DNA from: Dysidea avara | Taxonomy: Eukaryota | Length of the DNA stretch: 64,000 bases | Direction of reading: 5' to 3' | Assembly: GCF_963678975.1 (NCBI RefSeq) | Contig: NC_089285.1 | Coordinates: 12,151,725 to 12,215,724, forward strand | Shown here: in pieces, positions 1-64,000 of the stretch | Position numbering within the stretch: position 1 is the first letter of the stretch | How the letters are laid out: each line of letters opens with the position of its first letter | The notes under the pieces: model-generated | Told to the model about the DNA's origin: nothing | The model's input: the letters and a program-made list of their open reading frames with translations, nothing else | The model's database searches: none | Position numbers and translations under genes: made by a program

Positions 1-289
1 TCAAATGCTACTCCTACAGGATCACAAGATATCAATGATCTAACAATATGAAATTAGTGTTGTACAAACAAAGGTGTTCCTCCAGTATGAACTGGCCTGA
101 TACCCAACTAGTCTTGGATCACAACACAAAGCAAGAGACTTCATGATCAATGGAAACATTGAAATTTGATTTAAACAAGCCAACACTTCACTAAATAAGG
201 CCCCAGTTTAATAAGGTACTGTCAATCCCATGATATTAAAGCAGTCACTAGTGACCTGTGAGAACACTGGGATTCATGTTTACGTTTAC

Positions 290-397
290 CTGCAGAGTCG
301 TATCCACGATACTCGAGACGTCTTAGTCCATTGATCAACGTCTGTAGTATGTACTTCCTTTTACGAGGTATTAAGAAGTTCAGGTAGGCGAAGATAC
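290..397 (-). CDS. GFPT: GFAT (glutamine--fructose-6-phosphate aminotransferase) N-terminal coding exon; rest of gene lies off-window below position 1
   Basis: Minus-strand translation [37 protein letters not shown] matches the GFAT/GlmS N-terminus (MCGIFAY...[10 protein letters not shown]). Acceptor ttatttacag| at 398-407 (minus). Donor CAG|gtaaac at 284-289. The ATG-TG-G of the catalytic Cys1 codon must come from an upstream 5' exon. Confidence 0.7.
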
Positions 398-1026
398 CTG
401 TAAATAATGCAGAGAACTCGCTCACATGTCGTGCTATAAACAGGATGTATAAAAGAACTTTATCAACTGGTTAAGCGTGTTGCTAGGTGTTTCGTGTAGT
501 AACACGTGTCTGTAAACAACTCACCACACATCACTTTTGTCTCCAACCAGCTCGGTACACCTTTCAGGATAACTAGCGAAATTTAAACTACGCCACAAAA
601 AGTCTACTATAGTATTGCGTAACATTTCCTATGATTTACGGAAATATCAGACTATAAACACTAGTGTACAAATTTACAAACAATGGAATGTGTGTTTTAC
701 AAAACAGCATTCTTCACTTCTTTGTTCAGTTTTTCTTTCTCCTTGCGATTCTAAATAAATTATAAGCATTGTGCAGACTGATCAATGACGTGCTGCTACA
801 AACCTGATGTGTTAGAAATTGTATCCTAGCATCAAGATAGTGTCCTTTAGACGACTGACTTGCTTGTAATAACTGTTCTTTCAAAGATTCTACAAGATAT
901 TATATTATTATAATGCAACTTTTTATGTATAGCTATCTTACCAATTTGTAATTGGTACCGCATATTTAGATTATCAATCTCTTTTTCAAGACTCTCAATC
1001 TACCAATACAGCAAGTAACCACACTG

Positions 1027-2237
1027 CTAAGTCATTAAAGTTCTCTCCACCTTTTTCTGCAAAGTTTTCACAACTGTGGCATGTTGCTTATTTAGTAATC
1101 CATTGTTTGTTTCTGCTGCTTCATGTTGCCGTTTCAGTTGTGATCTGAGCTTTTCTATTTCTGCTTGTGCCTCAGCCAGTGATGTGTTACTATTATGTAA
1201 TTGGCTCTGTCAATTACATAACTATCATATTATAAGTCTGCTGCTAAATCCAATCATACCTTTAATTTTGCAATTTCAGCAGCCAGCCTTTTACCATCTG
1301 ATGCTTTCTTTGATGCTTCACCTTCAAAAGTTTGTTGTATCTTCTTGCTAGCTTCTTTCTCAGCTTTGAGCTGCTCCTGTAATTTCTGTACCTTATCATT
1401 TAGTATCTTAACCTATAACAAGACATTACCAAGCAGTTTATAAACAACTACAACTTTACTTTATCCTGATTATCATGTATGGTCTTGTCTCTTTGCTCAA
1501 TGTCATTTTGGTAATGTGATTTTGTTGAAGCTACTTCGTTCTTCATTCGTTCAATGGTGTTGTCGGCTTCACTGATTCTTGTTAGCAATGAAGATAGTTT
1601 CTCCTTCATGCTACAAGTACAATAATCATCTAGCTAATAGATAAATAAGATTACACCTCTTTAATTCTGCTGCTGATTTATCTCGTTCTTTCTTTTCAGC
1701 AACCATTTCAACACTCATGTGATTCTGTTGTTCCACTAAAGAAGTCTCCAGTTTCTTAGCCTGTGCTAGCTCATGTTTAGCAGCTCCTAACTGACTGCTC
1801 ATTTCATCTAACTGTTTCTTGCACTTTATCTTTTCCTTCTCCACTTGTTCAGCCACTAACACAAACCACAATAAGATACGCATGTATCGTGCACACACAA
1901 ATTAATACACACATACTTTTTCTCCACAAGTCATCCAGCAAGGATTGTGTCTTCTGTTCAGCTGATAACACCTATTACCATGATAAGCACGTGATGTGAT
2001 GGACACCTGTGTCATATGGTACCTCATCCATAACATGCTGGGTGATCAGGCGTAGGTTGTCTTTGCTGTTAGACTGTAGCACTTCATCACAACCATCTGC
2101 TGGTAGTATAATGCATTGTCAGATTTGTTGTGTGCAGCTTACCGTTTTCCGTACCCGATATGGGAGGTAGTACACTGTTGGGTGAGAACGTTCTTCCTGT
2201 CATCGCGAGGACTACCGGTATATTTGCTTGTTGTCAT
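1027..2237 (-). CDS. coiled-coil protein gene (function unassigned), about 6 exons
   Basis: Minus-strand exons at about 2150-2237 (start MTTSKYTGSPRDDRKNVLTQQ, donor gtaagc), 2025-2100, 1660-1858 (AEQVEKEKIKCKKQLDEMSSQLGAAKHELAQAKKLETSLVEQQ), 1455-1620, 1290-1420 and 1027-1195 (ends ...KKVERTLMT stop). All segments are heptad-rich and Lys/Glu/Gln-rich with consistent GT-AG boundaries. Confidence 0.5.
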
Positions 2238-2480
2238 AACAACGATATGACTCTAATAAATTAGTGCAGTTGCACCCTTGCGCGATCGCAGATTTATGAA
2301 CAAGCGGGTCTAGAGCAGTAGTGGATATTAGAAATAGAACGATTTTATACCCTTTACAGTGTGAGGTACGACTCGAGCTAAGCTTTGTTGTAGTGTGCAA
2401 TCCTTACGCGCCTCTACTATACAAAAGTGTGCAAGAAAAGTTGTCATTTTTTGAATAGATGTGTATTTATTGCAATTAGA
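2238..2480. promoter_or_regulatory. putative bidirectional promoter between the coiled-coil gene (minus) and the IQ/ankyrin gene (plus)
   Basis: Only 243 bp separate two divergent start codons (ATG at 2237 minus, ATG at 2481 plus). The interval contains GC-rich tracts such as gcgcgatcgcag, unlike the AT-rich flanks. Confidence 0.4.
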
Positions 2481-7826
<5,346 letters not shown>

Positions 7827-8214
7827 GTTATTTTTGTATATTTTATACATGGTTTTCCACCTACTCAATGATCTATATACCTAATGTTGCTTTAAATAGC
7901 TATCTACTGTTTACACCATGTGCAGAAGTGGATCTGGGATTTTACTAAGGGAAAGTACAATGGTACTGAAACTCTGATGGGTGCATGCTTCCCCTCTTTA
8001 AACATATGCCATGTATTTTAAAACCTCAGTACTGAAAATTAATTAACTCACGCGCCACTGTGGCGTTTCCGGATATGTTAGAGTGATATTAAATAATTAA
8101 AGCGGTGTATGTATTCTAATAATTTAACGTTAATCTTTTCACTCAATCTTTCGCTTTCTGTCCTCGATACTGTCCTGTTTCAAGGAGGTATTGTAGGCAA
8201 GAAGGACTAGCGGG

Positions 8215-10243
8215 ATGGCATTTGGTGGCGGAAATGCTGCCAGTATCAAAGTGGAGAGTATGGACACAACACAAAACACTTCATTCAGTAAGACTACAGC
8301 TCGGACTATAGCTGTTGATAAAGGAGTAAGCAGTTCTGCGGTGAAGATAGACACTACCACAGCCACTATTAAGGAAGACAGTGATGTAGTTAGCCAGACA
8401 AGGTCGGGATCAGCACCAGTGTCAGTGATCAGTTCAGCACAGTCACTGGATCCATCAAAGAAAGATTCAGGTTAGTATAAACATGCCGTTTCTGAGAACT
8501 AGCTTCTGAGCTAATGGTAGCATCTCATACAAGCTCTACTTTCTGTGTTCACTCTCCAGTGCCTAACTAGTAAAGTTGATAATCTAAAATACTGTCTGAT
8601 TACTGCTAATTTCTATTGTAGGGTTGCAATCTTCAGAATATCCAAGAACATGTTAATTTATGGGACTCTTTTACATCAAATGAATAGCTATGATGTTTTA
8701 CAGAACACTAGATGTAGTATAACTATAGCTAGTAGCAAGAGTTAGTAGCTAGCATATTAAAAACCACGAGTGTGAATGGCTAATGATGAACACCTTATTG
8801 TCTGTGGAGTATCATAGCTGAAACTGTTTAATTGCAGCTTGTAGGGCATATAATCTGGCTTGATGACTACAGCATACTTAATGACTTTCTCAAAATATAG
8901 TGTTGAATAGTCTTTGTTTGTAATACTAACAATCATCCATCCTTCATTGTTTCTTTAAACAACCTCCAGTAACCATTACCAAGGTCATGTTAGAATAGTT
9001 CATACATCCAGAGTCTCAAAGGCTAATATTTTGTGCGTTTTCCAATCTTTTTCACATGACATAAACAATGGTGTCCTTTAAATATCATTCTTCTGAAGAC
9101 CTCTATAGCCAATTTCTTAGTGAAGTATATAGAGGGCTTATATACAAAGCACATGTAACATTGTTACAAAAACAAACACTGAAGAACTATAATTTTCCAA
9201 TATATGATGCATGCATGCCACACTGAATGCAAAAATTACACACATCAGTGTTAACAGGCAAGCACACCACAACTGGGTACCTCCAGCTCCGTTTTGCAGC
9301 CATCTTAAGAGCACTGCATGTGTGTAATTGCAAACTGCATACAAGTTCAAAATTTTCAGAAGGGTACTGCAAGCTGTTGACAGGAAAAGTGTATGTATTC
9401 TAATATGTGTATGAACTCCATCATTATCCTATTAAATAGGGACCTATAGATCAGAACAGGAAATTTACTATTGAATTGTTCCTCTCGACTGCTCTAGAAA
9501 TAGTTCATATTTTGCCAGTGCTCAGAAGTTACCATACTGCTATTTATTTTAGAGGGCAAAATTTATGATTTACAAATGACTTACATAGATTTTCCATTGC
9601 TTAAAAGTTGTGTGACTATTTTTGTAGTGTGTGTACATCTGCCATGACAGCTCATGGTCAATCATCTCTTCAAAATCATCCCACTTCACTAGCAATTAAG
9701 AAATACAACTGTCACTAAGCAACACAACACTGATGTTGCTTAACTATGCTTTCATATGCACAAATCAATGTAAAGAAATAGTGTTTTAATACAGTACATT
9801 GTACATTGGTATAGTCAAATTCTATTTATCTGTAAAATGTGCATTGAATATGAAAACAGTATACATTTCATGAATTGATTCATAAGCCAATAGACCAGTA
9901 GGCACTCACGCATTACACCAAGGTACTCCATTTTGTTAGTTCAGTTTTGTGATCAACATTCACTTGTTTGTTTTCAGCCTCTAGGGATGCATACTTTGCT
10001 GTGAAGTACAATGCTCTCCTTGCCAACATCGCCGAGGTGGGTCGAGATGTTAAACCAGCTTACACCAATAACAAATCATCCAGTGAAAGATTAAGAAAAA
10101 GTATGTTCATGTAAGATGACAAATATTGTATTAATGATTTATTTCGCAGATATAGTCTTGACCAGAAATACTATCAGAGATTTGATGATAGAATTAGAAA
10201 AATACAGTCGCATTGCAGAAGAGAACGATTCTGGAATGTGACA
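8215..10243 (+). CDS. unassigned protein-coding gene, 2-3 exons
   Basis: Exon 1 at 8215-8471 (MAFGGGNAASIKVES...SKKDSG, donor gttagt). Exon at about 9979-10037 or extended to 10100 (ASRDAYFAVKYNALLANIAE[VGRDVKPAYTNNKSSSERLRK]). Terminal exon at about 10157-10243 (IVLTRNTIRDLMIELEKYSRIAEENDSGM stop). Splice phase between the last two exons is unresolved. A palindrome CGCCACTGTGGCG sits at 8052-8064 in the upstream region. Confidence 0.3.
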
Positions 10244-10294
10244 ACAATTAATGATCATACATCTCCATATTCATTCATGTCATTATTATTATTA

Positions 10295-11962
10295 TTATAC
10301 AGTTATAAGTGGATCATGATCCTTTAGTGATAGTGAGATCTTGATGTCACTCCCAAGTGCCTGTTGTAGATTATCCTTTATCTTGGCAAGGTATCCCCTC
10401 TCAGTGTTGCTGTGTTCACACAGTATGACTGACATCCCTCTTGAGGTGGCATCCAGTACTTCATGATGGGACATCTCCCCAGTTAGGTAGACATCTGCTG
10501 ATACACCACACAGTACTGATGCACCTATAGAGCAATACACATCATCACTAGAATGATCCTTTAGTCTGTGACATAACACCAGGTGCATTCTCATACACCA
10601 GTTGGGTGAACTTAAAAATACTTAGCGGTAGGTCTACTTGGCAGGGTAGCCAGTATACCTTTGTGAGTTACAAAGACTTCAAGATGTTTATTTTAAAATC
10701 AGAGATTGAGCTAGGTTCCCCCTCATGTCAAGTTTTATTTTAGCCACATAATTTTGATATAACTTCAAGGAAATGGTGAACCCCTTGCACAGCACTAACA
10801 TGTTGCTAACCTGATCCAGCACAAACAGCAACTGATTTAACCATAAATGAATCTTCACAGTTTCTGCCTCTTGCCAGTCTAATAGAAGGTAACCCGAGGT
10901 AGTTCTTCACTCTAACCACAAACTCAGACAAGCTGACTGGAGTGTTCAGTAATAATTTTCTCCCGACACCAGAACCCTTTGTGTTCTCCTGTGTACAGTG
11001 GTACACAGTAGATAGTATGGACCACATCAACATACAGGTACATACACAAGATGTACTACAATTATTTACATGACTGTATTCAGCTCACTTTAGCAACTTG
11101 TGATATTGAAATATTTTGTGAGGTCAATTTTCCACACAGTAGTGTATACACTTGTGATAGTCTGTCAAGTCTACACCTCACCAACACTTCATAGGATGAG
11201 TCATCCCTATTTCACAGTTACATGTAACTCATAATAGCCAACATGCAAGAGTGCACATGTGTTTGACATTTACCTTACTGACACCGATACATACGTACAA
11301 ACACAAACCTTTCACAATGTAATATAGTTTAGAGTTATAGTGTACCTCAACTTCTTCACTAGTTTTCCACCACATAGAGCTACTTCATCACTCATCACTT
11401 CACACATTTCACTGCTCACATGTTCTGCTCTCACTTCATACGATGGAGGCGTTGGTTGAAGAGGTGTACACTCCCCCTCACCCAGGCCTGCTGCTAACCA
11501 GTCGTTAACACCTCCATACACACTATCTGCCGCAGTGTGTGGTGAATAGATAGCAATTCTAGACTCTACAGCCTTGAGGATAATCCTCTCTTTAGCTGTC
11601 CTTCTAGTTAACGACTTTAATGGCTTGAATATTGGTGGATGATATGCGACAATGAGGCCAACTTGTGGGCTAGCAGCCTGTACTTCATCCATCACATCTT
11701 CAGTGAGGTCGTTAGTCATCATGATATGGCTGACTGGTTGTTCCTGACTACTAGGCTCCACCAGTAGTCCCACGTTGTCCCAGTTCCCTGCTAAACTAGG
11801 AGGGAACATTTCGTGTAGTCTCGTGACTATTAGCTGCAGCTCCATACTGCAGTGGTGGTAGTCTCGTGCACGCGTCAAACTGCCGAACTGTACAACTGGT
11901 CTAGATGATGCAACCCGAAGTAGTAGCTGTGAACAATTTCTGAGAAGTGTAGCTCCCAGCAT
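10295..11962 (-). CDS. NIF3L1: NIF3-like protein 1 (NIF3/YqfO family), 3 exons
   Basis: Exon 1 at about 11348-11962 (MLGATLL...AGNWDNVGLLVEPSS...HIMMTNDLTEDVMDEV...VAYHPPIFKPLKSLT...IYSPHTAADSV...GVNDWLAAGLG) has the NIF3 signature GNWDNVG. Exon 2 at about 10806-11005 (...IRLARG...KSVAVCAGSG). Exon 3 at 10295-10570 (GASVLCGVSADVYLTGEMSHHEVLDATSRGMSVILCEHSNTERGYL...DPLITV stop). The match to human NIF3L1 runs along the whole length. Confidence 0.9.
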
Positions 11963-12131
11963 AAATCACACGGGCGAAATCACAACTTGATCAGCAGATC
12001 AGCCGTCTGCAATACCACAATCGAACAGTTTTTGTATCACGTGAGAAGTCTTTATGTAAAGTCATTTCCTAACACTTGTAAAGCGGAAGGATCAACTTAA
12101 CAAACCAAGAATTCATAATAGCTATATTCTA

Positions 12132-13011
12132 TCAGGGGCGGATCTAGGATTTATAAAAGGGGGGGGGGGGGGGGTAACTCAAGGTACTATAATCTCTTGG
12201 GTAGAGGTAGTGAAGCACACTTCCCAGCATGCGAAGCATGCTGGAACTAGGGGGGTCTGGGGGCATGCCCCCCCAGGAAAATTTTGAAAAATAGATGCTA
12301 AAACACTGCAATTTGGAGACATTTCCACATAAAATTCATAATATTTTCTGCCTGTAGATATTTTATATACTGCCTTTAGATTATAGGTATGGCTCTCTGA
12401 AGCATTTTGCTAATGGAAAAGTTTGGGTAGGTACAGACAACCAAGTACATGATGCACCCCTCTCACAATTGCACAGCACTGAATAGGTGCATGTTAGAAT
12501 AATAATGTTGAAAGTGGAAAATTTTGAAATTTGAACAATACAAGATTGAATCTAAGAGCATTTTCAATGGAAATTGTGAACCTGAATGAAGTATTGTCAT
12601 ACATATTAACTACACAAGTAGATGAATGAAGCCCTTTAAACAGACCAATTCACTTCATTGCATGTATAGGTGCAGGCAGATTTGGAAAAATTCCATAACA
12701 GAACCAACTACATGTTTCCAGTGAATGTTCTATTAGAGTAGTTAGCTGACTGCTCTATTAGAGTATCTCGATCTTGTAAACCTCTAATGCTAATTCGGGT
12801 CCTTGTTGCCTAAATTTTAGCATAAATCCACTGATAATACCTTGGAAAGATGTTTATAAGGTGGTTTTATGAGTATTTGTATTATTAGTGATCATATAAT
12901 TATGCTAAGACAAAATTTCATTATAATACTCAGCATATTGATCAAGTAAAGCCTAAATATGAAGGAGGGGGCTTCAGCCCCCAAAGCCCCCCCCCCCTGG
13001 ATCCGCCCCTG
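12132..13011. mobile_element. non-autonomous DNA transposon (MITE-like), about 880 bp, with 16-bp TIRs CAGGGGCGGATCYAGG followed by G15 / C11 homopolymer tracts; candidate 5-bp TSD TCTAT
   Basis: Left end CAGGGGCGGATCTAGGATTTATAAAAGGGGGGGGGGGGGGG. Right end CCCCCCCCCCCTGGATCCGCCCCTG. Flanks read ...TTCTAT|CAGG and CCTG|TCTATT. The interior holds two inverted copies of the TGACTGCTCTATTAGAGTA motif. Confidence 0.55.
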
Positions 13012-13741
13012 TCTATTATAAATTTTATAATCTCTATTTGGTGCTACTTTCACAGCTAAAAATACTACTAGCTATTTCCTTTGGCCACTGATGCTCTAAT
13101 CATGTTTGTTGTATGCTTCAAATTCCACTGTGTAACCTCACTCTTGACCTCACTTCTCTGCCTGTTTGCTCATAACATTATAGGGTTGTATATCTCAGTC
13201 AGAGAGCAGCTAACAACTGCCTTGATTTGATTTACATGTAAATTCTCAGGAAACTATTACCTATAACAAGGGGTAGCTACAGTTATAACTCTGGAGGCAG
13301 CCAAGGCTTTGTTCAATAGCCTTTGCCCTCTACCACCCCAGCACTGCATGCTGTCAAGTGCTACACAGCCAGCCAGCTGCAGAAATAGCCACTATTAAAA
13401 TATGCCACACAAATACAATACCTCTGACTGAATGAACAATGCAGCGGCAATGGCCATCAAACACTACAAGTATTCTTTAACTGGTCCCCCCTAAGAAACC
13501 TGACTGATTCTTGACTAACACAAGATTTTAAATGTCATGATCTTAATACTTTAAGTAGCTGGCCAACTCACTAGTGACAGTATGTAAATTTATTTTTTCT
13601 ATAGGTGACAAAATTATGAACTATTACATGTCACACAGAAATTTCAACATTTTAAACTCCAATTTATAAAGGTCTAACATACAGCAAGTATGGCTATAAT
13701 AAGTCTAACATGTGTACATAATCAATTAACATGTACAGGTT

Positions 13742-16700
13742 TTAAAGTGTGTTACGAGTAATTTGACACTGAAATGTGCGAATTTCCATTGGGTTGAGTG
13801 TGACAGACAAGTCATCTTGCAAGTGATTAACAACCTTCTTTGAACCTTTGTATTGATCTGCAACAATACACAAACATCACTTACATCAAGGAGATTTTTA
13901 TCACAATATATGGCATGGTTAGATACATAGAAAGTACAGTAGTGATAAAACTCTTATCAAATAGTGCAAACACATGACCTACCTGATTCATCAGTAGGAA
14001 GTGTTCGCCACTTCAGTCTGTCAACATTAGACAAATTCTCATTTCCTCCAAGTATCAGCTCATCACAACTGTTTATTACAAAGTTGGTAAACAAATCCTA
14101 CAAGGAAATATGTGCTAGCTATTATTTGACCACTATATTAGAGCAGTACAGTTACTACAGTATATGGAAAAGTAAAGGAGAAAGACAAGAATATGATGAA
14201 CTTGTTTGCACTACCTATCCAGCACTCTATGAGGAGGCACTCATCTTTTATTGTGAATCCTGTAACAGCTAACAGAAATTGAATACACTCATGGCTGTTG
14301 CTATTCATATAGCTGAATAAAATTATACGTATAAATTTGTACATGTGCTCACAGATACAGTCTAAAAGGAACTAAAAGCAATGACTGTTACTGTGATATC
14401 AAATCTTGAACGTGTCGCTGAAGATATTCCCAGTTGATATAGGGAAAATTGAGATTATATAGTTACAGTAGTGTAGTGAAGGTGGCTTACAAGACTGCAA
14501 TCACACAACTCTCTGGGGTTGATACAGAGATAGAGTTCAATAGAGTATCCAGGTATTAATGTGTGCTCAGTTGCTAGTTATGGATACAGAGACAAAGATG
14601 TGATTGATAAGAACTACTGAGATCCCCTCAAACTAGATCTAGTTGATATTTCACCTACAGTTTAGGTTTGCAATACTCCCAAGACCCAACATTAGGGAGG
14701 TTAATCACTTCTTCCAAACTGCACTGGAGCTGTGCAAGTTAAATATTTATACGCCCCCTGTACCTGGTGGCTTTTTCAAACCTCTTGATATTCAGTGGGA
14801 TGACTTGTTGGCTTTTTAGCGGAAACAAAAGATCAGATTTTGAGTAAACTGAGTCGTCTGCCCTTGAAACAGGTTATATCGTATAGGGACCATGTTTTTT
14901 CACGGGACATCTGAGTAGTGTCTTGTTCCCAGTATAACAGAACAGTCTTACATTCTAATAAAGCAGTCAGGTGTGAACACAAATAATACCTTTCACATAC
15001 ATAGTAATCTCTTTTTCTCTTTGTGCGATATGTTATGAGAACATTTTAGCACAAGCATTTTTGCAAAATTATCTGGCCTAGTGAACGCATTCTCATGGGT
15101 CAACCACAGCACACTCATCATGTGTTCCATTGTTAGAGGGTTGTGATAAAATAACACGCTACAAGTTGTACATACCTCAATATTCACTGTGGCTGGCACT
15201 GACAGAGTTTTATCTTCTCTCACTTCATACTGGTGTTCAAGACGTAAGAGTATTTCAGTGTCCGTAACATATTGCAAGGTGAGAAGACGGACATTGGCTG
15301 GGAGTTCGGTTGCTAGGCCTTTGTACTGAGAATACAAATCACCACCCATAACACATAATATGATTTAATCATTGTATACTTACTTCTGTATTGTATGACT
15401 GTACATATTCTTCAGGGGTTATGGTACTTCTATGAAATATCATCATCGCAGGAAGAAGCATTTCCTCCCCAACACTGCGGTGTATTCTAGCTGAGTTCTC
15501 TATTGTATCAACAACTAGTAAGTTAGTCCCTCTGACTATCAGACCATCTCCAAACTGTCCCGTCTCATTCAAGTGTTCCCCAACACTGTCATCATTTAGT
15601 AAACGTCTATGTACCTGGTAGTATATACACATCAATGTACTGCACACACATACACACACATTTCTACAGACATACCATTATTTCAAGACTTCCGTCTCTT
15701 AAACTTGAGCCTCCATGGGAGCGATCAGTAAGAACAGTAACCTGGGATTTAGCTGTCTCATCCTAAAGATATTAAAATTATTTCTTAGCTACACACATGT
15801 ACACATACTTTATACACATATTCATTTGCACACGTACAAATACAACACACACACAATCACACACCCTAATAAATATTCTGCTATTTATAGGATAATAGTT
15901 GCCAGCAATTGGTGCAGTATTATTCCACACCCATGTCTGTCGGCCACCAAGACTGCATAACAAACACACTCAGATTATACATATACACTATAGACTGTTT
16001 AATATTTCAGTTACTTTCTTAGTTGCATTTCACGACCATTAGCATCAGTGTACCACTGCTTCATAGTGCTCAGGTCTGTATCATAATAGCTGATGACTTC
16101 TTTACCCTTCTTATCACTGTGTAAATAATTGTGATACAGTAGTACTAATCTTACTGTTAGCAGGGACTGCTAGTACATACCTTTGTGGTAATGGTCCTAT
16201 TGTGTACTCCAGTTCAATGTATTCAACTGTCTCATATAGTCGTATTTGTTGACCAACATAAGTTCCAAAATCTTGCCATACCTCTTGTACTACAGGTCCC
16301 TACAATAGCCACTGTAACACTTTGTTCTATTGGATATGAGTACAGACATACCTTCAACAAACTGGCAATAGCAAAGTTATCATTTTCGTTAATGTCATAG
16401 ACATTTGATGAATTAGGACGGAAGACATATGCATTTGAGGTCTAAGTGAATTAACAACATACATGTATGGTATGGTAATGTCAGTCATGTGGGCATGTAC
16501 ATAGAGCATACATGCATGCATGCATACACATGTGCACTCACACATAGACACACAAAAGCTTTTAGCTACCATGCTAGCATGGTCACACTACCTAGTGGAT
16601 CAGCATTGGTACACCTGTGTGCTACTCGGGTGCTAGGAGTCGGTGCAGGCAAGGGCAGGATTACCATGTCTCACAATTGAAGATGTGGGCACCCGAAGTT

Positions 16701-19338
16701 TTTTCACCTGTTATGTGAGACATGGATAGTTGGCATTTGCTTCCCCAGTATAACACCAGGTACCCATTGATGTTACAGCTAGGTGGGCCACTTCACCAGG
16801 TCACCAGGTCTCCACTAAGCAGCTGGGTAGACTGGAGCAAAGTGGGTGAAGTTTCTTGCTCAAGGAAACAACAATAGCAACTGGACATCAAACCTGGAAC
16901 CTTTTGAATACCAGGCCAATAGTCTAGCCTCTTGGTTTATATGCTGCCTCAAACACACACAGAGACACAAAACACACAGATACACACAGATACACACAAT
17001 GTACACACCTGGGAGCTATTAGCATTATGGCCATCACTTGCCCAGTACCAAAAGAACTGCTGATCTAATCTCACCTTCACCTCAGACAACTTATTAATAA
17101 CTTGTGCCAGATGGCCACTACTGCCATTGATCATCACTTCATACATCTGAAGGGTAAGTACTCTACATACACATCATCACAATCACCATGTCACAATATT
17201 ACCGTATTCTGGACTACTGTATCACTAGTAATAGGCGTGGGCTCTGAGAACACACATTGAACAGTAGAGCTTGTGTCTACAATAATATAATCTTAGTAAT
17301 GGGACAAATAAGTTAACATTACTCACCGCTAGGCCTCACAAAGTATGTATTGTACCCCAGTGGTGGAACAGTAGCAATGAACACTACTGTGTACTGAGCT
17401 TTACCACGATCACCTCTGACATGCATTGTTGATTTAGGAACAGGCAGCACCTGGTATATAGGAGTGTTAATGTGTGTCTTATATGAATTAGTGTCTTACT
17501 TGACAAGTAATATTCTTTGTAGAGTCCTGGACAGTCACGTTAGGGCTGGATATGGGTACCCTCACAACAACCTTATCATCTGTGTATCCCCTGGGATTGT
17601 ACACTATGATATCAAACTAAACATGTTATGTGCTAATATTGCTATCTCTGAAGTACACAGCACACCTGTTCATTGCTATCTGTACTAGCTGGGCACACAC
17701 TGACATTAAGATATTCGCAAGTCTCTAGTGATAGAGTTGATGATCCATTGTACCTCTTAATCATATCACTGATAGTTTGGGAGATAACACCCTAAAGATT
17801 GTGATGGTATAATGATGAGTGTCGTACATTGTTACTCACCTCACACTCCACTTGGCCAATGTGTAGTCTCTTAGCATAGTCATTAGCAACATGTTGCTTT
17901 TCTGTGCCACTGTGTGGTATATGTACAACATATACTAGTGGTTATAGCATATACATGCCAAAACGCTGAGCCAATTAAGTTAGACTGATTAATGTATTAA
18001 GGTTTTGAAGCTGTAGTGAGAGATGAAAGGATTTATCATCAGAAAAAAAGTAAATGCAAAATAATACAAAGTATAACACTACAATCACTAAAATTTAGCA
18101 AGTTAGAGAGAAAAATTGGGCTGTCTTAAAGGCAAGGGCACTACTGAATTACACAGCATACATACACATACATAAAATTTGTAGTAATGACAATACCTCA
18201 CTGCATCATGGTGCTGAGCCACTGCCATTGCTTTAGCTATATAATAAAAGTATAAGTGATTAGATGTATGTCAGGCAATAGGCTATAGCCACTGAAACAC
18301 TAAACAACATTTGTACAACATACAACAGTACAACAAGGATAGGCCTCCTCTACTAACCTAGCCTATCACATGATGGATTGTTGTCATAGAAACCTCCATG
18401 CATAGCCTCTATCTGCTTACCAACCTGTAGACGAATAATACAAAATGATTATACACAGACAGTCTATATAATAAACTGTACACCCCTGTACAATATATTC
18501 CTTGTAGAATTCTCCATATATACTGTATGTAGAATTACCTGTAACAGAGCATTGTTATACCGGACATATCCCTTGAGGGCAGGTCTACTGGTGAAGTATC
18601 CAGTCCAGTATGACCAGGGTGCTGATCCATAGGGGAAGAAGTCATCTAACTTCACTGACCATGTTAGGTTGGCCTTGTATACGGCATCAATGTATCGTGA
18701 TGGTGTAGAGTAGAACACATTAACTGAGTCATTCTGTAGAGATCATGTCATTCTGTTAACAAGCGTCTGATATTCACAATTCCCTAATATGTGTGGTTTC
18801 ACAAAAGAGTTAGTGTACAGTGTAGTTCATACTCATGTGCACTACATATGCAACAATCAAATTCCAAGTCTTTGCTGAGTATCAACAGACAACACATAAA
18901 CAGCAAACAAGGGGGTTCACTGAAACAAATAACAGCAAATTTAGCTCACCAAACCTCATATCACATACACAAAATTTTACATAACAATTAAGGATTTGGT
19001 AACTATGTAATATGATACAATAAGTGATATCTTATATACATACACAACATACAGTGTGTATACCTTATTAACATGGTGTATCAACTTGTCAAGGTTCTTA
19101 AACCACATGTTGGCATTTTCATACTGGAAGTCTGACCCCATTGTTAACATGATATTGTTGGTACGATAATACTGTGCCTGTATCAGTGATGACAATAGTA
19201 GCATGTTGTATAAGTGTCGTTGTCCTACCTGATCTAAACACACTTTGATAAAGTCATTAACCCTTTCTTCAACGTTATAATCAAACAAATCTTTGTCATC
19301 CTACACAAAAAGAGGCATGGTACACAGTAATATCGTAT

Positions 19339-19418
<80 letters not shown>

Positions 19419-21392
19419 CCTGTATTGGTGGGTCAGAACATTTCTGATCAAAACAAAACCCATCTGGTGGGGTATAATGGTGGTAGAGTACTCCAGTGAA
19501 GATTTGTGTGTCCTCATTAAGACTAGAGCTACCTCTCCATACCATTTCCATTGTCTTCTTGTCCAGACGAGTGTTTTTGTCACCATAATCAAGTCGCGCA
19601 AAAAACAGTCCATCAAATCCCATCTTGGTATAAACCAACAATATTAAAACAAACACAATAACTAATACAAGTTACCATAGCAAACAGAGAGGCCTGCTCT
19701 GATGAATGTCCAAACGTATCTATCTGCCATGCAACACGAGGACGATATTGAGCTCCAAATGTGTCAGTAATAAACCTCAATCCTGTCTCAATCTTGTCAT
19801 AACAAGACAACCATGCCAATTATACCTTCAGTCATTTGATCAATTATGGCATTGTAGTGAGTGGCTCCTTCATCATTCATACACCATCCACCATTAGTGA
19901 ACTCCAACTGACCATTCTCAACCAACTGCTTCACCTAGTAGCATGTACAACATCAACAAGAAACGTAACGTTACTAATAAAAACATATTCAGGGATGGAA
20001 TTGAAATGTATGTTCAAGTACATGTATACAGATGGGACTATGAACAAGTGTCCTGATTATCAAGGTGCCCTAAGTTACATTACACTAACACAGATAGGTG
20101 GTCTTGTTATAGTGAGGTTTCACTATGTCAAGTGGTAATTAACTCACCAGGGATTTAGTATCGTTGTTTTGCTCTTTCCACCATCTTGTAAAGAAAGCCA
20201 TTTCAACATAAATGAAAGTTCGTTCAGTATTCTTGGTAAGCTCCTTGACCACAGTATCTAGTATATACTGGACACCAGCATCTTGTATGGTGTTGTTGGC
20301 TGTAGAGAGAAAAACAAGACAAGGACTAATTTTAACGTCCCACGTGTGTTGTCTACCACACTACACAGTGGTTTGGTCCAACAGTGGGGGAGAATACTGT
20401 ATATCATCCAGTGGATGGCTTCAATGGTCAATAGTTTTAGGTTGCAGTCCATAACATTGTGTTCATATAACAAACATCAACAAGATGATATGATGGTATG
20501 TTGTACCATAGGTACCTAATAGATGTCTCATACCAGTTTGTCAGTGCCCACCCATTTGTATAGGGTCTGGAGTCAGTGTCACATGTCATGACGTCACAAT
20601 AATGGTAACAAGAATGGCAAGTCCGACAACCATACAAAGTAAAGTAAGTAGTATATTTACAAACGGCTACTAACATATTCAAATTCCATCTTTAGTTCTT
20701 TTAAACAGCCTTGGTCATATCACATCTTCACAAAACTTTGCGACAAACTCTTGACACATTAAGTAATTCTATGGTATCTATGGTAACTCTAACACAACCG
20801 TCACAAAAATTTTGTAATTACCAACAACGCAATCTGATTGGTGTTACTTGTTTCCTGTAACACACTACAAATCTTGAATGCTAGAGTGACCAGACCTTAT
20901 GCAAAGGGGCAAGCACTAGTCTTGAGCCCCGTATATAGATATGTGGTTGCCAGACTACGTTTTTTCTGTGTTGGGCAAAAAAACGGTCTGGCTACACAAG
21001 ACTAGTTGTACCACACACTGTGTTGTACAATGATTACTACCTGTGGTTGTACTACACCACACTACACACGTATTGCAAGTGTGCTGCATTGATACAACTT
21101 GAGATGGTCTAGCTATTTATCCAGTAAGACCAGAGATCCTGCAAGGCATGCCACTACATATTTACTGGGAAGCTAGCACCATAAACTATAATACAAAGTG
21201 TGCAGCTGCTGTACAAATTAGTTGTTGCCACACCCATGAATTACCTCCATAGTAATATTGGTCCACAGTCTTTAACCACCCCACATCGTCATGAGTGTGA
21301 GGGATTAAGTGTACGTTCAGCCTCTCACACTGGACCAAGGAGAACAACCCTAACACCAAACACACTCGAGATAACACCATAGCGACCTTCAA
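13742..21392 (-). CDS. MAN2B1: lysosomal alpha-mannosidase (GH38), about 20 exons
   Basis: First exon at 21186-21392 encodes a signal peptide ([22 protein letters not shown]) and [25 protein letters not shown]. Further matches include [35 protein letters not shown] (about 19613-19760), [16 protein letters not shown]... (about 19420-19656), [36 protein letters not shown] (about 18980-19190), [50 protein letters not shown] (about 18500-18718) and [23 protein letters not shown] (about 15060-15349). The terminal exon lies at about 13742-13858 (acceptor ttgttgcag; ...[22 protein letters not shown] stop) and matches the human C-terminus ITLEPMEIRTFLASVQW. Confidence 0.85.
19343..19414. repeat. (CA)n on plus strand, (GT)n on the transcribed minus strand, about 36 units, starting 8 nt inside a MAN2B1 intron directly after the 5' splice site CAG|GTTTTTGTGTG
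   Basis: Read directly. The preceding exon ends ...[10 protein letters not shown]. Confidence 0.9.
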
Positions 21393-21613
21393 CCCAAAAA
21401 TCCCCAGTCGTACGGTGAGCGCCTGTGCGTTAACCTAAATTTTAAGTTTAATTTCTCACGCGACACATGTTGTCACATTAGATAATAGACACCCCCACAT
21501 CTATATGCTCTAACAAGGATGATTATGATTATACAGATAGAAAATGGTACAGAGTGCAATATAAATTAAGTGGATGAATTGCAGTTATGAGATATGATAA
21601 TGTATACATGATA

Positions 21614-29932
<8,319 letters not shown>

Positions 29933-30429
29933 CTAGCTACAGTTTGTAATAACTGTTGATTAGTAACTAATTTGAATGATAAAATTTTCAATCACACATT
30001 TGTGTTGATTGTATTACTCTGACCTGTGGAGCTTAGTCAGCACTCATTGCTGTACCACTGGGGGCAGCAGGGGGGCAGGACAAGACCACATGTATTAACC
30101 ATCATACTACCTCTTGAAAATTAACCTATCACACAACAATGCTTGCATTGTAACCATTAATGATGATCACCGTTACCGTTAGCATGAAATTTGTGACTGT
30201 CACACATCTTCATCATTACAAGTCTAATTGCTCCATAACAACAACATTTTTTCCAATTACTACTGCAAACAACCAAGTAGAACAGAAATATGTATCAAAC
30301 CTTGTAGTGCCCCTTCCTCTGCTTTTAGTACAGTGACTACAGTGAAACCTGTGTATTAAAGGCACCTTGGGACCAACCAAAAGTGTCCTGATTATCAAGA
30401 TGTCCTGATTTTCCAGGTCAGTATACATG

Positions 30430-33400
30430 TGTTAGGATTTTCCTTTATTTAGAACATTTTTTTGATGCAATTAATTATTAAGTTTTTTTGTAATTACATA
30501 GCTACATCACGTGATTGTATTATTCCGTTGTTAATAATGGTGAGAACGTTGTCACCTTGATCAGCTATTTGCTCGAACAACTCATGACATCTATCGCCCA
30601 ACATGGGGCACGAGAGAAGGACCAAAGTAGCTGGGGAATGTTGCTGATCAAGGCCTGTTGAAGTGACGCATGTACCAGATCGACTGATCCAGGACCTCCA
30701 GCTAGCTAGTGTTGTATTTTTTTGCTGCCAAACCTTCAGGACAGCCTTTGCTCTGCCTTTTCATAGAAAGAGAGTCACCCTGTTATTCCTGATCATTTTA
30801 CTGTATGTCTAAACCACTTGAGGCTCCTTCACCTGCATTTAGTGAACAATCCTGAGCTTTTACAAGAGCATGACAGCATACTGAAGGGCAGATAAAACAA
30901 GGTGTAATCGAAATTGTTCCAGAATCTAACACTCCTGTGGCTACAACCGTCCACACCATGGCGTCCTACATCAAGATAAACAAACTACAAAGCTGCCAAT
31001 CATTTATGATGACTCTGCCAAGACAAGAACCAACTCTGCTTCCCTCAATGGTTGTCACAAGGTAGGTCTAAACTTGATCCCAAACTCTTTGATGTTTTGA
31101 TTAGGTTTCGTTGGCATTTGAAGCAGATATTGAAAAAGCCTTTCTAATGATTTCTATTTCTCCTGAAGACAGAGATGTGATGTGACTGTTGTGGCTAAAG
31201 GACCCTGCTAATGATGCCAGTGAAATACTGGGGTTGAGATTCACTCGCTTAGTTTTTGGACTCAGGCCATCACCAGCAATTTTGGGATCAGTGATATCGC
31301 AACATTTAGACAAATACCAATCTCAACATGTCGATGATTTAGGTCTAGGTTGAGAATAATTCTAGTTCACCACAGCTGGAACCACAAGTCTCCTCTAACT
31401 CTAAATTTGTTGTAATTGATAGCACTGGCCAATCCTAACTCTTGGGGATTGTTTGGGACAGCAACCTTGACACATTCACTTTCAGCCCGTCAGAGTTGGT
31501 GGAACAAGCTATCAAACTCCCTGCCAGTCAGAGGTCACTACAGCGAGTCACTGCCAGTATATTCAATCCCTTGGGAATACTCAGCCCCTTTGTAATCAAA
31601 TTGAAGATGCTTTTTCAATTTATGTGTTGTGAAGGTTTAGAAATGGGACCAGCCATTAGAAGGGGAATGCTGAAAACATTGGAATGTACTGATTGCAGAA
31701 TTGAAAACTCTCAACGAAGTTTAATTACCAAGATGTTACTTCAAGATAGATGTATGCCAGATATCTAGTGAACTTCACGGATTCAGTGACGCATCAGAAG
31801 ATGTTTATGCTGCAATTCTATATTTACGTACTGTTTATGATGATGGAAGTGTATCTGTTTGCTTAGTTACCTCCAAAACAGGAGTGTCTCCTGTTAAGAA
31901 ACAAACCATTCCCCGCCTTGAACTACTAGAGCCCTGATATTGAGTCATCTTGCAGACAGTCATGAAACAATTTCCAGTGAAGCTCCCTACCACTTACTGG
32001 GTGGAATCTACTGCCACTTTGTGTTGGATTAAGAGCAACCGTCCTTGGAAGCAGTATGTATCCAGGCGGATGAATGAAATCTGATCACTGTCTGCAGGTT
32101 TTCAGTGGAAATATTGTCCTGGAACAGCCAATCCAGCAGATTTTCCCTCATGTGGATGCAAGTGAATTAGTGAATTGTGCTACTTGTTGGGAAGGACCTT
32201 CGTTTTTGAGATTAAACCAGGATGAGTGGCCTACTCTTCATGATCCACCATTTGATGATGTGATGAATTCAGAGTTATCGAAGACTCCAAAACATCAGCT
32301 GTTAGTGATGTCTTCTCACCGTCGAGTTATGCATGGGGGAGTCAATGTAACCCTTACAGCAGTGCGTGAAAAATATTGGATATTGAGAGGAAAACAAGTT
32401 GTTAAGGCAACAATACGTTTCAGTGTTGTTTGTAAGAAGCAAGAAGGTCCAGCTTATAGCACTGAGCCATCACCTGACCTCCCTGATTTTCGAGTATCTG
32501 ATGATCCCCCTTTGCCCACACCGGTCTGGATTTTGCTGATCCATTATATGTCAGAAGTGGAAAGGGTGCAGCCAAGTTAAGTAAAATGTATGTGTGTCTT
32601 TTTACTTGTGCGTCTACTCATGCAGTACACCTTGAGTTGCCTTGGCAATGAATGTAGACAATTTTTTGTTGGCGTTTAGACCATTTGTTGGCAGCCTTGG
32701 TCTTCCAATAACTCTGACATCAGACAATGCAAAGACGTTTAGATGTTCCTGAAAGGAAATACAGATGATATGTTGATCCTCAGAAGTCCAGCAATATTTG
32801 ACCAATCAGAGAATCACATGGAAATTCATTGTTGCTAGAGCTCCATAGTGGGGAGGCTTTTGGGAGCACGTGGTGCAGACAGTTAAGCGCTCCTTGAGGA
32901 AAGCTATTGGTCGGGCTACCTTGCAGTTTGATGAGTTAAACACCTTACTTATAGAAGTTGAATCAACAGTCAATTGTCGGCCATTAACATTTGTGTATGA
33001 TGATACTGAGGGAGTAAGCTACCCACTGACTCCATCACACTTAATCAATGGTTGTCATTTGACGTCTTCTCCCAGTTCCAGTCATTTTGAAATCATCAGC
33101 ACAAACAAATCACTTACTAGGAGGGCCAAGAACCAACGTCACATTTTTGAAGCACTGGAAAAGAGACTATCTATTGAGTTTGCGTGAACATCGTAAAGTC
33201 AAGCTGAAGAGGACTGGGCCTACAATTAAGGTTGGAGATGTGGTCATTGTGAAGGATGACAATGTGAAACAATTATTTTGGAAATTGACCATGATAGTAG
33301 AATTACTGAAGGGCAAGGATGGAATCACCAGAGCTACTCTCATTAATGTGTCTTGTGGAAATGGACCCCCCAAGATTCTGAGAAGAAGCACAAGTCACTT

Positions 33401-33726
33401 AATTCCAATTGAAGTCAAAGTTAGTCAATGTCAGCCCCTGAGTCTGAGTCAAGGAATGATGAAGTAGAGCCAATCCAAATTCATCCTCATAGACATGCAG
33501 CAGTTTTGGGAGGCTATTTGAAGAGTTTGGACTGAACGTTTAGTGTCATATTGTAGTGTTTGCTCCCCTTGTGATCAAACAAGGGAGAGTGTTAGGATTT
33601 TCCTTTATTTGAAACATTTTTTGATGTAATTATTAGGTTTTTTGTACGTGATTGTATTGTTCTGTTGTTAATAATGGCGAGAACATTGTCACCTTGATTA
33701 GCTTTTCGCTTGAACAATTCATGACA
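30430..33726 (+). mobile_element. BEL/Pao-family LTR retrotransposon, internally deleted (no gag or protease), with pol pseudo-ORFs broken by frameshifts and stops; 5' LTR at 30430-30590, 3' LTR at 33590-33726, TSD ACATG
   Basis: Both LTRs begin TGTTAGGATTTTCCTTTATTT and end ...CATGACA. Flanking ACATG sits at 30425-30429 and 33727-33731. Internal plus-strand translations: reverse transcriptase (AFEADIEKAFLMISISPEDRDVM.LLWL...RFTRLVFGLRPSPAILG), the BEL-type RNase H region (LGIVWDSNLDTFTF..., SSELHGFSDASEDVYAAILYLRTVYDDGSVSVCLVTSKTGVSPVKKQTIPRLEL) and integrase (HGGVNVTLTAVREKYWILRGKQVVK...; YVCLFTCASTHAVHLEL; SDNAKTF; C-terminal ...GDVVIVKDDNVKQLFWKLTMIVELLKGKDGITRATLI). Confidence 0.8.
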
Positions 33727-34301
33727 ACATGGTAAGGGATACTTTGGGACCATTACCAAGTGTCCAGATTATGGAGTTGTCAAATGTCCTGATTAACAGG
33801 TTTCACTGTATTCAGCTCACATGAAATATATTAACTAGTTGTGCAATTTATTGAGTGCACAAGGGCTTGTCACAACTCCCTGACAGGGCAGTGAGCTAGC
33901 TAAACCAATTAGTTTTCATGTAATGAATGTATGTTCCAGCCTTATATGTAAGTTTTCCATATTGCATAGTAACATCTGTAACACAATGTATTTATTTATT
34001 TATTAATGCTTTACAGATCAAATAACACAAGTACAGAACATTATCAACTGGCTAGTGTGTGGTTAGCTCAGCCTCTCTGCTTGGTTAGTAAGGTACCACA
34101 TATCTATGTACTTGATTAGTGACCCCAGTAAAATTAACAACAGTCAAGGGCACAGTTCAAAATGTGTGACAGTAGTTGCAAATTTGTGTCTCTCTACCCT
34201 CCCTAGATTTGTTATAAAATAACTCCCTTGTAACCAAAATTATGTACAATGCAATACTGAATCTGATATTACTGTACATTAATAAGACAAAGTGTGCTTA
34301 C

Positions 34302-34362
34302 TTGGAAAGTAGACTGATAAAGGTAAAGCCTGAGGTTCTTCTTCTTCTTCCCAGTCACTCAT
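34302..34362 (-). CDS. DDX43: candidate first coding exon of the DDX43-like gene (MSDWEEEEEPQALPLSVYFP, then donor GTAAGC)
   Basis: The exon is 61 nt (20 codons plus 1 nt). This gives exactly the phase-1 junction needed by the acceptor tgtatacag|GT at 29893: the shared codon is A+GT = Ser. The exon lies head-to-head with SIRT4, 163 bp away. It would place the BEL/Pao element inside intron 1. I see no alternative ATG-containing exon between 29934 and 30429. Confidence 0.4.
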
Positions 34363-34467
34363 TGCGTGTACACACCGTTTCCTTCACTGTTCACAATCTA
34401 AATCACTGAATTATGATTCGAACTGTGCTGCATGTGTTCACACTCGTTGGCGCGGTACTTTTTTATT

Positions 34468-34502
34468 TAACGCGCGCAATTGTATTAACTTTGCGCGTTA
34501 AA
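34468..34502. promoter_or_regulatory. palindromic element TTAACGCGCGCAA-N10-TTGCGCGTTAA in the 163-bp interval between the divergent DDX43 exon 1 candidate and the SIRT4 start
   Basis: Inverted repeat with 11-13 bp arms read directly. It is the only CG-rich motif in an AT-rich interval and sits 24 bp upstream of the SIRT4 ATG. Confidence 0.35.
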
Positions 34503-34525
34503 TTAGGATAGCGCTTACATCCGGC

Positions 34526-35428
34526 ATGGCAACTTTGACATCCAACCTCGCATCCAGCTTTAAGTACGTGCCTAAACACAAAGAAATTAGTGAGAAGGAA
34601 ATAAGGAGATTGAAAGAGTTTATTGCAAAATCTTCTAGACTATTCGTATTGACAGGGGCCGGCGTGTCAACCGAATCTGGCATAAAGGACTACCGGTCAC
34701 AAGGGGTAGGCCTGTACCACACATCTCAACACAGACCAATGCAGCACAGTGAGTTCATTAAGAGTGAAGCTGCTCGCCAGCGATACTGGGCCAGGAATGC
34801 TGTTGGGTGGCCCATCTTCAGAGAATTTCAACCCAACATAATCCACAGTTACTTAGCAACCCTTGAGAACCAAGGAACATTACATTGGCTGGCCACTCAG
34901 AACGTAGACAACTTACACTACAAGGCTGGCTCTAGGAAAGTCACTGAACTACATGGTACAGTGTATGCTGTTGTATGCTTGAACTGTCATGCTGTCATCT
35001 CGAGGGATGCTATGCAGGAGAAGATCAGTGCTAGTAACCAGGGATGGACAGCAGCAATGTTGGAGGAAGCACCAGATGCTGATGTGGTCATTTCTGAAGA
35101 TGCTGTTAAAAGTTTTGTAACTCCTTCCTGTGATAATTGTGGTGGTATTCTTAAACCAAATGTAGTGTTCTTTGGAGGTTCAGTCAATAAGAGAATCGTG
35201 GACCTGATCAATAGTCAGATTAGTGTAGCAGATGCTTTAATTGTATTAGGGACTTCAGTGCAAACCTACTCAGCTTTGAGACATGTGAAATATGCCAACA
35301 TGATGAGCATACCTATTGGGATTGTAAATATTGGACCAACTCGTGTAGACAGCCTTGCTAACTTCAAGATATCTAGTCGTTGTGGTTATGTGTTTGGAAA
35401 GATTCTCAGCCCTGGAGCTTGTGTTTGA
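34526..35428 (+). CDS. SIRT4: NAD-dependent protein deacylase sirtuin-4, single uninterrupted 300-codon ORF (intronless)
   Basis: The translation matches human SIRT4 throughout: LFVLTGAGVSTESGIKDYRS, QRYWARNAVGWP, LATQNVDNLHYKAGSRKVTELHG, Zn-binding cysteines CLNC...CDNCGG, KPNVVFFGGSV, VNIGPTRVD...KISSRCG. Confidence 0.9.
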   Translation: MATLTSNLASSFKYVPKHKEISEKEIRRLKEFIAKSSRLFVLTGAGVSTESGIKDYRSQGVGLYHTSQHRPMQHSEFIKSEAARQRYWARNAVGWPIFREFQPNIIHSYLATLENQGTLHWLATQNVDNLHYKAGSRKVTELHGTVYAVVCLNCHAVISRDAMQEKISASNQGWTAAMLEEAPDADVVISEDAVKSFVTPSCDNCGGILKPNVVFFGGSVNKRIVDLINSQISVADALIVLGTSVQTYSALRHVKYANMMSIPIGIVNIGPTRVDSLANFKISSRCGYVFGKILSPGACV

Positions 35429-35560
35429 AAGGTGGTGATTGTACCATCAAGGCGAGGTATATAGTACTTCTATATTAATCACGTGCCTTTGTAATTACCA
35501 AAAGGTCATTATATATATATATATATATTTTTATATAAGCTTTCAGACGAGGCGTATTAA

Positions 35561-38500
35561 TTGATGGAGGCCACCAGTTTAGATCTCGATTTCATCTTCA
35601 CTAAAGCCGCTGAAGTAATAAAACAACACTTGGCGAAAAACAGTACACGAGATGCGTCGGTCGTGAAGTTCGTGTCTCCAACAGAATTATTGAACGCACT
35701 GGATTTCGCGTTACCTGATGAAGGCCAGTCGCCTGAACAAATACTGGATTATGTCAAGAAAGTAATGGAATTCTCCATACAAGCAGGTCAGTATTTATCG
35801 TAAGGCAAAAGCCTGGATGCACACCGGGCGATTTCTCCGAGATTATAAATTACAGCCCAGGTCTAAACCACCAAAGTTTAATACCACGAAAATTTTTAAC
35901 CACTTCATGCTACTGCCATAGGCCACACAGACATGTGCACCTCGAGGGGGTGGCACACAGACATTCATTGTAGGTAGATCTGCAAAGTCTAAGTCACAAG
36001 TCAAGGTCACCAAAATTCGTCCCAAAGTCAACAATCATGGGTAAAAATTAAATCTCCAACACAATCAAAAGGTAATGAAAAAAATTATCACTATGTCACC
36101 AGTCAAAGGTTCTTATATTTCAGTGAGTCAAGACTTTGAATGCAGTCACAGATCTACCTACAGTGTGTACCTATGTGACACCCCTTGCACCTTAAGCTAG
36201 AGCTGGGCAGTAGAGTAACTAACCTAAAATCGGATGGGCTTCAAAAATCGGATGCAATTACTCGAGCTACAACAGGAATTTTTGAACAACTCATATGTCT
36301 TTAGATAGTTCAAGGCTGTGGGACTTTGGGCACCGAGTATCAGCTTTCTCGGCTTCTTTGTCTGGTGGCAGCAGTCCTGCAAAGTCATTTCCGACTAATA
36401 CGTATAATCGGAAAAAGCAGTCGATTCACGGACACTCACCGTCTACATATCAGACTTGCATTCAATCAACAGTTTTCTACCTTAAAGTAGTAGAGTAACT
36501 CATCTGCTTTCTAAATATCCCTGGTTTATTAAATTAAATCCTTGTAATCACGAATTACAAATCAAATAAAATGAGACGTCACTGGAGTAATAATTGCACT
36601 ATGAATTTAAATATACGGAAGTAAACAGTGTTTGTAATAGTATATGGTGAACATTTCCCATATACATATCTCATACTTAATCAAGTTTTCGTATACTTAA
36701 ATTTATGGTGCGATTATTACTCCAGTGACGTCTCATTTTATTTGATTTGTAATTCGTGATTAAAATGATTTGATTAAATAAACCAGAGATATTTAGAAAG
36801 CAGATGAGTTACTCTACTACTTTAAGGTAGAAAACTGTTGATTGAATGCAAGTCTGATATGTAGAAGGTGAGTGTCCGTGAATCGACTGCTTTTCCCGAT
36901 TATACGTATTAGTCGGAAATGACTTTGCAGGACTGCTGCCACCAGACAAAGAAGCCGAGAAAGCTGATACTTGGTGCCCAAAGTCCCACAGCCTTGAACT
37001 ATCTAAAGACATATGAGTTGTTCGAAAATTCCTGTTGTAGCTCGAGTAATTGCGTCTGATTTTGGAGCCCGTCAAATATTAAGTGAGTTCCTCTATGAGA
37101 TTTGTCAAAAGCCAGTATTGTATTTTGGAAAATATCACGGTATAAATTATACCACAATATGGATTGTAGTTTTTTGAATTAATGAATAAAATAAGCTTTC
37201 TCTGGAAAGTGTGCTTTAATGCAATTAGAAGGTTCTCTTTCACATTGGTAAAGTCATGACAATTAATTTTATGTTTTATGGATGCAACTGGTCAATGTTT
37301 TGGCAAAATTAGCAAGTGGGGAAGGAGTTCCATCACTTTATTTTGGAAGGACTTTAGCTTTTGCACCTGTCAAAATTAAGATACTCTAATAGAGCAGTCA
37401 TATAAACTCTAACAAAACAGTCAGTTGCAGCTGAATGATATTTACTTTTCGGCTTGCCGGGTTTGACTAACTGTAGATATAAGGGTAATCTGTAACTAGT
37501 CAATCTGGTGATAGAATAACTCCTTACTGTGGGTTTTGGAAAATTACTAGATTCAAAAACATGGAGTAAAACATAGAGTACTTCTAGAGGGCAAACAATC
37601 CATGAAACATGATTAATTTGGTATGGCCTAAAGGCAGGAAATAACGGGATGATGTTATGAACCAGCTATTGTCTAACTCTAGATGGTATGATGGTATTTT
37701 CTAAACTCATCCAGTACAGTAATGGTATCATTAAAATACCTTCTCCTATGATACGTACCAGTATATCACCCAACTCTACCTTAAGCTTAAAAGGTCGTAT
37801 CTAGTCTCATACCCAGGCCATTTTTTTTTTCTTTTGTGTGGGGGAGGGGAATCTTTTCCTCTCCCTCACACAAAAGGAAAAATAAGTGGTCTAGGCATGA
37901 GACTATGCCACATAGAGATTACAGTTGCTATGCATATTGAAATTAGCCATTGGAATTGCGAACCTAATAAAATTTACTGATTTTAGCGGAATTCTGCATA
38001 TCTACTGACATGATAAGTTCAAAAACGTACGAGAAACCCACCAAACATTGGCTTAGGAAACATGGTGTCTGTTTATATATGCCTACAGAAACTAGAACAA
38101 AGCTATTCTAAACTAAGTTACTCATGCAATACTTTCTCGAAGCGGCTTTCCTTAACTTTTGTCTTTAAACTAAATGGCCCACTAGAGGGTAACAACTCTT
38201 CATACGATTCCCTCGAATTACGATTCCCTTTACGATTACGATTACGATTCCCCCGAATTACGATTCCCTCGAATTACGATTCCCGATTCCCTCTTCATAC
38301 GATTCCCTTGTGTATTATTCATATACACAATGTTCCAGACCGTTTTTTTTGTTTAGACTAATTAGTTTAAGGTGAATTCCCATAGTCTTGGTAACGGGTG
38401 AATCCGACAATACATTATGCATTGGGCAAAATGACGAACCGGGTTCAGAAACAGTGCTGGGCCCACGTATCCGCTGCAGCTACAGTCTTGAAAATAAGGT

Positions 38501-41500
38501 GGAGTATTCCTTAGAGGTATGTGCGTAATTAACAGACCGTTTTTTTGTTGTTGGTATCAGTACGTAATGTTGTGGGTGCTTCGAAAATGCACGAAAATCA
38601 CTGTGTTTTACGTACTGTTGGGGGCGTGTCCCTTTCAATATTAATGTATTGATTATTAACCAAATAAATTCAATATGGATCAGATTACAGTGGCTATGAT
38701 CCCATCATCTTTTTTCATTACAGAAGACCATACCTTTTTGTAAAGTTGTTGCTCTGGTCTTGTTACCAAGAAAAATTGGTAGCTAGTAGGTACATTTATA
38801 ACATACTAAAGATTAAAGATTTAGCATCAAAATATATTTGCTAGGATTTGTCACTACTCACTAGTATATTCTTTCTAAGTGGTACAGTATATGCTTATGA
38901 AAGCCTTGAATTTTAGCTTGATGAGATCAAATTAGACCAACTGACTGTTCTATTAGAGTATCGCAATCATTTGAAATGTCACGTGATCTTAATTTTAAAA
39001 TATCTGTGCAAAATTAGTCAGTCAGGTCCAAGCAGCAACTATTCAAGTACTTACTTATTATACAGCAAACTGGCTTCTGCCACTAGCTACATAGTTACAT
39101 GGGATAATATATGATGGTATATATCACTGCAGGTCATCCACGTTATTTTAACCAGTTGTACTCTGGCCTGGATGAGACTGGGATAATAGCACAGATGGTC
39201 AGTGCAGCTACCAACACTAGTGTGTGAGTTATTATGTTACAAGTAATTCTCTGTGCTAGCCCTATAGCACATGACCATGAAAGTATACAGTATGCATCAA
39301 GGCATCCTCAACTACTCTAATAGAGCACACACTTTACATATTTTGAATAGTACTAGTCATTCTCATAATTATATTGGGATTGAGCAAGCCCATATTAAGT
39401 GATTGATAAATGATTGCTGTGGGGTATATCAAACTAATAGATATACACCATCAGTGATGATTAAGTAACTCTACACAATAGTGCCATAAGCATATGTGAC
39501 CATCTCAATAAAGCCCATAGTGTGCACCAAATAAAATACAAGGGGTGATATTTTGCATGCTATTATTGCACTGTTAATTATTGAAGCAAGTCTCTGATCT
39601 ACCTGTATATACCATCTTGTTCACCTTTCATGAAGAGTTGGTATTGTTCCTGTATACTGTTAAGGGAAACCTTGGTGGAGCTAAACTTTGGCGAATAGCC
39701 AGTTAAATAACATTTAGCGAAATAAACTTTGGCAAATTCAAGCTCAATGTTTAGCTATAAAGATGCTAATGTGAGGCACTACAATTAATTGGTGGGTTAA
39801 AACATTGGTGAATTTGTAGCAAATTGCCAAATTGACCAAAGTCTTTCCCTGCAAAGTTTCCTTCTATACCGTATAACCTGGGTATGCATGATATGAGCAT
39901 TCATTTGTAATGCTAAACATTGTTACTTTTTACTTGCAACAAAAAACTATTTAGTTACATATTACCTGGAGCTTATAAGCACCGAAGGCAGCACTTGTGA
40001 GCTCCTGATATTACTCATAAAATATTACATATTACACACTACTTTATAAGCTGTCACGTGCGCTACTGCCACTTTATTACGTGACATAATTGGACAATGC
40101 ATAAATCTTGTATTCAAGAGAGAGTAACAGGTCAGTAAGCTTCACTCATTAATTTGAGGTGGGCTTTGTCATTGCTTCATTGTAGCTAGGCATTACTCAG
40201 ATTAGTAATGAGATTATAGGACAAAAAATGAAACATTTATATGGGTGTAATTCAAATCAACTTCTTTGCTTCCCCTACTGTATAGCATGTTATAGTTCCA
40301 AAATTACTGGGATGAGACTACCTAGATACTAAGTCAATAAAATGAAACACAGGTTTGTTGAGATGGTCACGTATATCATAGCTAAATATTGCTGACTCTC
40401 CATGCAGTAAACTGCCTAGTAGTGCACTACATATCGACTACTGTTGTGAACATTATTGACCAATGCCAATTTTGCAGGTACACATATGAAATAGCTCCTG
40501 TCTATACTACTATAGAGAGAATTGTAATAGAGAAGATGTGCTCTCTGGTAGGATATAGTGAAACTGATGGAATATTCAGTCCTGGTAATTTTAAATGGGA
40601 TGCTTTTGTGATGGGAAAATTTGGCTTACTAATTTCAGTGTACTTTTTTTATAAAGAAATTTTTTGAAAAGTTATCATTAATTTTGAGTAGCATTGGTAG
40701 GGTGATTTGCTAAATTTTTCATCACTAAAGTTAGTACTAATATGTGCTTATGTTGTGTTTGTATGAATGTATTCACTTCTAACTTGTATATGTTCTATGC
40801 TGTCATTACTGTACCATTAGTTGAGGGTTATTTTTGCTTGTAGGAGGATCCATTTCTAATCTTTATGGTTTAATGTGTGCAAGACACCAGTGAGTCATAA
40901 TGGTGATAGTTACCAGTTTGATATATTGTTCGATGTCTGTAGTCGTTTTCCTGAAGTGAAGAAGACGGGGGTCCATTCTCTACCTCAGCTAGTGATATTT
41001 GCTTCTGAACAAGTATGTTATTTAGTGTCATGTCAGAACTTTCTGGTGGTGAAGTGTAGTTTGTTAACCTCATAACAAAGTACCATACCCAGTGTTGGGA
41101 CAGTTACTTTTTAAAAGTAACTAGTTACATATTACATATTACTTGCAACTGAACTATTTAGTTACAGTTACATATTACCCATAAAATAAAGTAACTATAA
41201 TAATATTACATATTATATTTCTTTGTGTCCACAGCCTTAAGCTGTCGCGTGTGAAACTACCACCTTATCACGTAACATGATTGCATTGTTGTGCAAATCT
41301 TGGTTATAAGTAAGAAGCTGGTGAATAAGCTTCATTCAGTAGGCTTCATTACTTTGTTGTGACTAGGCGTTACTCAGTGGATCACTAACGAGATTAGTAA
41401 CTTTGTTACTTGTAGTAATAATATTACGTAATATTAGATTCGTTACAGTAACTATATTACTTAGGTAACTCGTTACATTTGTGAGTAAAGTAACTTGAGT

Positions 41501-43246
41501 TATATTACCATTTTACAGTTAATTTAATTACTCCTGGGTCCTGACCACCTAATACAACCTTACCATATAAATCATGAGTTGAGGTATAGTCAGTGTTGGG
41601 AGTAACGCATTACTTATGTAATGCGTTACGTAATATTATTACTTTTGTGGTAACTAAGTAATATAACAAAATACGCTATGTGTCTTGTGATGGAACAAAA
41701 TACAAAACAAAGCCCACACAATTATAGTGAAAAATCAGACCTGCTGGCATGGGGCTTTGAGACTGGTTTCCCAGTCATGGATGAATACGTACTGTGTACT
41801 TTTTCTCTGGCCAGGCTCATTATTCAGCACAGAAATGTGCAATGATCATGGGAATTGGAATGGATAATGCAGTTACCATCAAATGTGACTCAAGGTATTG
41901 ATATGGTATAGTAACTACGTACTGTCATATGGTTGTTGTTGAAGGGGTAAGATGATTGTTAGCGAGTTGGAGAAAGCTGTGACAAGTGTTAAGAAGGAAG
42001 GGAAGTGTCCTCTAGCTGTGATAGCTACTGCAGGGACCACAGTTATGGGAGCATTTGACCCCCTCACTGAAATTGCTGCTGTGTGTAAAAAGCATAAAAT
42101 GTGGATGCACATTGATGTGAGTATTTTCGTATGACAATTTCTTGTAGCACAGAATCCAAGTTTCTAAATTTTGCCTATCTGATCACTATCTGGTGCTCAT
42201 ATTAGCCAAAGCATTTTGCAAGTACTATTTTTAAAACACTCTAATAGAGCAGTCACTTTGTCATTTGGTTGACTAATAATTAGATGCCTGCATGTAGCCA
42301 GCTATTGATTGTAACAGTACCTATTTTATAGGGTGGATTTTGCATTATATATTAGCATGTTTTGTGTTGTATGTTGTAGGCAGCTCTGGGAGGGTCTGTG
42401 CTTGTATCTGAAAAACACAAGTGTCTTTTAAAAGGAGCAGAATTGTAAGTACATTTACATCAACGACATACTACTCTGCATATCACACACATAAAAGTTC
42501 AGTTTGTTTACGTGCACTTTACTGTATAAATGGTCCTCTTACCACTGTAGATCTGATTCACTGGCTTGGAATCCTCATAAAGCTTTAACAGTACCACTGC
42601 AGTGTTCAGGGTTCATTACTAAACATAAGGGACTACTAGCACAGTGTAACTCTGCACATGCTAACTACTTGTTCCAGCAAGACAAGCGCAGTTATGATGT
42701 GTCTTACGATACTGGTGACAAGTCCATCCAGTGTGGACGACTAAATGATGCCTTCAAAATCTGGCTCATGTGGAAGGCTAAGGTATGCCATGGTAGTTTA
42801 GCTGTTCACTATTATGGTCCATTACAGGGCAAGGTTGGGCTGGCGAGGCAAATAGACAAGGCAATAGGCAACACAAAATATATGGCTGAACAAATCAAGA
42901 AGAGAGATGGATTTGAACTAGTATCTGAACCAGAGTACACTAACTGCTGTTTCTGGTACTATCCACCATCCATGAGGGGGCCTACACCTCCTGACCCTCA
43001 CAAACTCACCAAGGTAGTGACATATACTACTGCTAGTCTTATTAACACACGTACCTGTTGATGTAGGTTGCTCCAATAATCAAGGACCTTATGGTAAAGT
43101 CAGGCAAAATGATGATCACCTATACCCCACTGGGTGACAAGCCTAACTTTTTCCGTATGGTCACTATCTCACCATTATCCACTGAAAGAGATATGGATTT
43201 TGTGCTTGATGAGATTGACCGCCTTGGTCGTGACCTTGCGTTTTAG
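35561..43246 (+). CDS. PLP-dependent glutamate / cysteine-sulfinate decarboxylase-like gene (GAD/CSAD/GADL1 family), 11 exons
   Basis: Plus-strand exons:
- 35561-35794: MMEATSLD...ELLNALDFALPDEGQSPEQILDYVKKVMEFSIQAG
- 39130-39226: HPRYFNQLYSGLDETGIIAQMVSAATNTS
- 40478-40586: YTYEIAPVYTTIERIVIEKMCSLVGYSETDGIFSPG
- 40838-40888: GGSISNLYGLMCARHQ
- 40920-41024: FPEVKKTGVHSLPQLVIFASEQ
- 41795-41890: HYSAQKCAMIMGIGMDNAVTIKCDS
- 41943-42118: GKMIVSELEKAV...ATAGTTVMGAFDPLTEIAAVCKKHKMWMHID
- 42373-42444: AALGGSVLVSEKHKCLLKGAE
- 42551-42782: SDSLAWNPHKALTVPLQCSGF...YDTGDKSIQCGRLNDAFKIWLMWKAK
- 42828-43013
- 43067-43246: VAPIIKDLMVKSGKMMITYTPLGDKPNFFRMVTISPLSTERDMDFVLDEIDRLGRDLAF stop
The match to vertebrate CSAD/GAD is collinear and includes the PLP-lysine region NPHK. 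Confidence 0.85.
36225..37075. repeat. large near-perfect inverted repeat (arms about 380 bp at 36225-36605 and 36690-37075, loop about 85 bp) inside the 4.6-kb first intron of the GAD-like gene
   Basis: The ORF track shows the same 67-88 aa peptide (MSLDSSRLWDFGH(R/Q)VSAFSASLSGGSSPAKSFPTNTYNR(K/E)KQSIHGHSPSTYQTCIQSTVFYLKVVE) on both strands (36295-36498 plus, 36809-37075 minus). Direct reading confirms reverse-complement arms with only a few mismatches. Confidence 0.9.
38195..38300. repeat. minisatellite built from TACGATTCCC(TCGAAT) units
   Basis: cgattccctcgaattacgattccctttacgattacgattacgattcccccgaattacgattccctcgaattacgattcccgattccc read directly. Confidence 0.8.
39651..39885. mobile_element. 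MITE family C, second copy (reverse orientation) in GAD intron 1
   Basis: GGAAACCTTGGTGGAGCTAAACTTTGGCGAATAGCCAG...CCAAAGTCTTTCCCTGCAAAGTTTCCTTCTATACCGTAT is homologous to 27998-28195. Confidence 0.6.
39900..40230. mobile_element. MITE family B, partial or diverged copy in the GAD intron
   Basis: Shares ...TTACTTGCAACAAAAAACTATTTAGTTACATATTACC...ATATTACATATTACACACTACTTTATAAGCTGTCACGTG...TAGGCATTACTCAGATTAGTAATGAGATTA with 22955-23470. Confidence 0.5.
41086..41680. mobile_element. MITE family B, full copy (41086-41610) plus an abutting inverted terminal fragment (41590-41680) in a GAD intron
   Basis: CCCAGTGTTGGGACAGTTACTTTTTAAAAGTAACTAGTTACATATTACATATTACTTGCAACTGAACTATTTAGTTACAGTTACATATTACCC... 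is about 90% identical to 22955-23470. It is followed by CAGTGTTGGGAGTAACGCATTACTTATGTAATGCGTTACG, which is the reverse complement of the family's 3' end. Confidence 0.7.
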
Positions 43247-45299
43247 ACTTGCAGTTTTGTAATTAACATATTTTAGTTATAGTTGGATCTTATGTATTTA
43301 CTATAATTATTTTATAAAGTGCAGCAAATTTTTACTTTTTATTATACAATAGTGTGTTATAACCTTAGGAATAATTATTAAACTTGTTGGAAAAGGTCTC
43401 ATACTAACAAGTGTATACATAATATACAAACCCTCACTGCATGCTGTATATAATAAGCTCTATAGATGCTAAGAAACAGTTTGGTCTTTGTTTCAAGCAC
43501 AAAGTTACAGCTCATTTTGTGTTTACAATCAGGTCAAAATACTCTTGAGTTCACTTGTCTGCATACATGTTTAAGAGCACTGTTTCAATTAATCTAGACA
43601 TGTTTGTCTATACTATAAAATTCTTAAGCAAGCACTTAGTCAAAAAAATATTTTCAATCAACTATATGCTAACTCAGAATTCTGATATATGCAACTATGC
43701 TATATATCATTGTGCATGCAAACACTGGAGCTACAACTCATAATTGAGAGATGTATAGCTAACTTTATTTATTTACATTGTGCAACTTCTAAAATAATAA
43801 TTAGCCATGAGTGTAAGTATGGCACATGCGCACATACTAAACCTAATTCGTGACCTGGTCTATATAGCCTCAAAATCCCTTAGAGATTTTGTTATAGTTT
43901 AATACTGAAAAGGAGATAAACAATTAATATTAAGCCAATTTATATATTATGTATTTTCAGACTATAAGACTGGCTTTTATTTATTTATTTATTTTTACTT
44001 TACAACATACAGAATTACAATGATACATGGTTACAACAGATATAGTTATAATTTGATTAGTTGGAAAAAAAATACATATATATATTACAAAAGTGATTGT
44101 TATTACAATGGTTAGCTACAATTGTTCAAGATTAGGTGGTTTGGGGGACTTACAATGGCTACAGGGACATAAAAATGAATATTATGTACATGCGTTAATC
44201 AGGATTAGTTTCAAAATGATTCCATAGGTAGTTAGTAAGTTTTTTGTTGACCGTTGCTCTAAGATCACAATTGATGATTCCAGATCCGCGGTAATCGATT
44301 GAAGTAAAAGTTGCTAGTTAATACACTAGTGGGGTTTCTATATGTTACTTGTACCTATAGTTGTGTATTTCCTGATGACTAATAAAGCCTTATCAACATT
44401 AAAGGAATTGTTTGGAAATTTTAAACACTTAATCAGAAACATAACGTCTGAGATGTCTAGAAAATACACAAGTGGCAAAATCTTGAAAGTCATGAATTGA
44501 TGTTTATAATCACTAGTGTAGTCATCAAGACTGAATATATTTTGTTGCTCTATACGTTGAAATCACTCCAGTGTTTTAATGTCTTTCAATAAGTTGGGTT
44601 TCCACAGTACAGAACAAAACAGAAACTGCATGACTTCTGACAAGTGATAGCTAAGTAAAGCTGCATCTTGGACTGGAAAGTGATATTTACTGAGAAAGAA
44701 TGTCGTATAGTAGTCCTAACATTTTGTTGGACTTAGTCACCATTGTGTGTAGTTTGTGCATAAACTACAGATTTACAATTATAGCTATATATAAAACCGC
44801 AACACATGCATGCAATATGTAGAGAAAAGGCTGGCAAGATACAGTTGGTTTTACACTAGTAGCTTATGTAATGCCAGGATGGTTTTACATAGCTAACTGC
44901 ACCAATTAAAAAAATAAAGCTGATTTATAATTAGTGGCTAAAAAACTAAAACTGGCATGCATGATACACAAACTGATTTGCATAATTTAATTGTAAACTT
45001 AAACTCTCCAACAGCTAGCCATAGTAAAACTGGGCAGCATGCAATGACTTAGCTGTTGAAGGTATGCTTATATTAATGACATAGAAGAGATTTGTGGTTC
45101 ATATGAAAGGGTAGAAAACAAAAGTCTACCAATCTCTGTAATTGCCAAGTCACAAGAGCTGATAAAGCTAGATAATTGTTTACGTAACTATAAAACAAGT
45201 GTATAAAACAATTTCCAAAATAATTTCATAGAGACTGAAACATTGATATGTGTTCCTTTTGTCAACTGTTTACCTTAAAAATTAAAACGACTGTAGAAA

Positions 45300-45430
45300 A
45301 AATCCCCCCGCATGGGGATTTCAGAGGATTATTCTCCATGAAATTCTGCACCTAATGATACCAAATTTAGCTTGGTACCATTTTTTTCCGTGTATCATCT
45401 TTTAACAACCGGACTACATAAGCCTGTTCC
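45300..45430. repeat. 130-bp dispersed repeat, direct partner at 46613-46750
   Basis: CCCCCCGCATGGGGATTTCAGAGGATTATTCTCCATGAAATTCTGCACCTAATGATACCAAATTTAGCTTGGTACCATTTTTTTCCG...AACAACCGGACTA matches 46613-46750 (TTTCCCCCTGCAGGGGATTTTAGAGGATTT...TTCTCCAAGAAATTCTGCATCTAATGATACCAAATTTGTCTTGGTACCATTTATTCCCG...AACAACCGGACTAGCTC). Confidence 0.7.
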
Positions 45431-46612
45431 CTCCACTGGCATGCATGCACTTTGAAGCTAGCCTCCATCTTCAAGGGTTTCTGCCTCCATGGTAATTCCA
45501 AAAGAAGTTGTTGTAGTCCCAATATTGCATTATCACTTGATAAATCAGCATTTTCTTCATTCACAGCTTCTGATTCCTCACTAGGGTTGACAGTCTCATT
45601 TTCATTAGCTGTGTATGGCAATACTTGTAACATTAGCTTGTTGACTAACGCAGCCTCTATCAAGAAGTGTCCGCGCAATGTCCTAGAAACAGCTTTTCCA
45701 GACATCATATGGGTAATTGCAGTGGGACCATATGCATTTTCAAGTGCTTCTTCTAATCTCCTGACCCTTATAACCCTTATATGCAGAGTAGAACAATCAT
45801 AAAAACTAAAAACCCCGTACTTCTTTTATATTAAAAGAGAAATTATCTCACTTCTTAAAGAATTCTTACAAGTGCTATTAATGCCTATATTAACTTTTGA
45901 ATAAAAGCTTCCCTTTTTCCTGGGTTGGAAAGGATGTCCCCAAACAATTTAAAATGCATCATGTCCTAGTTGCAACACTAAAAGTACCTGCAAGTATCTC
46001 TACATGCCTAAATATTAGAGGTGTGCAATGACTAATTTAGACATATCTTGATATTTCCTTTGAACTTATCTCGACAACTGAAACGATTATTTATTTTAGT
46101 AAACTGCCAATATTGTAACCAGTAAAGTGAGCAAATTGCAATTTAAAGACTATAAAAAAGTGAAAAATGTTAGTAACTTGACACTGTTCCCAAGTGATAG
46201 TAGAGTTGGAGCCCCCAGGAGGTGCCTACACCATGCAGGTATACAAATTATTTACGGAAGTTTACTATTATCAAACCTATCATCCTTATCTCGATAAGTC
46301 TTATGGTATCTCGATAATCAAATATATCTAGATAATCGCACACCTCTACTAAATATAGCTACAAAAATGTAATATGCATTCATGGGCTTCATGATCACTT
46401 GTTTCACAGTAGAAAGGGATGTTTCCTAAACAATCAAACATGCATCATATCCTAATAGCAATACAGGAGGTAAATTATTACTAGGTGTATAGTACTAATT
46501 TAGTTCACATGACTGTTATTAGTTACATTTCCATGAAGGAAACACGTTAATGTTAACTCATTCACTGAAAAGATGCAACTATCACCGTGAAACGTTAAAC
46601 GCCCATAACTTT

Positions 46613-46750
46613 TCCCCCTGCAGGGGATTTTAGAGGATTTTGGGTATGTTATTCTCCAAGAAATTCTGCATCTAATGATACCAAATTTGTCTTGGTACCA
46701 TTTATTCCCGGGTATGGTCATTTTTTTTGCCTAACAACCGGACTAGCTCT
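46613..46750. repeat. 130-bp dispersed repeat, direct partner of 45300-45430
   Basis: See 45300-45430. The two copies bracket about 1.2 kb that contains an unassigned 113-aa minus-strand ORF (45367-45708). Confidence 0.7.
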
Positions 46751-46814
46751 CGGACTAGCTATATGGGAGTAAGGTGATTTGTTGAAAAAGATGATCTGAA
46801 AGGTGCAGACAAGA

Positions 46815-46970
46815 GGATAGTTCACCATTGTCCACCAGCTGAAAGAGATATGGATTTTGTGCTTGACGAGATTGACCATCTTGGTCGTGACATTGCAGCA
46901 TTGTGCTGTAGATAGACTTGTAGTTTTGTAATGAGAAGTTATGCATGTAGTTGGATATTGTGTAAAAGTG
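46815..46970 (+). pseudogene. duplicated fragment of the GAD-like terminal exon and the start of its 3' UTR, 3.6 kb downstream of the parent gene
   Basis: CACCATTGTCCACCAGCTGAAAGAGATATGGATTTTGTGCTTGACGAGATTGACCATCTTGGTCGTGACATTGCAGCATTG...TAGACTTGTAGTTTTGTAAT aligns with 43160-43300 (CACCATTATCCACTGAAAGAGATATGGATTTTGTGCTTGATGAGATTGACCGCCTTGGTCGTGACCTTGCGTTTTAGACTTGCAGTTTTGTAAT). A 4-nt insertion shifts the frame relative to the parent exon. Confidence 0.7.
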
Positions 46971-48752
46971 GTATACCACCTCGTATACCACACCATATAT
47001 ACTCTCTATGACCACACATACATACTGTATATACTTGACTCTTAAATATTCCGTTCTCTTGGCTGTGTACGTGTAGCGGACAGTATCCGATCTAGTGTTG
47101 AATCAATCGATTGTGGTATTCAGCATTTGCAAGAATGGGGAACGGCATCGAGTTGTTTAGGGTAACCCTTGATATCAATTCATCCTTGTTTACTACAATC
47201 TCCAATAGATGAGCGTATATTTGTTCTTTCCTGTTGGAGTGTTCTACTTCTTTAATCGTCCAAGTTTTTATGATAAGTATGTTAAAGAAACTCGGGTACG
47301 CCTCGTTCGTGTTACTGTAGACCATTCCGATTTACTGCTTTGTTGTATATAGGAAAAACTGAAGGCGACATCAACAGAGGTAGGTATTAGTGCTGCTGAG
47401 TGGGAATTTGTGGGTTCTGGTGGAAGAAATTCCACCAAGCAGGAGAACTTCTGAGGGAAATCCTGTGTACTACCGGTATGAACTACCCCAATGTACGCAT
47501 GTATGTTACAGCCCTCCCTCCCTCCTCATGCTCACACACACAACATGTTCATCCATGACCACTAGCTTTTATAATGTGTTTACAGATGCATGTGGAGAGT
47601 ACGTGGAGTATATGTGATTTATTACTACTTGTGTAAATGGGAGTGCCATAAAGTAACTGGCAAAGACTATAATAGCCACTCTTTAACTAGATGCAATATT
47701 GCAATATGATTGGTTACAATTATCATTAGAAAATTTTACAAAATATTTCCTTTGATGTCTGAGGTTACTAAATCCAATAGAAACTGTGGTAGGGTTACCA
47801 AATGGTTAGTAACCTGTGGTCTCACCGGTGGTTGTTTACTACATTCATCAAATGAAAATGGGCAAAGCCAAAAACAAAATGTCCTTACTGTTAGCTTACT
47901 TTCTGGACAAGACAGGCATCATTAGCATTCAATACCATTGTCCGGCACTGTGTGGCACTGACACAACAAACTTGAAGGATAAATTTCGATGCTAGCACTC
48001 ACACTGCTTAATCTAGGAAATTTTCTAAATCACTTAGAATGGGTTGACAAGGTTTCTACGCTATTTAGAGACCCGAGGACGATGTGGGCTAGACTAGCCA
48101 CAAACTTAATTACCGAGACCGCTGACCCATTCTAACTAATACTTAGTTAACGGAGACTCCGTTACATCACCTCCTGTCTTCAACAAAGCTCGACCCAAGC
48201 TTCAGCTAACTGGAGGGTTCACAGTTCTCGTCCTAGTTTTCCTAGGCACCATCAACTTCGAGTCCACATCAGCAATCTGGTTTCCGATAAGTATTAGATC
48301 ACTATGATTTGTAATGTTTGTCTACAATGTTCTCATCATCATTAGTCTGTCCATAAAAATCTGTTTGATCAGGACATAGAGATCTTCCTGATTACTACCA
48401 AGATCCATATCAACATTATTATTGTCTAACTGCAGGGTAGTAATCTGTTCATCATCTGGCTGATCATCATGTGGGCTGGTAGTTTGTTCTCCCTTGTCTT
48501 GTTGATCACCTCATTAACCTTGTCATTCAGAGATCTGTCAACCCATTTTGGTGGATGGCCTGGGCAATTGTGACGTTTGTGACGTCCGCCATATCAGTAA
48601 TGTCCAGCTGGAAAAGGTGGTGGACACTTTGTTACATGCTGTGCTGATTCCTTTGGTGAGTTACATATATTTGTTTAGCAATCACTCCAGTGCTTTCTAC
48701 TCCAGTAATTTGGAATGGCCCATACCATGGCCTTGATAATTTTTGATTGGCC

Positions 48753-49655
48753 CTAGTCTCCAATGCCCAATTTTAGACTAGTCTTCATTCTTTTATCACA
48801 TTGAATCTTGTGATTTACTTTGTGCCTTACTTTGTGCCTTCTGTATACACTCGGCAGCACACACACTTGCCCATGATAGTACTTTAACAAGTTCCTTTCT
48901 GTAACCAGTGCATTTGTTGGGATCTGTAGCAACAAAGCTGCCTCAATTTGTTGTCTGCAATCCATTCCAAACAAGAGAAATGAAGGCTTCTCAAGTGTTG
49001 CATCATGTGGGGTATTCCGCCCAGAGAACTCCATAGAGATATCTGTCCCAATGTAGTCCATAGGTGGCTGCCTGCTTTCTTAACATAGTCTTCAGATCAC
49101 GATTAAACCTCTCTGTGAGTCCATTGCATTGAGGATGGTAGGCTGTAATATTCAACATTTCAGTTCCCAGTATAGACTGCACACATCTTTCATTAGGTGT
49201 AACAATAGGTTGGTACCTCTGTGTGATAATAATGCTTCTGGCACACCAAACAAAAGTATAATATACTCTTCCACCAGTATTCTCACAATACATGTGGTTT
49301 TTTGATCTGGCATGGGGTATACCATTGTCAAGAAGTCCTTGGAGTACCAACACATGTTTATTACCTCTCTCTGTCTTTGGAAGATCCATAGTATCAATCC
49401 CCACTATCTGGAAAGGCCTCTGGACAGGTATTGGTTGCAAGGGAGGTATACCTCACCAGAGGAGAAGTACGTTGAGGGCAGGTCTTGCAGTGTATGGCAA
49501 CATCTGCATACATGCCATCCCACCACCAACAAGTTGTACAATCGATTGCTAGAAAAATGTCTAGCAAGGGGGCCACCGTGAACACTCAGGATTAGCTTTT
49601 CCTTAAGGTCATAATAAGGTGAGTTGGAACCACTGCTCATCTTCTTGACATGCAC
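48753..49655 (-). mobile_element. Ty3/Gypsy-type integrase remnant (HHCC zinc finger plus rve core) with frameshifts; LTR-like repeats at 47693-48330 and 49986-50100
   Basis: Minus-strand pieces: HGGPLARHFSSNRLYNLL...W..M...V..Y...C..C (49404-49655); PFQIVGIDTMDLPKTERGNKHVLV (49003-49440); FGVPEALLSHRGTNL (49152-49397); AYHPQCNGLTERFNRDLKTML and PSFLLFGMDCRQ (48753-49061). ATTGCAATATGATTGGTTACAATTAT occurs at both 47693 and 49986. TTAGTTAACGGAGACTCCG (48145) has a counterpart TTAGTTAACGTAGACTCCG (50030). Confidence 0.6.
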
Positions 49656-51699
49656 TTGGGGTCAGTGTAATACAACACGTTATCATCATTTCCATACTGG
49701 CTAGCTTGTGAAACTATTTTACGTGCTTGTTACTTATCCTCTGGCAGGACCCCTGATTCAATATAGCATAATACTTCAGCGACATAATGATCTTTCCTCT
49801 TCCATTGCCATTGCTGCTACATCATTGCTAAGTGTAAGCTTCAGGAGAGCTAACGTGTCATCAACTACATTATTACTACTACCCTCGACAGCAACTTGCA
49901 CTTCTAACCCACCTACACCTTCTATGGGAGCAGGTCCACAAGGGTTACGAGAGATGAACCTGCACTTGCCAAAAACCTGAAGTACATCCATAATTGCAAT
50001 ATGATTGGTTACAATTATTATAAATATTGTTAGTTAACGTAGACTCCGATCAGGTTCTTCAAAACCCTAGTATAGGGAGCAACTTTGTTGGATAATCCCC
50101 CTGTTTAGGTTAGACATATTATGGCCAACACGATTGTGGACAGAGCCAACTTCTGTTGTGCTACAGTATATTGTTTACATTTTCAGCTCCGTCTTCACAA
50201 CCATAATTACTTAACACCTGTAAAGAAGTGGATTCTCCTGGGTTTCACTGCTCTATCCAGATTAGATAATGAATTAATAATGTTGGAAGTGTAGCATCCT
50301 AGCTCTTGTGTCACAGCCTTATTTTAAAAAGGATGAGCTGGTGTGTATTGTACTCAACAACTCAGCTAGTCTCATGCACCACACCCACTTATCAAAGAGA
50401 TGTTTCCTACCTGTAGGTTATGAATAAAACCACACCCACTTTAGAAAATGTGTGTTGCTGTGTAGGTTTACATGGAGCCACACCCACCAATTGATTTGCT
50501 AAAGTTTACAACATACCTACCCATTTAGTTTACACTGACATTGTGCCCAAAATGTAGTTCTTTAAGTATCTTAATTAATATAATTGTGTTAGTGTATTGT
50601 ATCTATTGCCTATTCTGTTCATGAAGCTTTGTCCTCTTACAGTGCAGTTGTATTGCAGAGTAGAGAGTACTAACCAACTTTGTTTATTTTTGTCTTGTTC
50701 TTGCATGGGTATTGTTGTGTGTCATGTTTCTGTTGTAAGTTTATTTATGGTTGTTTTCTTTGTACCTATATGTATATCTGTAAGGGGATCACGTTTGCAG
50801 GCTTTGCCTTTGCCTTTTGTTTACCGTTGTGTTTTGACAAAAAAAAGATAATCTAATCTACTAGGGTTGTTGACTCATGGCTATGTGTATGAATTTGAAA
50901 TGACAATTTAAATACGTTATGTAGAAAATGCCGAAGACATTGAAAGAAGTTGATGAATTAGCTGAGAGGGTGAAAACGAAAAGAAAACAAAGAGAAGAAT
51001 CTGTATAATTAATGTCTACAATAACTCTCAACACATTGTGTAGTTGTTATTTGTGTAACCACTAACCACCTTATGTTAGATTATAGTCATGCATTGTATC
51101 TACACATACACCAACATAGTTGAGACTAGTACCAGCATCATGATGCATCACCATTAATTTCCTTACCATTAGAAGAAATCACAAAAATATAACCTAAAAT
51201 GGCCATCACTTGAAGTTTGTAGGAAAAAATCTGAAGTTACTATTTAGTCTTCAAATACATTCACAGTCAGTATCTGGTAGTATTAGTAGTTGCTATGTAT
51301 GCATTGCATGGTTTTGTTCTCATGTAGCTCCCTAGCCATCCAGCATCTTTGGTTCCAGCTACACAAATTGTGTAATTTGTGCAGCTGGAACCAGATGATA
51401 CTCTGTATTGTGATGTGTTGTGATTATTTTACAATTTGACACTGCACAAATTGTGTAATTTAAAAAAATTGTGTAATTAATAATAATGGTTGCATAATAC
51501 AATAATAAAATTAATTGTAAGTAAAACAATCCAAGCCAAGGGGATCATTAAGCAACTAAACTGTGTAGTCAACCTGGGGAACCGGAAACGAGGAGAGGGA
51601 AAGAGTCAGCAGTGGACAGCATACCTATGCGTGTCTGATACATGGACGAACAAGGCTCTTGTGTAGGTAGAACATTTTTGAGGACAGCAACTACCATAA

Positions 51700-51990
51700 T
51701 CAAGAGTACATAATAAAAATAGGAAGGGAGAGTGTCTAACTGCCAATACAGCCTGTACAAAATCACTGCGTATTATTGAAAAGACAATGATCTTTGAACA
51801 AATCAACACTTTTACTGACTATAGAGATCTGTTGATAGGTGTTGAGTGCTGTTGATAGGTGTTGAATAAAGTAAAGCCTTTGCTCTACCAATGTGTGGAT
51901 GCTCTATAATACGCAGTGATTTTGGCTGAAGGTGTCCTAGTTAGACACTCTCCCTCCCTATTTTTATTATGTACTCTTGCCATAATTATA
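51700..51990. mobile_element. small inverted-repeat (MITE-like) element, arms of about 75 bp
   Basis: GTACATAATAAAAATAGGAAGGGAGAGTGTCTAACTGCCAATACAGCCTGTACAAAATCACTGCGTATTATTG (51705-51780) is the imperfect reverse complement of TAATACGCAGTGATTTTGGCTGAAGGTGTCCTAGTTAGACACTCTCCCTCCCTATTTTTATTATGTACTCTTG (51905-51985). The centre holds a direct repeat TGTTGATAGGTGTTGAGTGC x2. Confidence 0.6.
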
Positions 51991-52109
51991 TACTTGGTTA
52001 AACGTCACACCTTAAAGTGCTAATAACATAAAATTGAACCTCAAAGGGAAAGTCCCGTGTTTATGGACTTAGTTTATCGATCGTGTCATTATAACAGGCT
52101 CAGTGTTAC

Positions 52110-52697
52110 ATGGCTGCTAATGCTGTGAGAGAAGATAACGAGATCGCCAACACCGTTCTCAGAGATATGCACAAAGAATTGGTGTTGCAGATTAACGTGG
52201 ACGAGATCACAATTCACTTGGTGTCTACCGGAATGATCACTAGCTCACAGCGCGAAACCCTACAGAATGACAGGTGCACAGCATCAAACAGAAATGTGTT
52301 CTTACTGAGTAATGTACTGGGAGGAAAAGGCTATTGGGGACTAAAAACACTGCTAGCTGCTCTAAGGGGTGATACTCTATATCAGCCACACATAGAACTT
52401 GCTAGTAGGATTGAAAATGAATATTGTGAGAGGTTGCAGCGTCCACGAAATATTGTGCAGTCGATACCTCAACCTCAATCTCATGTTAATCAGCAAGCTC
52501 CTGATCCCAGGACTGGTGAATCACCACCAAGTACCATGTCATCAATAATCTCTCCGCAGCAACTAGGTTCACAATATTGTCTGCAGTTCAATCATCCTGG
52601 AGAGTATAATGTGAAAGTCAACTGCTTACCTGATAACAGCGGACTGTCTCAATCTCATCTACAGCACAGAGATCGTAAGGTTGGTCGTAAGCCTTAA
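52110..52697 (+). CDS. single-exon CARD / death-fold domain protein (195 aa) with a Ser/Pro/Gln-rich tail
   Basis: Residues 10-95 (EDNEIANTVLRDMHKELVLQINVDEITIHLVSTGMITSSQRETLQNDRCTASNRNVFLLSNVLGGKGYWGLKTLLAALRG) follow the six-helix CARD pattern seen in RAIDD, caspase-2 and BCL10: amphipathic L/I/V spacing, G-hITxxxxExI, and KGxxAxxxLxxAL. The assignment is by pattern only and a search is needed. Confidence 0.45.
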   Translation: MAANAVREDNEIANTVLRDMHKELVLQINVDEITIHLVSTGMITSSQRETLQNDRCTASNRNVFLLSNVLGGKGYWGLKTLLAALRGDTLYQPHIELASRIENEYCERLQRPRNIVQSIPQPQSHVNQQAPDPRTGESPPSTMSSIISPQQLGSQYCLQFNHPGEYNVKVNCLPDNSGLSQSHLQHRDRKVGRKP

Positions 52698-53278
52698 TTG
52701 ATAGGACACCTCAATTTGGCATGCAGCAGAATTAGAATCAAGGGGTCCACAATTCCCTTGAAATCTCGTACAGCCCTCTTTGAAATCTTGTTGAAATCTC
52801 TAAAAATTGTTGTATTGTAAAGTTCTGTATATTTCCTATATACTTACGTATTTGCATTGTCACGTATGCTACGTCCAGCATCCCCACAAGTTTGCAGAGA
52901 ACACTTGAGAAAGAATTCCGCATATTATCATATACTATGTATCATGTGATGCTATTATTCCAGGTATCTAAGATTTCAAATGTTCTGAGACCTTGCCATA
53001 ATTGCTTGAAATCTTGAAAAAATTGCAAATATTTGAAATCTTGTACAGGATTTTTTGGAGTTGCAAACCCCTTGATTAGAATTAAAAATTGGATCAAGAT
53101 TTTTATTTAATTGACAACAATGAATCGAGCCACTGTTTCCTTGGATTGTATAACCTAAGATAGGTCTAGGATCTTGATTTGCTTTTGATACCTTTTAAAT
53201 AAGGCTTAGCTGCTTGATGACTTCAATAGTATTTATCAACTATATACCAGTTGGACACTGGAGGTTGAAAGGGGTGCA

Positions 53279-53404
<126 letters not shown>

Positions 53405-53699
53405 GTACACAGATGTTGTGTGTATTGGATCCCTTTCCAAAACACTATAATATATAATTGGCACTGTATTAACAGATATCTAGATTACAGTTTTGCTAAT
53501 CTCAGAGATTGTATTGTAACTGGATCCCAAGCATGTTTTTATGATTATGATGTGATTTGGGTTGAGGCTTAGAAGCCTGTGCACCCATTCAATTACATAC
53601 CTACACATACATAAATTAGATGCAATAAACAAAAATTAACTGTGAATATAATTATTACATTAACATAAATCTATAGTCATAAAAGTAATTATCTATAGC

Positions 53700-56064
53700 T
53701 TATTTAAAATTATTCAATGAAGAATTTCCTACAATATCACTTGTAAGATTGTTCCAGTCATTAATTACTCTAGTACTAAAATAGTTGACCCGACATGAAT
53801 GGTGAGCAGGGGGCTTAAGTAATTTATATGCATGACCTCTAGTTTGTGTATTGCGGGAAAGAGTGAAAAAGTTGGATTGAAGTAACCATTCAACATCTTG
53901 AAAAGAAATGTTAAGTCACCACATCTGTGCCTGTACAAAAGAGATGGTAAATTCATTGATGTCAGTCGATCTATGTAAGACTTGTCTCTTAAAGATGGTA
54001 CTAGTTTTGTAGCATGCCGTTGCATACCCTCAAGTTTACGTTGGTCCAATACATAATGGGGTCCTCAAATTACATTTCCATATTCTAATATTGGTCAAAC
54101 CATTGATTTGTAGAATCGTGACAGTACAAATTCATTCAAATTGATAAAGCTTCTTTTCATACAAGCCAATACCCTGTTCGCTTTCATAGCTACTTCAGAA
54201 GCGTGTTGGTGGAACTTTAAATTCGCATCAAATATAATACCCAAGTCCTTATGACAATTAACTGAGTCCAATGAGACACCATTAAGATAGTAGCCTCCAA
54301 AGCTGTGTGTGGCTTGACCAAAGTGAATCACTTTACATTTAGTAGCATTGAACTTCTGTTGCCACGCATCACACCATTTGGCTAGATTATCTAAATCAGT
54401 TTGGAGTTGTACATGGTCTGCCAATGTAGAAATGGTTCGTATAAGCTTGGTATCGTCTGCAAATAAAAACACATGACTTGAGATGGATTTCGGCATATCA
54501 TTAACATAAATAAGGAAGAGAAGAGGTCCTAGAATTGATCCTTGTGGAACGCCACTCTTCACATCTTGCCAACATGATTTTTTCCCCATTTAATACAACG
54601 CACTGTCTCCTATTGGATAGAAATCCATCAATCCATCTAAGAAGGTTGCCTGTAATTCCATAGTGTTCAATCTTATACAATAAACGTTTGTGTGGCATGC
54701 TATCAAAAGCTTTCTGCAGATCCATGTAAATAACATCAACAGGTACTCCTCGATCAAGTGATTTTGTTAAAATATCCATAACATGAAGTAACTGGGTAGT
54801 GCACGAATGGCCCTCTAATAAGCCAAACTGGTGGGATGTCAACAAGTTATTGGAGTTTAGATGTTCTATTATATTAGTTTTAATAATGAAATCCATAACC
54901 TTAACTACTGTAGATGTAAGACTGACAGGTCTACCATCGATTGGCCTGACATCATGGAGCCTATGAATACTCAAGAAGCATGGGGATTTTTCAAGACAGT
55001 ATTTCAAGATATTATTGATAAATTTGTACCACTAACAACGGGAGTAAGGAAGAAAAGAAATATTTACATGTCTCCTGAGGCATTCAGAATGAAGAAATTA
55101 AAGCGGAAATTGTGGAAAAATTATACCTTGTCCAAAGCTGACCATGACTACACAGCTTTTAAGGAAGCTAGAAATAAGTTTCGATGTCTAACAAGAAATT
55201 TAAAGATTAATCACGAACAACATCTAGTCTCTAACATTGGAAGAAGCCCTAAAAGTTTTTGGCATTATGTAAACTCAAATATGAAAACAAGATCTGGTAT
55301 TGATAGTATCCAACGTCCTGATGGTTCTGCAGCTACTTCTGATCCAGAGAAGGCTGAATTATTAAATTCATATTTCGCAAGTGTTTTCACTAATGAAAAT
55401 TTAACCAATTTTCCAGCCCTAGATCCAGAAGCTTCAGTACCAAAGTTGGAAAACATAACAATAACTGCTTCATTAGTATTTGATGAATTGAATAGGCTAA
55501 AAACAGATAAATCTCCAGGTCCAGAGGGTTGGCCTCCACGTATATTCAAATAATTTTCTGACCAACTATCAGTTCCACTGTCCGTTTTATTTAATAAGTC
55601 TTTCCAGTCTGGTGTTCTGCCATCGGAATGGAAAATTGCTTTTGTTACCCCTATTCATAAGAAAGGAAGTAAACCATCTTACATGTAATTATATGAAATG
55701 CTGCACGCATATTGTCAAAGTCAGCTCTGTTGACATTGTATCTAGGGGTGTGGTTTGGTTTGATGGTAGAATAGCAAGATAGGTGAAAACGAATGCATAC
55801 ATGATCACTATTTCCCAAGCCTGGAAGATAATCAATGTGATTGATCATATCAGCTTCATTTGTAAACACGAGGTCAAGCAAACTGGGAGTAGTGCCTGGT
55901 CTAAAACGAGTTGGTTCTTGAATGTGCTGGAATAAAAAAAGATCTTGAATAGTGTCTATGAAGGATTCAACATGAGTATTCCTTGGGTTCACTGACATGT
56001 TAGACCAAACAATATCTTTCATATTAAAATCCCCACATATCAATAAATGAGTAAAATCATTCAA
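53700..56064 (-). mobile_element. CR1/L2-like non-LTR retrotransposon (APE endonuclease, reverse transcriptase, C-terminal domain), 5' truncated, frameshifted and internally rearranged
   Basis: Minus strand: endonuclease C-terminus at 55651-56064 (LICGDFNMKDIVW...HIQEPTRFRPGTTPSLLDLVFTN...PGLGNSDHVCIRF); reverse transcriptase at 54095-55007 (RPVSLTSTVVKVMDFII...GLLEGHSCTTQLL...YMDLQKAFDSMPHKRL...; ...GVPQGSILGPLLFLIYVNDMP...FLFADDTKLI...); C-terminal domain at 53765-54049 (QRHATKLVPSLRDKSYIDRLTSMNLPSLLYRHRCGDLTFLFKM). The plus strand at 54945-55680 encodes the EN-RT linker and RT start of the same family (DWPDIMEPMNTQEAWGFF...DKSPGPEGWPPRIFK...LSVLFNKSFQSGVLPSEWKIAFVTPIHKKGSK), inverted relative to its flanks. 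Confidence 0.85.
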
Positions 56065-58566
56065 TTCTTCCAGTAAAGTACAAAGTGAGGATGTTTAGGC
56101 CAAGAATTTCACATATCATTATAGTCATCGGTTATTGTTGCATGGCACCAGTGCTATTGGACTGTTGTCTCTTATCGTATTTTGTAAGAATAGATTTTCC
56201 CTCTGTTTTAAGCAGATGAAGGGATTATCGAATGAAGATTGTTACTGTATGAATTGTATATAATTATCAGGTTATTATCAAGTCACTTATTTAATGTGTT
56301 TTTTAGGATACATCTGAGAGTCATGATGATAGCGACTTTTACTCCTCTTGTCATTCCTCACTAACATCACTATCTGTGAGTGTAATGGTCATCACTAAGA
56401 AAGTATTTATGCTTACAGTGTATATATATATATAAGTGACTAGAATTCTTTTTTTGGGAGAGTTTCACTGTTTTAAGTAAATTCTATGTTTCAGGCTCAA
56501 TATTTTCCTTACTGAATGCTTCAAATTTTCTTTGTGAAAATGTTTACAAAGCCAACCCATATTAAATTTGTACAAAAGTTTTTATAATGTACGTACTACC
56601 GGTATATATAGTTTTACCACTGTGATAGTAATGCCCTTTCAGTGATGTTATTTCTTCCTAGCAACCAGCAAGGACAAAATTACCACCCACAACAGCATTG
56701 CGGAGACCAGCTAATTTAGCTGAGACTGTCTCAATGGCTGTGTTACAGAAGGTGATCTTATGTATGTGTAGTTGTCATTTGAGTAACTACAATTATTATT
56801 TACTATTAAGCTTCTTACCGTGCATTGCAATGAAAAAATATACTCTATCTACTGCTATAGCATTTACCATTTACCTCACTTTGAAATAGCTTTTGTTCTG
56901 TTGCCATTGCTAACATTTTATGTAAATACATGCATACAAATTTCGAGGAATATAGATTCTGTGAGTAAGTACAATGGTTTCTCAGTTTAAATGGATTTAA
57001 CAATCAAGGATTACTCCTATCCCACATAGAAATGCTTTTAGCATGGAGAAAGAAAATTTTTTAGACAGCAATGGAATAATATACATCCTAGTAAATGCAG
57101 TACCAAGAGTAGTAATCTCTATTGATAGTACTGTGAAACCTTATTAATAAGGCCACCTATGGAACTATAAATTTTGGCCTAGCTTGATAATAATGAAGTG
57201 ACCTTATTGAGGAGGGAATGAAGTATACTTCAGCTGTGTAGGTGGTTGCTATTAGGCTGCAGGATTCCCCCAATGCAACATAATAGTCAGGGTGTAGCCA
57301 AAAAAGTTTAGTAGACAAGGCACACTTGTTAGCGTCAAGGTAGGTGACTGCCCTATTAGAGTATTTCAATCATTTGCAGAGCTAAACTTTCTTCATTTAA
57401 TTTTTTTGGGAGATATTTAAGTAAAAACCCATCGTAAGAAAGATAACAAAATAGGTTATTGAGATAATAGTAAATCTTTGTAAATCAATCATAGTCAGAT
57501 GGAAAACTTGTGGAAAGATGTCAGATTAGTTGAGGTTGAGGAAGTGAAAATTTTTCTGCACTATGTGACTTTATGTCAACTGTATTTACAATACCGTCCT
57601 ATGATGTCACATCAGTATATTTTATCAAGATTATTGAAATAAAATGGTTGTACATCACACAACCCCAACCAAGGCAGCGTCTCAATGGAAGCTATACTAC
57701 TGCTATATATATATACATACTGAAAACTGTTTGCAACTATTATTTATAATGCTTTGACAGGCCATAATAAAGATACACCATATATAATGTATCACGCAGC
57801 CAAGAAACTCCTGTGTAGGCACTCAACAGACAAAGTGTGTATTAAGAAAGTGCAGTTTTTATGCATCCACAGATTTCAGGTATGGAAGGTTTGTACTGCA
57901 AAAGTGGTTCATGCATTACTAAGCTGATATTTGCCTTCAATGTTTGTGTTTTTCTTATTCTTCTTACTTAGAAAATTTGTCAGAACACACGTAACCTTTT
58001 TGATTCTCTTCAAGCTTTGAGAACATATTACAGTAAATTTGTAACCCAAAGTTCATTTGGGTTGGTAAAATGTTACCCATGATTTTAGAAAAATCAATTG
58101 CAATTTGTTTTCATGCCTACTATACCTAAGCCGCCGACAAAGCTAGCTAAATTTTCTTGCATTCCTCAAGTAAAGTATTGAGGTACTATCTCTTTCAAGG
58201 AATTGTAATCAAATCAATGATCAAGGAGTTATAACAGCATTTGTAACAAGCCTACAGGCTGCTATCAATAGTGGGATTTATTGTCATGCCTACCACACAC
58301 TGTACCACCACTGTTAATATGTCAATTACAATGAACACACATACATACTCACATATATATGAAAAGAATCATAGCCAGTCCTCAGTGTTGTATCCATGAG
58401 GAAACTGTTGCCATGCCTGGATAGACTGTGTAGAGAGGTAGGATGGAAATGTAATTAAGCCAGTTTGTTTTGGTGACTATGTATCATTCAATCTACTGGA
58501 GACTAAATCTGATAATGTGACTATAAATATGTTAACTAGCATGAGAAACTACAAGAAGCACGAGAT

Positions 58567-60673
58567 ATGAAAATCATTCTGGTGGGAGACTCCTCCGTAG
58601 GGAAGACATCTATTATTCTTCAATATATATTTGGGGAATGTGGAACTCCAAAGCCAACTGTATCCTTTTGACAAATATTTGTATGTGACATAGACACCCA
58701 CAAGTGTTACAGTATTTTATGCAGTACTTTCCAAGTACATAATAATGAATCAAAATTATTTCGTTTATGAAAATGAAATATTTATAACTATCTTATTTGA
58801 CTTTGTGGATTTAATTATTATCGTATTTGAAGAATTAAAGCTTATTCCAGTCTGAGTGGTACTAAAATGCACCCACATAATTCCCTAGACTACAAAAATA
58901 ACACCTATACACAAATTGACAAAAAAGTTTATAAAGTAGACCCCATCATTACCATAATCCTTGAGACTAAGGCCATTGTTGATGCCCAACTCACTATACC
59001 ACCTCATCTCTCTATTATATACTACAACAAATGAGAGACAAAAAATACTAAGTAGGAAGACAAATGGAAAATATAAATCACTTTGCCACACAACGATAGC
59101 AGTCCATTCACAGATACCACAAGGGAGTGAACTGGTTTATAGTGCCATTGACAGTCATTAAGTTTTCTCCATTAACTGTGCCCTTATCGATGACGAGTCC
59201 AAGTGGGGCACAGGGGGGCACGTCCCTCTTCTCAATAAAGCTACAAGCAAAACTTCAAACAAGATCAAGATACTCTAATAGAGTAGTACTCTAACAGTCA
59301 CCGCATGTAACACTATTAGAACTTTCCATGCATGCACAGTTGCTGAGTATATATACAAAAACTGGTATCTGCAGCACCATCCCATGGGTCTGCTAGGAAT
59401 TTTGCAGATGTAATGCACCTGGTCCTTTGTATGCCTTTTATTTGACAATAGGATCATAATCAAACTACTTATAACTGTCACTGATCCGTACAACTCTTGA
59501 TTGATGTAGGCCACTTAGAAAGCATTATTACTATACATATATTAGATATTTGTGTACAGTAAAATTTTCAATCATGAAACATATACTTCTGGGGGACTGT
59601 GCCCCACCCCCACTCCATATACCTACTATCCTAGTGCACCTACTAGTATATCCTAGTATACCTACTATCCTTGCCAAACCCTGAATCTGCTCCTGCTTAT
59701 GGCTATACTCAAACTCATGAGTTGGGTGTCAATAAATATGCAGTAGACACTAGCAAGTTATACCAGTTGTTGACTTATATACTGGTTAGTGTGGCACTGG
59801 CTACTTCACTCAGTATGTACATCACAAAGAGAAGAACATCAATGTAAAGTTGTACCTGTGGGACACTATGGGACAGGAGAGATTCAACTCTATTACTGCA
59901 GTGAGTGATCTTTCTGTAATAAGAACCAGTTGTGTTCTGCATTCATTACTGTATGGTTGGGTTAGCTAATTATTTATTTACTGTGTATCAACTCTCCACC
60001 AGCTGTAGTTATATGTTATCCTAGATTCCTACGTATAATTATGACGTTGTATATTCTGTAGAACGTTTACAAAAAAAGTGATGCTGCTGTAATAGTGTTT
60101 GACCTGGTGTCAGAAAACACACTCAATTCAGTACACTGGTGGCTCAAGCAGCTGCACGACAGATTGCCTTCAGAGAAAAGGAACATTCCAGTTGTTCTGG
60201 CAGGAAATAAGGTCTGGATTTATAACATACTTAATGAATCTTGTCTGTGGAGCATATCATAGGTGAAAGTGTTGATTCCCAATTGTAACAAGCTTGCCAT
60301 GCAGTTGTAATTATGTTACACAGTAAACTACCTGCGTGGTTTCTATTCAGTGCATGTGGCCTAACATATACTTTTCCACTGTAGAGTGACTTGCTACCTT
60401 CTGAACATGCAAACATTAAGAGGAAGGCTAGACAAAAAGCTTTTGATCTTGAAATGAAAGACTTCATATTGGTGTCTGCAGTGACTGGTTTTGGTATGGA
60501 TGAGCTGTTTGGAAGAGTAGTGACTTTGGTAAGACCCAAACTTGTTTGCCTGTTTTACATTTGAAATCTTTATTATATTCTAGGCTCTGGACAATGCTAC
60601 TAGTGAAGAATCAGAAAATGTAATACATGTAACAGGAACAGTTGATGCCAATAAAAAATCTTGTTCATGTTAG
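58567..60673 (+). CDS. Rab-family small GTPase, at least 5 exons, C-terminal KKSCSC; closest in pattern to the large-Rab (CRACR2A / RASEF / Rab44) GTPase domain
   Basis: Plus-strand exons: 58567-58659 (MKIILVGDSSVGKTSIILQYIFGECGTPKPT, the G1 P-loop); 59813-59899 (YVHHKEKNINVKLYLWDTMGQERFNSITA, G3); 60062-60210 (NVYKKSDAAVIVFDLVSENTLNSVHWWLKQLHDRLPSEKRNIPVVLAGNK, G4); 60383-60530 (...FILVSAVTGFGMDELFGRVVTL, G5); 60590-60673 (ALDNATSEESENVIHVTGTVDANKKSCSC stop). No canonical switch-I exon (TIGVDF) was found between exons 1 and 2. Candidate upstream exons at 56304-56375 and 56661-56751 could add an N-terminal extension. Confidence 0.55.
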
Positions 60674-60810
60674 AAATTTCACTACATTGCTCTATTTGTA
60701 CATTATTTTATGACCCTCAAATGTTGGCGTGTTTTATAATTGTTAATTTATATACAGGGAACACTTATACAAATTCACTGAAACACAATGTAAAATCACG
60801 ATTGTAGTTT

Positions 60811-63800
60811 TTATGTCTCTTTGTATGCATCCTTCATTACCCACGCATCAACAGTAAACATTGCTGAAGTATTCTCAGTAAAGAGGATAACACTATTGGA
60901 GCTGGCTAGGGTGGGGTAGACTCGGGAGGTGATCACTGCTTCACCCTTGTTCACAAACACCTCCACTGCGCTCTTGTCTACCATTATCTCCAGAGTTACT
61001 AACTGGTCATGGCTATTCACTTGAGCAGTATAAGACGACTTTGTTACATTAGTGGCAGGTAGTAAACTTGAATTAATTGTTGAAACTTCCAGTTGTAACT
61101 GATAAAGTACATATCATACACTGGGTAGTCTGGTAACTGATCTCACCTGGGTTGAAGTGGTTCCTGATGTGCAGTTCACACGTGGTACAGGAGATCGGTT
61201 TGCATGTTTTAGCCAACAACAAGTCTCGTGAGACACACAAGGGAATGCAGAGTTGTTGCCATAGTCAACAGTCTACAAGTGTGGTGTGTACATATGAAGT
61301 TTTCTCAAAGCAGTACATGGAGTATTCATTTGTACATAAATTTCTGAGTGAAAGTTGATTTGAAAGTTAAATTCACGCATTTAATGTTATAAATGACAAG
61401 GTGTAGCTACATACTAAATCTGACAAACACTATGTCTATTGTGTGTTATTAGTGGCATACTCACCAGCAGTGGCTGAGGATCAGCAAACGTCCAAGCCAC
61501 ACAACCAGAGTCTGCACAACAAGCTTTCTGACATAATGTTGGATCATGTCCATCCACCTTGAAACTGTGTACAGGATGTGTATCAAACATAACAGTATAA
61601 TGTGTATAAAATGGCATGTTTGCAAAAATCCCATAGGTAATAAATTGTATATGTAATGGATTTAGAGCAAGAGTAAACTCTTCCCACTCTAAATCCATTT
61701 TCAGTGGTTATGCACCAGGTAAGTGATACCAGATTTTATATATGTCAAAGCATCACTGCAACTGCTCTATACAAGAAATAAAGCACACTGAAAGAGTAGG
61801 TGAGAGAGATAAATGTACTATATTTTATCTTGAGACCACTCTTTGAGTGCTACATTTTGCATATAGCATGAGCAAACTGATGCTTTAACTAGTATAGAGA
61901 ACCGCCTTCAACCTGAGGTAAACAACGTGTATGAAACCACTGAGTAGTCTTGAAATCCATTACCATCACAAGCTGTTCTATAGCTACCTGATATAGAACT
62001 GCTGATACATATACGTTAATATTTTATACACGAATTATCTGTATAATAGTTAAAAATAATTCGTCGTTTTAATTTTTGTCGATACAGCCAGTGGTGAAAA
62101 TTTTGACGACAAATTTTTCCTGATTTACGGTAGTACATTCACTGATATAGAATAGGACACTATTTACATACTTGGTATAATCTGCTCCTGGTATATTTGT
62201 ACCAACTGACCATTGTCCAATATGATTACAATTGGTATCTGAATAAACAATATAGCTTCATTAAAGCATCTTACATTAAACCAATCTGCATGCTAGAGAT
62301 TATATAACAAAACATGATTAATATATATACTTCTTCATGATAATCATGTAAGAGTACCATACTAACTAGTACTAAACATACTTACCAGAATTTTGGATAT
62401 TAATAGCAGTATATTCTTTCATATTTTCATCAGCTAAAACAAAGATTCCCACCTTGCTGTTGGGAGAGAACTTTCCCATTATGGTCACTACCATGTGGAG
62501 CTAATATGAAACAATAACTCTACATGTAGCGATAATGAAATACTGCTGACTTGATTTCCCATGCCCCCAAGTTTGTATGTTGCATTTTCTGGAAGAGGTA
62601 TTTGATTAAAGTAGCCCAAGTGATCTCCATGTAGCAAACTTAGCTCCTGCGAACATAACATGTAAATAAGTGACATTGCTTACATTAGACCTTAAGGTAT
62701 GAATGAGTGTGACTCTATACCTGAGTACTGCCTAGCGGTACTGGTGAAAATTATTACTATGCATTTCATCAATTACAACCCCCCAGGCCTTCCCTTCTCA
62801 AGTGAAAGTCTTGTACAGTACTAACCTCCACAGGGTTGAACAACAAGGTGTTATCAGGAGACAATGATATTACCCGTGGTACACTCTGCATACCTAAGGA
62901 TATAAAATATACACTATCATTACAGCTATATAGTGAGCCTTTATTGTTGTGCCTGTACAAATGACTTTTGGATTCAGTACATGGTCTGAAAGTATCTCAT
63001 AGATAATACCATACACTGTATTTTGCTAGCTTTACAAATTGCTTTTATCTTTTCTTGCAGCACTACTAATGCCATGCATTAATCAACCTGATTTAGTGTT
63101 CTGACTGTCCGTGGTGGAAATGGTAGCACTAATTTCAAATTCTAAATCAATCTGGAAAACATACAATTGAACCATGAATCTACATATAGGTACAATTAAC
63201 GAAGCTTTTGAAAAATGTAAAAGTTTATTTCACAATATTTTATGTTGCATGTTACTACATGCTATGGTTGTTATAAACTTTAGTTATATAGGAATTTACA
63301 ATGTGTTTATGAGTTGTGATGAAGAGTGCTACAGAAACTACTAGCATGTACTAGTCACCATAGGACATCTACCATATTACCTGCCCAGCCATTTTTATGA
63401 ATAGTATCATCAGATAGAGACTCTGATATCCAACCATACACTATCCTCCTACCATGTGAATCAAAGAAACTATTAGCAGCATAGAAGTGACCATAGTCAA
63501 CCATTCCTTTTGAAACTGTTTGGAATTTGTAACCAGCTCCCTGAAAATGATGATGATGACGGTAGGCTTTGCAATATCAGTCTCACCATTTTGCCAACAA
63601 ACCATAGTGATTTCCCCAGGTTGGGAGATGAGTAGATATACACATAGAGTTGATCAGTAATAGGAAACATGTCTACACACCTGTAGAAAACAAGATACTT
63701 GACAACATCTCACAGTATTTAAAGTATTATGGTTTAGTACCCAGAACAGACCAAAGAGTTACGTATGGGGGGAGGGGGGAGCGAGAAGGCAACTTTGGCA

Positions 63801-64000
63801 ATTGAAGCTACACAGTGGAATTTGAAGCATATAACATACGTACATGGAGGTAATTTTATATCTGCAATACGTTTTTGTAAATATAACTATATTGACAATT
63901 ACATAGTGGATATTGTGCTGGTACTGGTTAACAAGTATGAATGGCTATTGTGCCGGCATAGTAGTATTCCCTGAGTATTCCCCGAGTATTCGACTTTAGG
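60811..64000 (-). CDS. glycoside hydrolase family 32 (beta-fructofuranosidase / invertase-like) gene with spliceosomal introns and an embedded PAN/apple module; 5' part lies beyond the window end
   Basis: Minus-strand exons:
- 63381-63540: GAGYKFQTVSKGMVDYGHFYAANSFFDSHGRRIVYGWISESLSDDTIHKNGWAG
- 62816-62881: MQSVPRVISLSPDNTLLFNPVE
- 62555-62650: ELSLLHGDHLGYFNQIPLPENATYKLGGMGNQ
- 62390-62495: ...KFSPNSKVGIFVLADENMKEYTAINIQNS
- 62172-62236
- 61463-61690: ...FKVDGHDPTLCQKACCADSGCVAWTFADPQPLL
- 61145-61270: ...DYGNNSAFPCVSHETCCWLKHA...
- 60811-61097: ...LVTLEIMVDKSAVEVFVNKGEAVITSRVYPTLASSNSVILFTENTSAMFTVDAWVMKDAYKET stop
The DYGxDFYA...GRR...GW...GWAG...LPRE(L)...PV.EL motif and the beta-sandwich tail ifVDxSsvEvFvNxGexvxTsRvYP are GH32 hallmarks. 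All boundaries are GT-AG. Confidence 0.75.

Follow-up and report, generated by a model that had tools for sequence, protein, structure and literature searches.

A compact junction of DDX43-like, SIRT4 and GAD-like genes in the demosponge Dysidea avara, probably formed by independent, partly overlapping transcription units

[quoted passage not shown] Three genes follow one another in this order: a DDX43-like gene on the minus strand, SIRT4 on the plus strand and a GAD/CSAD/GADL1-like gene (GAD-like below), also on the plus strand, with spacings of 163 and 135 bases. The features of the junction are the following, a slash marking the boundary within a donor or acceptor-like site:

34302-34362, minus strand: DDX43-like exon 1, 61 nt, peptide MSDWEEEEEPQALPLSVYFP, followed by a GTAAGC donor
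34363-34525, no strand: spacer between the divergent start codons, 163 bp, CpG-rich, presumed bidirectional promoter
34465-34503, no strand: inverted TTTAACGCGC pair, arms at 34465-34475 and 34493-34503 around a 17-nt AT-rich core, TGTATTAAC
34511-34518, plus strand: GCGCTTAC block, 8 nt before the SIRT4 ATG, its end overlapping an initiator-like TTACATC (34515-34521)
34526-35428, plus strand: SIRT4, a single ORF of 300 aa without intron, TGA at 35426-35428
35429-35563, plus strand: SIRT4-GAD gap, 135 nt
35509-35539, plus strand: (TA)n run, AT-rich and TATA-like, ending in TATATAAG at 35532-35539
35540-35556, plus strand: CTTTCAG/ACGAGGCGTA, an acceptor-like or initiator-like TTCAGA and then the conserved GACGAGGCGTA block
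35564-35788, plus strand: GAD-like exon 1, 75 aa; the gene continues to a stop at 43246
35617-35622, plus strand: first AATAAA after the SIRT4 stop, at +189 nt and inside GAD-like exon 1; candidate SIRT4 poly(A) signal

The start codon of the DDX43-like gene was read on the minus strand at 34362-34360. Its first exon closes with CCAA/GTAAGC in phase 1 and joins in frame to exon 2 (about 29621-29905, acceptor near 29905), and the whole gene extends from 34362 to 21614 in no fewer than 14 coding blocks. ORFs of the downstream exons gave KH_1 and DEAD Pfam matches, both weak, and a tblastn search with an approximate human DDX43 sequence gave matches from 27627 to 21668 covering residues 217-634. 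Among contigs of related sponges (L numbers), the exon 1 peptide is 95-100% conserved with its donor intact in L002, L003, L004 and L008, and the exon with the RGG/KH start is kept in L004. A KH domain followed by a DEAD-box core marks the product as a DDX43-type helicase.

The GAD-like gene has about 11 coding blocks between 35564 and 43246. Its first exon aligns with the N-termini (residues 1-91) of three sponge homologues (P0128, P0131 and P0133) and is 84-88% identical among the Dysideidae contigs, whereas the later exon ORFs carry Pyridoxal_deC Pfam matches and, in the ORF at 42504-43061, the NPHK lysine motif. The product is about 50% identical to GADL1/CSAD/GAD proteins, and we classify it from its sequence as a predicted group II PLP-dependent decarboxylase (GAD/CSAD/GADL1). 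The gene looks intact; protein searches with exon 1 and with a 387-aa composite did not return a D. avara GAD-like protein, the best match being 54% identical, whereas the D. avara SIRT4 protein is present in that collection.

These identities and this geometry had been proposed in a first-pass annotation, and Pfam and direct reading of the sequence bore them out with small corrections. The start spacing of 163 bp (34363-34525), the uninterrupted SIRT4 ORF with its stop ending at 35428 and the multi-exon structure of both flanking genes were all recovered as claimed. The GAD-like ATG had been placed at 35561, a position that reads TTG; the true ATG is at 35564, just after an in-frame TAA at 35558-35560, and therefore the gap (35429-35563) measures 135 nt and not 133.

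Regarding SIRT4, the ORF matches Pfam SIR2 (E 7e-50) and is 100% identical, over the same 300 aa, to the NCBI RefSeq protein [quoted passage not shown]; the named SIRT4 matches were from D. avara and Amphimedon. The translation contains the NAD-binding motif GAGVSTESGI, the catalytic His and a CxxC...CxxC zinc site. The protein thus shares its domain and motifs with animal SIRT4, a class II mitochondrial sirtuin, at about 55% identity, but differs in being encoded by a single exon and in having no recognisable mitochondrial presequence. When the N-terminus was read for such a presequence, only 12 uncharged residues were found before KYVP, and the other keratose-sponge orthologues examined have 0-12 residues there and likewise no recognisable presequence. 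An in-frame TAA lies 27 nt upstream of the SIRT4 ATG. By these features the ORF is assigned to SIRT4 (class II sirtuin), closest to animal SIRT4. Horizontal transfer was ruled out because animal SIRT4s are the closest matches. A metagenome scan with SIRT4 returned sirtuin homologues 40-47% identical, taken as bacterial class II sirtuins, and zero sponge loci. Among assembled public runs, the D. avara SIRT4 protein was found only on genome contigs, and RNA-derived contigs of the species or of a close relative did not turn up; the Logan contigs L005 and L006, which carry SIRT4, show neither a poly(A) tail nor a leader and look genomic.

The single ORF recurs in seven related sponge contigs. SIRT4 is likewise a single ORF in more distant keratose sponges, but with different neighbours (in one of them COX4 lies head-to-head with SIRT4 at 84 bp), and many more distant homologues come from contigs as full-length ORFs. 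Judged from these sequences, the absence of introns, earlier contrasted with the intron-rich neighbouring genes, is a state shared by keratose sponges and no peculiarity of this locus, and SIRT4 would be an old single-exon gene of this group and no recent retrocopy.

The start codons of the DDX43-like gene and SIRT4 lie less than 1 kb apart, the spacing used to define bidirectional promoters; in the relatives they are separated by 126-155 bp, compared with 163 bp in the window. The spacer contains 13 CpGs, with an observed/expected ratio of 1.74 against 0.35 for the whole window. Its identity to the relatives in aligned columns is 0.72-0.80, compared with 0.59-0.77 at four-fold sites of SIRT4 and with 0.46-0.55 for 200 nt of flanking intron; against L004 the values are 0.72 for the spacer and 0.59 for the four-fold sites. 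This composition is CpG-island-like, and the spacer appears to be constrained promoter sequence.

A palindrome had been reported in the spacer with arms of 13/11 nt. The inverted repeat is there, although its perfect arms, ATTTAACGCGC (34465-34475) and GCGCGTTAAAT (34493-34503), are 11 nt long, 100% complementary and separated by 17 nt, and the longer arms were an imperfect extension. When the spacer was shuffled 5000 times with its dinucleotides preserved, 0.28% of the shuffles contained arms of at least 11 nt (P = 0.0028). L002 and L008 retain both arms and the 17-nt distance between them, whereas in L004 the differences between arms are non-compensatory; this speaks against the hairpin reading, which was rejected, and in favour of two putative protein-binding sites, which the inverted TTTAACGCGC pair probably represents. 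Exact matches to TTAACGCGC in the window are limited to the two arms, and the count with one mismatch is not above chance. Closer to SIRT4, the GCGCTTAC block is invariant in L002, L004 and L008, and in L006 and L007 a similar GCGCTTAA precedes the SIRT4 ATG by about 13-14 nt. GCGCTYAC occurs twice in the window, where the chance mean is 0.5, the other copy lying 33 nt before the ATG of a mannosidase-like gene. A composite pattern, TTAAANTTAGG...GCGCTYAC, was tried as common to SIRT4 and the mannosidase-like gene and rejected, since it has no exact match and only GCGCTYAC is common to both.

We propose that this single CpG-rich, probably unmethylated 163-bp promoter drives the DDX43-like gene in one direction and SIRT4 in the other. 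Its core would be the conserved block of about 40 bp in which two inverted TTTAACGCGC sites flank an AT-rich centre, with leaders that are probably very short, of the order of 10-20 nt. The block would thus be a compact, phylogenetically footprinted bidirectional promoter core.

The CpG composition along the junction shows two peaks. The observed/expected ratio falls from the spacer value to 0.31 in the SIRT4 body and rises again to 1.32 in the gap and 1.12 in GAD-like exon 1, which holds 12 CpGs, whereas all the later GAD-like exons have ratios of 0-0.47. The second CpG-retaining patch spans 35500-35900, and the two-peak pattern is repeated in L002 and in L004/L010. At least two further CpG peaks of the window fall on the 5' ends of genes, at 21321 (mannosidase-like) and 11621 (NIF3-like). 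The passage of PMC8286816 that cites de Mendoza 2019 describes, for Amphimedon, unmethylated CpG-rich regions overlapping transcription start sites (TSSs) in an otherwise hypermethylated genome; we infer methylation status here from CpG depletion. Two peaks on either side of a depleted SIRT4 body thus point to two separate promoter regions, one bidirectional and shared, the other minimal and belonging to the GAD-like gene, although constraint on the coding sequence could explain part of the CpG retention in GAD-like exon 1. CpG observed/expected peaks may therefore flag separate promoters even 135 nt past the stop codon of the upstream gene.

The gap itself is conserved only in islands. Its overall identity to the relatives is 0.47-0.57, about equal to that of the intron flank, and the conserved islands are AAAAGGTCA (35500-35508) and GACGAGGCGTA (35546-35556). 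Its first 30 nt or so (GTACCATCAAGG) align to a C-terminus that is still coding in L002 and L008, and L008 has a 32-nt palindromic insertion between the GACGAGGCGTA block and the GAD-like ATG. A G-box, CACGTG (35480-35485), is not conserved among the relatives and was discarded. The (TA)n run is not conserved as sequence, TATATAAG being the edge of a species-specific run; at about the same distance from the conserved block L008 reads TATAAAT, L002 CATAAAT and L004 ATTATATTATT. A very short TATA-driven promoter had been among the explanations offered for the gap. This comes closest to the reading that the evidence favours, but TATATAAG is unconserved and only 32 nt from the ATG, so that a TSS about 30 nt downstream of it would leave almost no leader. 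We suggest that the gap probably holds the SIRT4 3' UTR together with a minimal GAD promoter and a short leader. This promoter would lie in the last 40-70 nt or so and would be made of the AT-rich/TATA-like stretch, an initiator-like TCAGA and the conserved GACGAGGCGTA block, with an unmethylated CpG-retaining patch continuing through GAD-like exon 1. Outside the islands the gap has diverged at roughly the pace of intron sequence, which leaves the proposed promoter both minimal and ill-defined.

None of the 16 poly(A) hexamer variants, AATAAA and ATTAAA included, was found in the gap (35429-35563), in agreement with the earlier claim that no AATAAA separates SIRT4 and the GAD-like gene, and none of the 16 occurs in the gap of L004 either. 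The AATAAA of exon 1 is also found at the equivalent position in L002 (+172) and L008 (+217), whereas L004 reads TATAAA; the signal lies in coding sequence (E-V-I-K), and therefore its conservation is not independent evidence. The SIRT4 transcripts would most likely end through a non-canonical signal in the gap or continue into GAD-like exon 1, with the AATAAA at 35617 as their signal. Under the second option the SIRT4 3' UTR would share sequence with the promoter and 5' end of the GAD-like gene, and the locus is a likely instance of a 3' UTR that extends into the next gene's promoter.

Regarding the relatives, the junction (34290-35795) is colinear in L002/L003, L008 and L004/L010/L011, that is, in at least three related Dysideidae sponges, with spacers of 126-163 bp and gaps of 118-163 nt. 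The SIRT4-GAD adjacency is absent in the more distant sponges L005-L007. In L009 about 40 nt upstream of the GAD-like ATG are kept, and beyond them the sequence is unrelated to SIRT4 and GC/CpG-rich; this is a contig end and a chimera is possible.

The acceptor-like CTTTCAG that had been noticed before the ATG does exist at 35540-35546 (CTTTCAG/ACGAGGCG at 35540-35554), but its AG is not shared by all the relatives: the window and L009 read CAG, L002 and L008 read GAG, and L004/L010/L012 read GTC. Two other readings, both among the earlier suggestions, draw on this site. The GAD mRNA might start further upstream, either at the shared CpG-rich promoter or in or before SIRT4, and carry a non-coding exon that is cis-spliced to CAG/ACG at 35546/35547, which would leave SIRT4 inside the first GAD intron. 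We regard this as unlikely, even though an AG follows a T-rich stretch and stands 17 nt ahead of the ATG, four of the five lineages (the window, L002, L008 and L009) retain an AG at that alignment position, and the gap has no strong conserved promoter motif. Furthermore, the in-frame TAA at 35558 forces any upstream exon to be non-coding, consistent with what this reading requires. However, besides the GTC of L004/L010/L012, the TTTGAG of L002 and L008 has a weak pyrimidine tract, in three lineages the patch of retained CpGs falls on the GAD 5' end itself, and L009 keeps the proximal 40 nt or so despite the non-SIRT4 sequence upstream.

The same site could also serve an operon-like unit, in which a bicistronic SIRT4-GAD precursor, conserved in Dysideidae, would be transcribed from the bidirectional promoter and resolved by spliced-leader trans-splicing at CAG/ACG, or by comparable processing or other cleavage in the gap. 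This had been suggested at first and would extend polycistronic transcription to demosponges, as the first operon-like unit in one of them, but we find it very improbable. The genes are on the same strand, 135 nt apart in the window and 118-163 nt in Dysideidae, within the criterion of less than 250 bp used for chaetognath operons (PMC12460157), and an acceptor-like site precedes the ATG with no AATAAA between the genes. The operons of nematodes, tunicates and chaetognaths that use spliced leaders are similar in having same-strand genes about 100-150 nt apart and an AG site before the downstream start codon. In C. elegans operons an upstream gene retains its ordinary poly(A) signal a short way ahead of the acceptor. 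The D. avara locus differs from these operons: the gap has no such signal, the first AWTAAA being the one at +189 inside GAD-like exon 1, one Dysideidae lineage lacks the acceptor AG, and the downstream gene has, taking the patch at 35500-35900 as a proxy, a promoter-like CpG peak of its own, replicated in relatives. The adjacency, moreover, is missing in L005-L007 and apparently broken in L009. Sponge trans-splicing with spliced leaders is reported in PMC7986045 and PMC10282587 for hexactinellids only, with none in demosponges, and even there it is sparse, seen in about 4% of the long reads from Aphrocallistes, with no operons reported. An Rfam search of the whole window and of 34000-36000 gave no spliced-leader RNA or other family, the one weak match (RMST_5, E 0.21) being attributable to chance. 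As for SIRT4 itself, the insertion of a recent processed retrocopy between two intron-rich genes would account for a single exon flanked by genes of 11 or more exons, and we give it hardly any credence: no poly(A) tract or flanking duplication follows the ORF, sponges 70-73% identical in the protein have the same single ORF beside other genes, the copy at this locus is the one annotated SIRT4 of D. avara, and it has its own conserved CpG-rich promoter.

Independent, partly overlapping transcription units are in our opinion the probable explanation. The trio would consist of three independent genes transcribed by RNA polymerase II with hardly any DNA between them, most of the sequence and of the transposons lying in the introns; while the geometry, gene identities, conservation, CpG pattern and lack of poly(A) signals were observed directly, the TSS positions and the SIRT4 3'-end site are predictions from sequence. 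In Amphimedon, small intergenic spacing is typical and start and termination sites overlap, about a third of the genes have bidirectional promoters, 26% have a TATA at about -30, and a start-codon motif lies about 10 bp after the TSS (PMC4773876). The head-to-head CpG-rich promoters of Amphimedon queenslandica (Fernandez-Valverde & Degnan 2016, PMC4773876) resemble the D. avara junction in divergent starts far less than 1 kb apart, in a local CpG excess within a CpG-depleted genome, in very short leaders (predicted in D. avara) and in start and termination regions of tandem neighbours that nearly or actually overlap, although the two species belong to different sponge orders and D. avara is compared by start codons and not by mapped TSSs. 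The motifs also differ, being Sp1/GC-box, NRF-1 and G-box in Amphimedon (PMC4773876), whereas the dominant conserved element in D. avara is the inverted TTTAACGCGC pair.

The spacing of the trio is thus the usual compact demosponge layout. The locus is a clear and conserved example of demosponge intergenic DNA of 100-250 bp beside introns swollen with transposons, of little importance beyond annotation. Nor is the rarity that had been implied for such a junction supported: besides the spacing typical of Amphimedon (PMC4773876), the window contains a second tandem junction, with 231 nt from the stop of the DDX43-like gene to the ATG of the mannosidase-like gene.

The three-gene locus is an ordinary, well conserved case of demosponge gene packing; the arrangement is already of a known kind, of which this is a new instance. 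We propose that the DDX43-like gene and SIRT4 would be served by a common CpG-rich bidirectional promoter, and that the GAD/CSAD-like gene would have a minimal promoter of its own, abutting or overlapping the 3'-end of SIRT4. The first-pass annotation, which had pointed to this junction, was accurate overall in what it observed. The features concerned are the following:

34302-34362 (61 nt), minus strand: exon 1 of the DDX43-like gene, MSDWEEEEEPQALPLSVYFP, then a GTAAGC donor
Within the DDX43/SIRT4 spacer (34363-34525): conserved block of around 40 bp with an inverted TTTAACGCGC pair
35564-35788 (75 aa), plus strand: exon 1 of the GAD-like gene, aligned with sponge GAD-like proteins at their N-termini

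SIRT4 is indeed a single uninterrupted ORF of 300 aa (34526-35428) with a Pfam SIR2 match (E 7e-50). Its identity to the NCBI protein 'NAD-dependent protein lipoamidase sirtuin-4, mitochondrial-like [Dysidea avara]' is 100%, which assigns the window to this keratose demosponge, and an ENA assembly contig carries an identical stretch. Exon 1 of the DDX43-like gene is phase-compatible with an RGG/KH-start exon near 29621-29905, and the exons that follow, as far as the stop codon at 21614, show KH_1 and DEAD signatures and a match to human DDX43. The divergent start codons of these two genes lie 163 bp apart, as had been read. Around ten exons follow exon 1 of the GAD-like gene, ending at a stop at 43246, with Pyridoxal_deC matches and the NPHK lysine; its closest named relatives are GADL1, CSAD and GAD (around 50% identity). 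The GAD/CSAD/GADL1-like gene (35564-43246) appears intact, but the protein collection yielded no D. avara protein for it, although the RefSeq protein of the neighbouring SIRT4 is present there; the gene may be unmodelled, or modelled differently, in the reference annotation.

Regarding the SIRT4 N-terminus (34526-34565), the D. avara protein and all the keratose relatives examined among the compared SIRT4 proteins (P0001-P0012) have only 0-12 residues ahead of the conserved KYVP motif and no recognisable mitochondrial presequence, while the more distant homologues in the match list have presequence-like N-termini of 15-30 residues. The D. avara ATG is preceded by an in-frame TAA, 27 nt upstream. 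The protein may either use a different targeting mode or be non-mitochondrial.

Contigs from sponge metagenomes served for the comparison, most of them from a single project centred on Dysideidae. DDX43 exon 1, SIRT4 and GAD exon 1 were colinear with window positions 34290-35795 in the Dysideidae contigs L002/L003, L008 and L004/L010/L011, and over the window and these relatives the head-to-head spacers measured 126-163 bp and the tandem gaps 118-163 nt. In three contigs of more distant keratose sponges (L005, L006 and L007) SIRT4 was 70-73% identical and also a single ORF, with different neighbours; in L005 a PARP-domain ORF lies upstream of it. The intronless state of SIRT4 is thus ancient, and the three-gene adjacency is a feature at family level. 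In L007 (9659-10001) a COX4-like first exon stands head-to-head with SIRT4, with start codons 84 bp apart and the COX4 start in an AAGATGGCG (YY1/Kozak-like) context, so that the partner of SIRT4 is there another mitochondrial-function gene.

The DDX43/SIRT4 spacer was at least as conserved as the four-fold degenerate sites of SIRT4, which we used as the neutral yardstick: its identity was 0.80 to L002 and 0.72 to L004, against 0.77 and 0.59 for those sites. The palindrome reported in it is present, with perfect inverted-repeat arms of 11 nt, ATTTAACGCGC (34465-34475) and GCGCGTTAAAT (34493-34503), 17 nt apart; when the spacer was shuffled with its dinucleotides preserved, just 0.28% of the shuffles gave an arm of such length. 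L002 and L008 retain both the arms and the 17-nt spacing. The two arms of L004 differ through changes that are not compensatory, which disfavours a hairpin and favours two putative protein-binding sites.

The window as a whole is strongly depleted in CpG (observed/expected 0.35), with one sharp peak at 34300-34700 (1.74 in the spacer) and another, equally distinct, at 35500-35900 (1.32 in the SIRT4-GAD gap and 1.12 in GAD exon 1). Between them the SIRT4 body falls to 0.1-0.3, and all the later GAD exons have values of 0-0.47. The two-peak pattern is repeated in L002 and L004/L010, and at least two further peaks of the window lie at gene 5'-ends, near 21380 (mannosidase-like) and near 11962 (NIF3-like). 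Amphimedon is the only demosponge whose methylome has been published, and PMC8286816, where it cites de Mendoza et al. 2019, describes its genome as hypermethylated, with unmethylated CpG-rich regions overlapping transcription start sites (TSSs). We therefore read the second peak, from its base composition, as a putative separate, unmethylated promoter region at the 5'-end of the GAD-like gene.

The tight spacing between SIRT4 and the GAD-like gene stood up, with a small correction. The ATG had been placed at 35561, 133 bp after the stop; that codon is a TTG, and the ATG is at 35564 with an in-frame TAA ahead of it, therefore the gap is 135 nt (35429-35563). An operon filter based on distance alone, such as the <250 bp used in chaetognaths (PMC12460157), would accept it, and the first-pass annotation had listed an operon of SIRT4 and the GAD-like gene, resolved by a spliced leader, among several possible explanations. 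The acceptor-like CTTTCAG|ACG that it described is there (AG at 35545-35546). Four lineages carry this AG, but L004/L010/L012 have GTC in its place, and the bases would also fit an initiator (TTCAGA). Against the operon also stand the absence of an upstream poly(A) signal, the CpG peak at the downstream gene, and a search of the window that found no spliced-leader RNA. In the literature covered, sponge spliced-leader trans-splicing concerns hexactinellids only, where operons are unreported and, in Aphrocallistes, trans-splicing is low, at around 4% of long cDNA reads (PMC7986045, PMC10282587). We therefore consider the operon very improbable. That the GAD-like gene has an upstream non-coding exon is somewhat less improbable, but still unlikely.

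As for a minimal GAD promoter, the gap is no better conserved than the 200-nt intron flank (identity to relatives 0.47-0.57 vs 0.46-0.55), and its only conserved islands are short, AAAAGGTCA (35500-35508) and GACGAGGCGTA (35546-35556). The block directly after the D. avara SIRT4 stop, GTACCATCAAGG, is conserved because it is still coding in L002 and L008. In this region (35426-35462) the D. avara stop codon is derived, and the 30 nt beyond it align to sequence for the C-terminus (…YTVPSR) in those two contigs. A (TA)n run peculiar to D. avara ends, on its 3' side, in the TATA-like stretch noticed before the GAD ATG, TATATAAG (35532-35539); the relatives have TATAAAT or CATAAAT around 24 nt ahead of the aligned A. 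The first T of TATATAAG and the ATG are 32 nt apart, so that with a TSS around 30 nt downstream there would be hardly any leader; a start near 35541-35558 would follow from TATA-like positions that lie further 5' in the run. Short leaders are the norm in Amphimedon, where the start-codon motif peaks around 10 bp beyond the TSS and a TATA at about -30 occurs in 26% of promoters (PMC4773876). In L008 (1655-1687) a 32-nt palindromic insertion, CATAGATACTATAGAGTATCTATG, separates the conserved GAGGCGAGGTGTA block from the GAD ATG, so the spacing of block and ATG is flexible. In L009 homology upstream of the GAD ATG extends for only around 40 nt, after which unrelated GC/CpG-rich sequence replaces SIRT4; as L009 is a contig end here, it hints only weakly that the GAD-like gene may be independent of an upstream SIRT4.

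The gap lacks AATAAA, as had been noticed, and also ATTAAA and every one of 16 hexamer variants. The first AWTAAA beyond the SIRT4 stop is an AATAAA at 35617-35622, inside GAD exon 1, with AATAAA at the matching place in L002 and L008 and TATAAA in L004. SIRT4 mRNAs would therefore either end at a non-canonical signal within the gap or extend over the promoter and exon 1 of the GAD-like gene; many start and termination sites overlap in Amphimedon (PMC4773876).

This junction is not alone in its compactness. A second ultra-short tandem junction lies on the minus strand, where only 231 nt (21383-21613) separate the stop codon of the DDX43-like gene (21614-21616) from the start codon (21382) of an alpha-mannosidase-like gene, whose product has a signal peptide; here an ATTAAA lies 162 nt past the stop. 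GCGCTCAC lies 33 nt ahead of that ATG; the sole other GCGCTYAC in the window lies 8 nt before the SIRT4 ATG.

The introns, by contrast with this compactness, contain remnants of transposons and a foldback of 380 nt. The GAD-like intron 1 spans around 3.3 kb in D. avara (35789-39128) and only 51 nt, in frame, in L004 (3293-3343) and L010 (6226-6276), so that a prokaryote-style gene caller merges exons 1 and 2 into a 122-aa ORF. Its inverted repeat (36241-36620 / 36687-37066; 380 nt, 96% complementary, 66-nt spacer) resembles a foldback or MITE-like element and accounts for mirrored ORFs on the two strands. The DDX43-like intron 1, of around 4.4 kb, contains retroelement remnants (32074-33467, plus strand) with integrase-like ORFs and Pfam DUF5641; the L004 orthologue is only around 1 kb. 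(GT)n/(CA)n microsatellites lie at, or a few bases from, exon ends (around 29534-29620, 27560-27700, 19296-19400 and 4100-4207), and the donor of DDX43-like exon 2 passes directly into (TG)n, a run that the L004 orthologue lacks there. Downstream of the GAD-like gene there are ORFs for LINE-type reverse transcriptase and endonuclease, as well as an integrase-like ORF separate from them (54095-56064 and 49003-49440, both minus strand).

Follow-up and report, generated by a model that had tools for sequence, protein, structure and literature searches.

The 195-codon open reading frame (ORF) at 52110..52697 (+ strand) of the window, i.e., the whole 64,000-nt stretch of DNA that was analyzed, is, with a probability of roughly 0.8, the first exon of an eight-exon gene of the demosponge Dysidea avara, which encodes a caspase-recruitment domain (CARD), a disordered linker, a Rab-type GTPase, and a CSC tail. 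Taken by themselves, the gene structure and the CARD–linker–Rab architecture are held with high confidence. The initial annotation had described a stand-alone, single-exon CARD protein, to be compared with those of deuterostomes and cnidarians. The frame itself was placed correctly, running from ATG to TAA at exactly these coordinates, but the organism is a sponge, the gene contains seven GT-AG introns at positions common to a paralogue and a homologue, and exon 1 splices to seven more exons encoding a Rab-type GTPase. The gene is thus neither intronless nor a CARD-only adaptor, the latter candidate having been rejected because exon 1 is joined to GTPase exons in an architecture that is conserved.

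The length of the ORF is only suggestive of coding potential: although just 0.013 stop-free runs this long are expected in 64 kb at the window GC content of 37.6%, 1 of 20 mononucleotide shuffles gave a 193-codon run. The GC content of exon 1 is 44%, compared with 35.6% for the flanking intron. A word-indexed search of 5.8 billion proteins recovered five relatives of the 195-aa ORF at 69–77% identity, and this conservation, together with a dN/dS ratio of 0.07–0.14 for the CARD (first 108 codons, versus two homologous loci), identifies the ORF as real coding sequence; the start Met is kept in all homologues. Cluster analysis grouped the ORF with the RefSeq protein XP_065891881.1 (447 aa), annotated as "uncharacterized protein [Dysidea avara]," which is identical to the ORF through K190 and then extends beyond it. 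All 447 aa of this protein could be placed on eight segments of the window (52110..60673, + strand), with all seven introns being GT-AG and phase 0 and every exon length divisible by three. As a practical caution, a eukaryotic first exon with a long ORF can mimic a complete small gene.

The position at which the ORF and the gene part company is marked by the homologues themselves. The six close homologues are invariant at K190-V191 (AAG/GT) and unrelated beyond, and this break in homology falls at AAG/GTTGGT (52679/52680), which is a splice donor, while the read-through tails of the homologues vary from 5 to ~38 residues with unrelated sequences. The segment 52680..52697 (+), where homologue conservation has ended, comprises the GTTGGT donor (GT confirmed), the codons for VGRKP, and the stop, and these last five ORF codons are predicted to be read-through into intron 1. 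Exon 1 (52110..52679, +; 570 nt) corresponds to aa 1–190 of XP_065891881.1 and carries the start codon, the CARD (aa ~8–104; 52131..52421, +), and most of the linker. It is followed by a 3,627-nt intron 1 (52680..56306, +), by exon 2 (56307..56375, +; 69 nt), which encodes an acidic, Ser-rich part of the linker (DTSESHDDSDFYSSCHSSLTSLS), and by exon 3 (56662..56751, +; 90 nt), which encodes a Pro/Thr-rich part. The Rab GTPase begins in exon 4 (58540..58659, +; 120 nt), where the G1 P-loop GDSSVGKT lies within the motif block IILVGDSSVGKT (58573–58608, +). Exon 5 (59790..59900, +; 111 nt) provides switch I and G3/switch II (WDTMGQE; motif block 59850–59885), exon 6 (60062..60211, +; 150 nt) provides the core beta-sheet and the GNK(SD) of G4, exon 7 (60385..60528, +; 144 nt) completes G4 (SD) and carries G5 (SAV), and exon 8 (60584..60673, +; 90 nt including the stop) encodes a hypervariable tail ending in KKSCSC and the stop codon, with the CXC di-cysteine at 60662–60670. 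The exon 1–exon 2 junction is predicted from the RefSeq model and from comparative evidence. A lookup of the exact 447-aa product across the contig collection, aimed at intron-less transcript contigs, returned no match.

Comparison with related loci allowed the fusion to be assessed independently of the RefSeq model. A paralogue on the same contig (L002; RefSeq XP_065891884.1, 449 aa), ~27 kb downstream of the window gene, and a homologue in a JGI metagenome (L003) share its exons and exon boundaries. Specifically, exon 2 is 71–81% conserved with AG/GT boundaries in both, while exon 3 is weakly conserved in L003. The L003 gene also lies downstream of a pyridoxal-dependent decarboxylase gene, as does the window gene (decarboxylase exons at 42504–43061, + strand), so the two are syntenic. 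In six more distant loci, drawn from five other assemblies, the CARD exons are only ~30–37% identical to the window CARD; here the CARD, G1 (GxxxxGK[ST]), G3 (DTxGxE), and G4 (NK) occur in order on one strand, often in head-to-tail arrays. Across all loci, 15 CARD exons had sufficient sequence downstream to be evaluated, and Rab exons follow 12 of them; the three exceptions are the second L004 CARD, the leading member of the consecutive CARD pair in L005, and L007. The donor-exact end of homology, the shared exon boundaries, and the recurrent CARD–Rab order all argue for the fusion. A full-length word-indexed search (8,000 candidates scored, mostly ordinary Rabs) returned no CARD–Rab protein outside the Dysidea-like clade, and cluster lookups returned no annotated full-length protein for 18 more distant family members.

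These data bear directly on an improbable alternative, namely that the ORF encodes a stand-alone CARD-only regulator, either because RefSeq wrongly merged adjacent genes or because intron 1 is retained or polyadenylated to give a 195-aa isoform (...HRDRK-VGRKP). Since the frame closes only five codons past the donor, an unspliced transcript would yield a compact CARD-only protein, and mammalian large Rabs do have short isoforms lacking the Rab domain, e.g., CRACR2A-S (PMC8303950). The double CARD ahead of a single Rab exon set in L005 and the CARDs of L004 and L007 that lack detectable downstream Rab exons point the same way. However, it is the donor position that is conserved and not the read-through tails; exon 2, although downstream of the donor, is conserved with proper splice boundaries; the CARD-then-Rab order persists down to ~30% CARD identity; and there is no obvious reason why unrelated gene pairs should stay collinear across tandem arrays. 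We consequently retain the eight-exon fusion gene as the preferred reading.

Several further observations were made on the organization of this family. An orphan exon 7–8 fragment lies between the window gene and its paralogue (L002:644-871). Between these two D. avara paralogues, dS is 0.205 for the CARD part of exon 1 and 0.725 for the GTPase exons, a difference that points to gene conversion restricted to the CARD exon. The L003 GTPase is nearer to that of L002 (dS 0.37) than to that of the window gene (dS 0.73), despite L003 sharing the decarboxylase neighbor of the window gene. In L005, CARD exons at 9956–10567 and 13755–14501 precede one Rab exon set (from 17097), and they could represent alternative first exons that supply different CARDs to one GTPase, or else the first CARD could be an orphan. 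In both L004 and L009 (assemblies ERZ25069711 and ERZ25084387), an antisense asparaginase gene lies upstream of the CARD–Rab array, and the array position therefore seems syntenic between the two hosts.

The initial annotation assigned the N-terminus to the CARD or death-fold class, and this assignment stood: the region is helical over ~100 aa, with six predicted helices, and is CARD-like in profile searches. Pfam CARD (PF00619) matched aa 16–87 of the 195-aa ORF with an E-value of 3.9e-4, but the score of 20.8 bits (18.9 bits within the 447-aa protein) is below the gathering cut-off of 23.9, so that the match expected by the initial annotation exists without passing the Pfam threshold. Searches of PDB sequences with the single sequence and with a shallow profile of six close homologues produced no significant CARD match. 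A profile of the exon 1 family was then run exhaustively with HMMER against 1.84 billion representatives and yielded ~35 further relatives of the first ~110 residues. Pfam CARD was detected at an E-value of ≤0.01 in 15 of the 41 aligned family members (best, 6.1e-9), and no other family recurs. When the 35-sequence domain profile (A3) was compared with PDB sequences, all 38 matches were CARDs or CARD-template designs, with the best being RAIDD (3.9e-7) and caspase-9 (3e-6) and the others including ASC, Apaf-1, CARD9, CARD11, CED-3, CARD8, caspase-1, ARC, and ICEBERG; only this deeper profile gave significant PDB CARD matches.

Structure prediction is consistent with this assignment, within the limits of the models. 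AlphaFold with a six-sequence alignment of the exon 1 product gave a low-confidence model (mean pLDDT 47.7) with helices at residues 2–27, 30–40, 45–52, 58–69, 75–84, and 89–109 and disorder from residue 111, whereas the full-length single-sequence model (pLDDT 39.6) was unusable. The six helices form, in this low-confidence prediction, the antiparallel bundle of the death-fold superfamily, and CARDs made up 16 of the top 17 Foldseek matches to it (target-normalized TM 0.44–0.65, E ≥ 0.04). Thus, the two findings on which the initial annotation had staked the domain, a death-fold match and a six-helix bundle, were both obtained, the latter in the low-confidence model. We conclude that the N-terminus is a CARD-class death-fold domain that is divergent enough to miss the Pfam threshold.

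The region that follows (aa ~110–190) had been described as a low-complexity S/P/Q tail. It is predicted to be disordered (pLDDT <50), in keeping with that description, but it is also constrained and contains invariant blocks. Two blocks, PDPRTGES (aa 131–138 of exon 1) and Y-x-L-x-F-x-x-P-G-x-Y-x-V-K-x-N (aa 156–171), are invariant in all six close homologues (window positions 52500–52625, +), and, together with the linker dN/dS of 0.38–0.45, they show that the linker is more than low-complexity sequence. Overall, ~150 aa of disordered linker are predicted between the CARD and the Rab domain. The second block was drawn as a short strand in the unusable full-length single-sequence model. We recognized no known motif in either block, and inspection by eye for TRAF-binding or RHIM-like motifs in these conserved blocks produced no convincing match.

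The C-terminal half of the protein contains a Rab-type small GTPase domain (aa ~250–420), matched by Pfam Ras at aa 254–417 with an E-value of 5.6e-31. All 60 of the PDB matches listed for the GTPase are Rab/Ypt proteins (Ypt51, 2e-23; Rab6B, Rab5C, Rab22A, Rab7, and Rab11), and by sequence match the closest relatives are Rabs and not Ras, Rho, Arf, or Ran. The G motifs are present (G1 GDSSVGKT, G2 Thr in PTCGTGYF, G3 WDTMGQE, G4 GNKSD, and G5 SAV), with two unusual substitutions, from Ala to Met in G3 and from Lys to Val in G5. By eye, the RabF motifs KLYLW, RFNSIT, and IVFDLV are recognizable, while RabF1 and RabF4 are degenerate. The C-terminus KKSCSC is a canonical di-cysteine CXC, a predicted prenylation motif of the kind used by Rabs for double geranylgeranylation, whereas L002 and L003 end in CRYRC/CRYQC, which is non-canonical for a Rab. 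The named relatives among the 8,000 candidates scored (Rab37, Rab44, Rab34, Rab6B, RASEF, and CRACR2A/EFCAB4B) show 28–38% identity with near-equal scores across several subfamilies, with no clear orthology to any canonical subfamily (Rab1–Rab45), and the C-terminal half is thus classed, from such sequence comparisons, as a Rab that is not assignable to a canonical subfamily. The GTPase exons have a dN/dS of 0.17–0.19; both the CARD and the GTPase domain are under purifying selection. In several family members, the Gln of G3 is replaced (DTAGLE, DTAGKE twice, and DTAGTE), and one member has DTADQE (sites L008:15546, L009:13661, L010:4267, L006:10047, and L005:17544), while the motif reads DTMGQE in the Dysidea-like clade. 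In Rabs, a change of the Gln to Leu is the classic mutation that abolishes GTPase activity and locks the GTP-bound state, and some natural paralogues may for this reason be constitutively "on."

We also examined the surroundings of the gene, which the initial annotation had placed between transposable element debris and a LINE and had read as a young or retroposed copy. The LINE in fact sits within intron 1 of the gene. It is a degraded, frame-shifted element of endonuclease plus reverse transcriptase (53765..56064, − strand), antisense to the gene, with Pfam matches to RVT_1 (9.6e-13 and 1.3e-11) and Exo_endo_phos_2 (3.1e-15). Intron 1 measures 3,627 bp in the window gene but 878 bp in the paralogue L002 and 990 bp in the homologue L003, which marks the LINE as an insertion specific to the window copy and uninformative about retroposition of the gene. 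A processed gene copy was rejected on the grounds of the seven GT-AG introns shared with the paralogue and the homologue. The 2.3-kb LINE is thus a passenger outside the coding gene, and it enlarged intron 1 together with a (CA)n microsatellite.

Other features of the window were noted in passing. The upstream debris includes an integrase fragment (rve_3, E = 3.6e-4) at 49003..49440. A MITE-like element of 279 bp occupies 51701–51979, its end lying ~130 bp ahead of the start codon. Its 41-nt terminal inverted repeats are 98% complementary, a further inverted pair lies inside them, and the arm sequence is absent elsewhere in the window. A 230-aa ORF at 54861–55553 (+) overlaps the minus-strand LINE and has no Pfam match, although by eye it resembles a LINE endonuclease-RT linker (...KSPGPEGWPPRIFK); a LINE-like ORF on the + strand inside an antisense LINE points to inversion of part of the element or to nesting of a second one. 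(CA)n/(TG)n microsatellites at 53270–53400 (within intron 1), ~4100, ~19300, ~27600, and ~29550, among others, generate spurious Cys-Val/His-Thr repeat ORFs. The exons of a NIF3-like gene lie at 11312–11962 (− strand). An uninterrupted 300-aa ORF at 34526–35428 (+) equals D. avara sirtuin-4 (XP_065891818.1) exactly and is thus apparently a genuine single-exon gene.

The insertions raise the question of whether the window gene is a decaying, LINE-disrupted duplicate of a tandem family on its way to becoming a pseudogene, which we consider very unlikely. The 2.3-kb LINE, the nearby MITE-like element, and the orphan exon 7–8 fragment between the paralogues would fit such decay, as would the GTPase exons, which are the most divergent of the three copies (dS 0.73 to both others versus 0.37 between those). 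However, the eight exons all remain open, every GT-AG site is intact, both domains have dN/dS values well below 1, the catalytic motifs and the canonical CXC tail are intact, and the LINE is intronic and antisense. The evidence favors a gene maintained by selection over one in decay.

How such a protein would act can be proposed tentatively, namely as a nucleotide-gated, membrane-tethered CARD adaptor. The di-cysteine tail would be geranylgeranylated and would place the GTP-bound Rab domain on a specific endomembrane, with endosomes or phagosomes as plausible sites; the flexible linker of ~150 residues would present the CARD to the cytosol; and the CARD would engage other CARD proteins by homotypic contacts. 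Either a CARD signaling complex would be concentrated on a vesicle or phagosome, or Rab effectors would be brought to an activated CARD platform. CARDs in general act through homotypic assembly with other CARDs. Candidate partners exist in D. avara, for which a census reports 39 CARD genes that Pfam detects, 20 of them encoding CARD-NACHT-LRR receptors (PMC12909245). An immune or cell-death role of CARD–Rab would be an extrapolation from CARDs in other animals.

A trafficking role offers a somewhat doubtful alternative, in which a lineage-specific Rab uses its CARD for self-association or effector docking, much as Rab44/45/46 use their coiled coil, and the CARD has no immune or cell-death function. 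The nearest GTPase relatives include the large Rabs Rab44, CRACR2A/EFCAB4B, and RASEF, whose N-terminal modules regulate localization and motor coupling (PMC8303950). In addition, the CARD is a divergent subtype below the Pfam threshold, the family forms its own clade, and the present analysis provides no direct tie of CARD–Rab to caspases or NLRs. Against this, the closest solved structures in the profile search are the CARDs of RAIDD, caspase-9, ASC, and Apaf-1, and the genome holds many potential CARD partners (PMC12909245). A trafficking role is also compatible with the CARD-adaptor reading, and the two are not mutually exclusive. As a matter of general knowledge, the characterized CARDs all work in apoptosis, inflammation, or innate-immune pathways, and we know of none among them that does not act there by homotypic death-fold assembly. 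If the trafficking role were correct, expansion of the family would mean a diversified endomembrane traffic in sponges, e.g., for phagocytic feeding.

Returning to the CARD-adaptor reading, we further offer the speculative proposal that CARD–Rab proteins are a tandemly expanded "large Rab" adaptor class in sponges (the other hosts being assumed to be sponges) that couples NLR/caspase signaling to vesicle or phagosome identity. If so, CARD–Rab could decide the fate of an engulfed microbe, i.e., digestion, toleration as a symbiont, or cell death, and paralogues with another residue in place of the catalytic Gln (DTAGLE, DTAGKE, and DTAGTE) would be always-on CARD platforms permanently bound to membranes. 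CARD–Rab provides a clonable handle on the route from microbe sensing to phagosome handling in a filter-feeding, symbiont-rich animal.

Searches of a full-text library returned no paper on a CARD joined to a Rab, Ras, or other GTPase, and a CARD linked to a GTPase goes unmentioned in both the D. avara NLR/immune census (PMC12909245) and the Amphimedon NLR paper. Because the sponge CARD lies below the Pfam threshold, censuses based on domain counts ("39 CARD genes"; PMC12909245) would miss the whole multi-copy family. The sequence is already predicted in RefSeq, though only as "uncharacterized." CARD–Rab combines a CARD adaptor with a large Rab, a combination of which the searched literature holds no description.

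Among known systems, the CARDs of RAIDD/CRADD, caspase-9, Apaf-1, and ASC share with the sponge protein an N-terminal six-helix domain of ~90–100 aa, and the sponge family has the characteristic L-x-x-(K/R)-G-x-x-(A/G)-(L/F) turn between helices 4 and 5. In contrast to these, the sponge CARD is divergent, scores below the Pfam gathering cut-off when taken alone, and is joined to a Rab GTPase. A CARD usually either stands alone or is combined with a caspase, a kinase, a NACHT/NB-ARC module, or a coiled coil. Death-fold domain shuffling is common in sponges. The CARD-only proteins ICEBERG, COP/pseudo-ICE, and INCA likewise have a small N-terminal CARD, and an unspliced sponge transcript would match them; however, theirs is a CARD alone, whereas the sponge CARD exon splices to a GTPase.

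On the GTPase side, Rabs, to our knowledge, almost never carry extra domains, the exceptions known to us being the EF-hand large Rabs. The large Rabs Rab44, Rab45/RASEF, and Rab46/CRACR2A-L, which rank high among the sequence matches of the sponge GTPase half, share the sponge protein's layout of an N-terminal signaling module, a long linker, a C-terminal Rab, and a prenylatable tail, and they are the closest architectural precedent. They have an EF-hand and a coiled coil ahead of the Rab domain and, in immune cells, link signaling to vesicle transport (PMC8303950). Their N-terminus is a Ca2+-sensing EF-hand plus coiled coil, whereas that of the sponge protein is a CARD; Pfam detected no EF-hand in the 447-aa protein, so that only the general layout is common to both, and the identity is only ~30–38%, with orthology not established.

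A guanine-nucleotide switch is also linked to a death-fold module in three other systems: fish GBP-CARD proteins, represented by PDB 4IRL among the A3 profile and Foldseek matches; DAPK1, which is ROC-COR plus a death domain; and the Rab39a–caspase-1 pair. The GTPase classes of the first two differ from that of the sponge protein (dynamin-like GBP and ROC), as do the domain orders, whereas the sponge protein is a covalent Rab–CARD. Rab39a binds caspase-1 in a non-covalent complex of separate proteins (PMC2787314), demonstrating that cooperation between a Rab and a CARD protein is possible. Rab39a–caspase-1 is the closest functional precedent, and the sponge gene would be its fused "Rosetta-stone" form, which predicts that CARD signaling and a Rab-marked membrane compartment cooperate in sponges. 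If this is true, a link between inflammasome-type signaling and Rab traffic that is divided between separate proteins in mammals (Rab39a and caspase-1) would have existed within one polypeptide in an animal of an early-branching lineage.

Follow-up and report, generated by a model that had tools for sequence, protein, structure and literature searches.

A GH32 protein with a nested apple domain in the sponge Dysidea avara and its probable descent from an old eukaryotic gene

A 2024 survey traced animal GH32 genes to repeated transfers from bacteria and counted one sponge species among the animals concerned (PMC11311677), which is not given by name in its supplement. In Lepidoptera these genes lack introns and their products group with proteins of bacteria (PMC11311677), BmSUC1 of Bombyx mori (PDB 7BWC) being an example of a bacteria-derived animal GH32. 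Unlike these, a gene at the end of a 64,000-nucleotide stretch of the Dysidea avara genome (NC_089285.1, positions 12,151,725 to 12,215,724; hereafter the window) has 14 introns common across sponge classes, eukaryotic relatives and an apple domain. We asked where this gene comes from and whether its product is still an enzyme. Our preferred reading, to which we give a probability of about 0.65, joins an ancient eukaryotic GH32-apple architecture with a catalytically active Dysidea enzyme.

Gene model and domain architecture

On the minus strand, nine exons bounded by GT and AG run from 63680 to 60811 and code for the last 371 residues of a 590-amino-acid GH32 protein, matching exactly RefSeq XP_065891879.1 of this demosponge. 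The exon boundaries, first read by hand, were identical to those obtained by exact and independent splice-mapping of XP_065891879.1 (P0034) on locus L002, whose 12,587-base overlap with the window shows 0 mismatches (L002 position x is window position 71699-x). The whole gene consists of 15 exons and 14 introns, and the window holds its 3' two-thirds (exons 7-15); exons 1-6, past the window end, carry the signal peptide, the nucleophile motif NDP and the GDP motif. All eight introns complete in the window are GT-AG, in agreement with the splice map and with the original prediction of a GH32 frame split by at least seven such introns. The features are as follows.

63681..64000, minus strand: 3' part of intron 6 (full length 888 bp), from the splice map on L002
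63587..63680, minus strand: exon 7, residues 220-251; opens with the G that finishes the split codon GA/G of Glu220
63381..63540, minus strand: exon 8, residues 252-305; last GH32 beta-propeller blades (VDYGHFYAA, GRRIVYGW)
62826..62893, minus strand: exon 9, residues 305-327; end of the GH32 N-terminal domain and linker (SVPRVISL)
62551..62646, minus strand: exon 10, residues 328-359; opening strands of the C-terminal beta-sandwich
62386..62500, minus strand: exon 11, residues 360-398; sandwich strands to EYTAINIQ, directly before the insertion point
62172..62238, minus strand: exon 12, residues 398-420; start of the PAN/apple insert (NCNHIGQWSVGTNIPGADYT)
61465..61564, minus strand: exon 13, residues 420-453; apple domain core (FKVDGHDPTLCQKACCADSGCVAWTFADPQPLL)
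61147..61272, minus strand: exon 14, residues 454-495; second half of the apple domain (CVSHETCCWLKHA ... NCTSGTTSTQ)
60811..61098, minus strand: exon 15, residues 496-590 and stop codon TAA (60813-60811); beta-sandwich resumes

Exon 15 contains LQLEVSTINS, corresponding to the 'l.vDRs.S' strand, followed in our annotation by VDKSAVEVFVNKGE and TSRVYP.

The Pfam families named in the original prediction all matched with strong scores. The window fragment hit GH32N (3.3e-16), GH32C (2.9e-17) and PAN_4 (4.2e-12), well over the curated cut-offs, and the full protein hit GH32N at 1.9e-44, GH32C (PF08244) at 1e-16 over residues 369-581, in two halves around the insert, and PAN_4 at 3.4e-12 at residues 411-475. 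With its cut-off at 27, PAN_4 reached 46-50 bits, and no other family, such as GH43, outscored GH32 in the Pfam search of the protein. The position of the PAN_4 match between the two GH32C halves agrees with the claim that the domain sits inside the C-terminal beta-sandwich; the cysteine motifs quoted in that claim (CQKACCADSGCVAWTF and CCWLKHA) and the VDKSAVEVF strand were found in the spliced protein, and an AF2 full-length model gave the beta-sandwich strands at high pLDDT. The Dysidea protein is thus a five-bladed beta-propeller followed by a C-terminal beta-sandwich, one loop of which holds a complete apple/PAN domain of ~100 residues. We infer that it enters the secretory pathway, and it is probably heavily N-glycosylated.

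Contamination or an assembly artefact, by which a symbiont or prey gene had been mis-assembled into a sponge scaffold, is refuted. Nothing was found in its favor, and against it stand the eight spliceosomal introns, a GC content at the locus (0.35-0.38) equal to that of the rest of the window, the surrounding animal genes and retroelements, the identical sequence in a 5.77 Mb contig of an independent ENA assembly and the modelling of the gene on a 14.98 Mb RefSeq scaffold. Neighboring open reading frames matched NIF3, SIR2, pyridoxal-dependent decarboxylase, ankyrin, GH38 and, weakly, CARD, and those of the retroelements reverse transcriptase, endonuclease and integrase. The original view of a genuine intron-split GH32 gene in an animal genome, as opposed to bacterial contamination, therefore stands.

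The nested apple domain and its carriers

The insert belongs by its Pfam match (PAN_4/PAN_1) to the family of the coagulation factor XI and plasma prekallikrein apple domains, with which it shares the pattern C..C....C..ft ... C.LK. Searched against PDB sequences, its profile recovered kallikrein at E 1.5e-23, each of the four apple domains of factor XI at E 6e-27, and more weakly TgMIC4 (E 0.007), which with EtMIC5, another apicomplexan micronemal protein, has the closest lectin-type apple domains. In factor XI, prekallikrein and the micronemal proteins the apple domain is a unit of a tandem array, whereas in Dysidea it is single, nested in a loop of another domain, and has additional cysteines, with CC doublets and 9 Cys in the insert overall. 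In an alignment of 12 inserts, four Cys columns (C45, C49, C55 and C86) never varied, nor did L and K in the C.LK motif. The AF2 full-length model placed strands in the insert at residues 408-412, 417-422, 443-447, 471-475 and 482-492 and a helix at 429-436, with pLDDT of 65-93, in keeping with the PAN/apple fold, in which a helix packs on an antiparallel sheet; a model of the isolated apple domain was poor (pLDDT 60), and a Foldseek search with it returned only noise.

An exhaustive HMMER search identified eukaryotic GH32-PAN proteins as the nearest relatives, the best match, only 35% identical, being one of them. A homologous insert occupies the same beta-sandwich loop in the calcareous sponge Sycon ciliatum, two choanoflagellates, two amoebozoans and many environmental eukaryotic contigs, and 18 of the best 150 representative clusters carry it there; the identified carriers of GH32-PAN were only sponges, the two choanoflagellates and Amoebozoa. 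A further search, in which a profile of the holozoan sequences served as query, gained only P0215, and a scan of JGI metagenomes found only distant GH32s (23-30% identity) and no additional sponge copies. The original statement that no GH32 with such an insertion was known thus does not hold for sequence databases, but it does for the searchable literature, where we found no paper on the GH32-apple architecture.

A presumed binding module sitting inside the beta-sandwich is a domain architecture new to the well-studied GH32 family. The nearest solved GH32 structures are the Thermotoga maritima invertase (1UYP), the Frischella perrara protein 7VCP and the Arabidopsis cell-wall invertase (2AC1). 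Among bacteria, GH32 enzymes with an appended carbohydrate-binding module exist, such as Bacillus SacC with CBM66. The two cases are alike in concept, in that a GH32 has gained a noncatalytic module for binding, presumably so in Dysidea, although CBM66 is appended and the Dysidea apple domain is inserted within the sandwich.

Ancestry of the gene

The original prediction had framed animal GH32 genes as arrivals from bacteria. At this locus the framing did not hold: the nearest relatives are eukaryotic, and each of the 14 introns of the Dysidea gene has a counterpart in Sycon at a matching position and with identical phase. As the introns are shared, the gene predates the split of Dysidea and Sycon, and in combination with the eukaryotic GH32-PAN relatives they point to an old holozoan gene that was inherited vertically. 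In a neighbor-joining tree, sponges and choanoflagellates formed a clade with 91% bootstrap support. The tree is saturated, at distances of about 1.2-1.3, and as the branches that make up this clade are long, attraction may have produced artefacts. Relationships inside the clade were poorly resolved, with 19% for Dysidea and Sycon and 48% for the choanoflagellate pair.

A bacterial gene that entered a sponge ancestor, gained introns and captured a host apple exon would accord with the transfers proposed for animals, one sponge species included (PMC11311677), and with the matches to named bacterial GH32s, for example from Paenibacillus (E ~1e-20, 24-33% identity). We nevertheless consider this origin highly improbable, as many of the top HMMER matches, and the best one, are PAN-bearing eukaryotic proteins and choanoflagellates and amoebozoans alike carry the homologous insert at the equivalent loop. 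The introns flanking the insert have asymmetric phases, 1 and 0, which rules out the shuffling of a phase-symmetric apple cassette and makes a simple exon capture unfit, and a scan of prokaryotic species genomes, sensitive to close relatives only, found no relative of the insert. Transfer from bacteria predicts bacterial nearest relatives and absence from sister lineages, whereas the gene occurs in a calcareous sponge as well as in choanoflagellates and Amoebozoa; vertical descent from a pre-animal ancestor fits better.

The donor could also have been a eukaryote, a protist taken up as prey or living as a symbiont, whose gene passed into the sponge stem or into sponges and choanoflagellates separately. 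The patchy distribution, in which most further members come from environmental eukaryotes, and the low bootstrap values inside the clade are compatible with such a history. We regard it as improbable, given that the 14 shared introns date the gene before the Dysidea/Sycon split, that Dysidea and Choanoeca have derived motifs in common (GPRAEC/GPRVEC and VGDP/VGDV) and that sponges and choanoflagellates group at 91%. The architecture and its ancient eukaryotic ancestry together are very probable on the sequence evidence. In our reading GH32-apple did not arise in Dysidea and was not lately acquired from bacteria; it is an old eukaryotic subfamily that occurs in the two major sponge lineages as well as in choanoflagellates and Amoebozoa, that already had many introns when the Dysidea and Sycon lines parted, and that apparently disappeared from most other animals. 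The locus would then represent a second history of animal GH32 beside the textbook cases of bacterial transfer (PMC11311677). Amoebozoan-type GH32-apple proteins grouped with plant invertases at 89% in the neighbor-joining tree, which raises the tentative possibility that the plant enzymes go back to an apple-bearing eukaryotic GH32 whose insert was lost.

Catalytic residues and likely function

The predicted catalytic residues are present in Dysidea. By hmmalign, Asp41 in WLNDPHP, with its codon upstream of the window, aligns with the GH32 nucleophile, and Glu220 in AECVDMF (the 'EC' motif) with the acid/base; intron 6 interrupts the Glu220 codon, leaving only the third base, at 63680, inside the window. 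The RDP motif has kept its Asp and changed Arg to Gly (YVGDPH), GDx replacing RDP across the sponge and choanoflagellate group, and the Trp preceding EC is replaced by Ala throughout the holozoan group. The D/D/E triad is kept in all three full-length Dysidea copies, in the ortholog at L001 from ERZ25069580 and in P0044 from SRR27710300, and the same proteins mostly retain the substrate-pocket motifs (WLNDP, FYQCNP, SASGS, GDP, EC and DYGHFYA). The Dysidea copies form a tandem array and are under purifying selection, with dN/dS of 0.13-0.25 (0.14-0.18 for the GH32 part). As Dysidea has kept the triad, a retaining exo-beta-fructofuranosidase is the likeliest function.

Other members have lost these residues. 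Sycon has Y at the nucleophile position and K at the acid/base position, Salpingoeca urceolata has A and Q, and P0046 from SRR23287145, P0097 and P0130 lack all three catalytic residues; all are still full-length, with a signal-like N-terminus and the apple domain, and their Pfam GH32N scores are weak. With the nucleophile, the acid/base or both lost in several members, what the subfamily conserves as its function may be something other than catalysis. It could be that the holozoan proteins are lectins or pseudoenzymes that bind fructan or another glycan, for instance in recognizing bacterial exopolysaccharide, and that the Dysidea triad is incidental, a reading in line with the group-wide change of RDP to GDx. 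We find this unlikely, given that the triad and most pocket motifs persist in the three Dysidea copies, the L001 ortholog and P0044, that GH32N matches the Dysidea protein strongly and that the GH32 part is constrained. Catalytic activity of the Dysidea protein is therefore somewhat favored by its sequence, and the protein is probably a secreted beta-fructofuranosidase that is active and carries its own binding module.

Such an enzyme would free fructose from sucrose, from bacterial or algal fructans or from both, its presumed substrates being the sucrose and fructans taken in by the filter-feeding Dysidea. The apple domain would probably bind a carbohydrate or a protein and in this way direct the enzyme to its target or hold it in place. 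This offers a testable tie between sponge feeding and microbial fructan or sucrose, and makes GH32-apple a candidate tool for digestion or recognition in bacterivorous animal ancestors. A broader and decidedly tentative scenario takes it as a pre-animal secreted module for bacterial or algal fructans, passed to sponges by a phagotrophic holozoan ancestor and lost in other animals, that repeatedly turned into a noncatalytic fructan- or glycan-binder, as in Sycon and some choanoflagellates; a noncatalytic form could possibly sense bacterial levan or act as an opsonin for it. Ranging from active-looking to catalytically dead, the subfamily provides a natural series for studying the passage from enzyme to lectin. 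Catalytically defective homologs of plant cell-wall invertases exist as well and resemble the Sycon and choanoflagellate members in that the GH32 scaffold persists without the catalytic residues, the dead GH32-apple members being holozoan and not plant.

Gene structure and genomic setting

Exons were assembled by hand from the minus strand of window positions 60001-64000, and nine were read.

Exons of the window gene
63680-63587, minus strand, exon bounded by AG...GT
63540-63381, minus strand, exon bounded by AG...GT
62893-62826, minus strand, exon bounded by AG...GT
62646-62551, minus strand, exon bounded by AG...GT
62500-62386, minus strand, exon bounded by AG...GT
62238-62172, minus strand, exon bounded by AG...GT
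61564-61465, minus strand, exon bounded by AG...GT
61272-61147, minus strand, exon bounded by AG...GT
61098-60811, minus strand, last exon, ending with stop TAA at 60813-60811

As the first base of the first in-window exon (63680) completes a split GA/G codon, the gene runs on past position 64000. Joined, the exons encode a 371-residue product matching Pfam Glyco_hydro_32N (3.3e-16), Glyco_hydro_32C (2.9e-17, residues 146-362) and, within the span of the latter, PAN_4 (4.2e-12, residues 192-256); solved GH32 enzymes were also matched, as two blocks flanking the insert. The closest database match was a six-member cluster of Dysidea avara RefSeq proteins, all from a single 14.98 Mb scaffold, and XP_065891879.1 (P0034, 590 aa) includes all 371 hand-assembled residues exactly. 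The overlapping D. avara ENA locus, L002, shows no difference from the window over 12,587 bases. Mapped onto it with exact splicing, P0034 falls into 15 exons separated by 14 GT-AG introns, and the nine final exons agree with the hand-built ones base for base. Upstream of the window, P0034 encodes a hydrophobic signal-like N terminus, the nucleophile motif WLNDPHP and YVGDPH replacing RDP; the protein carries 13 N-glycosylation sequons, and 9 of its 16 cysteines lie within the insert. The original prediction of an intron-containing GH32 gene with a PAN insert was right in every particular, as exons, Pfam matches and solved-structure matches agree, and the checks proposed with it matched all three domain profiles and recovered the complete protein.

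The GH32 locus has the same composition as the rest of the window, and its neighbors are ordinary eukaryotic genes and retroelements. Together with the identical ENA contig, this excludes contamination as the source of the gene and bears out the earlier view that it is not a bacterial contaminant. A Ras-family small GTPase gene (59850-60564, plus strand; Pfam Ras 8e-12 for a hand-joined approximate peptide) is convergent with the GH32 gene, their 3' ends being ~250 bp apart. A SIR2-family (sirtuin) ORF of 300 aa (34526-35428, plus strand) is without introns amid otherwise intron-rich surroundings. Long microsatellites extend into ORFs and are read through as CVCVCV and THTHTH runs in translations, at the flanks of ankyrin and GH38 exons.

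Retroelement fragments (LINE with endonuclease and reverse transcriptase; integrase-bearing LTR-type elements) and long microsatellites in the window
54095-56064, minus strand, retroelement fragment
49003-49440, minus strand, retroelement fragment
32074-33467, plus strand, retroelement fragment
3770-4207, (TG/CA)n microsatellite
19234-19656, (TG/CA)n microsatellite
27502-27834, (TG/CA)n microsatellite
29534-29932, (TG/CA)n microsatellite

Identity and spread of the apple insert

Several results identify the insert as a genuine apple/PAN domain. Its Pfam PAN score exceeds the cut-off, and a profile built on twelve inserts hit each of the four coagulation factor XI apple domains (E 6e-27) as well as the apple domains of plasma kallikrein (E 1.5e-23), with a weaker match to Toxoplasma MIC4 (0.007). 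The full protein, modeled with AlphaFold2 from an 80-sequence alignment (pLDDT 89.2, pTM 0.86), shows strands and a single helix in residues 398-496, at pLDDT 65-93; modeling the insert by itself gave a poor result, and a fold search with that model was uninformative.

When 1.84 billion representatives were scanned exhaustively with HMMER, 131 matches fell below 1e-30, the best only 35% identical. The insertion had been thought to be without precedent in GH32, but local searches with the insert found a homologous apple domain in 18 of the 150 top representatives, and Pfam confirmed GH32N, PAN_4 and GH32C in those members tested.

Named carriers of the GH32-apple architecture
Sycon ciliatum, calcareous sponge, XP_065192341.1
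Salpingoeca urceolata, choanoflagellate
Choanoeca perplexa, choanoflagellate
Clastostelium recurvatum, amoebozoan
Protostelium nocturnum, amoebozoan

The other members come from transcript-like or eukaryotic contigs, and in a Phalansterium protein PAN is matched at the same place, but below threshold (20.5 bits vs. a cut-off of 27). Scanning prokaryotic species genomes with the insert, a search sensitive to close relatives only, found no relative. The site of insertion is constant, flanked in every case by the sandwich strands 'E.T.i' and 'l.vDRs.S', and the inserts align well with one another, with the pattern D.PG.DY ... C..C.D..C.aWT ... C.LK ... SG; the simplest reading of the common site and alignable sequences is one ancient insertion. 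Two JGI metagenome proteins have two apple domains each, in tandem at the insert position in P0068 and with the extra one N-terminal in P0159.

Age and phylogenetic position

The Sycon gene has 16 exons, and the phases of its first 14 introns (1,1,2,0,1,2,0,1,0,0,1,2,0,0) are identical to the Dysidea series. In the alignment these introns coincide or are offset by gaps, and two fall within the apple domain. Calcarea and Demospongiae belong to the two halves of crown Porifera, and the intron-rich GH32-apple gene is therefore older than the sponge crown group. A tandem paralog lies upstream of the Sycon gene, which spans 23.5 kb (locus OZ025899.1:11595244-11624802).

In a neighbor-joining tree of 445 columns with the insert removed, a long-branched group of Dysidea, its ortholog L001, Sycon, the two choanoflagellates and the relatives P0159, P0044, P0046, P0097 and P0130 was set apart, with 91% bootstrap, from a large remaining cluster, most of it unnamed, in which every named member is bacterial (Paenibacillus, Bacteroidetes, Saprospiraceae). 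Amoebozoan-type GH32-apple proteins grouped with plant invertases and fructan exohydrolases (89%) and not with this cluster. The phylogeny called for earlier thus places the sponge group outside the bacterial-named cluster, although the distances are near saturation and the tree is therefore taken as supporting evidence only. Independent characters concur with it: a change of RDP to GDx is common to the long-branched group, and GPRAEC/GPRVEC to Dysidea, Choanoeca and P0044. The last, the second-best match, comes from a 3.3 kb locus of ~70% GC (L004, Logan SRR27710300). It has the derived motifs PPWAPG, ASYVGDP and GPRAEC in common with Dysidea, with neither apple insert nor introns; its lineage could have never gained the insert or have lost it.

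With eukaryotic carriers, 14 introns common with Sycon and a sponge/choanoflagellate group in the tree, the proposed horizontal acquisition from bacteria is best replaced. A 2024 survey ascribed animal GH32 genes to bacterial transfer and counted those of one sponge species, neither naming nor analyzing the sponge gene nor mentioning PAN (PMC11311677), and literature searches on GH32 in connection with PAN domains, choanoflagellates or sponges turned up no relevant work. GH32-apple proteins are already in RefSeq and EukProt under automatic names; the sequences are known, but their architecture and history appear undescribed. The finding is real: the Dysidea gene belongs to an old, undescribed eukaryotic GH32-apple subfamily kept in sponges, a description that should supplant that of a gene acquired horizontally and set apart by a unique insertion.

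Catalytic residues, selection and the tandem array

Aligned by hmmalign to a canonical GH32 profile, the three copies from Dysidea, together with L001 and P0044, retain the nucleophile Asp, second Asp and acid/base Glu. Nucleophile and acid/base are replaced by Tyr and Lys in Sycon and by Ala and Gln in S. urceolata, while P0046, P0097 and P0130 have lost all three catalytic residues; judged by these residues, the Sycon protein looks like a pseudoenzyme. Given the existence of catalytically dead relatives and the loss of the RDP arginine, a lectin-like role of the Dysidea protein stands as the main rival reading. As the Dysidea triad is kept, an active, secreted exo-beta-fructofuranosidase is favored from the sequence. 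In such an enzyme, the apple domain would serve as an integral binding module, and the substrates would likely be sucrose or fructans supplied by microbes, either ingested or associated.

The GH32 and apple parts are each under purifying selection: comparing the window gene with its adjacent paralog gives a dN/dS of 0.25 (0.34 for the apple part, 0.18 for the remainder), and comparing it with the L001 ortholog gives 0.125, a pair in which dS is saturated. On L002, the 3' end of another GH32-apple copy lies ~1.8 kb upstream of the window gene's start codon, and a third copy, P0001, is ~27 kb off on the same strand; a further full-length paralog, P0037, is on the same scaffold away from the array. 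The window gene is the last of this same-strand tandem array, which continues outside the window in L002 3-1305 (past window position 64000) and in L009.

PAN exons of the array on ENA contig ctg11867l
~524.3 kb, P0001
~541.9 kb, P0033
~551.4 kb, P0034 (window gene)

The L001 locus, on a second eukaryotic contig (ENA ERZ25069580), adjoins a REV1 gene, and its product is 65% identical to that of the window gene, with the same 15 exons. Two L001 introns, at positions 5785 and 8152, have GC donors where Dysidea has GT.
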